The notes beneath the pieces are model-generated. The model had not been told where the DNA came from, made no database searches, and saw only the letters and a list, made by a program, of their open reading frames with translations. The translations under genes were made by a program, and so were the position numbers. Below are positions 1 through 64,000 of a DNA stretch of 64,000 nucleotides, piece by piece (within the stretch, counting starts at the first letter, position 1; each line of letters starts with the position of its first letter). The DNA comes from Lytechinus pictus (lineage: Eukaryota). The stretch is taken from positions 5,582,001-5,646,000 of the forward strand of contig NC_087251.1 of NCBI RefSeq assembly GCF_037042905.1. Reading direction: 5' to 3'.

Positions 1-17
1 ATTAGGTGATTACTCAC

Positions 18-241
18 AAACTCGATGAGTTCATATAGCAGCATTCGAATGAAGACTTCTACGGGCTTCCTGTGGTCACGGATAGGTCTCACAGAAACAT
101 CGCAATATTGATCTTTCAGTTTCCATACGAGTGCCTTGGTAGAATTGTCTCTCATATGATCTGGGTTGTAACCAAAGGTTGTAACATGATTATGGACATG
201 GCATTGACGTTTAAATTCGATTGTAATCTTTTGCACAGTTA
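18..241 (-). CDS. nAChR paralog B exon 2 (...STKALVWKLKDQYCDVSVRPIRDHRKPVEVFIRMLLYELIEF); gene continues beyond the left edge
   Basis: Open frame clearly homologous to gene A exon 2, with a GTGAGT donor at the same codon. Acceptor is either before 241 (AAG) or before 160 (CAG); both are phase 1. Confidence 0.85.
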
Positions 242-981
242 CTTGATAAAATAACAAATCAAACTAAATCAAATTGAAACTATTTTACCATGGTGTGGGG
301 GTGTGGGTGCGTGTGTATGTTAGGGTTTGTGGGAGAGAGTGTATGTGTTTATGTACTTATTTAAATATTTAATTGGTCAATTGGTCTACAAGACGAAGGG
401 GGATATATTAGGGACGATGGAAAAGGTGTCCTTGCATGGAGGGGGAAAATCATGCCAACTTTGAGGGGTTTTATGTTTTGTTTGTTTGTACAAAGGTACA
501 GTGGTATACAATTTGATATGTTATATCCATTGATGATTTTATGATTTATTGTATATTCAAATTCAAATTTATTTATTTCACTTCCATCAAACAAAAACAA
601 ATTGTATACCATATATAAACATAAATATTTGTATCCGTTGCAAAAAAAAATATATATATAATTTGCTGTCTTCAAGAAAAAGAAAAAAATATTTTAAAAA
701 TATTTATTTTTTGAGGATATTGGCTCGCAGACCAATGGAGATATGAATATTTGCTTAATAATTCTCCTAATGCATGTGTTTATGTATTGAAAGAAAGAAA
801 AAAAAATTGGAATCTCATCATTTCATCGTGAAATCAGGAGAGGTATGTATCGCCTAGCTTATCCATCAGGTCAGAATATTTTTATGTAACTCACTTAATA
901 GCTTTTTGGCAAAAAGAAGCTGCTGAAAACTGCTTATCTAATAAAAGAGAGCCAATGGAGTAAATTAGAAAGTCAAAAGCG

Positions 982-1020
982 GCCTAAGCTTTCGATCCTA
1001 GCAGAATCTTCGTCGGAGGC
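982..1020 (-). ncRNA. Minimal type I hammerhead ribozyme motif (U4C variant) in a Penelope-like pLTR fragment
   Basis: Minus strand reads GCCT-CCGACGAA-GATTCT-GCT-AGGATC-GAA-AGCT-T-AGGC; stems I and II pair, stem III is palindromic. Confidence 0.65.
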
Positions 1021-1472
1021 AAAATGAAAAAAAATGGTTAATAGCTTTTTATCAACATATTTTAAAGGCCTTTTCCAGTAGTTGGAAATAGTTCGCAGTC
1101 AATAACAGGTTTGCTAAAATGGGCGATAACCAAAACGCGACTTATGCCAGAAGAGAAAAATGACGACAAAAAGGCCAATATAAAGCTGGAAACATTAGTA
1201 TTCATCGAGGAGAGAGGTATAATTGATATCCAATTCTCAACGCAGCTCAACGTGTCAAAGAGTTTGTCACCATGGATAATGATAATGTATTCTCGATTGA
1301 ATTGACTTATCAAAGAAATCACGACACCGAAATATTTTTAATGAATTTCAAGGATAAGTGAAATTTATGAATAAGTAAAAATAAAATATAAAAAGAGATA
1401 ACCAACTAAATTTGGCATTTTATGTTTTTATTTCTTTTGATTTGTTGTATTGGAAATAATACGTAAGCCTAT

Positions 1473-1507
<35 letters not shown>

Positions 1508-2362
1508 CCGTTTTTGCAGTAGATGAATATGACTAAAGCTAGGTGACATCAATGGCAATATCGAAAATTTCACAATGTCTAGACTTTAACGTTGATTTAA
1601 GTTAACAGAAAAAATCAATTTAACATTTTAAGATATGATTTGTGAGCACATTTTATTAATTATGATTTTATATAATCATGAGGCTCATAACACCATAAAG
1701 GGGCTAATATATACTCGAATAAAAAAAATGTTTTATAAAAGTTGGGTTTGCCATTAATCATGTTAATGAGGTAAACACATAATACAAAATTATGTATTGG
1801 TGTCACAGTCGCTTTCAGAGTCATATCTATTGTAAGAAAGGTTTTAGTTACATACACCAAGTTAGAAGCATGTTGTGTTTTTAACCTTGCAAGGGTGTTG
1901 GCTGGGCGTGCACCCTCCCACGGAGCAGATGAGTTCCGTCACTTGCAATACTTTAGTTCCACCTCTCCGGGATGTGCACCCCTCATGCTCAAACCAGCCT
2001 ACGCCCTTGCCTTGCACGGTTTTTTTTTTTTTTTTTTTATTTGATCATTAAGTTGGGATGGGTGACAAAACAGTCCACCTTGGAAGTATAAAATAGTCCC
2101 CTCCCTTTTTGTCATGAAAATAAATCATCGCCACTGTTTGAATCTGACATTATTATGTAATTCAGAATAGGCCTACTCACTGTCTTGCGTATTTTTTTTT
2201 CAGAATAGTGTCACTTTTCTCTGCATGGTCTTTGTTCACCATTCATAATTCATAGTTAGTCGTTAAAACATATCTGCAGTGAGTTATTAGCTTGAATTTT
2301 CAATTGTACATTATTTGTGAACTTGTCTATTGAAGACCAAATTGATACATTATATATTCTAA

Positions 2363-3596
2363 AGCCCCAGTCACATATAGATCCCGGACCACCCCGGACC
2401 ATCCCGGATCTGATCCGGGGAGAGATCCGTGTTGGCGCCTTGGGCATCCTTGGAGGTCCGGGGTGGTCCGTGTTGGTCCTTGAACGTCCGGAAGGCCAAC
2501 ACGGCAGTTTTTGACTGTCAAAAACATCCGGCGTCATCCGTGGACTGCCGGGTTGGCAAAGCCATCCGGGATGGTCCGTGTAGGTCCGTGTGGCTGCCGT
2601 GTTGGTCCGTGTAGCTGCCGTGTAGGTCCGTGTGGCTGCCGTGTAGGTCCGTGTGGCTGCCTGGAGTATCCTTGGCAGTCCGTGTTCTTTTTTCCCATAA
2701 AATCTTTACAACGCTATTTACGTTATGAACTTTTCAGGAGTTGTTAAACAGTTGACACAAACATGCTTAATTTATTTATGATTAAATGGATGATTTAACG
2801 ATTCAGGATATTTTCTTACGCTTTGGAGATTGGCCCCAACCTAATATTTGTAAACTTAGTGCATGTATCAATATTTTTTTTTCTTTCATATTTACCCCAA
2901 CTTTGTCTGTTATTACCATTTCACATTTCCTTTTCTTAAAATAAATGTTATGTACCTGTTACATCAAAATTGTACATTAAGTTTTATACCACTGCCCTGC
3001 ATCGACAGTTATGCGTCATGACCTGGGCCTATCTTAATTTGTATTATGTTTTCTATTGACTTTGTAAATTTCTTTCCTTTACTGTGATTTCAATAAAGTG
3101 ATATCAAATCAAATCGAAATAAAATTTGTCGTTCAATATTTAAAGTACTTAACAACTACTGTTAAAACAGTAAACTGCGTTGTATAAAAAACAGCGTTTT
3201 TACTGGTTGAGGAAGTTTTAAGTTTTGATATCTTTTTTAAAAACAACATAATATAATGTTGCGACAAGGATGAGAAAAAATAAATAAATATCAGCTCATT
3301 ATTATGAGCAGATTTTCATTTGCCATGCTGGTCAATATAGCTGCCGTGTTGGTCCTTGAGCTGACGTGTTGGTCCTTGTAGCTGACGTGTTGGTCCGTGT
3401 TGGTGACGTGTAGGTCCGTGTTGACGACGTGCTCTGCCGGCATGATCCGTGTAGATCCGTGTGAAGATGCCGTGTAGATGCCGTGTTTACAGTCATCAAC
3501 GCTTAATCCGGGGCAAAACGATCCCGGACCTCCCCGGATCATGCCGGCGTTGCCGTGTTGATCCGTGAGGATCCGTGTCTTTATGTGACTGGGGCT
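2363..3596. mobile_element. Non-autonomous PIF/Harbinger-type DNA transposon
   Basis: TIR AGCCCCAGTCACATA...TATGTGACTGGGGCT, TAA on both sides, GC-rich ~21-bp subterminal repeats (GTAGGTCCGTGTGGCTGCCGT). Confidence 0.8.
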
Positions 3597-4344
3597 TAAG
3601 AAGACGGTGTGTGGAGCCGTGTTATGTGCAAACTCTGGGATATGTACAAACAACGGTGTACAGTATGTGCAAAATTTCGGCGGGATTTGTGCAAACAACG
3701 GAATTTGTGCAAACGCCACGCCGGGAAATGTGCAAATCTGTCAAAATTTATCAACAGCATCTGTGCAAACGTGACGACGGGATATGTGCAAATGAACAAT
3801 TTTTCACGGGAAATGGGCAAACCTCCGGGATATGTGCAAATCACTGTTTGTACCAATATTAAGGCTATTTCTCATGAAATGTTTCATAACATTACTGTTA
3901 AAATGAGAAACATGCCTTCAAGGGAGAAGCAACAGTGCCATCGGCAATGAAACGCTTTTCAGAGAGGCGGGGGGGGGGGGGGCACCGTGAGACTAAAATT
4001 TAAGGGACACTCAATTTTGAACACTGCCTGAGGCACTTTCAAGGCAAATGGGGCACAAGAGTATTTTTTTTGTCATTCGGGCGAGAGATGTTATACCCAC
4101 AATGTTATAACACGTATAACACATTACACACAAAAGATCGCCGGCAAATGTAATAACTCTCTTACCCACAAATGTACTCCAGACACACCATTGTGTGGAC
4201 TGGATACATTTATATATATATATATATATATATAAATGTATAAATATATATATATATAACTATATATATATATATAGACATATACAAATTAAATTGAAAT
4301 GTATCAAGTTCAGGGAAAGTGCTCGATGTTTCAACTGAAGCAGA

Positions 4345-4640
4345 GCGTGGGCAATAATGAAAAAATCCAACTTGGCTATGCGGGGAAGTGGATTCTGCAA
4401 CCTATGCTTAGACGAAAAACTCATTATCGCAACTCACAAGAAAAACTCACTCAACCGAAGGTCCGAACTAATCAGTACATGCCGTCACAAAAGAAGAAAC
4501 AAAGAACCGCCGGACCATGATATCCATTGCCCCAACCGAGGGCCACCACAAAATCCAACTAGCTTCAGTGTCCTGATGGCTGATGAGCCGAGGCGCGAAA
4601 CCATTGGTAGATCAGAGGTGAGGACAATTAATATATAGAC
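4345..4640 (+). mobile_element. Penelope-like retroelement 3' fragment (GIY-YIG C-terminus plus pLTR with hammerhead-like motif)
   Basis: WAIMKK..CNLCLDEKLII..LNRRSELISTCRH motif; CTGATGA..GAAA core at 4580-4600; (TA)n on both sides. Confidence 0.75.
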
Positions 4641-4653
4641 ATATATATATATA

Positions 4654-5566
4654 CAGCGCGTCCCCCAAAAAATATCCCTCTGATACGAGGCTGAATTACT
4701 TCCAAACTTGAAAATTATTCTCAATTAAATGTGTGGATATAGGAAGCTCATCTCATGTTGTAACTTCTATAAAAATTTATTTGGTCTCGCTTCAGTGGTT
4801 TTGAATACACAGTCTATTATGTAACAATGGCGCTTTTCAGCCTATTCCAAGTTTACGTGCATGCAGCACTGCTGTATGTTCTGCACTTTCGAGCATTATC
4901 AACTCCCACTGATCATTCTGACCAGGGAATTCCCTGATCTGACCAGGGAAATCTCCATGATCTAACCAGGCTCATCAAATCACAACATTGAGCATGTTCA
5001 AAAGGGGAAAAAAAAACATTTGACAGTTCATTTCATGTTTGATAATGAGAGATGCACAATGATGGAGACAACAGGTCATGTCTGTTTCATGCTTACTTCA
5101 AAGAATATTGCATTTCTGTTTTCATTACATTTTTTTTACTTAATAAGCTACTGAGGTCAAGTTAATTCAATGTACCCTTTTAAATGAACAAAAAATCAAT
5201 TTGTTTCACGGGTAAAGTTCCCTTACGCAAAATGTAACTTGTAGATTCCCCTTCATTGTTCACCTTATTTTACTCATCCATCATTCACAATTTCTTTCAA
5301 GTTGGTGCACTGATTCCCCTTAATCATGTTAATCATCAAACAAACTTCATTTTTTAAGTTTCTTGTCCTAAACATGCCCAAGATAATGATTTGAAGAGTC
5401 TCGATAGGATTAGGGAAGTGTCCATGCTCAGATCCTGGATGTAAAACTGGGTGTTCACATGCCATAGACAATGAAGAAATACATCAATGCTGCAAACTTG
5501 GAATGGGCTAAAATGCATCACTGTTACGTAACAAAGTGTGTATTCAAAACCACTGAAGCGAGACCG
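4654..5566. mobile_element. Tc1/mariner-type MITE with truncated right arm
   Basis: TA-CAG start; GGTCTCGCTTCAGTGGTTTTGAATACAC (~4783) is inverted at ~5538-5566. Confidence 0.55.
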
Positions 5567-5647
5567 AAAGCTTGTGAATAAACTTGAACTGAACCCCGGC
5601 TACGTTTCATTGCTTTATTCTCGCTGTATCTACATATAGCATCCTCT

Positions 5648-5688
<41 letters not shown>

Positions 5689-6327
5689 TATCACTTTATT
5701 TCAATATTCATAAAGGATCAGATGACATATAAAATCAAATAATTACATAGTAGTTTACAAACACAATGAACAAAGGAAATAAAAGTAGCCCATGCGGGTC
5801 CTGGCTTATTACTGCCGAGGCAGGACATACAGTATAGAACATAATACAAGATAGAAAAGAGAACAGAACAATATATTATATATAGCAAAGATCTTGGTTG
5901 CGATTAATCTCGTTATAAATTATTACATTCTGTAGTCAAAATAAATAAATCATGTAAACATATGAACAAGCGAGTTACTCTATATAGTTATTAATTTTAT
6001 CATCGTCGTCATTAATATTGTTTATTTGTATAACTGCTTTTATTGATATTTTACTATATTATTATTATTGTTAATATTATTGTTTTATTTTCATTTTGTT
6101 ATTATCATATTGTTGTCATTATTATTATATCTATTATGAATATTATCATCATTGTCAGAAGTATAATTATTAATAACAATACTTTAATACTATTATTATT
6201 GTCATCAACATTCAACGTGATACTCATTATTTATTTTTTAACGTAATCAGTATTACCACTAATGTAGAGAAGTTGCCAGCTTTCATCATGGTCCAAATTT
6301 CTATTAACTTAATTGCTGTTATATGAA

Positions 6328-6370
<43 letters not shown>

Positions 6371-6415
6371 ATGAGATGAGGCCAACTCAAAAGATGACGC
6401 AGGACACCATTCTTA

Positions 6416-6453
6416 GCTTTAGCTTTCGTCTTTATTAAGACTTCGTCAGAAGC
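6416..6453 (-). ncRNA. Minimal type I hammerhead ribozyme (inverted copy, sense to host nAChR pre-mRNA)
   Basis: Exact reverse complement of 6571-6608. Confidence 0.8.
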
Positions 6454-6570
6454 GTCTGAAAAATATAAGGAGATACAACATCCAAGTTTGTCTTGCACAT
6501 AAATGATTGATGATAATTCATTGATGTGCAAGACAAACTTGGATGTTGTATCTCCTTATATTTTTCAGAC

Positions 6571-6608
6571 GCTTCTGACGAAGTCTTAATAAAGACGAAA
6601 GCTAAAGC
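6571..6608 (+). ncRNA. Minimal type I hammerhead ribozyme
   Basis: GCTT-CTGACGAA-GTCTT-AATA-AAGAC-GAA-AGCT-A-AAGC; intact core, predicted cleavage after 6604. Confidence 0.8.
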
Positions 6609-6706
6609 TAAGAATGGTGTCCTGCGTCATCTTTTGAGTTGGCCTCATCTCATGTTTCATACTCACATTTCAAGAGCGTTTGGTACAAGTAAACTTGTCA
6701 TCACAT

Positions 6707-6744
<38 letters not shown>

Positions 6745-6745
<1 letters not shown>

Positions 6746-8620
6746 TGGTCTTTACCCAAGACCCGGTTATTTCAAAACTTTAAAAAAATCTTAAAAACTA
6801 AGACCCACTATCGTTTGGAATAACATGGATATAGAGTGTAGTCTTGTAATACTCCAGACCCGGTCATTTAACAATTTGAAGATCCTTCTAAACTAAGATC
6901 CTGTACTAAAGCATATGTAAAGAGCATATTAAAAAAAAAGTAAAAACTGCAACACCTCACCGTCTACCAAATTAAGACCCCGTAAAAATGAATATAGAAT
7001 GTAGTCTTTACCCCAGACCCTGTTATATCAACAATAGCAAAAAATCAAATTTAAGACCCCACCGTCTCATTCCTGTGGAATAAGATGAGTATAAAGTGTA
7101 GTCTTTTACTCCAGACCGGGTGATTAAACAAATTCAAAATTATTAAAGGGGAATCCAGCCTTTGCCATAAAATGTTGTGTTGGGAAGGAGAAAAATAAAT
7201 TAAAAAGAATGGCGAAAGTTTGAAAGAAATCGGACAAGGAATAGGAAAGTTATAGCTGCTTTTAAATTGAGATCACTAATAGTATGTAGATTTCAAATTG
7301 GCAACTGGGTAAGTAAATTATGACAAGGGGCAAGGACAACTTTCCCATAGGCCATGTACTTTATTATCAGGGATTTGTGGTTTTCTCCTAAGTACCCATT
7401 CCCCTGGGGCAGTAATCTAAATATAATCCAGGTAGTATATTGTTTTAAGTCCTTATAAAAGAAAAATATAATTTGAAATAAAACTTTTTGGGAAAATGAC
7501 ATTTTAGCCACAATATGTATTGGAGTACATGGAAGAGTAGTCCTTGCCTTACATCACTATGACATCCCATATGCGGCCAATTTGAAGTCTCCATGGGTAT
7601 AGTGATTACCAATATTTACAACTTTTAAAAAATCATAACTTTCTTGTTGTTTGTCCAATATTGTTCAAACTTTCACCTATCAACTTGTCTGATTTTTCTT
7701 TTTCTTATAAAAACAAGTTTTTATTTGGGTTGGATTCCCCTTTAAAGCCCCGCCATCTTCCACTACTAAGACTCTGTAATAAAGAACGTGTATATAACGT
7801 ATTCTCAATTCTCCAGACCCGTTTATTTGAACAAATCTTCAAGACCCCACAGTCTCATTTCTGTGAAAAAAAATGGATATACAGTGCAGTCTTTACTCCA
7901 GACCGGTGAGTAAAAAACCTTCAAAATTAAGACCCCAAACTAAGACTCTGTTATAAAGCGGGGGGTGGTTCTTATTTTTATTTGGCAACCAGTCAATTTG
8001 ACTATTTTCGCCATCATAAGGGTGCATAACGTAGTCTTTACTCCAGACCCGTTTAAAAAAAGTACGTTATAATCTTTAAAAATAAGACCCTGTAATAAAG
8101 CATGGATATAAGAGCATAGTCTTTACCCCATACGCTGTTATATAAAAAAATTAGGAGATCTTCAATTTGAAGACCCCACCGTCTCATCCCTGTGAAAAAA
8201 ATATAGAGTGTAGTCTTTACTCCAAACCTGGTGATTAAAAAAAACTTCCATACTAAGACCCCATCATCTTCCGAACTAAAAGTTTATAATAAAGCACGGG
8301 TGTATAGCATAGCCTTTACTCCATACCCATTTATTAAAAAAATACACTGTACACTGTATACCCACTGTATAATTACACTGTATACCCATGTGCTACATTG
8401 CAGGGTCTTAGAATTGAAGATGACGGGATTGAAGTTTCGAATATTCTTGATTTTTTTTTCAAATGACTGGGTCTGGTGAAAAGAATACACTCTATATCCA
8501 TATGCTTGATTACATGGCAATGGTTTAGAAGATGGTGAGGTCTAAGTTTTAAAGTTTATTTCCCTTTCTTAACCACCGGGTCTTGTGTAAAGACTACGCT
8601 TTAATCTAGCTCAGGTATAG
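6745..8620. repeat. Degenerate tandem array (GTAGTCTTTACTCCAGACCC / AAGACCCC units) with an inverted distal arm; foldback-like
   Basis: Motifs recur from 6745 to 8330; reverse-complement units at ~8400-8620. Confidence 0.6.
7147..7741. mobile_element. TTAA-target MITE (Kolobok/piggyBac-type)
   Basis: TTAA|AGGGGAATCC...GGATTCCCCT|TTAA. Confidence 0.85.
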
Positions 8621-8889
8621 CGTTAATCCTGTTGCTTGGAAGAGTATATGGCCAAGAGTATAAAAAAAGTAGACTAATAACATTAATATTGTATGGTACG
8701 GTCGCATTGGGTCTGGAAAAGGAGACTGCCAGCATTCGTTTCGTATGGATTTGTCACAAATTAAAGGGTCTAAAAAGTAGACTAGCACCCTTTGTCTCAT
8801 ACGGAATGATCCACTAGGTCTGAGAAAATAGATAAACATTCATTCATACCTAATAGACACATTTTAAGGACAATGCCATATATTAAACA

Positions 8890-10380
8890 GATATGTATCT
8901 CACTGATGAAATAGTGCGAGCGCGAAGTGCGAGCTTAAATTTTGTTATATTCCGACCTAAAAATGGACATTATAATCAACTTTTTGTAACCATGATACGT
9001 ATCTGTCTCGCTAAACAATGCGAGCGCAAAGCGCGAGCTGAAATTTTTGTATATATTGACCCCAAACAGGGAGATTTTAAGGACTATATTTAAGGAATTC
9101 ATTACATTTCTCACCACAGTCGGTTACACTTCGTAATTCCGAAGGTTCGTAATTCCGAAGGTTCTTTATTCCGAAGGTTCGTAATTCCGAAACACGTAAA
9201 TTGCCTATACCTCGATGTTCGTTAATCCGAAAACGTAAAAGGGTTCGTTAATCCGAACATTTGTGGCGTTATTCCGAAGGTTCGTTATTCCGAAGGTTCG
9301 ATAATCCGAAAACGAAATAAGGTTCGATGTTCCGAAGGTTCGTTAATCCGAAAACGAAATAAGGTTCGTTGTTCCGAAGGTTCGTTAATCCGAAAACGAA
9401 ATAAGGTTCGTTGTTCCGAAGGTTCGTTAGTCCGAAAACGAAATAAGGTTCGTTAATCATTTCGTTTTCGGACTAACGAACCTTAGGAATTACGAACCTC
9501 ATTTCGTTTTCGGATTAACGAACCTTCGGAATTACGAACCTCACTTCGTTTTCGGACTAACGAACCTTCGAAATTACGAACCTTCGGAAATACGAACCTT
9601 CGGAATAACGAACCTTCGGAATATCCGAACCTTCGGAATAACGAAGCTTCGGAATTACGAATGTATGCGAGAATTGCACATGAATCACTCGTAATCATTG
9701 TAATCATGATATTAACATACGCATTTTAATAATCAAATATTGCGAGCGCGAAGCGCAAGCTGAAACTTTAGGAAATTCAGACCTGAAAAGGGGCATTCTT
9801 AAGCTTGTTTGTAGTAATTCACTAAGACCGAGCGCGTAGCGCGAGCTAAAAATTTTTGATATTGAGATCAGAAAAAGGGACATTTTAAGGACTGATTCTA
9901 GGAACTCATGGAGAGCAGACATATCTCACCAATCCACTAATGCGAACATAAGCACGGACAAGAAATGTTTTGTATTAAGACCTAACATGTGGCAATCACT
10001 TTAAGTAGTCATGAAAAAGAAGCATAGATTCTATTATTGTACATAAAATAATAATAACTCGAAGTGCGAGGAAGTATATTGAAAACGGGAGGTTTTAGTA
10101 CAACAGGATTATATATCTCGTTAAAGTTTAACAGACAATGCGAGCACCAGGAACAATGAAGACATAGGCCCTAATCAAATTATGTTTCATAAAGTTATGA
10201 AAAAAATCTTTCTTATGTAATAGAACATAATTGTAATATAACTTTATAATGAACAATAATTTATTTTTCCCATTACGTTTCTCTTCCTCTCTCCCTCTTT
10301 TTCTCCTTTTCCACGTTTTTTTTTTGGTCAGCCGATGGGGGGACGTGCCCCATGCCCCCCCCCCCCCCCCCGTAGTTACA
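8890..10380. mobile_element. Remnant of hAT-like element with CGAGCGCGAAGCGCGAGC repeats
   Basis: Same motif as 45.6-47.4 kb in the opposite orientation; ends in a C-run followed by GTAGTTAC. Confidence 0.5.
9121..9669. mobile_element. Foldback element built from TCCGAAGGTTCG tandem repeats
   Basis: Left arm of TTCCGAAGGTTCG units, centre ~9458, right arm of reverse-complement units. Confidence 0.75.
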
Positions 10381-10549
10381 ACTTCTGATGAAATCTGGAA
10401 ATGATATCAACAGATCAAGTTCAATGTGTGGATCAGTGGAAATCATGCTTGCCTCCCCCACCCCCTTAATTAATTGCCCCATGCAGTGTTCAAAACAGTA
10501 CTGAATGTCCATGGTGCCACCCTGGCCTCTTTGAAAGACGTTTCATTGC

Positions 10550-10950
10550 CGGTGGTCAGAGGTAAAAATGGCAGAGGTAATAATGGCAGAGATAAAAATG
10601 GCAGAGGTAAAAATGGTAGAGGTAAAAATGGCAGAGGTAAAAATGGCAGAAGTAAAAATGGCAGAGGTAAAAATGGCAGGGGTAAAAATGGCAGAGGTAA
10701 AAATGGCAGAGGTAAAAATGGCAGATGTAAAAATGGCAGAGGTAATAATGGCAGAGGTAAAAATGGCAGAGGTAAAAATGGCAGAGGTAAAAATGGCAGA
10801 AGTAAAAATGGCAGAGGTAAAAATGGCAGGGGTAAAAATGGCAAAGGTAAAAATGGCAGAGGTAAAAATGGCAGATGTAAAAATGGCAGAGGTAATAATG
10901 GCAGAGGTAAAATGGCAGGGGTTATAATGGGAGAGGTAAAAATTACAGCT
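10550..10950 (+). repeat. 15-bp minisatellite (GGCAGAGGTAAAAAT)n
   Basis: ~25 near-perfect units. Confidence 0.95.
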
Positions 10951-11027
10951 CTTGGTAAAATATGGCCAGTCTTAAACCCCCATGCAATGAATTGTCAAAA
11001 AGCCCCCGCATGTACTACATACATTAA

Positions 11028-11630
11028 AGGTCAAGTCCACCCCAGAAAAATGTTGATTTGAATAAATAGAGAAAAATCAAACTAGCATAATGCTGAAAAT
11101 TTCATCAAAATCGGATGTAAAATAAGAAAGTTATGACATTTGAAAGTTTCGCTTATTTTTCACAAAACAGTGATATGCACAACTCAGTGACATGCAAATG
11201 AGACATACGATGATGTCCCTCACTCACTTTTTCTTTTGTTTTTTATTGTTTGAATTATACAATATTTCATTTTTTACAGATTTGACAAAAAGAACCAACT
11301 TGACTGAAGCATATAATATTAATCAATGGTAATTCCACATGTTCAGGGAGGAATTAATCGCTGTTTCACTTGACAATGAGGAAAAAATTAGAATATCTAA
11401 TATTTCATGTAATAAAATACAAAAGAAATAGTGAGTGGATGATATCGTCAGTCTCCTCATTTGCATATCAACCAGGATGTGAATATAACTGTTTTGTGAA
11501 ATTAAGCGAAACTTTAAAATGTCATAACTTTCTTGCTTTACATCCGATTTTGATGAAATTTTCAATGTTATGCTTGTTGGAATTTTCTTTTTTTATTCAA
11601 ATCAACTTTTTGTTGGGTTGGACTTGTCCT
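11028..11630. mobile_element. TTAA-target MITE (Kolobok-type)
   Basis: TTAA|AGGTCAAGTCCACCC...GGGTTGGACTTGTCCT|TTAA; long imperfect arms. Confidence 0.85.
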
Positions 11631-12929
11631 TTAAATAAGAAATGCATGTCACGGTTAGGCATTTCATCATCATTATGTCTTCATCGGCCTAACTATTTAC
11701 GAATTCGTTGGAGGTGTACCGTGAACGCTTTTTAAAAAGAAATCAAACGACAGACATTTTTTCATTCAATTTATCAGGAGCAAAATGAAACTGCACTATT
11801 CTCATTCATCATTTTATAACATTCCTTTTTGCCTGGCTGGTTTTTTATCTCTAAATTTTTGCCAGGTTTACCGATGCAAAAAGGAGGAAGAGTAGACATA
11901 AGAGAGATGGAGAGACAGAGAGGGTTCAGGGGCGGGGAAAAACATAGAGAACATAGCGGGGCAAGCTTAGACGTTGAAATTGTCACGAATGATTGTGGTT
12001 AAATATTATGTTCTTATTTGTAATGTCGTCTGTACTATTCTTTTTAAATATTTGAATGACAATAAGCATGCGTTCCCAGGCTTGGCACTGAATATGTTAC
12101 TGAATATGAAAATCAATAATAATCTTGTTTTGACTGGTAAACCAATTTGGGGTCGATCGAGGGGGACCGTCTTGTTCAGATTCTTTGCATAAAAGAAGAC
12201 CCTGAACCTTTACCACTGCATCCAATATGATATAAACGTCTTGATTGTCATTCCCCCTTGGAAGCGGAAGTGCTGTTGGGTATTTTGTACACTAAGCAGC
12301 ACCCTCTTGGTAATTAGCTTGGTATGCTTAAATGTAGAGATTTGATACAAATCTCTGCTATTTTTCAAACAGAAGAAAAAACATTGTTTATTATCTAATT
12401 GTTATTATTTTTATGGTAATTATTTTTCTGACCTAAAAGAACTTCATTTAGTTAAAATAATTTTTTTGTGTCATTTTCCCCCTTAACCAAATCCCCTTTC
12501 ATTTTGGAGTGCAAACTTTTTTTTCTCGGCTTTTTAACAAACCAGCACCCCATATCTCTTTCATTTTTGCCTCTGCCATCTTTACCTTTGCCATTTTCAA
12601 CTCCGCCATTTTTTACACTGTTCGAAAATTTCCACCTAAAAATCAAAAATTCCTGCAACAGAGTCTGGAGAACACCTGTAATCTTACTGCACTGTGTAAT
12701 CTTACATGCATTTGTGTTAAAAAATTTACTTTGTGCGTGTACCCTTACAAATTTATTGTAATAAAACTGTTTTCCCCTTTTTTTAAACATCTGTTCTGTA
12801 AAATTGTAGAAAAATTGTGGAAAATCCTCCTGTTATTATGATATACAAAATTATTTGTTTTTTTTTCTGTAAGACCTGTTTTTTATTTTTTCTTCTGTAG
12901 AATCTACTGTTTTTTCTAATAATGTACCT

Positions 12930-13470
12930 CGGCCACTTTTATCCCTGCCATTATCATATCTTCCATTTTTACCTCTTGTCAATTATGCCTCTGCTCTTTT
13001 TACCTCTGCCGTTTTTACCTCTGCCATTATTACCTCTGCCATTATTACCTCTGCCATTTTTACCTCTGCCATTTTTATCTCTGCCATTTTTACCTCTGCC
13101 ATAATTACCTCTGCCATTTTTACTTCTGCCATTTTTACCTCTGCCATTTTACCTCTGCCATTATTACCTCTGCCATTTTTACCTCTGCCACTTTTACCTC
13201 TGCCATTTTTACCTCTGCCATTATTACCTCTGCCATTTTTACCTCTGCTATTTTTACCTCTGCCATTTTACCTCTGCCATTATTACCTCTGCCATTTTCA
13301 CCTCTGCCACTTTTACCTCTGCCATTTTTACCTCTGCCATTTTTACCTCTTCCATTTTTACCTCTGCCATTATTACCTCTGCCATTTTTACTTCTGCCAT
13401 TTTTACCTCTGCCATTTTCACCTCTGCCATTTTTACCTCTGCCATTATTACCTCTGCCATTTTTACCTGG
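12930..13470 (-). repeat. 15-bp minisatellite, inverted relative to 10550-10950
   Basis: (ATTTTTACCTCTGCC)n; degenerate units also at 12560-12612. Confidence 0.95.
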
Positions 13471-13757
13471 CACCGTTTGCACATATCCCGGCGTTTGCAC
13501 AAAACACGGCTCCACACGGTGTTTAAAATTGAAAGTTTGACGGAGGAAAAGCTACACATTTTCTAAATATTGAAACAAATTTGACAGGTTGCGTGTGAAA
13601 TATGATGAAGATTGATCTCATACAAATTCAAAATATCCTTAAGAAATATCGATTGTAAAAACAATATATTGAAAGAAAAAAATCAATGATAATTGAATTC
13701 AATTTTTGCCTTGTTCCAGGTCTTATTTGAACAACGACGTAGAAAGAGCATCCTTAC

Positions 13758-13830
13758 CCTTGTGAGAATAAACATGTGTAGACAAGCAGAGAACATGATA
13801 AATCACGTACAGTATCAGTGACGATTCCAT
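13758..13830 (-). CDS. Probable nAChR paralog B coding exon 1 (signal peptide MESSLILYVIYHVLCLSTHVYSHK)
   Basis: 73 nt and phase 1, the same as gene A exon 1; AGG|GTAAGG donor; in-frame upstream ATG at 13845. A possible 5'UTR exon ends at 14221 (AAG|GTAAGG). Confidence 0.6.
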
Positions 13831-15239
13831 CCCTTTGCCTTGCATGTATTCATGAATCTACTTCAAGTTCAAAATATGCTTGAGATACCACTGTCTGATA
13901 CATGTCTGTATAAGAAAATAAAATAATTAATACCACAATCTCACTCAGTTTCATATCTTCTTATTATTTCCGTATGATGTATAATCGTAAAAGAGAAATC
14001 CACATGACCCAATTTTTTCATGATAAGCACTTCCACATTCATGATGGTACGAATTTCGGCCTTGTTAGCAATTTGTATGAAATATTCAGCATATATTAAT
14101 GATATTGTGATCATTGTACAACCACTAAAGATATCTCCATATTTCTAAATATTCAGGGAAAGTCCATTAACTTTGTCCTCGAGAACACTTACTAAGTGTA
14201 GTTACAGTTAAATTCCTTACCTTTGCCTGATGATTATTAGTAGCAGTGATGGTTTTCCAGCGATACAACATTCATGTCGGACATAATTATCAATTGCAAA
14301 CAGAAATCTATCGAGGCCCGAAAAGGGATTTCAAAATTATTTTTGGTTTGACTTATATATACGATCTGCCGTGATTGCGAACAATGTTCAATTTCACCTG
14401 GGAAATTATTATAAGGCTGAACTTCTGTGACTTGCAGGAAGCGTCGTGTCGAGCGTGCTTTTCGAGAGTGAAAATGACAAATACAAATTTGCACCAAAGA
14501 GACATTAAGACGCGTGCCACCAAGTGCTGACACTTCAGTAATCTTCGTCGCCCCTCCCCCTTCTTCAACATCACCACCACCCAGGCCTACCACCACCACT
14601 CCAATGGGGGCTATGAGCCAAGAAATTCGACTGACACAGCATGGTGTATCGGTGGCGGATCTAGCTTTTTGCTAAGCGGGGGGTTTGACACGTTGGTTTG
14701 ACTCAATAAAGATGAGCTACGACGTAATGCGTCCTACCCCCCCCCCCCCCTCGTAAATCCGCCACCGTTCTGCTTGTGCGACTCTTGTAAATAGGGAAGG
14801 GGTGCTAGTGTTTGATCCCACACTCCCTTTTTTTATATTAGGGAGGCCAATTAAGATGCGGGTTTAAACTCCTACCCCCCTCCCTCTCCCCTTAGATCCG
14901 CAACTGCGTATTAAGCAAATTTCTAAAAAGTCACAAGCGAGGCAAAAAAGGAGATATTTTGACCTAGTTATAATCGAATTCTTATTTCGAGATAGATGTA
15001 CATTTTGACCAAGCATTATTAGTCTATATTTTAACTTCACAGCGAAGAGAATATCCGGTTGAAAGTTTGAACTATGATGTGAAGATCAAATAAAAAATAG
15101 AAGTGTTCCAAAGGCGATATGACGTGGCTGGAATTCAATTTAGACGATTTATTGATTAGATATTGGAGAGTAAATTTGGGTAAAAATATAGCAATATATG
15201 CTATAGTCTATTAGCGCCAGGCATTTCATTATTTTGCCC

Positions 15240-15432
15240 TCATTATTTTTACAGCAGAAGCGTTGTGAGGTAGGTGTGAAGACATCTGAGCCTGTCACTG
15301 GGTTTGACCGTTATATTCAGTCAAAGAGGCTGATCGGGGTTTTGTTTTTATCAAAGTGGAGACAGAGTGAGGATTCGAACTCACAACCTTGTGATTATGA
15401 GTCCAATGCTCTCACCACTGGACCATGTGCCC
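15240..15432 (-). mobile_element. tRNA-derived SINE (head at 15360-15432)
   Basis: A box TGGTCCAGTGG, B box GTTCGAATCC, CAT in the anticodon position, poor acceptor stem. Confidence 0.65.
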
Positions 15433-15527
15433 GTCAGGTCCTGTCACTCATATAAGCTTAACGTAGTTACCCATCGCATACAAGTAAAAAGGAATGAATA
15501 TGAAAAAAAAATTGAACTACCTTACTG

Positions 15528-15557
15528 CATCTACTACTACTACTACTACCACTACCA

Positions 15558-15648
<91 letters not shown>

Positions 15649-15677
15649 TACTACTACTTCTACTACTGCTACTTCTT

Positions 15678-15713
<36 letters not shown>

Positions 15714-15715
15714 TA
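15528..15715. repeat. (CTA)n microsatellite
   Basis: Directly visible. Confidence 0.95.
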
Positions 15716-15850
15716 TACTACTTCTACTCGAGTATCATTTTAAAGCTGCATTTCATTCTACATTGCCTTGTATCAAGGAGATCGTAAAGTTACTATTGCA
15801 ATAATCCAGTTTGGAACTCGAGTATTTGGGACAAAGTTCGATTAGTTGTG

Positions 15851-16049
15851 CACTGCAAAAACTCCGGTGTTGATTTAACACCAGCCCAGAATATATATAT
15901 GTCCACACCAGAGAAGTGTTAAACAACACCAGTTTTGTTTCGGTCTAACATCGGTTTGATTCCAAACTGGTGTTGTTTCAATACTTCTCTGGTGTGGACA
16001 AATATAGATTCCGGGCTGGTGTTAAATCAACACCGGATTTTTTGCAGTG
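15851..16049. mobile_element. EnSpm/CACTA-type MITE
   Basis: TG|CACTGCAAAAACTCCGGTG...CACCGGATTTTTTGCAGTG|TG (2-bp TSD); related copy at 41695-42104. Confidence 0.8.
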
Positions 16050-16099
16050 TGTATAAACTAGGCGTTGATCGGGTGAACGTGTGTTTACAAGCGAGCAAC

Positions 16100-16410
16100 T
16101 CCAACACGAATTTAAAAAAAATACAAAGGCAAGCAACGCGTATTATTCTCAAGCAGAAAAGACAGGAAATGGAATATCCCATACGTCTTCAAAATTTGAG
16201 GTGGTACACCCTCAGTTCGAGACGGAATTATCTATTGATTAGTTTTATTCTCTAAGTACTCTTTTGCCTTGTAAAATGTTCAATCTAAATCCAAGATATT
16301 CTGAAGCCATACAATAAATCATACATCTAAAAGCGCGCACCAAAAGACTGCATTGTTCTGCCATTCACACATTTCCTCGTGTGTGGGATTCACTAACTAC
16401 TACTTTTTAA
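16100..16410 (+). mobile_element. Degenerate CR1-like LINE RT C-terminal fragment
   Basis: LKKIQRQATRIIL..EYPIRLQNLRWYTLSSRR motif. Confidence 0.6.
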
Positions 16411-16669
16411 AGGTAGATATTGTACTGCTGTCCTTTCATACCCGGCTTAATAAATTAATGCAACAAGTACTATCAACCGGTCAATTGTAAACTCATTATA
16501 CTTTCTAACTCTCAAGTATTATGGGGTTGCTATTCTTTAGCCAATCAGATTTAAGGGTCTGACAGCTTCCCATTCCAGATTTGTTTTAGTTTTATGCTGT
16601 ATTTATTTATTTAACTTTATTTTTTCACAAAGACGCGTACAAAATATAGAGTATTGCGTATTAACGAAT

Positions 16670-17020
16670 TAGCCTTGAATGAAATTTACCCACATTGTGC
16701 TGCACTCAACCCAGGTGGGTGTTACATAAAGCTGTTCATAAGTTAAGAGTGACTTTAAGAACGACTGGTGATCATTTCTTGTGGAAAATTGTATATACAT
16801 TGGCGATGGTTAAGCGCGTGAGAAAGGTTCACCAGTCGTTCTTAAAGTCGTTCTTAACTTACGAACAGCCTTATGAAACGGCCCCCAGGTGAGGTAAATG
16901 GATGCCGGCAGGAAGTAATTCTTCGGTAGACTAGCTTACCCGGGGTAATATAGGAGCGCCTTGAGCACCTAACAAGGTGGAAACGTGCGCTATACAAATC
17001 CTATATCATTCGTTATTTAT
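16670..17020 (+). mobile_element. SINE 3' part with L2-like tail, interrupted by a MITE
   Basis: TGCTGCACTCAACCCAG[ins]GTGAGGTAAATGG; tail GAGCGCCTTGAG..GCGCTATACAAA; related sequence at ~50720-50910. Confidence 0.55.
16715..16885. mobile_element. Harbinger-type MITE (CAG TSD)
   Basis: Long inverted arms, CAG on both sides. Confidence 0.75.
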
Positions 17021-17195
17021 TAACATCTGTATAGTTGTATTTTACTATTTTGTATTTCATGTATGTTATTTTGTAAAGTCACTTGGATTAGAAAGGAAGA
17101 CCTTCCGGTTATAATTATTTAGTCAACCTATTTCTTTTTCCCGGCATCCATGTAACTTTCCTTTATCCTATTGTTTGTACATGTTGATTATACCA

Positions 17196-17336
17196 AATAT
17201 AATAATAATGATAATAGTAATAATAACAACAACAATAATAATAATAATAATAATGATACTGCTGCCGCTGCTACTACAACAACAACTACTACTACTACTA
17301 CCACCACCACCGCCGCCACCACCACCACCGCCGCCG

Positions 17337-17374
<38 letters not shown>

Positions 17375-17565
17375 GCTACCATCACCATCACTAGTACAAC
17401 AACTACTGCTACTTTTACTACTACTACTACTACTACTACTTCTACTTCTACTACTACTACTTCTACTTCTACTACTACTATTACTACTACTACTACTACT
17501 AAATGCTACTACTACAACTATTACTAATACCACCACCAGCAGTACTACTACTACTACTTCTGCTA
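17196..17565. repeat. Compound trinucleotide microsatellite (AAT/ACT/ACC/GCC)
   Basis: Directly visible. Confidence 0.95.
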
Positions 17566-18127
17566 CTATACTCCAAATAGGTAGCATAATGATAGTGAAA
17601 ACCATAATGACAATATTCATCATCATTAAAAGGAGACACAGAGGGAAGAGTAGAATGGTAGAAATATAATTTCATAAAAACTGAATGATTGTTACTGGAT
17701 TTCAATGCATTTATTCAACTTTATTGTAATTTTTTCACATAAAAAGCAAGGATTAGATTATTGCATATGAACGAAGTAGACTTGAATGATGCTGTCAACA
17801 TTCCGTTTAGCTCATTCGTGATTGCTCATGATTTACATTGAAAGTCACTAATTTGTGTACTATACTATACAAGAGAAGGCAATAATTATATTATATACTC
17901 GTGCTATGTGCTATACAAAAGAAGGCAATATCCCCAACACTGGAAACGTTTTTTTTCCCCCTTTTTTTTTAGCAGGAAATGTTTACCCATTTTAGAGTTT
18001 TTAATCTTCTTTTCTCTCTTCTTTTTTATTTTCTCTCTAGTCAGATTTTCTGGGAGGAAAATGATTTTCTTTCTTCGCCCCTCATGAGCCATTCCCTTTA
18101 TAAAATCTTGGGTCTGCTGCTGGTCTC

Positions 18128-18787
18128 ATGTAGTCATTGATTTCATATTTCACTTTATGTAGTCCCATTTTGTGTTAAGTTATGTTGGTATTTTATGTTC
18201 CATACTTTAATCAGTAACAAAGCTATATTTATGATAATTGTAATAAAATTGAACAAATTTTAAAAGAATTACAATCATTTAGACATACACAGGTATTAAC
18301 GTGACATACACATCATTATATCAAAATCAAGTCGCCAACGATGTATATATAAGTATACTGATTAAAGATTTGGGTGAATGAATAATGATGATGATAATGG
18401 TTCCAAAAGCATTTCAAATGCATTATGCACTGAAAACTAAAATTGGTCTCCTGACTAGCTTAAAGTTAGTCCAAATGGTGCCCACCTATACTGGCAGTCA
18501 TGCAGTCATTTATGTGATATTTCACTTTATGTAGACCCATGTTGTGTTAGATTATGTTAGCATTTTATGTTCCATAAATTAATCAGTTACAAAGCTATTA
18601 TGATAATTGTAATAGAATTAATTAAATCTTAAAAGAATTGCAATCATTTAGACACACACAGGTATTGGCGTGACATACATATCATTATATCAAAATCAAG
18701 TCGCCAACAATGTAGTACTGATTAAAGATTTGGGTGAATGAATAATGATGATGATAATAGTTCCAAAAGCATTTCAAATGCATTATG
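18128..18787. repeat. ~300-bp direct duplication (18128-18427 / ~18500-18787)
   Basis: Long identical blocks such as CATTATATCAAAATCAAGTCGCCAAC. Confidence 0.85.
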
Positions 18788-18873
18788 GGTAAACTATAAT
18801 AAATAATTATTTTCATAAATGGATAGAATATTGATTTACTTAGACTCGAGGCTTCAACTGCATTGTAATAACT

Positions 18874-19083
18874 ACACTCTAAATATCGGGTAAAATGGGA
18901 ACAAGTGTGTCTTTAGGTAAAAAATATTTCAAATATTTTGTAAATTTTACGCAATGTTGCGTTGAAATTTACCCTTCAAACATGCATTTTGCCCAATATT
19001 GGGGGGGAAAAACTACCCGGTAAACATGCATGTTCCCTTTCTACCCAATATTGGGTAAATTTTTACTCTCTGCTTTTAGATTG
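18874..19083. mobile_element. CACT-type MITE (degenerate)
   Basis: TA|CACTCTAAA...TTTAGATTG|TA; related copy at ~32020-32274. Confidence 0.55.
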
Positions 19084-21171
19084 TATGTCCCGGGTAAGTG
19101 CGAGATATGTGTATAGAATGACATGAATATTATTCGTTAAATTAAAAAAAACCTTTATTTTCATTATATTTCATCGACCATTTTTTTAAATCGTGACATC
19201 GCAAGCTCCATGCGTGTGCCTTGCTTATCTAAACAGAATCTTGCATTCGCCAAAATTGATTTTTATTGATTTAAATCACGCTGACTCCTCTTCGCCCCCA
19301 TGTTACTCAAAGATATAACCTTAAATTGAACTTAATCTTATTCCCATTCTAAAATGCAATACCAAAATATATTATTTATTCTAATAGAAAGAATTATAAT
19401 CCATATTCCTGGTCATTAAAGGTACTGTTTTTCACTAAAATAATACTTATTTAATCTAAATGAAACTGTAATAATATTTTAAGATATACAACGTAACAAT
19501 TTCATGTTCTTATGCGTGATAGACATACACACTGCAAAGCCACCACCAGCTTTTTTTTCAAGGGGGTGCGATTTGGGAAAAAATTGACAAAACTTACCAC
19601 CAAATCTAATATCAGGCAGTGGTGAGGGTGGCACAGATATATACTACATAATCTAGAGTAGATATGAATATAACAACACTGATATTAAGAACATGTCGCC
19701 CTTCTAAAAAGCCAAACCCCCACCCTCCGAATCCCCCCCCCCCCCCCGTGATGCCCTGTAAACACAAGCGATTGCTCACCCCCTTTTATAAAATAACAAA
19801 AAAGTGCAAGGAATCTGTTTGGTCGTATATATCACATGTCCTCAGCCATGATATCAAATTTTACTTGACAAAATCATATTTCGAAGGATATATTATGTTC
19901 ATATAAGAAAAATTAATCCATTATATACTAGCATAAGATAAGATATAATCATAACAGGCTATAAACACTTGGTTTTGATCAAAATTACTTCTTCTCATAA
20001 TTATAATTTTGAAAGATACCTTAATTAAGTACATGTACCAAAAATGCGTGTATTTTAGTAGACTCATCAAACAATGCGTAAAAATTGTGAGACGAAATTA
20101 CTGGAGGTAAGTTTAGTACCACGTTTGTATCGTGTCTGTATAGTATCTCTCCTTTTCAAGGGAGATGTCACAACTAAAGATTTTAGCCGGCGAACTGTAT
20201 GGCAAACAGTTTTCATATTAAATTCCATTAGTTGATGTCAAGATTTTTTTTAACATAACAAAATAATTTCTTGGTAAAAAGAACTTGATATCTTGATATT
20301 TTGTGCTGTTAAAAGGTTGATATCAAGCAATATTATCTAATGAGCAAAGTGCTTAACATACGTACGTCGGTATACGGTCGCTATATCGTAGAGGTGTGAC
20401 ACAATTCATGTATATCAACATGCACCAGCTCCCCGAGAGCTCCATTGGATTCAGTTGCACTACTTATCTTGGATTCAATTCCAAATAATGCATTTTTTTA
20501 CATAGAAATTAATTATTTTTGTTTTAATCAATTTAAATCAGCAAAAATAATTTACTTTTGAAGGAATTGTGAAAAGTTATTCATCTCTGTTTGTAAATGT
20601 ACATGCAGTAAATATATCTGGGACAAGTTTGGACAATGTATATTCCTTAAAACTGGAAATATGATTTATTTTTCTTAAACATATAAATTAAGCCCATTTG
20701 GTTTAAGAGGTTCAAAAAATTAAGCATCATTGTTTATTGATAGGGGTAAGACAGATGATTGACACTCCAATGTAAAACGTCAATTACCTGATTTTGAAAA
20801 TATCAAATTTGCACTTCAGAAAAGATTGCAAAACATATTGCTAAGTAACAATACGTAGTGAAATGTCGAAAAGTACTTTGCCAGTGGTGACATACAATCA
20901 AAAATATATAATTAAATATATATATAATATATATATATAAGTAAATAAAATAGAACGGAGGGGCTTCACGGAAAAAACATGCTTGTATGACAAGCCCCTG
21001 TGACTTAGTTTCAATACGTACAGGAAAAACAAATGATCCAGTGTGACGGAAGCAAAAGAAGAGACGCAATGTAAACATTTTATATTTCAAGTTCACTTTC
21101 AATTATTGTTCATTCAGTTCTCACAACAGAACGATTTTTATCTTGACTTCGTAAACAAAGCTTTATTAAAA

Positions 21172-21430
21172 TCACTTTAGAAAACTGATAAGAGCAAACA
21201 TGACATTTCCTATCATAGCTAAACAAAGAATGGTTCCGCAAAAAGAATCGAAGGCTAAAGCAAGCTGTCTCCAAATAAACTGGTTTACATCTTTACTTTC
21301 CAAGTCGACTGCAGGTCGCCGAAATTCTTCTGTCCTCAATTCTGTGTCTAGAATAGTGGAAGCTGTGTTCCCATTGGTGATGACCTCTTCGTTCCTGGTA
21401 ACTTTATTTTCTTGTAAGATGTACAGCTTC
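21172..21430 (-). CDS. nAChR gene A exon 8 (MA helix, M4, stop)
   Basis: WRQLALAFDSFCGTILCLAMIGNVMFALISFLK*; phase-2 CAG acceptor. Confidence 0.88.
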
Positions 21431-24400
21431 CTGTACACACAGGAGGAAATATAAACTGTTTATTTGATCTTTCAGACGTAAAGATAAAACCTGTACCATG
21501 ACAAAGTCTCCATGATAATAAATGATAATGCAATTCAGATATTTGCTAGTTGTATTTACTGAATGTTTACTTCAGTAAGTTTTAGTTATATCAATCAGAA
21601 TTAGTTTTAAAGTCTATATCAGGGATACTCCTTAATAAAATTTCACAGAGTCTTCATATTCATAATCATATCTAAGCATTCAGCTATAATACTTATAAGT
21701 AGTTTTTTTATTCAGTTATGTTTTCGTGTTGATATAGTATTTAAATTTCAAACGATGTTTGGCAATCCATACCACTGTTGGTTCTAGTGGAGCAATGACA
21801 GCCTATATGATCATCATTAGACCTTAGTGCTGCGTTCGACACTATTGACCATAGTATACTTGCTAAAATATTAGAAACTGATTTTGGGATAACAGACTCT
21901 GCTTTGTCTTGGTTGCAGTCTTACCTTTCCGATAGGCAGCAACAAATATCAATTGGTGACATTACCTCAAAGAAATTTGACGTTAGATGGGGCATTCCCC
22001 AAGGGTCCGGGCTCGGACCTCTCCTTTTTCCCCTCTATTCTAGTAGACTTTTTTCGGTTATCAAAGCACACTCTGAAAAAATATATTGTCACTGCTATGC
22101 AGATGACACTCAATTATACATTTCCTTCAGCCCAGTCAGGGAACAAGAACAGTCCTGTGTTTTGGCTCTTGAACACTGTCTACAGGAACTTCGTAGATGG
22201 ATGTTGAGCAGTAAGTTGAAACTTAATGAAAGCAAAACTGAGTTTCTTTTCATTGGAACACCTAGACAAGTGTCTAAACTAAATATAGATTGCATAACAG
22301 TTGGAAATACTGTAGTCAAGCAGACCATGGTTGCAAGGAACCTTGGTGTCTGGTTTGACTCGCAGCTAAACATGGAAACCCACATATCCAAAACATGCAA
22401 AACTGTCTTCTATCATCTCTACAACTTACGTCATATCCGAAAATACTTAAGCAGCACATGTATTAATACACTGGTCCATGCATTTGTAACAAGCAAATTG
22501 GATTATTGTAATGGATTACTTTTTGGCTTACCAGATTCTCAGATAAACAAATTACAGCGTGTTCAAAATGCATGTGCCAGACTCATTTGTAATTCCCCAA
22601 ATTTTCCCATGTAAGGCCCCTACTCCACGATCTACATTGGCTTCCAGTACGTCAGCGAATCAAATTCAAAATACTGCTCCTAACATATAAGATACTACAT
22701 GACATGGCCCCCACCTATCTCAGTGAACTCCTTAAATTAAAATCACCCACCCAGTCTTACGGGCTTCGTAGTTCCCATGACACAATGCTCCTCAGTCTCC
22801 CACCATGTAAAACAAAGATTACACCAGGTGACCGTGCCTTTATCAGTGCTGCACCCAAACTCTGGAATAGTCTCTCTTCCTCAATAAGAAATGCATCCTC
22901 TGTCAACTTATTTAAAACTAAACTGAAATCCCACCTCTTTCAAGAGAGTTTTTAATAAATAAGTCACTTTTTTGTTATGTATTTTGTAGAAATAATTAAT
23001 CTTTACTTATTTTTCTTCGATTAATTTAGCGAACTTAAATTTACTTCTAAAATATTTACGTATCCTGTTAATAATTGTTTTTCTGCTTATCTGTTATGTA
23101 TTGTAATGCGCAGTTGAGTATATCTAAATAGAAATTGCGCAATGTAAATTTACAATTATTATTATTATTATTCTAATGGTGGTTATTTTCTAGAAATACT
23201 TATTACGGATGGTGGGTTCATTATTTCTTGAACTATATGTCTTGGGACTTCTCGAGCCGATAAACTATTTTAACATGTTTAGACTGCCCTAATTTCTGGC
23301 TCATAAGACATCTGCTTAAGTAATGTATAAGGACATGCCTTTTGGTTAATAAAATGTACACCCGTACCCCACGTATGAACTGATTAACCATCTGGGGCCT
23401 TGTTGCAGGCTTCATCCATCACTAAAATAAAATGCAAATCTCAAATGCGAGCTTCTATTCTTTATCAGCTTTTTCGGGAAATACCAGTGTATAAGCCCAC
23501 CTATTAACACCTAATAATCTTAATCTTAGGTATGCCATGAGAAGATACCAACGGGTCACAGTGATTCAGTTCGCTTTTCGTCTCCAACGCACAGGTGACG
23601 CCACACATTATTATTAAAAAAAAAGAAAATACCGTAGCACTTTGATGCAGTTCACCAAATGATATAAACCTACCTAATGTAGCTTCTAGTTCCAGATCTG
23701 GAGAACCAAGGCAAAAAAAGTTTAATGACCCATCGTGGAGGCTTGGTGTTGGTATCATGGTGGTAGAGACGTAAAACAATGACTGATAAAAACACAGCAC
23801 ATCCACTGAGGATGATCAGCATGAAGAAACAGGTGACTGTATGAGAGAGAGAGAGGATGGGCGAAAGAGGGATTGGCTTGACAGAATATAAGGGGTGAAG
23901 ATGGAGACGAAATAGAAGAAAGAGATACACAGGTGGAAAAGAATGTACGGGAAATGAGTAAAATTCGTTTTCTGTTTGCCTATACAATATTTTAATTGCA
24001 CCATAGAATTTGGAGATTCAGATAATCTAGGATGTCATGTAGATACGTCACAAAGATTTGTTTTACTTATATTTATTTCCATTCGGTCAAAAATTCGATA
24101 TACCGACACAGTGGATAGGCACATATTAGACAAATTGTCTTTACACAATTATAATGAATATAGATAATGGGAAAAGACCTCTCACTACATGCACGGTGTA
24201 TTATAATATTTAGGTACCTAGGATAGATCTTGGTTCTCCAATGGGCGGCATCTTGTCCGCCACTAACTGCTGAAAGAGTGTAAGCGCCAGGAGGTTGGTG
24301 ACGGTGAAGGTCACCTTCTCTCCTGAATCAGGATGCAACCAGAATCCAACCAGCATAAGAGCTGTCAGAAAGACGGCAGGTACCACTACATTGGTAAGAA

Positions 24401-26648
24401 AGAAACCGGACTCCCTTTGGAAAGTTAGTTGGTACTCAATATGGTCATTGGGGTAGGGACAACAAAGGTACTTGATACTTCGATTGGTTGCCGTGAAGTC
24501 GACCAAAGACCAGATACCATTCTTGACATAGCGAGCTTGGGAGGCATCTACGTCATCCTTGGCGAAGAAGCGCATCTGTTGTTAAAGGGGTGACAAAGAA
24601 CAATAAATTATATAATCGGAGAATACGTGTGTTTAACGTTCACTTATAACTGTCCATATATTAAGTTACATAAAGTAACACTTAACAAAAATATGTTGAT
24701 AAGACCAGTAGGTCATTTTGCCTTAACATCATGCAAATCCAAGGAGTGGAACTGTATCCTTTTTTCTATTCTCGAATGGGCGAGCCAACCATATCCTAGA
24801 TACTTTATATATTCAGCTATTGTTGTTATTTTTATTATTATTATTATCATCATCATCATTATTATTTTTATTATCATCATTGTTATTATCATTATTATTA
24901 TTATAATCATTATCATTATTATTTATTATTATCATTATTATTATTATTACTATCATCATCATTATTTTTATTATCATCATTGTTATTATCATCATTATTA
25001 TAATTATTATCATTATTATTAATCATTATCATTATTATTATTATTATTACTTATTTTCACCAAAATGTATCATTTTTACTGTTCTACTCACTACAATTTT
25101 TTTTTTACATTTTCTGATGTTTCCCTTTAAAGCGGCAATGGCTGTGGTGTTTATCGTTTTAGTTGAACTTCGATGATTTGAATATTGTCAGACATATTGA
25201 TAGTGAATATCTTTACTACTAAAAGACAAAGTTTATCGATAAAAAAGCCACAAAATATATTCATAAAAGTCGATAGGCGCCTTGTCAAGGATTGCCCGTT
25301 CCACGCTTCACCCGAGAATGCGATAGTCTCTCCAACTATTTGTTTTATTCGTTCATTCTTATACATATTAGATGATCTAGACCTTCCGTTGAAATCAATC
25401 ATCAGCCTTTTGTCAGAGATATCTTCAATTATTCAGGCTGCAACTGTGATAAACATCTCCATAGACCTTGATCTTCCTCCTATTATAACCAAGAAAGATA
25501 TGAACTAATCTATAATCGTTTGATATTTATGGCCTACCAGTTATCAAAATTGAAAAATCAATAATTAATAGCCATTTATTTTGTGTTCCAGTGAACCGAT
25601 TTCATTGGATGGTTTTCTAACGAAAACAATTTTGCTTACTAAAATGTAGTACGATTTTTGTTAGAGTGTTATTTAATTTTCAAACGATCTTTTCGAAATA
25701 AGAAGAACGGGTATTATTCGTTTTTTTTTTTTTTTCAAATCACCAGTGATTTTTATCACAAGAAGACAAAAAAGTCAAACGTAACGGTTGAATGCTGATT
25801 TTTTTTTCAGGACTCGTACCTTACTTTCATCGAGCGTCCAGGGATAAAATGTTAAGACACACTTCTGGACATCAAATGGATAATATTGTATGTTCATCTT
25901 ACAAGCACTGGTAGTAATTGCTGGAAATAGCCAATCCATTGCCCCCGTGTATTGGACTATAACATAGGTCTCAGCTTCTGGTAGGCTGATGAAATTACGA
26001 TCAATGCTGTATAAAAAAAAAAGTGAAATTGATTCCTGTGATTTATAGTCACACCGCATTACAGCCGTGAAACCCATGGCCCTGGGAAGCGGGAATGCAG
26101 AGTGTATGCAGCACCCCCTGGAAATCTGGTAGGTGTGCTAAAATGAACGACATTTTGTAGGAAAACCCATTTTGTTATATTTATATCAGCGTATACTCCA
26201 CCCTAACTTAATTATTAATACTACTGACGAAAGAAGTTTTTGATACGGAATGGTGTGACAGAATGTTAGACCTTCATGTCGAATATTGCGTGTAAATTGA
26301 CTGGAAAATGAGAATGATACCATTGAGAACAAAAGATGCCAGGGATTCGGTTATTTCGTCCATCTTAAACCCTTTTTCATCTCAAATCATCTACTTTTTT
26401 CCGCGTTGCATCCCCCCTTTCCTATCCTGTATGCACGCGGATCATAGTTCTATACAAAATTAATATAATATTTAAAAGCGTTGTTGAGAAATGAGAAGAA
26501 ATCATTATAACCTGCACAAACGAAAACTAGTTAAATCGATTTTTAAAAAATAACGAATGTGGTATACCTTACTAATTTGCCTATAAATTGTAAACAATCA
26601 ATGGAAAGGCATGTATAAATCAAAGGGCTGCATTGATAATTCTACAGT

Positions 26649-26695
<47 letters not shown>

Positions 26696-29600
26696 GACTT
26701 GCCATACATGTATTTTATTTATTGTTTTGCATAATATATTTGACATTGTCGTATGTATAAATTTCATGTCATTCGATTTACATTATTAATGTAATTATTT
26801 CAAACAAATAATAATTAGGCCGATGATCTTTCAAACGATAACGACATAGAATGATATATTGTTGATGATCATACATAATGTTGATAAGAATTGTGTTTAT
26901 CATGATAGTGATAATAATAATAATAATGATAATAACGATAATAATGAAACATAATAATTATATCAACAACAAAAATGACAATAATAATAAGGGTAATTAT
27001 GATAACAATATTTAAAATCATGACAATGGCAATCATATGGATTATAAGATGATATGATGACAGTATAAAGTGATGACGACGAAAATGATTATTCTGATAA
27101 TAACTACATGTATAATGATAATAATTATAATGATTAGGATAACGATTATGATAACTTAAGGGGGAATTTTATTGTTAATTACCATTATTAACAAGACTTG
27201 ATGGTGGTGGTGGTGATCAGATAATGATCACAATGATGATGATGAGGAGGAGGATGAGGATGGTGATGATGAGGATGATTTATGATGGTGATGATGATGA
27301 TGATGAACATGATGGTGATGATGATGGTGATAATGGTGATGATGGTGATGATGATGGTGATGATAGTGATAATGGTGATGATGATGATAGTGATAATGGT
27401 GATGATGATGATGAGGTGGATGATGAGGATGATGGCGATGATGATGATGCTGATGATTGTGATGATGATGGTGATGATTATGATGATGAGGATGATGGTG
27501 ATGATGATGATGATAATGATGGACAGTGTTTGTGTGTGTAAAAAGAAACGAAATACATACTCTTCATCTAAGACGACATCAGGTCTCCATACTTGATGCA
27601 TTTTAAGTGTCAGATTGTAAATACCACCATTCTCCTCTGGATCCCATTGGAGATACTCATCAACCCATTGCTGTTACCATAGAAACGACAAAATTGAATT
27701 GAATTATCTACCCGTTGTGTACGCAGCAATACATCACTAGAAGAAGAAGATCCACAATATATTTCCTTTCCATGCAAGTATGAAAATTATTTTCCGTTTT
27801 AATGATGTTCAACAGTTGAATAAGCTAAAATCAAAATCAACTCTAAGAAACAAACAAACTTACCAGCCTCATATTGGTACGAATGGTAATAAGTTGCATA
27901 GTTTCGTCCTACAGGGATAGAGGGAAAGAAGTTTGAAACATGATGTGTATGTGAAACAAACAGTATGGCAACGGGTATTTGGTGTAATAGAGGAAACAAA
28001 TAAAAGATTGAGAGCTGGGGACGAAAAAAGGCGTTAACAGTTTCTGAAATGAGGCTTGACTGAGCCAGAGATAATGTGGGAATTTAAGCCTTTTGCCATT
28101 TAAGTACAACACATGTGTTTACATGTTAAAGAGATAATGGATATAATCTTGCTGCCCAATTTTGTAGCTGTTGAATACGAATTCCTGGATTAGTGATGGA
28201 ATATTGTAGAAAGAAGCCCATTGCGTTAATCAAATCGGGATAGAACTTATGAACATGATGAATGAAGAACATTGTAACAGGCAGACTGGTCAATGAACCT
28301 TCTGATTCTATATAGAATGTTCCTTAGCTGTGATACAGATATAAGAGATATGATGCGACATTGACATGTGGGGGTAAAACTGCATATTCATGACGGTGTG
28401 CATGTAACTATTTCAGAAAATATTGTTTTAAACTTTAAAATTCTACAAGTTCTTTACTTGTTGTCGGACTTTGAGGAATATTTTCAGCATGTTGATTAGT
28501 GAATTTTAATCTATTTATTTAAATATGATTATGTGCCCCTTTAATTACGTTTTGGGTATTTTTCAAACTCAAAGAACTCATAGCACCAACAATGTCACCA
28601 TAATGAATACAGTATTTGAGAAATGACAGTGCGACTTCAGACAAAAGAGAAATGTCATTGCAGAATTGTATTTTAGTTTGCTGTCCAGACAATATATTCA
28701 TATTCCACAAGCAAAGATTCAAAATGAAAGTTTGTCCTTGTCTGAAACCCAGTGTCTAAATACTGTGTAAGATGCGCCATGTTGTATGATCTTTACCGAT
28801 ATAAATGGGAGGGTTTAGTTTACCCAACAATTATGTTCATTTTAAACACAATATTACGATACAATTCATACACTGCATTTACTACACCATACTTATGATA
28901 TACATGTATATATGTGGTTATCACCAACAATTTTTTTCCACTTTTTATTCTCAATGCTATCCATCCTCTAATTAATCGTCATTGCGTTGAATAATCAAAG
29001 GCCTTGGCAGATATGCCATTAGCATCATTTTAATCCTTCTTCCACTTTTAATTGACTACGAACAATAATTCATTCTCGCTTGATGGAAGTCCATGGAATT
29101 CGTTTATGATACTCATCAATGGTGATGATGTGAGGCAAGAAAGTTCATCCGGATGCTTGGTAATTTTGGTAGAAATAATTCTTACCGTATTATATTAATT
29201 GTCAGGATTGACATGTGTGTCATAAATAATTTATGCATATTGCAGATTAAAATTAACTTTGAAAAGATTTCACTTCGAGATCTCTTTTTTTTTCAGGCCA
29301 AAACTGTATGTATCTCATGGACACAACATTCAACATTTTTTACCTAAGATATTTGGATTGAAAAATATATAGTTTAGATTCTACATTCGACTGCAAAAAA
29401 ATATTTTATTATTGTGCTTCTTCACTTCATTTATTCCAATAAACTTGATTATTCAGATGCATCGACCTTTCAATACATACATACATACATACATCTCGCC
29501 AACGAAACCGTCACTACACCAAACGATCATGTACGTCATTCCATATAGTTCATTTTTAATTTATTGAATATACACCTTCATATCTGTGGCACACACAGTA

Positions 29601-32600
29601 CAACATGTGGTGCGTTCACATCAATATAAAAGTAATAAAACAAAATGAAAATGAAAAGCGATAAAGCAAAATATAAAGTCAGGTAAAACAAAATATAGAG
29701 TCAAGTAAAACAAAACGAATATAAGAAGTCAAGTAAGAAAACATCTCTCAAGGCAAACATAAAGATACTAAACATATGCAATGGCGGCCCGAAACTTTGC
29801 AAGACTATAACGAAAATACCAAGCTGACATTATTAAATAACATAATAGGGTCAGTTCTATGATGTGATTGTAAATTCTGAAATATATACTATTTATTTTT
29901 TGTTTCACTAGATTACATGAATTACAGAAAACGGAAAATGCCTTAGGGGAAGGTGGGGTAAGTTGTGACACTTTTTGCATTTGCATGTTAGAATTGATAT
30001 GACTAATAATCTTGTAGAAATAAGTACATTGCCTTTAAATTTAATTATTGGGAAATATTTTTCACCTATATATAACTTTCAACACCCACACTGAATGTCA
30101 TTATCACCTTTGAAAAAAACAAAACGATGTCAAATGGCTCAACTTGCCCCATCTGTGGGGTAAGTTGTGCCACCTTGGGGGAAGTTGAGCCACAAAAACT
30201 ATGTACAAAATGTATGCGGGAAGAACCAGCATGTCAATTTCTTTATTTAAAGTCTTTTCTCTTGCTAATTCGCTATAAATACTAACATCCTTTTAAAGTA
30301 AAAGAGCTGATATGTGAATTTGCTCCTTTTTGCCTGCATATCAATGGCTTTTTAAGGTTTTCTTTTTTTATTATACATTACCATAAGAATTACTATGGCT
30401 CAACTTGCCCCATGTTGGCTGGCTCAAATTACCCCAGTCCAAACTTAATACGATATTTTCACATCCACACATTTCTTATGCATCCATCATGTAAAAGACT
30501 ATGACAAGAATGAGAATCCATACCTGGACTAACAATATTGTTCTTATATCTTTATTATATTTAAAGACGTGTGTGGTTAAAACGCCCTAATCTATTTCAC
30601 ACTTTTTTTTTTACTTTTTGGCCGAAATTTGTATTTTTTCTCTAAAATAGTACTTTTTGCTTCAAAGTTGAAAACGATGTGGTGGGTTAAAGGGTTATGT
30701 AATGGGTCATCAATTCATGACACCACCACAATGTCCGACTCATTTATTATTGGCCTGGGGTGGTGGCTCAACTTACCCCTATGCTAAACTTACCCCGCCT
30801 TCCCCTACTATATTGAATAGATGTCATAATCTGACCATTGACTTGGGTCCTACATGGGTGATATCTGGAACTGTCTGGAAACCTGGATTTTTTTTTCATT
30901 ACAAAGATCATGTTGTATTTAATTCACTAATATTCATTACATTCTTTTTGTATTTTCCAATCCTTCACACTTCAGGATTGCAATACTTTTTACTCAGTGA
31001 ATGGGTTGACAACTGTCACTTCATACCCTTTATACCCCGTTTAGATCTGCCAAAAGTCTTGAGAGTCTTCGGAGATTACCGCAGGTTGTTCTAGACGTGT
31101 CGATAGATCTAATACCCCGTATATAGATATGTCTCTCTCTCTCTGGTGTCACACAAGACAATCGTCTGGAACGAACACTGCATGAAATTCCTTTCGTACA
31201 AACGTCTGTGGTAATCGCGAGATGCGATGTGCTCGTACCTATTCCAGTGAGGGGAAAACGCGTGCTCAATTCTGAAACATTTCTATTTTTTCTCCTTGTT
31301 TAATATTTCCATCTACTATTAGTTCTTATGTATATTTTGTTCTCTCCTTCTGCTTTCTTCTTTATGATTTCTTATGTATTTCTACAATAGTTTTAATTCT
31401 TCCTCTCTTTTCTATCAAACCTTATGTATTTATTTTTTTCAATTCTTCTCTTTTCGTCAATCAATTATGTATTTAATTGTTTTGGGTTTTCTATCATATT
31501 TCCTTCTATCATTTCTTTTGTATATCTTCTTTCAATTCTTGTGTATTTCTATGTTTTAATTTCTTGCATATTTTTCTATCAATTATTAGATAAAACTATG
31601 TTTTAACTCTTCCTTTATCTTTTCTTCATCAATTATTATGTATTTCTTTGTTTTAATTTTCTTTCATCTTTTCTTCTATCAATTCTCATGTATTTCTTTA
31701 TTTCAATTTTTCTTTCATCTTTTCTTCTATTGATTTTTTTATGTATTCCTTTGTTTTATTTTTCTTTCATCATATTTTCTTCTATCAATTCTTATGTATT
31801 TTCTTGTTTTAATTCTTTCATCATTTATTCTAATGTATCATATACGAGTCGTTAGATCTAAACGGTCTCGGCACAAAGCACGAATATGCGGTAATCGAGA
31901 GGGAAAATACACTCTAGACAGTCTAGCACAATCGCGAGATTACACGGCGAGATCCACTGTTGGACTGTAGATCTAAACGGTCGCGGCGTAAACTCGGCAT
32001 AGAAAACGGAAGTCCTTTACACTTTAAGAAATACTGAGTAAAATTTTAAGTATAGCGCGAGGGTAGTTATGTGTCAAACCAATTTGGGGGAGTATTTTAT
32101 CCAATGCGGGAAGCATATTGTCCAGTAAGATTAAAAAAATAAGCAGCAATTACTTTAGAATGGGCAAAATTTTCATCACACTGGATAAATAAAAATGCCC
32201 AAAAGAAATGCCCAATGTTGGTTGGACACAGTATTACCCTCATGGAGCATTTTTACTCGATATTTTTTAGAGTGTACCCCTTTACCTGAGAGCATGACCT
32301 CTGTGCAGCGCGCGCTTTCTCCCTTGATTGACATTTTGCCATGACAACGCAATTCGCAAGTCCAAAAGGAGACGATATCCCTCGCGATTACTGCAGATGA
32401 TCTGCCGTGTTCGCTCCAGTCGAATGTCTAGTGTGGCATGAGAGAGAGATAAGGTAATATTTACCTCTCGATTACCTCAGATTCGTGGTTTTTGCCGAGA
32501 CCGTTAAGATCTATAGTGGGCATAGGACGACCTGTTGTAGCCGAATAGGTTACCTCTCGTTTGGTGGTACATGTAGATCTAAACAGGGTATGAACCATGC

Positions 32601-33875
32601 AGAATACCACCCGATAACGGGTTACTGTTAATAACATACCATGGCATCTAAGTGGGCATTAAATTTATTCATCTATACTTTGGATTATTTTTTAAAATTC
32701 AGGAATTGTGTAGGGGGGGTAATCACAGGATATATATACTGTATCTCATTACATATAATGTAACATCAACGCCATTGTGTTGAATATGTCTAATTGGCGC
32801 CTTGCTATACGCTTACTGCCAAATAAAAAAAATGAATTACATCCAAATCCCCTGCGACATTATGCCTCATCACATTAAATTACCTCAATGCTAGTTTATG
32901 AGTGGATTTGTGAAAATTATTAGGACACTAACCCGACCATCTAATATGCTTGAAGTTGTATCTTTTCTTAATCAAGAACACGACTTTATGAAGTGCTCTT
33001 CGTGTGAGCGGGTCCATCATTGGATCTTTCAGAGTCTCTCACGATATCAAATTCAATGAAATATCAGTTAATAACACTGTACTTTAACTTAACCACGTCA
33101 AATGTTTCATGTTTGAGGTTACACGACATTTCTCTGGCGACAATTGCTCCGGTCTTAACTTTTTCTAAGATATATAAGTTTAGGGTTAGGGTTGCAATAG
33201 GGTTTTATATTAGGCTTGGGGTATAGTGTTAAAACCAGGGTTGAAGTTGGTAATTCCGTTAGTGCGTGGAATTAAGAGCGGAGCAAAATGTCATGGAACT
33301 GCGTCTGAGAGTGTCGTTCACACGATGGCCCTTAACTTCGAATTCAAGGTTCCTCGTGTGAACAAGTCTTAAGTTACAACATAAATTTTTGTGCAACAAG
33401 CCCAATATGAACTTACCAGTTTGACGAGTTCATAAAGAAGCATTCTGAAGAATACCTCGACAGGTTTGGTGTGATTTTTGACAGGTCTAACCGACGTATC
33501 CCCATAGTTGGACAAGAGCCTGGAAACAAGTTCTTTCTCTGTCGTTGTCGTGTTTGGTGATGAGCAGTCGGTCCTATCGGATGCCTGGACTACAAAAATC
33601 AATAAAATAATAATCTAAAGAATCTACGACATTGATATCATTGCAGTCACAGCAGAGTCAGTTCAATTCAATTATTTTTTCAAGCATTGTTATCATTAAT
33701 AGTACTAGTAGAAGTAGTAACAGTAGTAGTAGAAAGGAAGAAGAAGTAGCAGTAGCAGCAGTAGTAGTAGTAGTAGTAGTGGTAGTAGTAGCAGTAGTAG
33801 TAGTATAGTAGCAGTAGTAGTAGTAGTAATAATAGTCGTAGTAATAGTAGTAGTAGTAATAATAGTAGTAGTAGC

Positions 33876-33954
<79 letters not shown>

Positions 33955-36900
33955 ATAGTAGTAGTAGTAGTAGTAGTAATATTTCTTAAAACTGTCAGAT
34001 AGTTCATGTTCAAGAGTTGTCAATTCAATTTCTGTCCAAAAATGTCCTTTCCGAAAAATTGAATAATTGGAGTACTATGTAATTAAAAGATTGAACCCTT
34101 GTTAGAAATTTGGAAAAAAAAATGATAATTTGGTAATTTCATGCATCACTTGTTGTTACTTGTTTACAGCACACAGAGAGAAATCGAGGAAAACCAAGCA
34201 GTGAGAAAGATGCGTATACTTTATTGTTAAACAACTATTTACGATAATTATCTTTTTACAGAAAGCTCGTAAGCTTATTACTTTCATGGCCTTTCTTATG
34301 TTTCAAATCATTTACATTATCTTTGAATTCACGAATTTGTTCTTTTTAATGCTTGTCGGTTGCTGGAATATTTCCCGCCAGAGTCAATAAAATGATCATT
34401 AAACACCGTTGTGGAGTTACCCTGAGCTACCGTGTATCTATGTTTTTAAAACATCAACATCTATAAGGTACAAAACCAGGTACTAAACGGTGTGTTTTCA
34501 TATTTACAAAATTTCATGACATTCAAGGAGTTACAGACAACAAATCTTTTAACAAAATAATGCTATCTAGAGCTTTCGCTCTACTTCACGACTCTGATAG
34601 TATTGGTCACCAAAGCACAGTAAATTTTTATTCAAGACATGATTATCCATTACCTTTCACACATAAGTAAGATAATTCAAAGCTGACTACTGACAGGTTA
34701 AAGCCCGGGGGGGGGGCCACTTACATTGACGAGTGGATACCATGCGCGACCAAAAAAACACGTAAAAAGGGATGTCTTTTTCAAGATAGGGCACGTTACG
34801 TACGTAACGTGATAAGGGTGTCAAAAACACATAAATATTGAAAAAAGGGTATCTATTTCGCTCGGAAAATATACGTGTTTAGAGTCAAATATGCGGGGAT
34901 GATAAAACAAAATCAAAATGTTGTATAAAGGATGTCCTTTTTGCCCCAACACTACGTGTTTAGAGTCCGATTTTCGCGAGGTGTGATAGGTGCATGGGGC
35001 CCTACTAAACCAAAATAATGGTGTGTAAAGGTAAAACCGACGACCGACGGACCCGTAACCTAACAATAAAATATCGCTGTACTTGTTTAGGGGCTCAATT
35101 CTGGGAATACTTGCCAATAGTATTTGTTTCCAATACTTGTTAAGGGTAGGGTTTCACACGCCAATACTTGTTAAAGATCCAGACCGGACCCGAAAATGAA
35201 ATTGATAAATTATATACCAATCGAAAGCTTATAAGCTACTAAATACACCAAGGTATGCTTTATGCATTTTCACCGCTTCCCAGCTGAGTATTTTCCTTAA
35301 GAATATTCCAATTATCGGGTTTCGAACCCCGCTTAGAAAATAGGCTTTATTGTGCTTTTCACCTGCCTCGAGACCATGACATCACGTTGTGTAAGAAGCG
35401 TCGTGATTCCATAGGTTTGTACACAAAAAAACTGGGTGATTTTTTTGCTTTCCAGATAACGCATTTCATTCTCTTCACTTCTATCACAGAGGGATATCAC
35501 ATATATTTTTACCCACACGCTTGAATTTATGAAATCTGCAGTTTTGAACTAGTTTTTGCCATATTTTATTTTCTGCTTATTTGGCGCAGATTTCAATTCT
35601 ATCTGCATTTAGATTATGTATAACAACTTTTCCTGACATAGCAATTTAGGCCCAATAAGAGCCAAACAAAGAAATCACAAAAAAGGTAGTGAATAGTTGT
35701 AGGTTTACAACAATTTGAACAGTGAATAATTTTGAGTGCCATTTTCATCTGAAAACGAAAAAAAAAATGGATTCATAACATGGAAATGGAAGAAAATACC
35801 CAATGCTTTTGTACACAAACCTATGGAATCACAACCCTCCTGACACAACGTGACGTCATCATTTCCAGGCGACGTGGGGGTGCTCAATCGAAGCGTACTT
35901 TGGAGGAGCAGTTTCTTTGATTTTATTTAATATTTTTAACTATTGGAAGGAGATATATGTAATATTTTTGGTATATTCGTATTGTATGAATCATTACCTT
36001 TATTTTGATATATGATTGTTTTTACACCGGTCAGGGTCTTTAAGGGGGGCATTTTCAGAATATAGAAAATACGTGTTTAGGGTGCTTTTCAAGACCCCGT
36101 GGTCGCGCATGGTATCCACTCGTCAATGGAAGTGCCCCCCCCCCCCCGGGGGATAAAGATCTAAACTAATCAGATTTCTTCGTACCTGCAGATCGCATGT
36201 TCGAATCTGCAACCCCTTTTACACCTTCAAGGATGCAACGTGGATCATCACGGATCTCAGTCATTGTTAATCCGGGGTGTCAAATTTGTATTTTTATATT
36301 GTCGGAGTAAATACGGATTTAACTGGGCAATTACACGGAAATTTAAGGAAAAGTACGGCTTCAAGGATAGACAAGGTAGCACTAGGGATCTGCTTGATAA
36401 GCTACCGGGAGTCAACACGGAATACACGGATGTTACTGGGTCCTTACACGGACCTTCACGGCGGCTTACGGTCTATTACTGGGATATCTCTACAGCATTG
36501 GGCAAGATTTAAGTTTCTTTTCTACGTCTGAAGCGTACACATACATGGCCATGAACACGGACTATTGTTCAAATATGCAAACAATTGAAACAAATTAGAC
36601 CCCGGATAAAGGCGGTATATCAACAAGGATCTCCCGGTTCTTATAGGGAGCTTCCCGGATTCATTCGGTATATAGCTACACAGATGAACAAGGTGGCTAC
36701 ACAGATTGACACGGAGGATTATTATCCGTCCGTGTACTCCGGAAGGAAAAATTAAACGTGTTCGATTTTTTTATCGATGCCGTATAGGCCCTAGTATTCT
36801 TCACGGTCTCCCTCTAACCTCTCTGTAATTTTAATTTGTCTAAAAATTATAGCTGATGGAAATTTAATTCATAGAAATGATATATATTCCTTTGTTTTAA

Positions 36901-39900
36901 TAAAACAAAATACTATTTAAATATTTGCATCTTCAATTAATTTCATCGCATATTACTTCTCTCACAGATCACCTTCCTCATTTCATTTCTTTTTTTCCCT
37001 TATTTTTATTTCATTACACTTTCATCTATTCTCACATTTTTGTTCTATTTAATGCATTATTTTGTCTTTGATGTATTATAAAATCTTGGGACCAGGCCAC
37101 TAATAAAACTTCAGAATGTCCGGCCATGATCCTGAATTACATGCAATAATATTATGTATCTGTGGAGAGAAAAAGAAAACACAGCTCGGTTAATATCTGA
37201 ATAAAATCATGATTGAGATAATTATTTATGAAACATGTATTCTTGACAATCGATTGATATATTACTAAAATATATAACTAGAATAAAGTAATCAAATCTA
37301 CTGCAGAGTTTGTTTTATTATTCATCATTTTCCTTGGAATGCCGTGACCAGTTTCATCCACTGACTCGCGGACGTACACCCGCAGTCCGTGCACACAAGC
37401 GCACTTTGCACAGTCACATCCGCACAGCTCAGAATACGCTCAGATATTGCGCGTGTTTACACTTGATCGGCTTTTGGTTCAAAACCAAAAGCCGATGCAG
37501 AATCGGCTTTTGGTTTGCGTTTACACGTTGTTACAGCTCGCGGTTCAGAACCGCGAGCCGATGCAAAAACCTGAAATGATACGCACACCAACAATGTACG
37601 TCATAATAAAGACAACGCTGGATCAGTGCTCTTACAATTACGTCACAATGGTAAAGTAAATGAAATGCGCACAAATTGCCGATGCAGATTCGGCTTTCTG
37701 TTTACACGTAATAAAAAAGCCGATTCTGCATCGGCTCGCGGTTCTGAACCTACTACTTTGGTGGTGCAAATTGCCGGTTCTGAACCGCGAGCCGATGCAA
37801 GTTACTCGCGTTTACACGTACGCTATGAAAAAGCCGATGCTGCATCGGCTCGCGGTTCAGAACCGCTAGCCGATTAAGTGTAAACACGGTATTGCACTTG
37901 TCTTCATAAAATCTGTGATAATTCTTGCAGCTATAGACAGCTCATCTATCTCCGCAACCCATAATTAAGAAGAAAAGTGATGTTAGTTTCTGAAACAAAT
38001 ATGGCGAGCCGTTTACTTGAAGAAAGCAAACAGTTGGCTGCGGGCGTCGATCGTATTTTGATACACTATGGAAATCGTACACTTTATTGTCGGCTGCTTG
38101 CGTTCGCATGGTCGCATCCGGACAATAGCGGCGCTATTGCTCCCTTTTCAATCCCATGATCCTTGGCGTGAATCTATTTGCGATAAGGTCTATAACGCCG
38201 GATGAGTAGCCGGAATGTGCACAGTAATCTCAGACTGTACATGGATGACCCCCGGATTGACAATCCGGGATGATCCGTGCAGAGACTCCACTGAACACCA
38301 AGCACCTTCTGATCTGGAGATTCTCCCGCCTGGATCCCCAAGCGAACTTGAGACTTCAACTGCGCGAAGCGCACATCACGAGCGCGAAGTCCCTTGCGGC
38401 CGGGGTGTAGGGCCCACTGAAGGGTCCTATAGAAGATCTAGGGTCCTAGATGCTCTACCGTGCTATCTCAGGCTAATTTTCAATATATGATGGCTCTAAG
38501 TAAATAACAATTCAGTGAATCAAATCATACATTTTGGTTTTATAAATCTTTTCATATATCATTATTCATGCATGCATATGAAATTGATAAGCATCTACAA
38601 AACCATACATATTTGCGATATCTTTATTCGTATCAACCAGTAAAAACATGATAAATACTACCTCACCTTAAACTGACATTTCCATATTCTTGTCTCATCT
38701 GGGGGCCTGTTTTTTTTTAGGACTTGCACGTACTTTTGCCACAATGGCAACTACCATGGTATAAGGGCTCATCAGCCAATCATAATCAAGGTTTCCATGG
38801 TAGTTGCCATAATCATGATAATGGCGAAGTTACAACAGTTGCAAGTCCTTTATAAACCGGGCCCCTGATGATGATCTCCGGAGTATGATTGCTTAAAGTT
38901 GGTTATCAGCAATTTTACTGCTTCTCTAAATATTTCACATGGTATTCCATGGAACCAAAATGAAGGAATTTCCTCACTTTTTACATTCTAATATTATAGT
39001 CATCAATTCGTGTCATGTCATGTCATATCAATTCTTTGGTACATGATGCTATCTAGATAGCTTCACCCGCTAAATTAACGAGATTGCGCACAGCTTTGAC
39101 GCTCTACCGTGTTTACACTTAATCGGCTTTTGGTTCATCTTGCACTGCGTTTACACGTTACATCGGCTCGCGGTTCAGAACCGGCTTTTGGGGCAAAAAC
39201 CTGAAATGATCCGCGCACCAACAATATACGTCATAATAAAGACAACGCTGGATCCGTGCGCTTACAATTACGTCACAATGGTAAAGTAAATGAAATACGC
39301 GCCAATTGCCGATGCAGATTCGGCTTTCTGTTAACACGTAGTAAAAAAGGCCGATTCTTCTGCATCGGCTCGCGGTTCTTAAGCTGCTACTTTGGTGGTG
39401 CAAATTGCCGGTTCTGAACCGCGAGCCGATGCAAGTTAATCGCATTTACACGCTATGAAAAAGCCGATGCTGCATCGGCTCGCGGTTAAGATTTTACTGT
39501 CTTTTCGTAACAATACTATCAAAGTCGTGTATTCCAGCGAAAACTCGAATTTTAAAAAGTATTTCATGAGAGGAAGATTTTCATTTGAACCGAAAATAGG
39601 GTATAGAGAACATCTTATGGAGAAAACCAAATTTCTTCTGCGAAAAATGAAACAACATTTTGCCATTCTTGAATGCACCAAGCTGCAATAAAGAATTGTG
39701 TCTAAATGAGTTAGAACACATATACCCCCCATAAAAGAACCTTTTTTGCTCGATCAACAAATGCTATTTTAAATCAAATTTGTTTTCTCTTAATAAACTG
39801 TTATATGCCTAAGGCACAAATAAATGTGTATCCAACCATGTACATAATTTTATATAGAAGAAACTTTTGTGAAATTCATGCAGAATAAAATTTCCTTGAT

Positions 39901-40943
39901 AAAATACCCCTCCACTCTCATTTTGGTATCACACTGCATTTGATTAACACATGTTATTTCAAAGAGGTATATCTACTACACTAGGATATACTTTCTTCGG
40001 GATTTTGCAAACTTATATACAGTCTGGAAAATAACAGAATGAAGAGAAATTTCAAAAAATATATATAATACGTTAAGAATGGGTAATTTTAATTTCATTG
40101 TACTCTGCTCTTCCTACTTAAAGAAATCAAAGAAACTGATAATAAATTACCTATCATAAATTGTGGTGTTCCTTTAAGTATGCCATCCATAATCATTTTC
40201 AAATTAATAAACTAGATGGTTGATTTTCCTTTTAAACATTATTGAAGCATTCATCATTCGCACTCTAATACTCAATCATATTTTAGAGACTTACCCAAAA
40301 GAATATTACCAGCAGAAATTCGCATCATACCATCATGATTTGATTTTTTTATTCGCCATTGCTTTCGTGACTTCTTAATTTCTGTAATGTTTAGTCATTT
40401 AATGCATGTTTTATTTTGAATGTGAAAGATTTTTCCATCCAACTGTCAAGCTGCGATCATTATGCTTTTGGTAAATCTTAAAATTTTCAGTTAAGCATGA
40501 GAAAACTTTAGCTCACACCAATGTATTGTTATGTTTTACATCCCCCTTTAACTCCATCCCCATCACCGGTATTGCAATAATTTCATTTACATCATTAATA
40601 TTTCATACAGTTATAACTGTGATAACAATTATATGCTCCATATTAATTACTATATGTTAAGTAATGATACATTACAATACAGATTTACAGTAGCAGTCGT
40701 AATTTTCCTCTCTGAAATTCATTAAGCAACCTTTCTTCTTTTCTTCTATTTATTTTGTTGATGTATTCGGTACGTTTTGTAAGATGTTATAGTACAAAAT
40801 TATTGAAACAGATGAGTCTAGAAAAAAATAAAGAAGTAAAAACGAGTATATTATAATTATGGTAACTTACCTGCAATTAGATACCATGATACAAAACAAA
40901 TTAAGAAAACATATTTCAATACGATGCTGCAAGCGGGAGACAT
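21172..40943 (-). CDS. Nicotinic acetylcholine receptor alpha-type subunit (alpha9/alpha10-like Cys-loop channel), 8 coding exons: join(40943-40871,33589-33417,27908-27864,27670-27561,26006-25820,24575-24218,23836-23674,21430-21172), ~455 aa
   Basis: All introns GT-AG with consistent phases; exon lengths sum to 1368 nt. Signal peptide, VRPV motif, WxPDV loop A, Cys-loop C-x13-C (CKMNIQYYPFDVQKC), vicinal CC in loop C, SGEK-M2, four TM segments. An in-frame upstream ATG at 41003 would add 20 aa. Confidence 0.92.
21814..23172 (+). mobile_element. 5'-truncated L2/CR1-clade LINE (RT C-terminal half, 3'UTR, (ATT)n tail), antisense in nAChR intron 7
   Basis: LDLSAAFDTIDH, GIPQGSGLGPLLF, YADDTQLY, SKLDYCNGLL, LHWLPV motifs; one frameshift ~22605; stop at 22955; GCGCA..TGCGC tail hairpin. 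Confidence 0.92.
23674..23836 (-). CDS. nAChR gene A exon 7 (M3 and MX helix)
   Basis: CFFMLIILSGCAVFLSVIVLRLYHHDTNTKPPRWVIKLFL; (TC)n-CAG acceptor, AG|GTAGG donor. Confidence 0.9.
24218..24575 (-). CDS. nAChR gene A exon 6 (loop C, M1, M2)
   Basis: NGIWSL..YLCCPYPND..PDSGEKVTFTVTNLLALTLFQQLVADKMP; CAG acceptor, G|GTACC donor. Confidence 0.95.
24820..25055. repeat. (ATT/ATC)n microsatellite
   Basis: Directly visible. Confidence 0.9.
25820..26006 (-). CDS. nAChR gene A exon 5 (Cys-loop and loop B)
   Basis: SACKMNIQYYPFDVQKCVLTFYPWTLD; poly-T CAG acceptor, AAG|GTACGA donor. Confidence 0.93.
27200..27522. repeat. (GAT/GGT)n microsatellite next to the exon 4 donor
   Basis: Directly visible. 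Confidence 0.95.
27561..27670 (-). CDS. nAChR gene A exon 4 (QWVDEYLQWDPEENGGIYNLTLKMHQVWRPDVVLDE, 110 nt)
   Basis: CAG/GTATGT borders; W-x-D..L-x-WDP and WxPD motifs; conserved 110-nt length. Confidence 0.93.
27864..27908 (-). CDS. nAChR gene A exon 3 (DETMQLITIRTNMRL, 45 nt)
   Basis: AG/GTAAGT borders; 45 nt matches the conserved DEKNQ exon of nAChR genes. Confidence 0.9.
28130..28330 (-). mobile_element. Highly degenerate L2-like LINE fragment
   Basis: RFD*RNGLL and RIQQLQNWAAR resemble the L2 motifs RLDYCNGLL and LQNxAAR. Confidence 0.4.
29941..30810. mobile_element. Non-autonomous TIR transposon (Tc1/pogo-like)
   Basis: TAGGGGAAGGTGGGGTAAGTT...AACTTACCCCGCCTTCCCCTA; internal GGCTCAACTT repeats. 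Confidence 0.7.
31035..32588. mobile_element. Non-autonomous TIR element with an internal pyrimidine-rich minisatellite and a nested CACT MITE
   Basis: TA|CCCCGTTTAGATCT...AGATCTAAACAGGG|TA. Confidence 0.65.
33417..33589 (-). CDS. nAChR gene A exon 2 (VQASD...EKELVSRLLSNYGDTSVRPVKNHTKPVEVFFRMLLYELVKL)
   Basis: TTTTTGTAG acceptor, GTAAGT donor, N-terminal helix and VRPV motif. Confidence 0.9.
33700..33980. repeat. (TAG)n microsatellite
   Basis: Directly visible. Confidence 0.95.
34704..36150. mobile_element. CCCGG-terminated TIR element
   Basis: CCCGGG(G)nCCACTTACATTGACGAGTGGATACCATGCGCGACCA is inverted at ~36100-36150. Confidence 0.8.
35175..36039. mobile_element. TTAA-target MITE nested in the CCCGG element
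   Basis: TTAA|AGATCCAGACCGG...CCGGTCAGGGTCT|TTAA. Confidence 0.8.
37451..37889. mobile_element. TIR element with palindromic GGCTCGCGGTTCAGAACCGCGAGCC subrepeats; truncated second copy at 39107-39488
   Basis: CGTGTTTACACTT...AAGTGTAAACACG termini; two highly similar copies. Confidence 0.8.
38702..38864. mobile_element. Harbinger-type MITE (CTG TSD)
   Basis: CTG|GGGGCCTGTTT...AAACCGGGCCC|CTG. Confidence 0.7.
40871..40943 (-). CDS. nAChR gene A coding exon 1 (signal peptide MSPACSIVLKYVFLICFVSWYLIA)
   Basis: Hydrophobic N-terminus; CAG|GTAAGT donor; phase 1 fits the next exon. Confidence 0.75.
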
Positions 40944-41694
40944 CTTTACAGCTTTCCAGTAGCATCCATTCGCATGTTGACTTTCATGGTATCCATGCAG
41001 CATCACTCGTGATTATCAGTTTCCTTGATGATCTGCCTTAAAAAGGACACTTATGCAAGCACGTCGTATATAAAACCAAAGTGGATTTAAATTATCATTT
41101 TTAATATAATGTTGCTGCAGTTTCATTATACGTGGAATATCTGTAAAAGCAAATTGAAGATTTACTTTTGAACATCAATTAGCCCTAAGGGCCTTGAGTA
41201 AATGTTACACAAGATTTTTTTCGTCGCTGGAAATGCACGTTCTCTGTCCGATTTCATCTCACAAAAACAGAAAAAGCCTGGACGATTAAACTTGGTTCTA
41301 AATTATGACTTCGATATTAACAGCACGAGCGTGATATACCGCCAACAAAGCTCATTACATCTAGCCAAGAAAACGCGTCCAAAAAAGCAATAACAAGCCA
41401 GCTTTTATGCATGCATCACAACTGTTGATAATGGTTTTAATCGCATTATCATGGTGATGAAAATAAGAAATCGGTCGATCTCGTGGAAAGTAGGTCTATC
41501 AGTTGTCGCTTTCTACTTTTTCTCAACGGTTGAACAGACACATTCAACTAATCAAATAATATAAGTGGCCAAGTTATCTGCGCTCGATGAATAATAGATA
41601 ATTGTGTTGGCTTATCCATAGCAAACCCCGAGTGTATCTTGGAATATTCATAAAGTATTTATGTTGCCTTATAATCTACCAATCAAAATAAGTA

Positions 41695-42104
41695 CACTCC
41701 AAAAACTCCGGTGTTGATTTACCACCAGCCCGGAATATATTATGTCAACACCAGAGAAATTTGAAACAACACCAGTTTGAAATCAAACTGATGCGGCTTT
41801 AATACTAATTGGTGTTGTACACTGTAAAAAATGAAGTGCTAATTAAGCACTTACAGTGCTTGTATATAGTGACTGCACTACGATTGCTAACTTTCTAGTT
41901 TAAATTTGAACTAGAAAATCAGCACTCGCAGTGCAGTCACTATACAAGCACTGTAAGTGCTAAATTAGCACTTCATTTTTTACAGTGTATAAACACCTAT
42001 CTGGTGTTAGACCAAATACCAATCTGGTGTTGTTTAACACTTCTCTGGTGTGGACATAATATATTCCGGGCTGGTGGTAAATCAACACCGGAGTTTTTGG
42101 AGTG
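41695..42104. mobile_element. EnSpm-type MITE with a nested palindromic CACTG MITE (41820-41987)
   Basis: Both have CAC...GTG ends with TA duplications. Confidence 0.85.
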
Positions 42105-43991
42105 TACAGGCCTACCGGCTGCAGATACGTGAATTTAACACCTTTTAGCAGAGTCAAGAGTGTCCCCCACACCCATCACAAGAAAAAGGTCCTGATTCTT
42201 CCTGCCTGATAAAGCTGCAAGTCTCGCAATAAGAGAAAGCTTAACAAACTAATACAAACGATTAAATTATGCTTTCTTGAGCTGATCGTTGATTCATAAT
42301 TATTGGTCTTAAAATTAAAATGCATACGATAAAATATGATAAAAGACCGACTTTATTTTCTTCTATAGACGTTTCGCAAGCTTGATGCTCGTGCATAAAT
42401 TTATTCTACAACCTTGCTTGCATCGGAAAATCCCATTTCCCTACACCTGCGATGTGTATGACGAGTCTATTGTCATGTAGATTCTCTAGGTTGGCTATTA
42501 TAGTATTGCAATATCGTTTATTAGCTTATCTCAACTTATATGTATACTCAGGTCAAAACCATTCATCGGCCTTCATTATCATGGCCAACTTAATTTTATA
42601 ATAATATACAGTGCGTTCCAGAAAAAAAAACGTAGTTCAGTGTAAATAACTTGCCATCATTATCATACAGTGAAAAGATATGCTTCCCCTCTTTCAATAA
42701 TATTTTGCAACCCATCTCGATGTTCATAATGCACGCATGACTGAGTTAGTACAATAGAAAGTGGCGCTATACCAAATTTCCATTTGCACGAGCAAATTAC
42801 TTTTTCTGGTTTTTGCTGCTAGCTTATCAGAAAACAAAGTTTATAACTTAGATATAAAACCTATAATAACGTGTATAATAATAATTGAATGGTAAAAAAA
42901 AGGTTGCATGAAAACATGCTTGATTTCTACCTATTCGATAGATCATTGAAAAAAAAAATCGTTTTCCCAACAAAGCAGCAGACAATGGCTAACGACGAAT
43001 ACGCGGTATTTATTTATTTTATTTCGTTTTATTTTAACAGGGTAGCCCTTCCAGTTATTAAAAAAAAAATTGCTCGACCAAGGGGCCCTGTATCAACATA
43101 AATTTAAAAACATAATATTAAAACAATAGTACATAAAATAGTCAACAAAATGAACATAATAATCAATGAGAAAAAAGAAATACATAAAAAATCAATCAAA
43201 ATCGCTAATAGACTTATAACAACATAAAGTATTCATGAAAACCTTAAAAACATATCTGTGTGAAGGAGATCAATTTGCAGTGTTTTATTTTATTGAATTA
43301 AGTGAGGTTACTAATCGGAGAGAAGGGGATAATGCATTCCAAATTTATTTATTTAGAACCTATTTATTCAGGTACAAAAGATCAGCATAAAACTGTTTCA
43401 TCAATGTCCTGATGAAAACATAACGAACGACATAAATCATTATATCATACATGAAAATAAAGTCAAAACCTAAGTAAAAGATAGCAATGCTTGGTAACAT
43501 ACATAAACCAATATTTGTACTGAAATGATAATATGAAACAAACTGAAATATTTAAGTTATCAAAAGGGAACAGCTACTAATTATAAAATGACAGAGCATT
43601 GATAGCAAAATGATCTTTTAAAGTATTCGGTTCGAGGTATGTGTGATTAAAAGAAAAATTGCTTGACATGCATGTTTAGACAAGGCAGAGGTAGCGGTAT
43701 GTGGGGGGGGGTTGAGATGAAAATTAAAAATATTATTCCCATTGTAACATTGAATTCTCATAGCCATCGACTCCAGCTCACGATATTAGCGTCGGACCAG
43801 TCTCATAACAAAAATGACTTTCCTTCCTCGGCCTAACAGCATTTACATTTAACCTATTGTCTGCTGCTTTATTGGGAAAACAAAATGATTGTACTTCTAC
43901 GATCCGTCGAAATGGTAGAATTCAAGCATATTTTCATCCAACCTTTTCTGTACCATGCGTCATTCATATTTTACGCATAAGGTCTCATAAT

Positions 43992-44406
43992 AGGGCACCG
44001 CACATCTTACGACTGTTCGCGATCCGATTTTGGAACAAATCGCATTTTGCTCATGTTCTGAAAATGTGAATGGAACATATCATTTTATTTGAGGTTAAAA
44101 TCAATTGAAAGAATACTAATATAACCATTTTGAAAGATTGCAAGCTTTTATTTTGGAGTAAAGGCCAAATTAGTTTCAAATCGTAGCCAATCGTACGACT
44201 GCTATGACGTCATTACGACTAGATATTAAATTTGCTTTTATTCTAAGAAGGATGAAAGCATAGTCACAGATTTGAACATAGGTATTCGTACGATGATTTA
44301 GAACATTACACAGTAAGATATTCCATGTCTCAATATTAGCATCAAATTCTACTACATTTTATTCTGAAATCGGGTCGCAGACCAATCGTAAGGTGTGCGG
44401 TCGCCT
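43992..44406. mobile_element. Harbinger-like MITE
   Basis: AGGGCACCGCACATCTTACGA...TCGTAAGGTGTGCGGTCGCCT|TAA. Confidence 0.65.
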
Positions 44407-44706
44407 TAAGGAAGATGAAAAGATGGATATTAAAGTTATAAACTTTGTTTTCAATATAGAAAGCAGTAAAATCCATAAAAAATCACTCAAAATTTTAATT
44501 TGCTCGTGCAAATGAAAATGTTGTGTGTGTGTACGGGTGCGTGTATAAAACTGTATAAAACTGCAATTACTGAAAAGTAGTACAATAATACTATAGGGTG
44601 GAGCGAGTTGCTTAGATGTTTAGTTGTACAGACTGTTACATCCGAAGGCTCATCAGTCATCAACTGAAAGTTGAATTTAAGTACAGCGTTAAGAGAACAA
44701 TAACTC

Positions 44707-44876
44707 TAGTGCAGTCAAGCAAACAAACAAAAGACACAAAGTAAGGGGGATGACAAAAGTGAACATAATTATAATAGTTATCGGCTACTTCTCAGCTTAA
44801 AGCCAATAGCTATTATCTGTTCACTGTTATCATTATCCCCCTTACTTGTTTCTTGTTTGTTTGCTTGACTGCGCTA
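44707..44876. mobile_element. Palindromic MITE (TAG...CTA ends)
   Basis: TAGTGCAGTCAAGCAAACAAACAA / TTGTTTGTTTGCTTGACTGCGCTA. Confidence 0.7.
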
Positions 44877-45160
44877 TTATTTTGTAAGCGGTCAAAAACC
44901 AAAAAGTGGCTTATTTCTTGACTTTAATCCCCAGGCTGGATCCAAACAAAATGGTACATCAAATTGAATGGAAGTTTTCTGACTTTTCGGAATTGGGCAT
45001 TTAAAAAAAATACCGTAATGTGAACCATCACCATGGAAACCAGCCTTAGATAAGCCACGCCCATTTTAAATAAATCGTCGCGAGGCGACAATTTGTGGTG
45101 CAGGGATGACAATTTGTGGTGGCCCCTCCATCCCCTCTCTCTATCAATCTCTCTTGCCCG

Positions 45161-47629
45161 CATGGGCGGAAATCCCAGGGGGGACAGGGGGGACATGTCC
45201 CCCCTACTCAAAATAGTAGGGGGGACACAATATCAAATGTCCCCCCTACTATTTTTTGTCTTTTATGATGGTAAGAAATACATCATTCTAAATCGAAATA
45301 TAACATGCATTTTGGGACGAGATGACCGTATACTTTTGGGATGATAACCTTTTTTTGCTTGTCAAATTTTCCCGCCCCTTGTCCCCATAGGCGGATCCAG
45401 GGGGGCCGAGGCCCCCCCCCCCCCCCATTGGCGGAGCAAAAAAAGAAGAAAAAAAGGGAAAGAAAGAAGGAAAAGGAAAAGAGAGGAGAAAAGAAGAGAA
45501 GGACGACGAGTGCATAAAATAAGTTGAGGGGAAGACTTGGAAAATAAAAAGAATCTTTCGTGCCACTATATAAAATTTTCGCTCCCTCTTCGCGCTCGCA
45601 TTACCTGTTAGGTAATTTACATATCTTGTTCAATATGGAGCTCAAATATCAAGTTTGGAAGTCAATATACAAAACATATTTCACCTCGGAAATCGATCAT
45701 TATTTTGTGTGATTTACAAATTGATTTTTTTAAAGTGCTCTGTAAAAATGTCAGTTTTATGGTCTGAATAATTTTATCAACATTTGCTGCTTGCGCTGCG
45801 TGCTCGCAAATTTTGATTTATCAGGTATCTGTTATTTAAATTTCGTGTATTCCATAAAGTTGTCAAAATATCATTTTCAGGTCTTATTGTCAAGACGTAT
45901 CAGCTAGCGCTGCACGCTGGCATTTTGATTGGCGAGTTATGTATGTTTCAATATTGATTATACAACAAACTACTTAAAATCCCCTTTTCATGACAGTTTA
46001 TCAAAAATTTTAGCTCGCGATTTGCGCTCGCATTAATGGTTAAAAATATATCACCTGATGCATCCTATTCATAATTACAAAAGTGAAATGTCCAGTTTTT
46101 ATGCCATAATATCATCAGATTTTGCGCCCTCATTAGGCATTAATAAATATGATATTAATTTAATAATTAAATTGTCCCTTTTGTTTCATCTCGCGCTTAG
46201 CAAGAGGAATAGGAAGATAGTCATCATTTTCATGATATGTTGTAAGGATGTCCCGGTCCTATGTCAAAACTCAAAGTAATAATAATGACAATTTTAGCTC
46301 TTTTTTTTTAAGTGCGATCCATATCCACCAGACAATTTTCCCACAAAGTGCTTGAAATATAAAGCTGTAATTGACTCTTTTTTCAGATCAGAATATCAAA
46401 GTTTCATGATTTTCATGATTAAAGATGTATTTAGAATGCCTAGATTCTAGGTCTAAATGTGAAACACGCGCGCGCAGTTTATTCAAATACTCAACTTGTT
46501 CTCTATTTAAATCATTATCCAGTTTCAGATCACAACATCAATATTTTTTCTGCTCGCGCTTTGTGCTCGCGTTATTAATGTAGGAAGACCCTCTATTAAT
46601 CATCCTTTTCATGTTTTACAAAACATTGATTTTGATTAATTTATTTTATTTAAACACGGTAAAAAGCCCTCGATCAGCCTATGGCTGTTTACAAAACATG
46701 CAGAGTGGCCCATTATAGGTCTAAATCTCGATTTTTTGTTCTGCTCGCGCTTCGCGCTCGCATCAATTGTTGAATTATATAGCTATCATGTTCACGATTA
46801 CAAAAATTGATTAAAATTTTCCATTCTTTCTTTAGAAATTTTCATAATTTTTCAGCTCGCGCTTCGCGCTCGCATTTTTTGATTGTTGAAGTATGTAACG
46901 CCTTCATGGCTAAGTGCAAGTAGTCCTTAACACTGAGGTACCTTTTCAACAGGTACCAGTTCAAAACGTAGGCCTATATAAAAGTTTTCTGCTCGCATTA
47001 TTAATACTCATCCTTTCATGATTTACAAAACATGAATAGAGTGTCTCGTTCAGTAAATATTATAGGACTAAATCTCAAAAATTTCCGCTCGCGCTTCGCG
47101 CTTGCATTAATTGTCTACTTATATACCTATTCTGCTTGAGTTACAAAAAGTGCTTATCATTTCCATTGTTTAGGTGAAAATGTCCAAAAAAAAATCAGCT
47201 CGCGCTCGCATTATTTGATTGTTAAATGCCAACTGCACGCAGTCTTTAACATGTATCTTTTCCATCAGTTCATTTCTGCTCGCGCTTTGCGTTCGTAGTA
47301 ATTATTAAGTTGCATACACATTTTTTTCAGGATAAAAAACATTGCCCAGAATGTTCAAATTTTAGGGAAAATACATAAAATTTCCAAAATATTAGCTCGC
47401 GCTTCGCATCATATAAATAAGGATTATGATATTATATATGAATTTATAAGAATAAAGGTAAGAAGTGACTAATGAGGACTACCCCTTCAAAGAAACAAAC
47501 AAACACAAATCATCTTCGAGCTGCTGATCGGGGAAAATATGGCTGAAACAAATTTTCCCCCCCCCTATTGGCGAAGGCTGGATCCGCCCCTGTGTCCCCC
47601 CTACCTTTTGGGAGATATTTCCGCCCCTG
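45161..47629. mobile_element. hAT-type non-autonomous element containing a second hAT-like element (45386-47592)
   Basis: 8-bp TSD CTTGCCCG; CATGGGCGGA...TCCGCCCCTG termini; inner element rich in GCTCGCGCTTCGCGCTCG repeats. Confidence 0.85.
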
Positions 47630-48756
47630 CTTGCCCGTCATCCATTCTTCCCATCTATTCCGTCTCCCTCCCTCTCTCTCTCTCTAAACATTCCATTCAC
47701 TCATGAATATCACATTGATGGCACAATTATAAGTCATTTACATTCCCTGGATCCCAAGCCATAAAGACTTAATGCAAAATTTCTAGGTCGAATTTACTTT
47801 CAGCCAATAATGTTATCACAAAGTAGTTTATCAAACAGGACCCCTAATCTGTCTCACCATAAAAAAATGACCAGTACATGTACATGACAATTACTGCATA
47901 GATTTGCGAAGATGATTGATATTACTTAACAAGTTTATTATGCTTCCACTAAAACAGAAAATAGCAAATAACAATATTAAATTCAATTGGCAATATCAAA
48001 TTTTTCTACAATGATTATTCCTTCTATATAAATCACCTAATATCAAAAGAGGCAGAGCATATTTAGTCAAATAAAGCATGGTTTTACCATAATGTATGCT
48101 TGTCAAATGTACCATCAGGTCTCACACTGTTGAATATTCAAAATGAGTTACCTCTTTAATACTTAAAACTTGTCTTTACTGCATTATTTGAAATGACATT
48201 TTACGATACAATACAGCAAAGTATTATGTGAATGACAAAAGCAATTGCCGCCTTAACCTGTTATCATTGTACAAGAATACAAAGTTATCATCTCTCTTAC
48301 TCTCTCGTTTCAGTTCCTCCCGTTCGGAGATCAGCAGGTAACACTGCAGACGTTTAGTCTAGTAGATGTCAAGTCCGGATTAAGCCATCAATAACAGGAC
48401 TCTAACATCTTCTAGAAATATCCACAAATTACAGCACCCAGTTCGAAAATACAGTGTATCTCCATTATTAGCAATATCTGTAACCTAGTAAAGTTTGATT
48501 TGCTCCAAAGCAATTAATAAGCTAGTTTATCACTGATAAATTTACACCCTTTTATGAATTTGAAATCTTTACACACAAAAAATGTATCACTTCAAAATAA
48601 AGATGACCAGGTAACACTGCAAAAAGATTTGCATTCAAATTAAGTTAAAAAAAAGTCTCAAATATACAATATTGATCTGTGTTAATTTTTGTTTAATTGC
48701 AAGACTTAATTAAGTCCCAGGTGTTGCTTATTACCACAGCATAATGATATATTTAA

Positions 48757-49355
48757 AGGGATACTCAAGGCTGAAGATATTTATATCTAAATAAATAGAG
48801 TAAAATTAACAGAGCAAAATGCTGAAAATTTCATCAAAATCGGATAACAAATAACGAAGTTATTGAAATTCAAAATTTAGCAATATTTTGAGAAAATAGT
48901 TATATGCACGTCATCATGAATATTCATTAGGTGGGCTGATGATGTCACATCCCCATTTTCCCTTTTCTTATGTTATCACATGAAATCATAATTGCTTAAT
49001 TTTTTCATACATGTGTAAATAATGTGTCTGCATTATAATGAAATAAGTTGCAGCAATGAATAACTAATGCACTTAATCAGTTGTCAATCAAATTGTTTAA
49101 GTTCTTGGTAGAAAATTTTTTAATAAACCTAATTTCATATAAAATACAAAAGAACAAGTGGGGATATGACATCAGTTTGCACATTTAATATTCATGAAGA
49201 CATGCCAAGAACTGTTTTACCGGAATAAAGCAAATCTTTTAGAATTCAATAACCTTGTTATTTGTCATCCGATTTTGATCAAATTTTCAGCATTTTGCTC
49301 TGTAAATTTTACTCTATTTATTGAGATATGAATATCTTCAGCCTGGAGCATCCCT
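48757..49355. mobile_element. TTAA-target MITE (Kolobok-type)
   Basis: TTAA|AGGGATACTC...GAGCATCCCT|TTAA. Confidence 0.85.
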
Positions 49356-52300
49356 TTAATTGAACCCAATTATCCAATCAATAAATGGGAGTTTTATTGT
49401 AAGAATATCAAATTGAATCCTGCGGTCGGTTTGATACTAAGTTACTAATTTTTCCACTCTTTATAAATTATAATGGTAAAAACCACAATTCCTTTAATTA
49501 GGTCAATATCAATATATTTCATGTATCTGGGGTAATTAAATGCATGACATGGCACCCAGCCCATATAATGTCAGCAGTATTCATGACTCAAATTATCTCC
49601 TGTATGGGCTTATTTGAAAGGGGATGATTCAATCTTGCGATTCTCTATACTATGTGGTTTAACATAAAACAATTTACAAATGCACTTTGGCAAAATAGTT
49701 TTGCATATTTTCATAAATTTACACCAATGATCAATCACTGTTAAGCACATGCTCCAATAAAAAAAAAGGAAATACACTGAATTACAAATTAACCTGTCAA
49801 GTTTATTCCAATTTCATAGCTCAAGAGACTAAGCAAGCATACAAGCTAAGCAGAAATATTAAAATATTTTTTATTTTTCATTTGCCAAGCAACTACCCTC
49901 TTGCAGTGGGTTTGTGTGCAATAGTTTATGTCAGAACTGTGTAACAATTAGCATCAGAATTAATAGGTACATGTACTTTTACCAAACAGAATCACAGGTG
50001 TAGACAGCATGAAATAAAAAGACAAAATCATACTAGAAATGATTCCTCTGTTGGATAATCTTAAAATTCAATAATTGGAAAAGTCATATGCTGCTACCAC
50101 TTCAAGAGGTTTACCAGTGCAGAGCAACAAATTTCAGAGACGATTATTTATAGACTGTGCATAACTTCAATGGGCCAAGCCGTGCCATGGCACGACTAGT
50201 TCACGATTAATACACAACTAGTTCACAACTAGTTCAAGACTAGTAGCTCACGAATAGGCTGCACATATTTATCACGAGTCTCCAAATTATTGGCCTAAAA
50301 GGCAACGCATGCGCAGTTTGGCTATAACAAACGGCAATTCAAAAATCATCACGGAGTCTGATTTTATGCACCAATGAATGATGATGAAGGGAATGACGAG
50401 ATATTACCGTCATGAATATGGCATGAACTACTCTGGAACATGGCAGGAAACACTGACACACTTCATACCCCACATTGTCACAAATGAATCATGCCAGTGC
50501 GGGAAACGAAAATTGTGCAAGTGTCATACAGTAGCAGCATTAAACTGAATTGAAATCAGATTTGACCAATTTAACGTCATTCTATACTGTCACATTGAAT
50601 TAACCCACTGGGCCCTATGCCCTAGACAACTTTGGCTATTATGGAAAATATATACTATGGGCATGCCATGGTTTGGTGGTTCTAACTCATATTCAAAACA
50701 GAGGGTTTGCCCAGACATGTTTTTCTTCGCCAAGGGTTTTATCCACAAACTGCTGCAATCAAGCAAAGCGAGGTGAATGGGGACCAGCAGAATTGATTCC
50801 TTCAAACATTGAGCAATGGAAACTAGAGCTCTAGGTAAAACAGGACAGTGCACATTGGAATGGATCATTTCTAGATAGGTGGCACTATATAAATGAATAT
50901 CATTACTATCATGTAAAATTACAATAACAAGACTGAAATAAAACTAAGATCTACAGACTGGGCAAGCCAAGGAGTATAAAAGTGAGTGTGGAAAACAAAC
51001 CTACAGCAATATAAAAAAGTTTGGTATGTGACCTTTGACTCATTTCATCAATTTCAAGGACTTTTAAAGAACATATTTAGTTGCATGCTCCTGGTGACAG
51101 CAATTAAAGGCACATCCAGTATTTCTATTCCAAAATCAAATCATCTACAATAAACACAAATCACTACAACAAAACTAGTTACAATTGGAATTCAACATAT
51201 CAATACTGGAACACTGTATACAATTCATTTTTGTGCAAATATCTACAAATTCAAATTTGATATTGATCTAACACCGAATCTTCCATCTTTGCTTCTAATC
51301 AATACAATTCACCTATTTTTATAAAATAATTGGAATAAAAAAGAACTAGAAATTAAATATCAGTCTTGTTACATACAAGATACAATGAACGTATGATGTA
51401 GTGTAATCTCATGTCTATGGCAAACAATGTACTAAAGAACTACATGTACAATCAATTAAAAGGTTGTTTGTATCTCTAAATGTTACAGGGCACTACACTG
51501 AATTGATAACATACTGTTGAATATCAATAAAAAATAAAGCTTTCACTAGACCTCTTAATAAGAAAGAACAAACTTAAGTAATATCATTAAAAAAAAACAA
51601 TATAAAGATATCATTGTTACAACTGTAGAGTTTCTCCTCAGTTTACATTACAATATTTTCCACAATTTTTAATAATTGTGTTACTTACTTGACCTCATGA
51701 ATTTCTTAAAGATCCTATCTATAGCCAGTACTGCCTGCACAATGATTTCCAATAATCAACTCCATTCAACAAATGATATTAAGATAATTATTCCTGGGAA
51801 GTTACAGCAGATTAAAATATATTCCTTTATTTTTATATATTAGACCAAAATGTTTTCCGATTCAACATCACTTCATGACTAACTTACTTGACCCACAATA
51901 ATTGGAGAGCATTTCAGAGAGTCTCTGTATATCAGACATACATGTTGTATGAAACTGCCATGTACTTTCTTGTATATATTTCATTGTTTCTACATACATG
52001 TATGTCTAGTGTAATTTCTCACAACTTTCATTAAAAATATTTGAATGAATAGCTGATAAAAAATAACCATAATAATGATATGCAGAATACATCCCTCCTC
52101 TACCAAGGGGCAATTCACCAACAGCTGAAATCATGCTTTAGTGTCAGAAAATGAATTTTATCAGAATTGATGGTACGTACATATTCTTAAAGCCTTTCTA
52201 AGTTCATCTACAATGTATACATCGTTGGTCAATCGTCCTAGTACAACGGCTGGACTTGAAACAAACAAAGAAGTAACATTGATAAAATCAATTTAATACT

Positions 52301-52549
52301 ACATGTATATCATGCATGTTTGTGCTTGCATTTTATACAATCTAGATTAACCGCAATTTGATACAGGCTGAGAAATATAATTTAAGATGTTATTGACACC
52401 AATTCCCCCCCCCCCCCATGTACCTGTATAACCATTGTGAAAACAGCACTCTTAACATACAATGTTTCTCTTAATCTTAACCCCATTACCGATGTCCTTG
52501 CAATCTCCTGGTTAACATCTGGATATAGGTTAGGCAACCTCATTTGACT

Positions 52550-52577
52550 TCATGATGAAACTAGGACATAGATCATA
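52550..52577 (-). CDS. CNIH1: cornichon exon 5 (coding part)
   Basis: CAG acceptor, (S)MIYVLVSS-TGA. Confidence 0.92.
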
Positions 52578-55500
52578 CTGTGAGATATTATAAAGAAAAC
52601 AGATAAATATTGTTTAATGTCATTTGTTACAGTGTCATTTATACTGTACATGAGCTTGGAATCATTAAGACCAAAGAAAAGGAAGATGCATCATTAAAGG
52701 CATTCAGAAAAACACATCAAACTAAATTTTAACTTATACCTGTATATTGAACAATTCTTATAACAAATTTATGTAATGTTATGTAATTGAATAAAAGCTT
52801 TCCATTTTTACTCTCCCACTAGACTCTTTTGCAAAAATTCGAAGGCTGTACTATCTTAGCAACTGAACAATAGGTGACTTAAGGAATGAACAGAGCCAGG
52901 AAAAATAGCCCCGTTCACATTTTTCCATGAAGGTCTGAATTTCTCTCTTTTAGATGGTTATCGTGTCATATATTTTTATTAAACCAATAAAGCCAACTTT
53001 AAAACTGTCGGATGGTATGCCATTGCAAACAGCTTTGACCAACTTGGAGTAAGATTTTCCTATGTGATCATGGCATTAGGGACAAAAATCATTATCATGG
53101 GTACAAAATACTGAGCTTTTTAAACATAAATCCTCCCTCTTGACAAAAAACAAAAATAGTTGGGGAAAATACGGGAAAGTATTTCAATTGATCTCAAGTT
53201 GATTAATGATAGTCTACATCACTTTGTATGAGTTACATGTAAGTACATGTATTACTAATAAATTTGAGAACATGGAAGAATTTGTCCAACAATGAAAACC
53301 ACTGGTATATAATCCAGAAACCTTCAATAGTGAATAAAACATAATGAAAAATACTCCAGACGGCTGATATTATTAATATTGGGATTATCAATATGGGTCA
53401 ATGACTCAATGTACCTGTATAAATAGTAGAAGAATGATAAAAGATAGAAGGCAAGCTTTATCCATCCTTCCCTCATACACCTGGATAGGATGTCTGCATT
53501 CATGATAGTAGTAGCATCATACAGACCAGGACCACTCATCACAGGCCGGTTCGCATATCTGGTAAAAGGAATGAATGAAACATACTTGAAAATAAAAATT
53601 TTGTTACATTTTTTTGTAATTTATTTAATATTTTCTATCAACATTCTATCAATAGAGTGGCTCGATCATTAAAGGGATGGTCCGGGCTGAAAGTATTTAT
53701 AGCTTAATAAATAGAGTAGAATTCAATGAGCAAAATACCAAAATTTCATCAAAATCGGATAACAAATAAAAAAAAGTTAATGAATTTTAAAGATTAGCAA
53801 TATTTTGTGAAAACAGTCGTCATGAATATTCATTAGGTGGGCTGATGTCACATCTCCACTTATATGAAATTAGGTTTATTAATTTTTTTCCTCCAAGAAC
53901 TAGAAAAATTGGATTGACAACTGATTTAGTGCATTAGATATTTATTGCTGCAACTTACCGGTATTTCATTATAAGGGAGAAATATTATTCACACAAGTAT
54001 GAAATAATGAAAAAAATATGATTTTATGTAATAACATAAGAAAACGGAAAGTGGGGATGTGACATCATCAGCCCACTTAATGAATATTCATGACTGTTTT
54101 CACAAAATATTGCTAAACTTTAAACTTCAATAACTTCATTATTTGTTATCTGATTTCGATGAAATTTTCGGCATTTTGCTCAGTGAATTCTACTCTATAT
54201 AAATTATTAAGATATAAATATTTTCAGCCCGGACCATCCCTTTAATATACACATTTTTATCCTTGGAAGTTGGGAGGGAGGGGGTGTGAGGGGGGGGCAC
54301 TTTAGAAAGTGAAATGCTTATTCAATACTGCCTTACTCCAGTTCAGATATTCATTAAAAACACTTTTATCTTTGTGTATTCGACTTGTATTCCATGCACG
54401 TATGATTATAAAGTCTTTTGTACATTAGTTCATTGGACTCAAGATGGCAGTCTTGCACAATATGGTTAGAGCTTTATAAAGTCCAGCATGAAAAGCAACT
54501 GTGGCCTTGTATGTTGCAACTTTTAAGCTTCAACTGGAATTATAATTTTTTTTTTATTGACATGAACCTTCTTTCATATTTGTTTTTTTTTTTAAAGTAG
54601 TGTTGACAAAACTTTTCTAATCATAAACAGCATGAAATCAATTGATTTAAATAAGTAAAAGTAAAAATAAACAGTAATGAATTTGGGCTAACAGTGACTT
54701 TCATTTTCATTTCATTCATATTCGAACAGAATTTGAATTCAATGGGTACATGATATTCACTTTCATGTTGTGTAATTTGGAAACACATACCTGGGTGTCA
54801 CAAATAAGGTCTCAAAAGTTGTGCAAGATTTACAAGAAAAAGTCATGAAACAATGTGGCACAAATTTTTCATGTTACAGATTCATTACAAAAATTGCCCG
54901 GTCCTTTTAGGCTAAAAGGGTGTCAACTAAGGTAGACTTACACTATCATGTATTAAAATAAAAACAATATAAAAGCTATTCCTTCTGATAGGTTTGAACC
55001 AATGCGTAGCCAACATAGCAACAACAGTGCTAAACACTCTAAAGCTATTTTTTATGTAGGCCAAGTCCCAATCATGGAATTGTAAAAATATATGCCTATT
55101 CAAGGATTTGTGTAACTAAAGGTTATCATATCAGATACAGAAAACAAAGCTTTCTAATGAAAAATAAAGCCAAAGGAGAGATTGTTTGCAGAATGCCGAA
55201 CTTCCATTTACATGTATTTATCAAATGCAAGTAGTTTGGGTAAATCAAAATATCATTCATGCTCAAACTTTGAATTAATTGTCAGACAAATCAAGAGATG
55301 ATATCATGAGAGATACTTTGTTGAAATATGTGATATAAAATCTGATAAAATCTACATCTAGCATACACATATGTCTAAATAAATTATTCAGGTAGCAAAA
55401 CTTTCTTTTTATTTTTGGTATAATACAACAAAATCATTTTTGAAAGCATGTAATTGGACAACAATTTCATAATGATATGTAATACTATATAGCTTTCTGA

Positions 55501-58500
55501 GTGATAACTGGATGAATGCAATCAATGTTCCATGAGTCTAATGTAAAAAAAAGCATTACTAAAGTATCCAATTCTGTTTTTATTTTTATAAAGACTCAAT
55601 TAAGGGAAATGATGCAAAAGTGTTGCAATGATACAACTTGAATTTGTATTTTTAAATTATTAATAATACAGTCTATCATAACAGTCTTTAACCTTGAATT
55701 ATTTTGTTGTGTTTTTTTTTCAAGACATCTCAATAGTTGAACCTCACTTGAAGGACTGAAGATAAAGAGTTTATGTAAATGATAACACCCCTCTTAAAAC
55801 CACATACCTGAAAATATGATATCCCATAAGAGGGAGGTTCAATGCTACTGTGAAGAGCTGACCAGCAATCAAGAACAGTACATTGTAGAAGATGTGGATG
55901 ATGTACTCTGGAAGTACAAGCTGTGAGGGGAAAAAATGTCATATAATGTAGTAGATATTTCTACATGTATTACATATCAAATAGGAGTGTCGCTGGGGCG
56001 AGCACATAATACGCCTGCCTATTACACGGAAAATGGAGTTATTGTTCAAGCAAGAAAAGTGGAAGTACTTTCCACTTTCAATCGTCACTATGAAAACGAA
56101 TGTACAGGTATAAACAACAAAAAGCAACAAAAGCTGTATCAAGGGTAAGATTAAAACATGTCACTGTGACCTTGACCTTTGACCTTCCTGGGATCCATGC
56201 TAGTATCATACACACCAAATTATATGAGCCTTGGTTAAGTTAAACTGAAGTTATCGCATTAACAACGACTGCAAAAGGGTAAGATGAAAACATGGCATTG
56301 TGACCTTGACCTTTGACCTTTTGAACTCAAGATCAATAGGCTTTCTGGGATCTATGCTAGTATCATACACACTAAATTACATGACCTAAGGTTAATTCAA
56401 ACTGAAGTTATTGCGTTTACAAGGAAAAGTTTACTGACGGACACCGAACGTGATACCATAATACGTCCCGTAGGACGGGCATATAAAAATTCAAATCATT
56501 TTGTTTCTTTCAAAAGATGTGAAGTAAATATATTACCTGATTACTTCTAGAAACTTATTGTGATGCAATGAAAAGTTCCTTTCACACAGATACTCTATAT
56601 TTCATCATGATAGCTATTATAAAATTCATAAGACTGAATTAAACCCTAACTTATATGATATAAGACAAATTTGTTCTTCTTCTCCTCTTCCTCCCACCTC
56701 TAGTCTGCTTTGCAAATCCGTCACGTTTTAATTGCTAGACTTTTGTGAAGACACATTTGTAGATCAACGCTTAATTCAGGGTCTGTGCCTGCAGACTATC
56801 CCTCATCCTCCTCTCCCCACATGAGTTTTACTCCTTTATGTCACATGATGAATTTTGACTCCTAACATGAAGGATGGATCATAATGCAATGACCGCAACC
56901 TTTCTGTATTCCTACTTACCGGGTTCAGGCTATTACACTGATCTATAGGGTTCTTGTAGTCAGTTTTCAGCTCATCAAAGGCAATAATCTGAAGGAGAGA
57001 ACAAAACACAATCAGCACATAAGTATTTCTATCTATATAAGTTATGTCAGTAATGATGTCAAACTACTCTTTTACCATCCAAACAGAATCACTAAATAAT
57101 GTTGCACATACAATGGACACATTTTACACCAATAACTTTGCAGAACTGTGAACGGGATTGGTTCTTGATTTTGCACATTGGAAGTGTACCGTATGCAGCT
57201 GATATTGTCGGATGTGAAATACACACCTGATTTCTCAATTTCTTTAAAATGTCATAAATTCATCAGGTTACCATTGCTATATGCATTTATGAACACAGTT
57301 TAAAAGTGATTTCTATTATCTGTTAGATCTTTAAAGACATAGGTTAGAAACAAAAAAATCTCATTAAAAGAATTATCTTGTTCTTTTTTGTTTGTAAAAT
57401 GAAATATTCTTCATATGGAAAAGAAAAACACTCTGGAAAGAAAATAAAATTCTTTCAGACACTTTCAAGATATCTGTGATTGAAAAATCATCATTTAATT
57501 TATCTCCTGCATAGTCTAATTTCAACACATGTAGTACATGTATATGGAATAAATTTGGGATGGTATCTCCAGCCACTTTCACCACTTTGTAAGGCACTAA
57601 AGAGTGATGTACAACTATTTCAGGGTTTAATTCTTACAACATATTACATGTACAGACAAAGCTCACAAAAGTGACAAATGGCACCATGCAGCTAAGATAT
57701 ATCAAAACAAGTGGAGCGCCTCTGGCAGTCTTGCCTGCATTACGCAATTCAATATAGCAGCAGTGCTGACTTTGAAAATGACTACCAGTATAGAATAATC
57801 ATTCACAAAAAACACAATTCATAAGATGATAAAATAGTATGTTCATTGACCCTAAATAACATTTGACCTTGATCGTGTGACCGTAGACTTGTGCAAGGCG
57901 ATCAGTGATACTTGATTACCCTTATGTCCACATTTGATTTCATGAACTAGATCCATAAAGTTTCAAAGTATGAAGGCAATTCAACAAATACCCCTGACAC
58001 AGCCAAAGTTAATTGACCTTGGTAATGTGACCTGAAACTCAAGCAGGATGTTCATTGATGTTTGATTACTCTTAATATGTCCAAGTTTCATTAACTAGAT
58101 CTACATATTTTCAGAGCTATGAGATTTAAAGAACGTTGGTTGAGATTTCGGATATACATAACATAATCTAAGTTCATTGACTCTAAATGACCTTTGTCAT
58201 GTGACCTGAAACTCACAAAAAATGTTCAGTGATACTTGATTACTCTTATGTCCAAGTTATGTTGAAAATCAACAAACACCCCAACATGGCCAAAGTTCAT
58301 TGACCCTAAATGCCTTTGACCTTGGTCATGTGACTTGAAACTCAGGCAGGATATTTAGTAATACTTGATTACCCTTATGTCTAAGTTTAATGAACTAGGT
58401 CCATATACTTTCTAAGTTATGACATTTCAAAAACTTAACCTTCGGTTAAGATTTTGATGTTGATTCCCTCAACATAGTTTATTGACCGTAAATGACCTTT

Positions 58501-61500
58501 GACTAAGGTTGTAACCGATTTTTAAATCGGCTCCGGATTTTATCCGATTTTACCACAATCGGCGTTCTTAATCGATAGCACCTAAAAATAAAGATGTCCC
58601 GCCAAACGTTCATTAACCTGTGATCTATGACAATTATTTTCATTTTATTTTCCTTTGCGACTTTGCTCGGAAGATGAGTCGTTCGTTTATCTTTCTAATA
58701 AAAATCATTTGGTTTATTTTAAAGCAGTAACACCTTAAAACTCTTTTAAAACATGTTCCAAACCATCGCGCATGTTGGCGACTTCCATTCCAATGCATTC
58801 GTCTTTGTGACTTTGTCAGGAAAACGCGACTGCTAAAATTTTTTTGATGTATTCCTTGTTTTTAAACATTGCCAATTCAATTTTCAAGAAGCTTAACTGC
58901 CAATCCGATTTTCGATCTGATTTTTTATCCGATTTACAACATTACCTTTGACCTTGGTCATGTGACCTCAAACTCTAGCACGATGTTCAGTAATACTTGA
59001 TAACCACCAAGTTTCAAATACTTGGCCCATATACTTTCTAAGTTATGATGACATTTCAAAAACTTAAACTTTGGTAAAGATTTGATGTTGACGCTGACCC
59101 GTCGCCGTTGGAAAAACGGTGAATAAAGTCTCGCTCTGTTATGCAAGAACATGATAAAAGAAGAATTTTAAAAACCTCAGATTCAAGCACATTTTTTTTG
59201 TTTTGATGACCCCATTTCTTAAATCTCAGTCTTCTCTAGACCAAAAGCTTCGGTCTCTGTTATATTGGTTGTTCCGCTGAACTCCGTTGGCTCCACTCAC
59301 CAAATACAGAGACCGAAGTTCTAGCTCGATCTGTACAGGGGACTCAATGGCCATGTTTATTTATTAAGTTCGGATAAAACAGGGAAGTGAAGTTGCGCGA
59401 CAGCCGAAGTAAGTCACTGTTTTTTCCCCTTTTAAGTTTATTTTTCCCGTTTTGGTGCATTTCAGGCCAAAACGGAATAATAATCTTTATTTTGGTACAG
59501 TTCTTTTTATATATTTTTATGAAATAAAGACAAAAATCGATGAGCCCCGTCGGGGGGATTTTGCATTGTTAATCCCCTAATGGTGGCTGCACGATAGCGA
59601 GCCGTTTCTGTACGAGGAGAAATAAAAGAAATTAAAAAATGTTAAATAACTCCTCGAAACAGACGGCTGCCAGCTGTCTAACTCTAACTAAGTCTTCTCG
59701 TGCTAGATTATAATAATACAGATATCCCGATCAAATTTAGTGAGCGATATACCTGTGTTGTAATGGGGTGAAGAATGTACAGCATTTTCCTGGTTTAAGT
59801 CATCAGTGCATTCACTGCCGTTTATTTCGTCAGCGCTGATGACTTCTTTCCTCTCCCAGTGTAGTCACAGTAGTGCACACAATGACACACACCAACAGTC
59901 ACACACGAGAAGAGAGGTGACTAATTTCACGAAGTCGAAGGCCAAATCATAATATGTACTGGCTCGTGAAAATAACTAAGACAAGTCTAGGTCTAGCTAT
60001 TGAATATACCTACATGTAAATCTAACGTAAGATCTAAGTCAGATCTGAATGCATTTCCGCATACACGTTAGCCGGTTAGGGCCGAATTGTTTAAGAAACT
60101 TAGTAACATGCACCCATGGGTTCATATCGTCTCGCGTGCGAAGGAATATCAGTCATATGCACGCGACACACACGACACATTCAAAATATACTGGGCTTTT
60201 GCCCACATAAAATATCACGCATAATCTGACAAGGGAAAGACTAGGCACCTACACTATTTTACACGCAAATGTACGCAAGGCATTGATTACGCGAAGTCCG
60301 TGAAGTGTCCAATCTTTTCATTGTATAGACTTTGGTATACCGTATAGTGCCGTATTATTTGACGTTCGTTAAATAAAGCTTGTACTGCTGGTTTCATTCC
60401 AGGCATGTGTATTTTTTTCATTTTTTTTTATTAGTCATCGTTTTAAATTAATCGCAAAAAAGTGTTATCATCGCCAATAGTAATCTTGAATTATGTTTTT
60501 GAAGGTATTTCATTTATTGGTGCCCATAATTAGTAAATTAATCATAAGAATTGCGCATTCAAAGAATTTAGACACAGTTACAAAATTACCGAGGAGCTGA
60601 ATCAAGGTTGTGAAATTTATTAGCGCCACCAACGGGCTTCCTTGTATTTCCGTAGAAGAGACAAACGAAGTCACTTGCTAGGCCGAGGTAAGCGAAATTT
60701 GCTCTTTTTTTAATGAAATTACTTCATAATCATAGGGCCTATGGCTATGTATAATTTTTTTATGTATTGCTACTTACCGGAAAGAGCCCCGGTGCGTAGC
60801 GAGAAGGAGTTTCGGCAAATATTACTTCAGCAATGAAGCGATGTTTGCCGACTACTTCGAAATCCAGGGTCAAACCACTCCTAGTACCAATGAGGTCCAA
60901 ACATTACATGTATGGACCTCATACTAGGTGACATCAGTAGTATTTTTGGTTAGAAATCTCTGAGAACAGGATATTTCTATATTATATCACAAGTACAAGC
61001 TATATTCCTTTCTCTTATTTAAATTATAATTTTATAGTGTAAATGCATCGTTAGCAACAACAAAAAAATGAAAGAAATGAAGGGGAACTTACATTTTCAC
61101 TGCTTTTTCCTGATTTTCTGGGCAGTTGCTCTTCACTTCTGACTCGCGATCGAAGCTGATATGAAGATCACGTGATTCGCGTTCTCGTCGGCTGATCGGT
61201 TGATTATTCTTTTCGTCAGACGTTAATAATATATATTTTATAATGCTAGCATTCATCGCTAATTTAGGTGAAAGAGATTGAAGTTAAACAGCGCCAGGTC
61301 GGAATCATAATTATTTTGGAAGAGTGTATTTATACACTCGATCTCATACCTGACGTAGACGGCGCTATTCAACAAATGCACAATCTTCAATATAAAAAAT
61401 AAAACAGAAAGAACGCCTTGAACACAGGCCAAAATGCCTAACGATTTCTCCGCGGCATTAACAACTATCATAAAGGGCACTCCATTTATTATTAAAGATG

Positions 61501-62057
61501 GACGTATAGCTGTCTATGGCGACAAAATTTGCCGCAAATATTTACGAAGAATTGTGAGAAATGGTCTGAAAATGCAACAAAAGAACCGGTGAGTACCGAT
61601 TAAACATTATCAATTTATTTAATAGAACATATTTTATGACTTCAGTTTAACAATTTCTAGATAATATTGCTTAGTTCTAAGCTAGGGCTGCCCAAATGCG
61701 CGTGAGTGGAGTCCCAGTTTATTAACACGGGTAAGTATTGGGGTGTCGCCTAGAGTGGGTCAAACACGGTCCCTGGCCTTGTACGACTACGAGGTTGGTA
61801 TATAATTAATATACTAACCTCGTATATTAGTGCGAGTGAGTAACATGAAACTAAGTAAGCGGGACCGAACAATATTCGATACCGCCCTATTTTGGACGAC
61901 CAACATCATAACCTAATTTTAACTGACATTAATTTTATTTTGAAACATTCAACCATTTCAATTCGAGCAAACTTACGTGGAATATTGCAAAGAAGATCAA
62001 AACAGCAGCCAATATCATGGCCAGCAAGTAGCAAAAAGCGACAAATGTAAACGCCAT
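52550..62057 (-). CDS. CNIH1: Protein cornichon homolog (CNIH1-like), join(62057-61977,56988-56920,55920-55808,53558-53415,52577-52550), 144 aa
   Basis: MAFTFVAFCYLLAMILAAVLIFFAIFH / IIAFDELKTDYKNPIDQCNSLNP / LVLPEYIIH... / YANRPVMSGPGLYDATTIMNADIL...KLAFYLLSFFYYLY / SMIYVLVSS*; exons of 81/69/113/144/28 nt, all GT-AG. Confidence 0.96.
53415..53558 (-). CDS. CNIH1: cornichon exon 4
   Basis: YANRPVMSGPGLYDATTIMNADILSRCMREGWIKLAFYLLSFFYYLY. Confidence 0.95.
53673..54241. mobile_element. TTAA-target MITE (Kolobok-type) in cornichon intron 3
   Basis: TTAA|AGGGATGGTCCGGGCTGAAA...TTTCAGCCCGGACCATCCCT|TTAA. Confidence 0.88.
55808..55920 (-). CDS. CNIH1: cornichon exon 3
   Basis: LVLPEYIIHIFYNVLFLIAGQLFTVALNLPLMGYHIF, CAG/GTATGT borders. 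Confidence 0.94.
55978..56490 (+). mobile_element. Helentron/HINE-like non-autonomous element
   Basis: TGACCTTGACCTTTGACC repeats; CATAATACG motif near both ends; 3' self-complementary motif followed by an A-run. Confidence 0.6.
56920..56988 (-). CDS. CNIH1: cornichon exon 2
   Basis: IIAFDELKTDYKNPIDQCNSLNP, CAG/GTAAGT borders. Confidence 0.96.
57705..59160 (+). mobile_element. Helentron/HINE-like element with an internal tandem array
   Basis: AAACAAG start; ~130-170-bp TGACCT-rich tandem units; A-run end. Confidence 0.6.
58504..58944. mobile_element. hAT-type MITE nested in the Helentron-like array
   Basis: 8-bp TSD CCTTTGAC; TAAGGTTGTAA...TTACAACATTA. Confidence 0.8.
61977..62057 (-). 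CDS. CNIH1: cornichon exon 1
   Basis: MAFTFVAFCY... then GTAAGT donor. Confidence 0.95.
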
Positions 62058-62283
62058 GTTGGAACCCGACAGCCTACTCTCGCAGTGTGTCGCCCTCTGG
62101 GGTTGAAAAAGGAGGAGGAAGGGGAGGAGGAGCAGGAGCCAGAAGCAGGAGGGGGAGAAGAAAAAAAAAGAAGTTATGTGCCAATAAGAAATTACTGAAA
62201 ATATGTGAATGAAATACGAAAGATAGACATCTTTAATCAACAAGGATGAAGTTATTACATGTAGATCGAGGTTTTCCGGTTGC

Positions 62284-62563
62284 CAGTGGCGTACCTAGGA
62301 TTTTCCAGAAGGGGGGCAAATTTTTTGGAGGATTTTGACAAGCAAAAAAAAAAAGAAAAAGGTCTTCAACCACAAATAAAGGGTTTCTTACCACAAAAAA
62401 ATTTGACAAGCAAAAAAAAAAAAAAAAGTATTCCGGTTCAAAAGAGGGGGGACGTCCCCTGTATCAGTTGTGACTCGTCAGGGGGGGCAGGGATACGTCC
62501 CCTGCATGAGTTGTGACTCGTCAGGGGGGGCAGTCTGCCCCCCCCCCCTTAGGTACGCTAGTG
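62284..62563. mobile_element. hAT-type MITE upstream of cornichon
   Basis: 8-bp TSD CCGGTTGC; CAGTGGCGTACCTA...TAGGTACGCTAGTG. Confidence 0.88.
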
Positions 62564-63099
62564 CCGGTTGCCCTAGGCCCGACATGATTATTTTCCTCGG
62601 TGAATGTTCTCTATTACTGAATTCTTCTCGAGAGACCAACCGCCAGGCCTAACAATGCCAGTATTTCACGGGTGTAAATCACAAGGGAGCGGGGTCGGGG
62701 GAATGGGATGATAAATATATTCCCCCACACTTTTCGGAGAGGGGGGTGACATGTATTATCATCCTTCCACACACACACACACTTTTCAAGACAGAAACAT
62801 TTTTTTTAGTCATCAAAATAATTAATACTACTGGTAATGCGTGGATTAATTAAAAGGCAGGGTTACTTCATGTAGATGACAGATCACAACAATTAGTGTT
62901 ACACCACGTGCATAAAATGTTCTATTCGGATAAATTAGATCATTATATAGCAAATAATTTCACCCGTGTATCAAATATCCATAGGTACACAACTCGAAAT
63001 AGTAACTTTAATTTTGTATTACCAAAACGTGAATGACATATAGGGAACACTTTTTATTTTAATGGCATCCAATCTTGAAAGTTGGAATGCACTTCAGTT

Positions 63100-64000
63100 T
63101 TTTTTCAGTTCAATTTCATTTATTTCCAATTAAAAATCACAATATAAAAATTCATAAAAATACATAATTGAGCAAATGTAAACCATATTCATGTACATGT
63201 ATTACAAAAGTCATCCACATAAAATATATATGTATACAATAAGTTAACATTTTAAACAACAGAGGAAATAGGGAAATTATAAAAACCCCAAAATAGAGTT
63301 TGTCTAGATAACCTCCCTTAAAGGAATTAGACAAAATATAATTAACAAAGTAAGATATAAGAAACTTATTTGCCCACAATAAAACACAAGATCAAACAAT
63401 AAAGGGGAACAAACAAACAAAAAAAAAAAAAACCAAACAAACCCTACACAAAGGTAAAAGGTGGAAAATAAATCTACACAAGTTGAAGATTGATTAAATG
63501 CTGCTTTATACTTATTTTAAATGCATTATGATTATTTATTGATGTTATATTACTTGGCAGGTCGTTCCAAACTGTTGGTGCTTTATGACTGAATGAAAAT
63601 AAAAGATAGGATTTTTCGGCTGCCCATAAATGATATTTATTTTTATTCCTTGTATTATAGTTATGTACTGACATATTTAATGAAAGCATATTATTAAGTA
63701 AACGAGGTAAAACCCCAATTTTATGTTTGAAACATAAAATCAAGATGCAATATCTATTCAACTGATAAATGTCAAGAATTTTGAGTGATCTGAACAGAGG
63801 CCTACTATGGGCATAACATGAATTCAAAGAACATATTCTAACAGCTTTCTTTTTTAATAAGAAAAGGGACTTCAACTTAGATTTGTAAGTGTTTGCCCAA
63901 ACAGCATTACAGTAAGTAAAAAATGGTAAAATAAATGTATTGTAAAGCAATCTCAGTATATTTTTAGGTAATACTGTTCGCAGCTTACCGACGATACCAA
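63100..64000 (-). mobile_element. CR1-group LINE 3' end (RT C-terminus and 3'UTR), continuing beyond the right edge
   Basis: LYNTFILPFFTYCNAVW..KKAVRI..HSRPLF..LKIL..HNYNTR..WNDLP motifs; open frame 63474-64000. Confidence 0.85.

What the first reader, a model, noticed from the sequence alone, without database searches (positions are those of the whole stretch)
18..13845. Hidden second nAChR gene: tandem paralog not in the ORF track
Seen: 241-18 (minus) encodes SVRPIRDHRKPVEVFIRMLLYELIEF, against SVRPVKNHTKPVEVFFRMLLYELVKL in gene A, with the donor at the same codon. A 73-nt phase-1 signal-peptide exon at 13830-13758 has the same length and phase as gene A exon 1. Inference: this is a head-to-tail, lineage-specific cluster of divergent Cys-loop receptors that continues to the left.
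Basis: partly seen in the sequence, partly recalled or inferred. Interest (0 to 1): 0.7.

Follow-up and report, generated by a model that had tools for sequence, protein, structure and literature searches.

The report
Old sea-urchin acetylcholine-receptor-like gene cluster
The window holds the first two coding exons of a real second acetylcholine-receptor-like ion-channel gene, already listed in databases without its first exon, in an old sea-urchin gene cluster whose members have lost much of the usual acetylcholine-binding pocket.

Summary
The second gene (B) is real. Window 155-18 is 46/46 identical to the start of Lytechinus pictus RefSeq XP_054757890, a model that begins at an internal Met and lacks a signal peptide. 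The exon at 13845/13830-13758 is its first coding exon: it matches residues 1-29 of the L. variegatus orthologue at 27/29. The acceptor is 160, not 241 (gap-free against two orthologues; 241 inserts 27 residues). No RNA junction reads were obtained. Gene A is 100% identical to XP_054759064.2. So B is not hidden, and the duplication is not recent. A and B are 52% identical, have orthologues or positional counterparts in Strongylocentrotus and Diadema, and a Lytechinus-only pairing is rejected (AU p=1.5e-42). Genes C and D probably follow to the left (inferred from accessions, contig lengths and fused models). The cluster is not alpha9/alpha10 (AU p=9e-36). It belongs to an echinoderm-wide clade that appears to be the published 'Ambulacraria-specific' channel group. 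A and B keep the Cys-loop, vicinal cysteines and cation-type pore entry, but have lost loop-A Tyr and loop-D Trp. They are probably acetylcholine-poor partner subunits, possibly receptors for another chemical.

The parts
13758..13845 (-). Gene B first coding exon (signal peptide); ATG at 13845, or at 13830 in the better context (73 nt); phase-1 GT donor after 13758
   Evidence: 27/29 identical to L. variegatus XP_041467660.1 residues 1-29; 11/24 to the S. purpuratus orthologue, same length. Signal-peptide character judged from hydrophobicity only
161..13757 (-). Gene B intron 1 (13,597 nt); holds repeats, no Cys-loop coding sequence
   Evidence: tblastn of 35 family proteins at E<=0.05 finds nothing between the two exons; length
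18..160 (-). Gene B exon 2 (143 nt; N-terminal helix and beta-1); CAG acceptor before 160, phase-0 GT donor after 18
   Evidence: 155-18 is 46/46 identical to XP_054757890.1/.2; the 13758-to-160 join aligns without gaps to two orthologues (73/77 and 44/72)
161..241 (-). Open-frame extension to an AAG at 241: rejected as the normal acceptor (intron)
   Evidence: Would insert 27 residues that neither orthologue has
1..17 (-). Start of gene B intron 2; exons 3 onward lie left of the window
   Evidence: GT donor; XP_054757890 continues with a 15-residue segment that matches gene A's 45-nt exon 3 at 60%
13906..14220 (-). Possible 5' UTR intron of gene B (315 nt), by eye only
   Evidence: Donor-like site at 14220, pyrimidine tract plus CAG at 13906; untested
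40871..40943 (-). Gene A coding exon 1 (73 nt; RefSeq starts at an in-frame ATG at 41003)
33417..33589 (-). Gene A exon 2
27864..27908 (-). Gene A exon 3 (45 nt, loop D)
27561..27670 (-). Gene A exon 4 (loop A)
25820..26006 (-). Gene A exon 5 (Cys-loop, loop B)
24218..24575 (-). Gene A exon 6 (loop C, M1, M2)
23674..23836 (-). Gene A exon 7 (M3)
21172..21430 (-). Gene A exon 8 (M4, stop), 7.3 kb upstream of gene B's first coding exon
   Evidence: The eight exons give 455 aa, no internal stop, all GT-AG, 100% identical to XP_054759064.2

Best explanation
Shown (about 0.95): gene B is an intact pentameric Cys-loop channel subunit gene directly downstream of gene A on the same strand. It is made from the signal-peptide exon at 13845/13830-13758, spliced to 160-18 and to exons left of the window. 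Strongly inferred: it is the second member of a tandem array (A, B, C and, at least in Diadema, D) kept since the diadematid-camarodont split, within an echinoderm expansion outside alpha7, alpha9/10 and muscle-type receptors. Inferred mechanism: B enters the ER, assembles into a pentamer and lines a cation-type pore. Its pocket lacks loop-A Tyr (Glu) and loop-D Trp (Asn) and has Phe at both loop-C Tyr positions, so it most likely binds acetylcholine poorly alone. It probably works as a partner subunit in mixed pentamers with clade mates that keep more of the pocket (D, or C), tuning a cholinergic cation channel.
For: Gene structure. Intact orthologues at 95.7% (L. variegatus) and 80.2% (S. 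purpuratus). Pfam PF02931 + PF02932; four helical membrane segments and the nAChR fold (best E 1.7e-32). Cys-loop C162-C176, vicinal C227-C228 and the GEK motif are conserved. Pocket: in the 15 A/B/E rows loop A is non-aromatic in 15 of 15 (D 8, E 5, V 2), loop D is Asn in 14 of 15 (one gap), loop-B Trp is kept in 15 of 15; among the 135 rows outside the echinoderm clade loop D is Trp in 89 and loop A is Tyr in 78. D keeps Tyr, Trp, Tyr, CC, Phe and a loop-D Tyr, and is 94% identical between L. pictus and Diadema over 152 aa, against 59-60% for C and A. In H. leucospilota only one of three tandem, co-expressed members of the expanded group answered acetylcholine when expressed alone (PMC10120082, section 11).
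Against: There are no expression, co-expression or current data for A or B. Loss of both faces of the pocket also fits a new ligand, and the same replacements (Asn; Asp/Glu) have been kept across A and B lineages, which looks like selection on a pocket rather than decay. The 15 rows include alleles and close orthologues, so they are not independent. A member of the wider group does respond to 10 uM acetylcholine, and its pocket residues were not available to me. The L. pictus D record is a 168-aa fragment whose chromosome is not given. The gene order left of the window is inferred, not read.
Confidence: 0.45

Rival explanations
1. A and B are ligand-shifted receptors: cation channels gated by a chemical other than acetylcholine, perhaps environmental cues sensed by tube feet, spines or pedicellariae, convergent with cephalopod chemotactile receptors.
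For: Tandem expansion of nAChR-derived genes with varied pocket residues on a near-constant M2; conserved Asn at loop D and an acid at loop A in A/B; long stem branch (0.58) to the A/B/E clade; precedent in octopus and squid (PMC11526382, passages).
Against: No tissue expression data; vicinal cysteines, loop-B Trp and a loop-C aromatic are kept; orthologues are stable between species (95% and 80%) rather than turning over fast; the one tested relative group acts in acetylcholine-triggered organ expulsion.
Confidence: 0.27
2. B is an ordinary, lower-affinity acetylcholine- or choline-gated receptor that can work as a homomer.
For: Alpha-type vicinal cysteines, loop-B Trp and two conservative Tyr-to-Phe changes; Hl-07243 of the expanded group responds to 10 uM acetylcholine alone.
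Against: Two of the five aromatic positions are polar or acidic; these five residues form the canonical site (PMC10338036, passage).
Confidence: 0.22
3. Exon 160-18 is an isolated pseudo-exon, or B uses another first exon (as the L. pictus RefSeq model, starting at Met 155, would imply).
For: Both L. pictus RefSeq versions start at Met 155; no junction reads were obtained here.
Against: Full 437-aa open model in the same species; exon 1 conserved and colinear in two other species; a protein starting at Met 155 has no signal peptide.
Confidence: 0.04
4. A and B arose by a recent, Lytechinus-specific tandem duplication.
For: Adjacent, same strand, same exon-1 length and phase.
Against: 52.5% protein identity; no similarity between the A and B regions by blastn except dispersed repeats; AU test p=1.5e-42; A has orthologues in Diadema.
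Confidence: 0.02

Closest known systems
RefSeq XP_054757890.1/.2 (L. pictus 'alpha-9-like') and XP_041467660.1 (L. variegatus 'alpha-10-like')
   Same: This is gene B: 46/46 identity over exon 2 from Met 155; the L. variegatus model includes the exon-1 peptide.
   Different: The L. pictus model lacks exon 1 and so the signal peptide; the alpha9/10 name is a best-hit label, not orthology.
'Ambulacraria-specific' nAChR-like LGIC group of Holothuria leucospilota (PMC10120082)
   Same: Expanded, tandemly arranged, separate from typical nAChRs. Acanthaster XP_022083253, listed in that paper's tree in the block before Hl-07241-07243, falls with A and B on the non-canonical side of my trees.
   Different: The paper tested only sea-cucumber genes; the parts I read do not describe this urchin cluster or its pocket. 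Its topology and the SPU-to-XP mapping were not visible to me.
Vertebrate alpha9/alpha10 and alpha7 nAChR subunits
   Same: Fold, Cys-loop, vicinal cysteines, GEK pore motif.
   Different: 31-35% identity; separate clade; the reference rows have all five aromatic residues, B has one identical and A two.
Cephalopod chemotactile receptors (PMC11526382, passages)
   Same: nAChR-derived lineage expansion with altered pocket: a possible working analogy.
   Different: No chemotactile receptor is among the 60 best PDB sequence hits or the 50 best Foldseek ranks shown; no sensory expression or ligand is known for A or B; kinship not tested.
Vertebrate accessory subunits alpha5 and beta3 (recalled, no call)
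   Same: Subunits with a degenerate site that work only in mixed pentamers.
   Different: Not related by descent as far as tested; analogy only.

Membership tests
Cys-loop pentameric ligand-gated ion channel | Ligand-binding domain plus membrane domain | tested here: met
   PF02931 E 1.7e-43 and PF02932 E 5.7e-12 for L. pictus B, above cut-offs; fold match to alpha7, E 1.7e-32
Cys-loop pentameric ligand-gated ion channel | Two cysteines 13 residues apart with the conserved proline | tested here: met
   C162, P170, C176 invariant in 16 of 16 rows
Cys-loop pentameric ligand-gated ion channel | Four membrane helices | tested here: met
   Helices 245-267, 274-297, 307-333, 422-465 in the model of the L. 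variegatus orthologue, mean pLDDT 70
Cys-loop pentameric ligand-gated ion channel | N-terminal signal peptide | tested here: inconclusive
   Hydrophobic exon-1 peptide, conserved in three species; no signal-peptide predictor was run
Cys-loop pentameric ligand-gated ion channel | Assembles as a pentamer and gates ions | not testable with these tools
   Needs expression and recording
nAChR alpha-type subunit | Vicinal cysteines in loop C | tested here: met
   CC in 15 of 15 A/B/E rows
nAChR alpha-type subunit | Cation-type GEK motif before M2 | tested here: met
   G274 E275 K276 invariant in 16 of 16 rows; its meaning for selectivity is recalled
Canonical acetylcholine-binding nAChR | Aromatic box: loop A Tyr, loop B Trp, two loop C Tyr, loop D Trp | tested here: not met
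   B: E, W, F, F, N; A: D, W, Y, N, N; the alpha7-like and alpha9-like reference rows have all five (references checked)
Canonical acetylcholine-binding nAChR | Opens to acetylcholine | not testable with these tools
   No functional data found for these genes
alpha9/alpha10 subfamily | Forms a clade with alpha9/10 | tested here: not met
   AU test, log-likelihood 101.4 lower, p=9.1e-36 (group chosen from the RefSeq label, tested after the tree was seen)
Ambulacraria-specific nAChR-like LGIC group (PMC10120082) | Groups with that clade's members, apart from typical nAChRs | tested here: inconclusive
   Groups with XP_022083253 (FastTree 0.997, 60 rows; 96/88). That accession is in the paper's leaf list near Hl-07241-3, but the list gives no topology and only one shared accession was found
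Cephalopod chemotactile receptors | Acetylcholine-insensitive, gated by poorly soluble environmental molecules, in sensory epithelium | not testable with these tools
   No expression or ligand data
Cephalopod chemotactile receptors | Descent from the cephalopod CR clade | not tested
   No identified CR sequence was in my trees

The most novel reading that the evidence does not exclude
The A-B-C-D cluster and its kin are a sea-urchin family of contact chemoreceptors built from nicotinic receptors independently of the octopus chemotactile receptors. The channel is conserved, the pocket is rebuilt (loop-D Asn, loop-A acid), and the receptors are expressed in tube feet, spines or pedicellariae and gated by environmental compounds.
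Probability: 0.2. Interest if true: 0.75.

Novelty: new member of a known kind. Interest (0 to 1): 0.3.

Why it matters
The certain gain is small: a corrected 5' end for an annotated gene (restoring its signal peptide, needed for any expression test) and a warning that its 'alpha9/alpha10-like' name is wrong. The larger point is that sea urchins keep an old tandem array of nicotinic-like subunits with a rebuilt ligand pocket. Nine literature searches (open-access library only) showed no description of it. If these are receptors for chemicals other than acetylcholine, they would be a deuterostome parallel to cephalopod chemotactile receptors in a tractable lab animal.

Tried and rejected
No whole genome is held for this window, so the sequence left of position 1 could not be read; exon positions and gene order there are inferred. 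No read lay was obtained, so the 13758-160 junction, strand and expression remain untested by RNA. Acceptor 241 rejected. Recent duplication rejected. Alpha9/10 orthology rejected. A mis-set exon-5 end gave a frameshifted gene A translation; corrected. First exon-3 search was too strict and empty; found. Pfam finds nothing in exon 1 or exon 2 alone. ESM Atlas gave only generic Cys-loop clusters. RefSeq accessions of the S. purpuratus genes are not in the four supplements of PMC10120082, which use SPU ids. Sea-urchin 'Chrna9_4' and 'Chrna9' expression passages could not be tied to these genes and were not used. Three look-ups of earlier scan findings returned nothing. No tRNA gene in the window. 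No complex prediction was run.
Full report
Observation. Its match to gene A exon 2 is far above chance: local score 125, against 38 for the next best of 2828 six-frame segments (gene A itself aside) and 46 for the best of 2000 shuffles; 53 of 78 bases are identical over the last 26 codons. Both exons end in phase 0 at the same codon before a GT donor. The 73-nt phase-1 exon at 13830-13758 is also there. On length and phase alone it was weak evidence: a scan of both strands gave 9 candidates, three of 73 nt, and it shares only 24 of 73 bases with A exon 1.

Gene A. Eight exons between 40943 and 21172, all GT-AG, give 455 residues without an internal stop, 100% identical to Lytechinus pictus RefSeq XP_054759064.2. 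Upstream of it the window holds a cornichon gene and no further Cys-loop exon (tblastn of 35 family proteins), so A is the right-hand end of the array within this window.

Gene B. A search with the exon-2 frame returned one protein of 2 candidates, XP_054757890.1 of L. pictus, 437 aa. Window 155-18 is 46/46 identical to both versions of this record, which start at the internal Met at 155 and have no signal peptide. The L. variegatus orthologue XP_041467660.1 (468 aa, 95.7% identical) begins with 29 residues that match 13845-13759 at 27/29; the S. purpuratus orthologue matches 13830-13759 at 11/24 with the same length. Joining 13758 to 160 aligns without a gap to both (73/77 and 44/72); joining to 241 inserts 27 residues. 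So exon 1 is right, the acceptor is 160, intron 1 is 13,597 nt, and the L. pictus model is short at its 5' end. This rests on other species' gene models; no RNA junction evidence was obtained. The rest of B lies left of the window, which I could not read.

The cluster. L. pictus A, B and a third gene C (XP_063957812.1) are on record for contigs of the same length, 49,738,939. The same holds for L. variegatus (45,571,165) and S. purpuratus (45,225,044). The older L. pictus C model, XP_054757891.1, is the accession right after B. In Diadema, two gene models fuse a B-position subunit to a following C subunit (XP_071493894.1, XP_072173292.1), which implies head-to-tail order. A, B-position and a fourth gene D share a 1.7-Mb scaffold in D. 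antillarum (XP_071507887...886...884) and a 52.4-Mb contig in D. setosum. The order A-B-C-D is therefore inferred from accessions, contig lengths and fused models, not from coordinates; the chromosome of the L. pictus D fragment is not given.

Age and kinship. A and B are 52.5% identical over 406 aligned residues. An IQ-TREE tree of 42 rows chosen from the 195 of a FastTree survey was built (the survey left out 18 near-duplicate or aberrant models, 7 proteins with too short a domain, one of them among the 18, and 2 without a hit). In it, A groups with Diadema A (100/98); B groups with an unlinked paralogue E (98/99); the Diadema B-position gene joins B/E only weakly (84/54); A+B+E is 100/100; and all 20 urchin rows form one clade (99/98). 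A Lytechinus-only A+B clade is rejected (p-AU 1.5e-42), as is union with alpha9/10-like rows (p-AU 9.1e-36). Both groups came from prior labels but were tested after the tree was seen; reference rows were checked against PDB alpha9 and alpha7. The wider clade (60 rows, 0.997) holds sea star, brittle star, crinoid, sea cucumber and urchin proteins among the 10 of its representatives that I looked up. One is Acanthaster XP_022083253, which PMC10120082 lists in the block of leaves before Hl-07241-07243 and twelve S. purpuratus genes (Dataset S3, labels only). That paper (section 11 read in full; passages) describes an expanded Ambulacraria-specific group in which Hl-07243 responded to 10 uM acetylcholine while its tandem neighbours Hl-07241 and Hl-07242 did not at 1 mM. 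The window's genes most likely belong to this group. The age of the Diadema-camarodont split, roughly 200-250 million years, is recalled, not computed.

Anatomy and mechanism. B has both Pfam domains, the nicotinic fold with four membrane helices, the Cys-loop, vicinal loop-C cysteines and the GEK motif of cation channels (meaning of the motif recalled). The five-residue aromatic site (PMC10338036, passages) is not intact. B has Glu at loop A, Trp at loop B, Phe and Phe in loop C, and Asn at loop D; A has Asp, Trp, Tyr, Asn, Asn, though a Tyr two positions earlier in its loop C might stand in. Across the 15 A/B/E rows loop A is never aromatic and loop D is Asn in 14 (one gap). None of the 24 filled rows of the 28-row urchin clade has Trp at loop D, against 89 of 135 rows outside the echinoderm clade. 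These rows are related, so the counts describe the clade and are not independent trials. D keeps most of the site and is 94% identical between L. pictus and Diadema over 152 residues, against 59-60% for C and A. I read B as an acetylcholine-poor partner subunit of mixed cation channels (0.45). Rivals are a receptor for another chemical, as in cephalopod chemotactile receptors (0.27; PMC11526382, passages), and a plain low-affinity acetylcholine or choline receptor (0.22). All functional steps are inference.

Literature. Nine searches of the open-access library found the Holothuria paper and one preprint citing it (PMC13228809, one passage), but no account of this urchin cluster or its pocket. 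Subscription papers are largely missing from the library, figures are not held, and bioRxiv supplements are closed, so absence is weak. PMC8634148 (passages) and three urchin expression papers (passages) added nothing that could be tied to these genes.

Verdict. Novelty: new member of a known kind. Interest 0.3; 0.75 if the chemoreceptor reading (probability 0.2) holds.

Noticed in passing
window 10557-10948 and 12925-13468: Two arrays of a 15-bp unit in opposite orientation (up to 95% complementary) enclose about 2 kb in gene B intron 1; no target-site duplication found. Looks like a foldback element; resemblance to sea-urchin TU elements is recalled, untested.
   Followed up: partly
window 9244-9661: Imperfect palindrome built of 16- and 42-bp units, probably a small non-autonomous element.
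   Followed up: no
window 21811-22611 (+): Reverse-transcriptase fragment (PF00078, E 3e-21) in gene A's last intron, opposite strand; a short repeat at 21692-22108 recurs at 15847-16050.
   Followed up: partly
window 53327-62294 (-): Cornichon gene upstream of gene A: three exons match PF03311; the likely first exon near 62100 gave no Pfam hit.
   Followed up: partly
window 63477-63998 (-): Open frame of 174 aa running off the window, by eye like the end of a LINE reverse-transcriptase ORF; no Pfam hit.
   Followed up: no
window 15360-15430 (-): tRNA-like stretch by eye, single copy in the window, not called by ARAGORN.
   Followed up: partly
protein P0054 (XP_054759537.1) against P0013: Cluster gene D is 94% identical between L. 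pictus and Diadema over 152 aa while A and C are about 60%: unusually strong constraint, or a record worth checking.
   Followed up: partly
proteins P0002, P0033, P0009, P0008: Public models of this cluster are often faulty: two Diadema models fuse neighbours, one S. purpuratus B model carries a long insertion, another lacks its N-terminus.
   Followed up: partly
window 41003 (-): RefSeq starts gene A at an in-frame ATG 60 nt upstream of 40943; the L. variegatus model starts at the 40943 equivalent.
   Followed up: no

Follow-up and report, generated by a model that had tools for sequence, protein, structure and literature searches.

A palindrome in intron 1 of a sea urchin nicotinic receptor gene as the probable product of a single Penelope-like element insertion carrying a masked hammerhead

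A near-perfect palindrome in a 64,000-nt stretch of Lytechinus pictus DNA (hereafter the window) very probably stems from a single recent insertion event for which a Penelope-like element (PLE) supplied the enzymes, with a hammerhead motif carried along as a passenger and masked within the hairpin. This reading rests on the anatomy of the palindrome, its membership in a repeat family, the two 3′ ends of that family, an intron position assigned by homology and a masking predicted by folding; from these we infer the source of the enzymes, the order of events and the inactivity of the ribozyme. The features are collected in Table 1.

A scripted search of the 64-kb window found arms at 6371–6500 and 6524–6653 that are complementary at 130/130 bases with 23 nt between them, in exact agreement with the first-pass annotation, which had claimed a perfect 130-bp palindrome with a 23-nt spacer. 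The runner-up among perfect inverted repeats in the window (spacer <200 nt) has arms of 31 bp. Within the spacer, 5 further pairs (6502–6506 with 6518–6522) follow one A/G mismatch (A6501 against G6523), extending the stem to 136 bp, 135 of them paired, and reducing the loop to the 11 nt at 6507–6517. The whole insertion measures 336 nt, retains no coding sequence, and has outer ends that are alike at 21 of 23 bases. The left arm borders on GTA and then (AT)18 at 6332–6367; on the right a unique 53-nt tail (6654–6706) precedes (TA)8(GA)11. An earlier description of the palindrome as flanked by (TA)n is therefore accurate on the left, past the GTA, but not on the right, where the tail comes first. 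That the arms are very recent was a fair reading within limits, since 1 difference in 136 positions sets a 95% upper bound of 3.4% on their divergence. Hairpin-driven homogenisation could likewise keep the arms alike, so that "recent" is likely rather than exact.

Table 1. Features of the palindrome and its surroundings (window coordinates)
Feature	Positions	Strand	Basis or remark
Host intron 1 (13,597 nt) of nicotinic acetylcholine receptor alpha-9/10-like gene	161..13757	-	homology to predicted protein
Exon 1 coding part; exon 2	13845-13758; from 160 downward	-	homology
(AT)18 microsatellite, left half of target site	6332..6367	.	sequence
Inverted, tail-less copy of element end, mirror of 6518-6653 with one mismatch at 6501	6371..6506	-	repeat search
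Outer end of inverted copy: ...CATCTCATTA then (TA)n, resembling the family's commoner 3′ end			family loose ends at 6649-6653
Minimal type I hammerhead, sense in host pre-mRNA	6416..6453	-	predicted cut between 6420 and 6419; core position (-6449) found directly, other coordinates mirrored from the + copy
11-nt loop, 5′-most family sequence retained	6507..6517	+	family contigs
Direct 5′-truncated PLE terminal repeat (pLTR) copy, to the family's commoner 3′ end	6507..6653	+	depth profile, loose ends
Pyrimidine-rich tract ending in CAG, 2 bases upstream of helix I	6553..6568	+	sequence
Minimal type I hammerhead	6571..6608	+	descriptor, folding; predicted cut 6604/6605
Helix I; core; extra A	6571-6574/6605-6608; 6575-6581; 6582	+	
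Helix II; GAAA; palindromic AGCT; A17	6583-6587/6592-6596; 6597-6600; 6600-6603; 6604	+	
53-nt tail, on direct copy only	6654..6706	+	repeat search; second family 3′ end near 6702-6710, lower depth
(TA)8(GA)11 microsatellite, right half of target site	6707..6745	.	sequence

Four of 24 listed public sequencing runs were aligned to 6490–6712, which comprises the loop, the right arm and the tail; the best run contains 0.29 of 24 sampled words, and the runs possibly represent another individual or a sister species. Two DNA runs yielded 85 and 136 fitting contigs, 23 and 33 of them at ≥99% identity. Summed depth, which is not equal to copy number, rises from about 320 at 6506–6513 to 6424 and 4364 at 6618–6625, falls to 946 and 314 at 6650–6657, and tapers to 6712. 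The contigs reveal a multi-copy family, and the shape of the profile is that of copies with 3′ priming and 5′ truncation. Loose contig ends mark two 3′ termini. The first, at ~6653, where CTCATT gives way to TA-rich DNA, is seen in at least 4 and at least 11 contigs, whose loose ends start CTCATTATAT; the second, near 6702–6710, is seen in at least 4 and at least 2. The left arm of the palindrome stops at an end of the first type and the tail at one of the second. Family contigs from two runs match the window from 6507 and diverge upstream, where they end in AAC, unlike the window, and this places the truncation and inversion junction at 6506/6507.

The junction interval itself (6490–6505) had a depth of 0 in 4/4 aligned runs, in contigs and reads alike, and no strand-switch joints were listed in the 225 contigs and 27 RNA reads aligned, so these four runs neither confirm the allele nor show the palindrome elsewhere. 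A fold-back artefact of library preparation or assembly would fit with that result, as none of the aligned reads from the 4 runs spans the junction, and with the identity of the arms over 130 bp; inverted PLE structures are, moreover, reported to trouble assemblies (PMC8557442). Against it, the left arm terminates at a border that is biological for the family, beyond which come a microsatellite and a flank unlike that on the other side, one mismatch lies beside the loop, and host exons stand on both sides in order. With the mirror ending at that border, and neither tail nor flanks included in it, an artefact is unlikely, and we give this explanation very little weight.

The 27 RNA reads came from 12.9 million reads of one cDNA library, of a type ill-suited to small circles. 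None of the 27 reached 99% identity and 18 fell below 90%, values that assign them to other, partly decayed copies. A-to-G changes occurred at 1 of 13 changed places, which is no excess and, in reads from other copies, is uninformative on the hairpin. Pattern scans of viral contigs and of metagenomes (two scans) returned 0 matches to relatives with flanks, and no reverse-transcriptase or endonuclease gene was found at the palindrome locus.

PLE insertions have been described as containing an inverted 5′-truncated copy and a one-sided tail of 30–40 bp, with a bias to (TA)n (Craig et al. 2021, PMC8557442). In the palindrome, an inverted 5′-truncated copy lies head to head beside a direct copy; the tail is present at one end only and accompanies two family 3′ ends, at 53 nt versus the published 30–40 nt; and the target is (TA)n, other copies likewise ending in TA-rich sequence. 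Because both flanks are (TA)n, a target-site duplication is unreadable. The truncated head-to-head pair, the one-sided tail, the (TA)n target and the minimal hammerhead together uphold the link to PLEs drawn in the first-pass annotation; it is the structure of the ends and the type of ribozyme that justify the term "Penelope-like", the three pattern scans having tied no reverse-transcriptase or endonuclease gene to the family. Pen2a_Av of Adineta vaga likewise has an inverted truncated copy abutting a direct copy, head to head, with a palindrome at the junction (PMC3846280, PMC8557442), and in the same two accounts inverted pLTR insertions of PLEs carry a one-sided tail, and their (TA)n target conceals the duplication. 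The palindrome departs from the insertions described there in its severe truncation, to 336 nt in total with no coding sequence left, and in its 53-nt tail. PAc, the Poseidon element of Anolis carolinensis, resembles it in having two 3′ ends that bound the tail, an AT-rich target and a pLTR hammerhead upstream of the tail (PMC11167929). The parent may belong to Neptune, Hydra, Poseidon or another clade, and none of four papers retrieved on Lytechinus, sea urchins, Penelope and transposable elements was, by title or abstract, about the family of the palindrome.

The position at which the left arm stops also bears on whether host enzymes could have made it. A single truncated PLE copy might have inserted first and acquired its mirror arm later, through a template switch during host DNA repair or replication. 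Fold-back repair yields such palindromes and AT repeats are prone to breaks, and the near-identical arms and short loop are what it would leave. Host repair, however, is indifferent to the border at which the left arm stops, namely the commoner 3′ end of the family, with exactly the tail omitted, and an equal asymmetry is known in PLE insertions (PMC8557442, PMC3846280). We consider a mirror arm of host origin improbable.

In the preferred explanation, insertion by PLE enzymes, the first step would be an element endonuclease cutting the (TA)n microsatellite within intron 1 of the receptor. A reverse transcript, initiated near 6706 where the tail has its outer end, would have stopped after ~200 nt, at 6507; the inverted copy would then have started 11 nt back, at 6518, and ended at the other 3′ end of the family, at 6653, which is the inner border of the tail. 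Given such an insertion, the likelier route to the inverted copy would be fold-back self-priming of the new DNA, with its end set at the tail border. Two observations favor it: the inversion begins no more than 11 nt away from the point of truncation, and the arms are nearly identical. The alternative, to which we assign a smaller though substantial share, would be priming on both cut strands at two start sites, followed by joining of the cDNAs. Complementarity at the junction is weak (0–2 nt) and the predicted DNA hairpin has an energy of only −1.5 kcal/mol, which argues against fold-back and for two-ended priming, as does the end of the left arm, at a site that solo copies share. Self-priming has been the published interpretation of head-to-head palindromic junctions, with an antisense RNA template proposed (PMC3846280); a PLE protein studied in vitro was able to extend both strands, and its two reverse-transcription starts bound the tail (PMC11167929).

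Each strand of the palindrome carries a minimal type I hammerhead, with cores starting at +6575 and −6449. The motif runs GCTT, CTGACGA, an extra A, GTCTT-AATA-AAGAC, GAAA, GC, TA and AAGC. As RNA, GCUU and AAGC would form a helix I of 4 bp around the core CUGACGA, a helix II of 5 bp closed by G10.1-C11.1, and GAAA; the helix III side consists of a loop-less, palindromic AGCU, followed by A17. A descriptor of minimal hammerheads matched twice in the window, once in each arm, and 0 times in 150 first-order random 64-kb windows searched on both strands. No Rfam hammerhead family matched the whole window at gathering score, and the 32 matches obtained in 6200–6900 with E ≤ 10 included none. The best Rfam matches by E-value were microRNA-precursor models, which fit any long hairpin and all scored under their gathering thresholds, and these were rejected.

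In the description of Cervera and de la Pena (2014, PMC4209133), minimal hammerheads have a helix I that is short, one base added after position 9 and a helix III that is palindromic. The core pattern CUGANGA...GAAA...UH is represented here by CTGACGA, GAAA and TA within 6575–6604 and in the mirror; A6582 supplies the extra base and G6583-C6596 the G10.1-C11.1 pair; AGCT at 6600–6603 is the palindromic 15.2–16.2 segment, with loop 3, short or absent in this class, being absent; and helix I, at 4 bp, falls in the expected range of 4–5 bp. An intact core, a 4-bp helix I, one extra base between 9 and 10.1, the G10.1-C11.1 pair, a palindromic 15.2–16.2 and the lack of loop 3 are common to this motif and the metazoan PLE hammerheads of that study, in which helix II has 7–8 bp in the Schistosoma families as against 5 bp here. 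The same study reports pairs of such motifs on opposite strands of PLEs, ~100–700 bp apart, and ascribes single motifs to truncated PLEs; its main text does not name the sea urchin family, and its supplementary alignment may include echinoderm examples (PMC4209133). Conservation of the core across the family is seen in the 40 of 52 variant rows listed from public contigs, none of which falls at 6571–6584 or 6597–6609, with variation present in loop II and at 6610–6612. One decayed copy, represented in the RNA reads, has an altered core.

Helix III has no loop, so cleavage needs a second sense copy of the motif, of which a transcript of either strand has only one; on this modeling the hammerhead can work only as a dimer. 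Monomers of minimal hammerheads do not cleave and dimers cleave little (PMC4209133), and a review that cites Lunse et al. agrees with respect to dimers (PMC6765202). By folding, the active dimer has an energy of −12.3 kcal/mol versus −18.4 kcal/mol for the predicted minimum. A register that would make the monomer competent, with a 3-bp helix III, a 4-nt loop and a cut after 6610, was rejected: it folds worse (−4.9 vs −7.6 kcal/mol), and it would place the cut site and helix I on the variable positions 6610–6612. An earlier claim of an intact ribozyme on each strand is thus correct for the motif only, given the loop-less helix III, the dimer requirement and the single sense copy per transcript.

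The same annotation had proposed that the antisense arm masks the ribozyme, and folding bears this out. The hairpin RNA has a predicted energy of −253 kcal/mol, core bases are each predicted to be unpaired with a probability of ≤0.0007, and the motif is almost certainly locked inactive within it. As a passenger of the terminal repeat, the hammerhead would be preceded by its antisense arm in a transcript of either strand; sequestered in the 136-bp hairpin, it would leave the pre-mRNA uncut.

A blocked hammerhead also bears on whether the palindrome could spread whole as a non-autonomous mobile unit resembling a retrozyme or a MITE. Retrozymes are head-to-tail arrays of 150–450-bp units with canonical hammerheads, from which circular RNAs are released (PMC7229834, bioRxiv 2026.07.22.740005). 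The palindrome is short, non-coding and ribozyme-bearing and belongs to a multi-copy family; like the animal non-LTR retrozymes in these reports it is low in GC, has a type I hammerhead and was probably moved by PLE enzymes, and animal retrozymes have been proposed as non-autonomous PLE derivatives (bioRxiv 2026.07.22.740005). Its architecture is nonetheless different. The window has only an inverted pair and no tandem copy, where retrozymes would show head-to-tail hammerhead units, and the hammerhead is minimal, its helix I being 4 bp long and its helix III loop-less, where the canonical type I form has a helix I of ~6 bp and loop-loop contacts. A MITE or foldback transposon would have symmetric TIRs on a recurring unit; here one end bears an extra 53 nt, the contigs are 5′-truncated single arms, and no strand-switch joint occurs in the 225 contigs or 27 reads. 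With the hammerhead blocked, unit-length RNA cannot be released. The suggestion of a retrozyme-like unit in the first-pass annotation does not survive these observations, and we regard any whole-unit spread as highly unlikely.

Just upstream of helix I, the tract at 6553–6568 looks, from its base composition and terminal CAG, like a splice acceptor. In a second subfamily the sequence upstream differs (loose ends before 6566–6570), but CAG is present at the same place, and in the Penelope of Drosophila virilis the end of an intron abuts helix I (PMC4209133). A frame of 46 codons is open at 6571–6708 (+), from the acceptor-like CAG across the hammerhead to the end of the tail, which starts with ATG. 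It could be a remnant of the start of the parent ORF. In other PLEs the first ORF codons lie in the pLTR and tail (PMC11167929, PMC3846280), and the PAc hammerhead overlaps the ORF start, where the palindrome has at most this candidate remnant (PMC11167929). A coding reading of the frame across hammerhead and tail is unsupported, with family indels of 1–4 nt along it.

The first-pass annotation placed the palindrome in a receptor pre-mRNA, and homology identifies the transcript as that of a nicotinic acetylcholine receptor alpha-9/10-like gene. The exon at 160–15 (−) matches an L. pictus neuronal acetylcholine receptor alpha-9-like protein at 100% over 55% of the query. A cluster member from L. 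variegatus (P0002) is longer by 31 residues, the first 30 of which match 13845–13756 at 90%, and the donor and acceptor of the intervening intron are canonical and in phase. On this evidence the palindrome would lie in intron 1, >6 kb from either splice site. The L. pictus receptor proteins P0001 and P0003 (437 aa) begin in exon 2 and have no signal peptide; since the upstream exon matches the start of P0002 at 90%, the shorter gene model probably misses the first exon. A second nicotinic-receptor-like gene lies in tandem upstream at 21172–41003 (−), with the Pfam domains Neur_chan_LBD and Neur_chan_memb on three exons, an exon 2 near 33405–33570 and a candidate signal-peptide exon at 40943–40871; the palindrome is 14.5 kb past its stop. 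Antisense in the last intron of this upstream gene is a LINE-type reverse transcriptase fragment at 21811–22955 (+; Pfam RVT_1, E 3e-21).

Intron 1 contains further repeats. A second minimal hammerhead at 985–1020 (−) has the extra A, the AGCT palindrome and a 4-bp helix I, with one core change. Between (TA)n runs, a fragment at 4339–4632 (+) encodes CNLCLDEK ... LNRRSELISTCRH and is followed by a decayed hammerhead-like motif at ~4575–4615; we take it to resemble the C-terminal end of a PLE endonuclease. It had no Pfam match, the lead to GIY-YIG from Atlas was weak, with a score of 0.80 and 24% of cluster members, and its DNA is not similar to the palindrome. Two facing arrays of a 15-nt minisatellite (10557–10966 and 12967–13468) are 92% identical over 388 nt, a cluster of GGTTCG-type repeats spans 9125–9665, and an imperfect palindrome of 610 nt spans 11024–11634. 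In all, the intron holds 11 non-redundant inverted-repeat pairs, among which the palindrome under study is highest in identity (97.5% over 283 nt) and three are longer.

Hairpin RNA would exist briefly during receptor transcription, and its processing by an siRNA pathway or ADAR is plausible, perhaps as a side effect. The idea is not new in kind. In transgenic D. melanogaster, rearranged Penelope copies have inverted regions to which siRNAs matched (PMC3681739); in a frog, palindromic repeats undergo hyper-editing, which has been recorded in a sea urchin as well (PMC5625713). A stronger proposal is that the host uses the hairpin, siRNAs from it silencing the PLE family or recruited ADAR altering the splicing or level of the receptor mRNA. 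These precedents would agree with it, and the palindrome is the tightest hairpin of intron 1, but it shares that intron with 10 other inverted-repeat pairs, of which three are longer, and it sits >6 kb from either splice site. Nor is there a sign of conservation, the junction appearing in none of the 4 aligned runs, and the aligned RNA reads come from diverged copies (0/27 at ≥99%). Use of the hairpin by the host is accordingly very improbable. A particular form of silencing, in which the 136-bp intronic duplex, driven by the receptor promoter, would be diced to siRNAs that repress in trans, in carriers, a PLE family that remains active, the antisense arm meanwhile sparing the pre-mRNA, is a distinctly improbable scenario.

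The hairpin is real, but there is little unusual about it: known PLE biology accounts well for what is one more PLE end, truncated and inverted. Its value is modest, that of a clean specimen. Its arms end at the two 3′ ends of the family and its inversion lies 11 nt from the truncation point, and for this reason a genome-wide set of such pairs could help to tell fold-back from two-ended priming, a point on which the PLE papers cited here leave the transposition mechanism open. If siRNAs against its own family were shown to come from the hairpin, a laboratory sea urchin would have a polymorphic transposon silencer driven by a host promoter.

Follow-up and report, generated by a model that had tools for sequence, protein, structure and literature searches.

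In nicotinic receptors, acetylcholine is normally held by five aromatic residues that form the aromatic box, one each from loops A, B and D and two from loop C. Two described systems from marine invertebrates depart from this scheme. Cephalopod chemotactile receptors (CRs) are described as cation channels without a response to acetylcholine (PMC11526382, PMC10338036), and their ligands are reported to be hydrophobic and poorly soluble, with diversifying selection acting on the pocket (PMC11526382). The Alvinella receptor Alpo4 gave no response to acetylcholine or serotonin in the reported screens; it is reported to keep the key aromatics and to lack the vicinal cysteine pair (PMC10338036).

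We analyzed a gene from a window of 64,000 nucleotides of Lytechinus pictus DNA. Like the CRs, it is a lineage-specific, duplicated nicotinic derivative whose orthosteric site no longer resembles that of an acetylcholine receptor. The analogy with CRs, drawn in the initial annotation, holds to this extent but is loose, as the replacements are Asp and Asn rather than hydrophobic residues, the alpha-type hallmarks (the vicinal cysteines, the loop B Trp and the first loop C Tyr) are retained, and the polar, acidic urchin pocket has no excess variability. The urchin family is also small and forms an independent echinoid branch, in a tree built without CR sequences. Similarly to Alpo4 and the lophotrochozoan expansions, this is an orphan nicotinic-like subunit from a marine invertebrate expansion, but it presents the reverse of Alpo4, with the cysteine pair kept and three aromatics lost, and belongs to a deuterostome lineage. 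The gene product has its fold, the Cys-loop, the vicinal cysteines, the loop B Trp, the first loop C Tyr and a cation-type M2 in common with the vertebrate alpha subunits of the homomeric (alpha7) or hair-cell (alpha9/alpha10) type, and with the "alpha9/10-like" proteins of amphioxus and hemichordates.

Gene structure, transcription and fold

The minus-strand gene has eight coding exons (41003-21172 of the window; Table 1) and encodes an alpha-type Cys-loop receptor subunit of 475 amino acids, the reading frame being unbroken across eight exons separated by seven canonical GT-AG introns. The region originally singled out, 24218-27908, comprises exons 3–6 only. The product is identical in 472 of 475 residues to the L. 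pictus model P0002, "nAChR alpha-10-like," which is an automatic database name and not a functional assignment.

Table 1. Coding exons of the gene and of its neighbor, with supporting evidence (positions in the window).
Feature	Position	Strand	Evidence
Coding exon 1, aa 1-44, start codon and signal/leader region	40871..41003	-	tblastn of P0002, 95% identity; GT donor
Coding exon 2, aa 45-102, N-terminal helix and beta1	33417..33589	-	tblastn of P0002, 100% identity; AG/GT splice sites
Coding exon 3, aa 103-117, beta2 and loop D (Asn114 for Trp55; Arg116)	27864..27908	-	tblastn, exon model, alpha7 alignment
Coding exon 4, aa 118-153, loop A WRPDVVLDE (Asp152 for Tyr93)	27561..27670	-	Pfam Neur_chan_LBD, E 1.3e-9; tblastn, exon model, alpha7 alignment
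Coding exon 5, aa 154-216, loop E, Cys-loop C189-x13-C203, loop B FYPW (Trp210 kept)	25820..26006	-	Pfam Neur_chan_LBD, E 7.9e-15; tblastn, exon model, alpha7 alignment; contigs run on from exon 6 (loose end 24577)
Coding exon 6, aa 217-335, loop F, loop C YLCCPYPN, TM1, TM2 (-1' Glu302, 9' Leu312, 20' Asp323)	24218..24575	-	Pfam Neur_chan_memb, E 3.7e-12; tblastn, exon model, alpha7 alignment; contig joint 23836/24218
Coding exon 7, aa 336-389, TM3 and start of intracellular loop	23674..23836	-	tblastn, exon model; both flanking joints in contigs of runs X1 and X17
Coding exon 8, aa 390-475 and stop, intracellular loop, MA helix, TM4	21172..21430	-	tblastn of P0002, 100% identity; exon model; joint 21429/30 to 23673/74
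First annotated coding exon of neighboring tandem paralogue gene B (P0008-like)	6..155	-	tblastn of P0008, 94% identity; rest just beyond the window, L001 = G000:C7:5573001-5582000

The gene is transcribed and spliced. Two contigs, each from a different study and measuring 3151 nt in run X1 and 3181 nt in run X17, join exons 8, 7 and 6 at precisely the GT..AG sites that were predicted, and continue into exon 5; the X17 contig differs from the window at five positions, namely, three synonymous ones, Ile262Leu, and one in the 3' UTR. Two raw RNA-seq runs with the same species label, each sampled at ~6%, yielded zero reads on exons 6–8, and thus expression is restricted or low.

All Pfam matches listed in Table 1 are above the cut-off, and both domains are also precomputed for the near-identical P0002. 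The Cys-loop, C189-KMNIQYYPFDVQK-C203, has 13 residues between the cysteines and an aromatic-Pro-aromatic-Asp core (YPFD), with C189, P197, D199, and C203 invariant in the alignment of 71 relatives. The AF2 model (mean pLDDT 86.6) consists of a beta-sandwich extracellular domain and helices 273-295, 302-324, 334-360, and 428-474; Foldseek matches it best to chains of alpha7 and of the muscle nAChR (top 9lh6_A, E 2.4e-36, TM 0.83 by target; 0.79-0.90 among the nAChR chains listed), alpha7 being the best match of the product by both sequence and structure. The M2 segment aligned to alpha7 is of the cation type, with G301-E302-K303 and the -1', 9' and 20' residues given in Table 1; in the 71-sequence alignment, L312 never varies, and conservation reaches at least 90% at G301 and E302. 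The pre-M1 Arg270 and the M2-M3 Pro326 are retained. Judging by sequence and model, the product is a nicotinic alpha-type subunit of the Cys-loop superfamily, predicted to be cation-selective.

Residues of the binding site

The register of the pocket was taken from two independent alignments, by HMMER to human alpha7 (E 6.2e-56, gap-free in every binding loop compared) and by MAFFT of the 71 relatives. Both agree on three lost aromatics: Asn114 of loop D stands opposite alpha7 Trp55 (MAFFT consensus W at 114), Asp152 of loop A opposite Tyr93 (consensus Y at 152), and Asn259 of loop C opposite Tyr195 (consensus Y.CCP.PY at 252-259). Trp210 of loop B is kept opposite Trp149 (consensus GSW at 208-210), as are the first loop C Tyr (Tyr252 opposite Tyr188) and the vicinal pair Cys254-Cys255 opposite Cys190-Cys191, the hallmark of alpha-type subunits. 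These are the replaced and kept residues named in the initial annotation, whose motifs were all located in the minus strand (TIRTNMRL in exon 3, YLCCPYPN in exon 6, and PDVVLDED straddling the junction of exons 4 and 5), and its assignment of the gene to the alpha-type nicotinic subunits agrees with the aligned cysteines. The surroundings have changed as well: in loop A, the neighboring Asn is also Asp, yielding L-D-E-D, loop E carries Asp178, and loop B reads Y-P-W-x-L, compared to G-S-W-x-Y of the vertebrate alpha subunits and their amphioxus and hemichordate relatives.

We considered a register shift that would restore the second loop C Tyr as Tyr257 at CC+2, and rejected it. The paralogues P0043 (CCPYPW) and domain 2 of P0001 (CCQYPY) have both a Tyr at CC+2 and an aromatic residue at CC+4, and therefore the CC+2 Tyr is not a shifted second loop C Tyr; moreover, CC+2 is His or Ser in two Diadema members.

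Invertebrate nicotinic-like genes fairly often have divergent pockets. Among 175 complete domains of the closest relatives of the query, 142 have the CC pair and all five positions aligned, and at least one of the five aromatics is missing in 43 of them: five aromatics are retained in 99 domains, four in 25, three in ten, two in seven, and one in one. Four of the seven domains with only two aromatics constitute the orthologue group of this gene. Here, the signature N/D/W/Y/CC/N is present in four out of four orthologues, P0002 (L. pictus), P0003 and P0004 (S. purpuratus; 79% and 65% identity to P0002, respectively), and P0005 (Diadema setosum; 60%), hence the pattern is not noise. In this group, 183 of 278 positions are invariant, and 13 positions are fixed for a residue unlike that conserved in at least 70% of 14 canonical relatives; six of these lie at or beside agonist-contact residues (alpha7 positions 55, 93, 95, 148, 151, 195). 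The loop D Trp, for example, is present in 14 out of 14 canonical relatives compared, and Asn in all eight tips of the inner clade. Pocket variability in the echinoid clade does not exceed that of the other extracellular positions (entropy ratio 0.93, permutation P 0.64), and thus there is no signature of ligand-driven diversification.

Phylogeny and order of the pocket changes

The tree (FastTree, LG+G, 184 domains, most tips unnamed, with no confirmed vertebrate alpha7, alpha9, alpha10 or cephalopod CR sequences) places the gene in an echinoid-only clade (18 tips, support 0.99) within the ambulacrarian/amphioxus group, nested together with the "alpha9/10-like" models of Branchiostoma, Saccoglossus and other echinoderms. 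The nearest named non-echinoderm relatives in it are the amphioxus and Saccoglossus models. Given this position, membership of the CR clade was rejected, CR sequences themselves being outside the tree. A characterized acetylcholine-gated orthologue was not found among the close relatives, all of which are automatically named echinoid models.

The canonical state, W/Y/W/Y-CC-Y, is observed in the hemichordate, amphioxus, crinoid, and asteroid. In echinoids, the tree order is Tyr/Phe in loop D, then Asp/Glu in loop A, then Asn in loop D (eight tips, support 1.00), then Asn at CC+4 (four tips, support 0.98). As read from the tree, the N/D/N pocket is the tip of a stepwise series inside the echinoid-only clade. 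The echinoid paralogues share the clade and exon structure with the gene and differ from it in standing at earlier steps or at alternative ones: P0044 retains the loop A Tyr, as does gene D, which has YVCCPHNF in loop C; P0043 has the loop A Asp, but a loop D Tyr and CC+4 Trp; gene B (P0008), P0010, P0014, and P0006 have the loop D Asn with Glu or Val in loop A and Phe at CC+4; and the P0011-type branch keeps the CC pair, with a one-residue shift, its first loop C Tyr being replaced by Glu.

The tandem expansion noted in the initial annotation was overstated. The window contains one complete gene and a single exon of its neighbor, and the local array consists of four same-strand paralogues, three besides this gene, across ~250 kb of the contig.

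Possible ligand and function

Since three out of five box aromatics are Asp or Asn, and these are conserved in related urchins, the subunit probably senses something other than acetylcholine. In our preferred reading, which we hold with somewhat less than even confidence, it is a functional subunit with a pocket converted stepwise to a polar, acidic one, where a small cationic ligand other than acetylcholine opens a cation pore. The gene belongs to an offshoot of the ambulacrarian/amphioxus "alpha9/10-like" group that is specific to echinoids and has duplicated in tandem. In its orthosteric site, the aromatic cage has been turned into the polar pocket in steps, with the gating and pore machinery left intact. 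An amine-like or otherwise positively charged ligand would be held by Trp210 and the new carboxylates at the subunit interface, upon which loop C would close and the cation pore open. We infer the nature of the ligand and the stoichiometry, as well as a loss of potency that would make acetylcholine a weak agonist at best. Given that Trp210, Tyr252 and the vicinal cysteines are still in place, some sensitivity to acetylcholine or choline may be retained. The repurposing to a new ligand, suggested originally, is likewise a prediction.

A rather unlikely alternative is that the gene encodes an accessory structural subunit, having no agonist site of its own, of acetylcholine-gated heteropentamers with more canonical echinoid alpha9/10-like subunits. 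Some vertebrate CC-bearing nAChR subunits do occupy the fifth position. Both the principal face (loops A and C) and the complementary face (loop D) are altered here, and therefore neither side would offer a classical site; more canonical relatives, such as gene D, exist in the same genome and contig, and the conserved pore and coupling residues would be expected of any assembling subunit. However, an unused site should not be invariant at its changed residues in the Lytechinus, Strongylocentrotus, and Diadema orthologues, nor keep the loop B Trp, Tyr252 and the vicinal disulfide, and the replacements do not drift but are specific ones, Asp and Asn.

It is distinctly unlikely that the subunit is gated by acetylcholine or choline through a rebuilt box, in which Tyr208, and in some species also Tyr257, would fill the sites of the lost tyrosines, and carboxylates would attract the quaternary ammonium. 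This would fit the retained Trp210 and Tyr252 and the way in which a missing loop A aromatic strongly co-varies with a replaced loop B Gly, the canonical residue: of the 143 domains whose loop A is aromatic, 113 have Gly208, compared to seven of the 73 in which it is not. Tyr208 itself occurs in ten echinoid sequences that lack the loop A aromatic and in none of the 143 domains that have it; an aromatic residue at 208 is present in 11 of the 73 domains, ten of the 11 belonging to the echinoid clade. These counts do not represent independent events, as the sequences are related. Moreover, Tyr257 varies within the orthologue group and coexists with a CC+4 aromatic in paralogues, as noted above, and no residue substitutes for the loop D Trp. 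Still, the box, originally called dismantled, has indeed three of its five aromatics replaced, but the term may be too strong, as Tyr208 could partly rebuild it.

Relaxed constraint on a gene becoming a pseudogene would fit a duplicating family with many divergent copies, but is very improbable given the intact reading frame with seven canonical introns, spliced transcripts in two studies, the identical pocket in orthologues at 60-79% identity, and the synonymous nature of three out of four coding differences in the second sample (X17).

The preferred reading of a subunit with a converted pocket could be extended to a scenario that is distinctly unlikely as a whole: independently of cephalopods and with the opposite chemistry, sea urchins would have turned a nicotinic branch into receptors of non-cholinergic cues in peripheral or epidermal sensory cells, where an acidic polar pocket keeping only the cation–pi Trp would suit a hydrophilic cation from sea water or body fluid, the four-gene array preserving the intermediates. 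The sensory role suggested in the initial annotation is conjectural. A ligand other than acetylcholine would make this a deuterostome case of a neurotransmitter-gated channel re-tuned to another cue, and the conversion could be reconstructed residue by residue (Asp152, Asn114, Asn259, Tyr208), as the intermediates would persist as neighboring paralogues. Should the subunit instead turn out to be acetylcholine-gated or accessory, the locus would be one more divergent member, of the ordinary kind, of a well-known family. The closest protein with a name comes from L. pictus, a species with a reported homozygous knockout line (PMC9245184), and therefore the hypothesis is testable in vivo.

Gene structure and transcription

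The genome containing the window (G000:C7:5582001-5646000) is that of an animal and comprises 811.7 Mb. The initial annotation had placed an alpha-type receptor at 24218-27908, and four minus-strand exons, whose translations match the Pfam domains Neur_chan_LBD and Neur_chan_memb, do lie there, but they are exons 3-6 of a larger gene, hereafter gene A. All database matches of exon 6 were sea-urchin nicotinic-type models, and tblastn of P0002, the Lytechinus pictus "nAChR alpha-10-like" model, against the window yielded eight collinear segments with 95-100% identity. With exon borders set by a script demanding GT-AG, these dinucleotides flank seven out of seven introns, and the ORF of 475 aa runs without interruption and differs from P0002 by three residues (positions 5, 31, and 262). 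No Rfam match was found in the gene A region 21000-41100, and elsewhere in the window eight out of nine scanned long ORFs had no Pfam match.

Exons of gene A and the neighboring nicotinic-like exon in the window
Feature	Position	Strand	Basis
Gene A exon 1	41003-40871	-	tblastn of P0002, GT-AG script
Gene A exon 2	33589-33417	-	tblastn of P0002, GT-AG script
Gene A exon 3	27908-27864	-	tblastn of P0002, GT-AG script
Gene A exon 4	27670-27561	-	tblastn of P0002, GT-AG script
Gene A exon 5	26006-25820	-	tblastn of P0002, GT-AG script
Gene A exon 6	24575-24218	-	tblastn of P0002, GT-AG script
Gene A exon 7	23836-23674	-	tblastn of P0002, GT-AG script
Gene A exon 8	21430-21172	-	tblastn of P0002, GT-AG script
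Neighbor gene, one exon	6-155	-	only other nicotinic-like exon in the window

Two assembled and two raw RNA-seq runs were compared with window positions 21100-24600 only; none of the sequencing runs matched to gene A is recorded as RNA in the run listing. The assembled runs X1 and X17, from two studies, contain contigs covering gene A (3151 nt at depth 19.8 and 3181 nt at depth 2.1, respectively), both of which have joints at 21429/30-23673/74 and 23836-24218, reading CT..AC on the plus strand, that is, GT..AG on the gene strand, and both reach the exon 5 sequence beyond 24577. Thus, gene A is transcribed and spliced as modeled across exons 5-8, introns 1-5 being predicted by the exon model. 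Five differences separate the window from the X17 contig: Ile262Leu, three synonymous changes, and a change in the 3' UTR. In X21 and X22, the raw RNA runs, of which about 6% each was sampled, reads fell only on intronic repeat sequence and none on exons 6-8, hence expression of the gene is not ubiquitous.

Intron 7 carries a plus-strand retrotransposon fragment (21811-22955), whose 267-aa ORF matches Pfam RVT_1 (E 3.1e-21). Raw reads from X21 and X22 stack on 22738-23205; their loose ends and fixed mismatches are what transcripts from other copies of the retrotransposon would show. In the same intron, a segment of about 34 nt (23552-23585) is matched by X1 and X17 contigs of 31-38 nt at depth 89-131; a small number of raw reads also match it and extend into unrelated sequence. 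The segment belongs to no Rfam family and is probably a short dispersed repeat. Long microsatellites of introns 2, 3, 4, and 5, namely (TAT)n with ~78 copies, (AT)21, (ATG)n with ~96, and (TAG)n with ~93 (24818-25055, 26651-26692, 27233-27521, and 33700-33978), produce long spurious ORFs under six-frame translation.

The binding pocket and the order of its changes

Gene A encodes a constrained, expressed alpha-type subunit that has kept its cation pore and lost three aromatic residues of the agonist pocket. The HMMER alignment of P0002, whose numbering we follow, with human alpha7 (E 6.2e-56) is ungapped in all binding loops. Separately, 71 relatives were aligned with MAFFT, and the consensus places the pocket residues in the same register.

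Pocket residues of gene A and human alpha7 (HMMER alignment)
Position	Gene A	alpha7
Loop D	Asn114	Trp55
Loop A	Asp152	Tyr93
Loop B	Trp210	Trp149
Loop C, first Tyr	Tyr252	Tyr188
Loop C, vicinal pair	Cys254-Cys255	Cys190-Cys191
Loop C, second Tyr position	Asn259	Tyr195
Loop E	Ile170, Asp178, Leu180	Leu109, Gln117, Leu119

Gene A thus departs from the classical ACh site at three out of five residues, having gained carboxylates and amides (L-D-E-D in loop A, Asp178 in loop E, Asn114, and Asn259). The pocket residues read by eye in the initial annotation are correct in both alignments, and its observation of an altered pocket is confirmed here and extended to the whole gene, its transcription, conservation, stepwise origin, and cluster. 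Realignment of loop C to recover the second Tyr, raised there as a possible objection, does not restore the aromatics, being ruled out by paralogues that have both Tyr two residues after the vicinal pair (CC+2) and an aromatic residue at CC+4, i.e., P0043 (CCPYPW) and domain 2 of the Diadema model P0001 (CCQYPY). Position CC+4 is Phe in the four sister paralogues, and CC+2 is His or Ser in the two Diadema members.

Outside the pocket, the Cys-loop is intact (C189-x13-C203 with YPFD), and the WxPD motif of loop A, the pre-M1 Arg270, and the M2-M3 Pro326 are all present, as are Glu302 (-1'), Leu312 (9'), and Asp323 (20') of M2. The AF2 model built from the 71-sequence alignment (mean pLDDT 86.6, pTM 0.74) has the expected beta-sandwich and four helices and, in Foldseek, is closest to chains of alpha7 and of muscle-type nAChR. 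Gene A is a nicotinic, cationic member of the Cys-loop family with the alpha hallmark, and its product is predicted to have all that is needed for a subunit that assembles, gates, and conducts cations.

The full-library phmmer search yielded 12,188 relatives at E <=0.001, and the pocket positions were read from the best 150 of them, the named matches, and their cluster members, aligned to P0002 (236 domain hits); 20 representatives were named by cluster look-up. In the FastTree tree (LG+G, 184 domains, P0002 positions 62-380), gene A falls among 18 echinoid tips that form a clade of their own (support 0.99), nested in a group of 53 tips with "alpha9/10-like" models from Branchiostoma, Saccoglossus, crinoid, asteroid, ophiuroid, and holothurian. 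The outer members have the canonical pocket (W / Y / W / Y-CC-..-Y or F); in the echinoid clade, loop D has Tyr or Phe (also Ser or His); in one echinoid sub-branch (P0043 and P0001 domain 2), loop A has Asp or Glu; in a clade of eight tips (support 1.00), loop D has Asn, and loop A, Glu, Val, or Asp; finally, Asn at CC+4 marks a clade of four tips within the latter (support 0.98), formed by gene A, P0003 and P0004 from S. purpuratus, and P0005 from Diadema setosum.

The lineages of Diadema and the camarodont urchins have been apart for some 200 million years or longer. The Asn114/Asp152/Asn259 pocket has stayed fixed over this span, the overall identity being 60%. Compared with 14 canonical relatives, the orthologue group has 13 invariant positions that differ from a residue conserved in at least 70% of the canonical set, and six of these coincide with agonist contacts or adjoin them (W55N, Y93D, N95D, S148P, Y151L, and Y195N). 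Such a two-aromatic pocket is unusual: of the CC-bearing domains among the closest relatives that could be aligned at all five positions, 142 in number (a count that may be slightly low, as an alignment shift hid the CC pair of the P0011-type branch), 99 have five aromatics and eight have two or fewer. Four of the eight come from the orthologue group, the independent examples being P0049, P0050, P0067, and P0169.

The apparent loss of the vicinal pair in the P0011-type branch proved to be this shift, the sequences reading E-S-C-C. This sister echinoid branch (P0011, P0012, P0016, and P0047) retains Tyr in loop A, Trp in loop B, and the CC pair; it has Glu for the first Tyr of loop C and Trp five residues past the pair (E-S-C-C-Y-N-x-S-W), another way of remodeling the same site. 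The two S. purpuratus members, P0003 and P0004, face one exon-6 match of >65% identity in the L. pictus genome, which reflects either lineage-specific duplication, loss, or an assembly gap.

Candidate ligand and alternative roles

High-affinity ACh binding by the gene A product is unlikely, because all that remains of the aromatic box is the cation-pi Trp and a single Tyr. We tentatively regard gene A as a receptor for a hydrophilic cation other than ACh. A pocket of Trp and Asp residues would favor a small molecule with a positive charge, for instance an amine; bound at the subunit interface, it would cause loop C to close and the pore to open, as in other family members. An accessory role in ACh-gated heteromers, as a subunit that does not bind agonist, is rather unlikely.

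It is less probable still that the site is cholinergic and rebuilt with relocated aromatics. In its favor, loop B position 208 is Gly in 113 out of 143 domains with an aromatic residue in loop A versus seven out of 73 without, and is itself aromatic in 11 domains, ten of them from the 18-tip echinoid clade, to which Tyr208 is nearly confined, and in none of the 143 domains with aromatic loop A; these co-variation counts, however, are phylogenetically non-independent. Decay towards a pseudogene is very improbable for this spliced gene with a conserved pocket. A chemosensory-type radiation is disfavored by the lack of excess variability at the 11 pocket positions of the echinoid clade relative to the extracellular domain (mean entropy 1.37 vs 1.47, permutation P 0.64); the same test in the outgroup gave 1.70 vs 2.17 (P 0.93).

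Nicotinic-like genes of invertebrates commonly have divergent pockets. The cephalopod chemotactile receptors are reported to bind hydrophobic molecules and to have pocket sites under diversifying selection (PMC11526382; PMC10338036). Gene A resembles them only in that it, too, is a nicotinic derivative confined to one lineage and its pocket is not classical; that pocket is polar, acidic, and conserved. The interpretation offered in the initial annotation is partly supported. The Alvinella orphan receptor Alpo4 retains the aromatics and lacks the vicinal Cys pair (PMC10338036), and gene A, which keeps the pair and loses aromatics, is in a sense its mirror image.

In a sea-star single-cell study, alpha-9-like and alpha-10-like genes, which may or may not be related to the gene A clade, are listed as markers of neural and sensory clusters (PMC10396339); a study of embryos of four urchin species, in its passages on nicotinic receptors, uses automatic subunit names and does not examine binding residues (PMC12467107). 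A full-text literature search found no description of the echinoid clade of gene A or its pocket, and the words "purpuratus" and "aromatic" are absent from the text of the lophotrochozoan expansion paper PMC6896357. Gene A is a well-defined, testable target for de-orphanization in a genetically tractable urchin.

The paralogue array

Of the tandem expansion suggested earlier, the window itself holds only gene A and one exon of a neighbor, and the family is small, with no massive expansion. Exon-6-like matches reveal four same-strand paralogues on the contig, at ~5.360, 5.539, 5.576, and 5.606 Mb, and a fifth relative on another one (C5). Gene A has Asn in loop D, Asp in loop A, FYPW in loop B, and YLCCPYPN in loop C; gene B has, respectively, Asn, Glu, FYPW, and FKCCQDSF; gene C has FLPW in loop B and YICCEYPW in loop C; and gene D retains the loop A Tyr, with FGPW in loop B and YVCCPHNF in loop C. 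Thus, the array contains copies at several tree steps of the pocket change. The Diadema model P0001 is a fusion of an A-like and a C-like unit, which suggests that this adjacency is old. Genome-wide, the LBD model has 113 matches, counted at the exon level for all Cys-loop genes together and hence not a gene count.

In gene D, the most canonical member of the cluster (L003:2932-4713), the exon-6 equivalent lies in two pieces ~1.4 kb apart, and the tblastn match of the database protein P0044 to the first piece includes an in-frame stop shortly before the loop F region, so that gene D either has an additional intron here or is damaged. Among the relatives, many long "uncharacterized" models (P0001, P0009, P0042, P0045, and others) merge between two and four neighboring nicotinic-like genes and hence contain more than one LBD domain each, showing that tandem arrays are common in the family and are often wrongly merged by automatic annotation.
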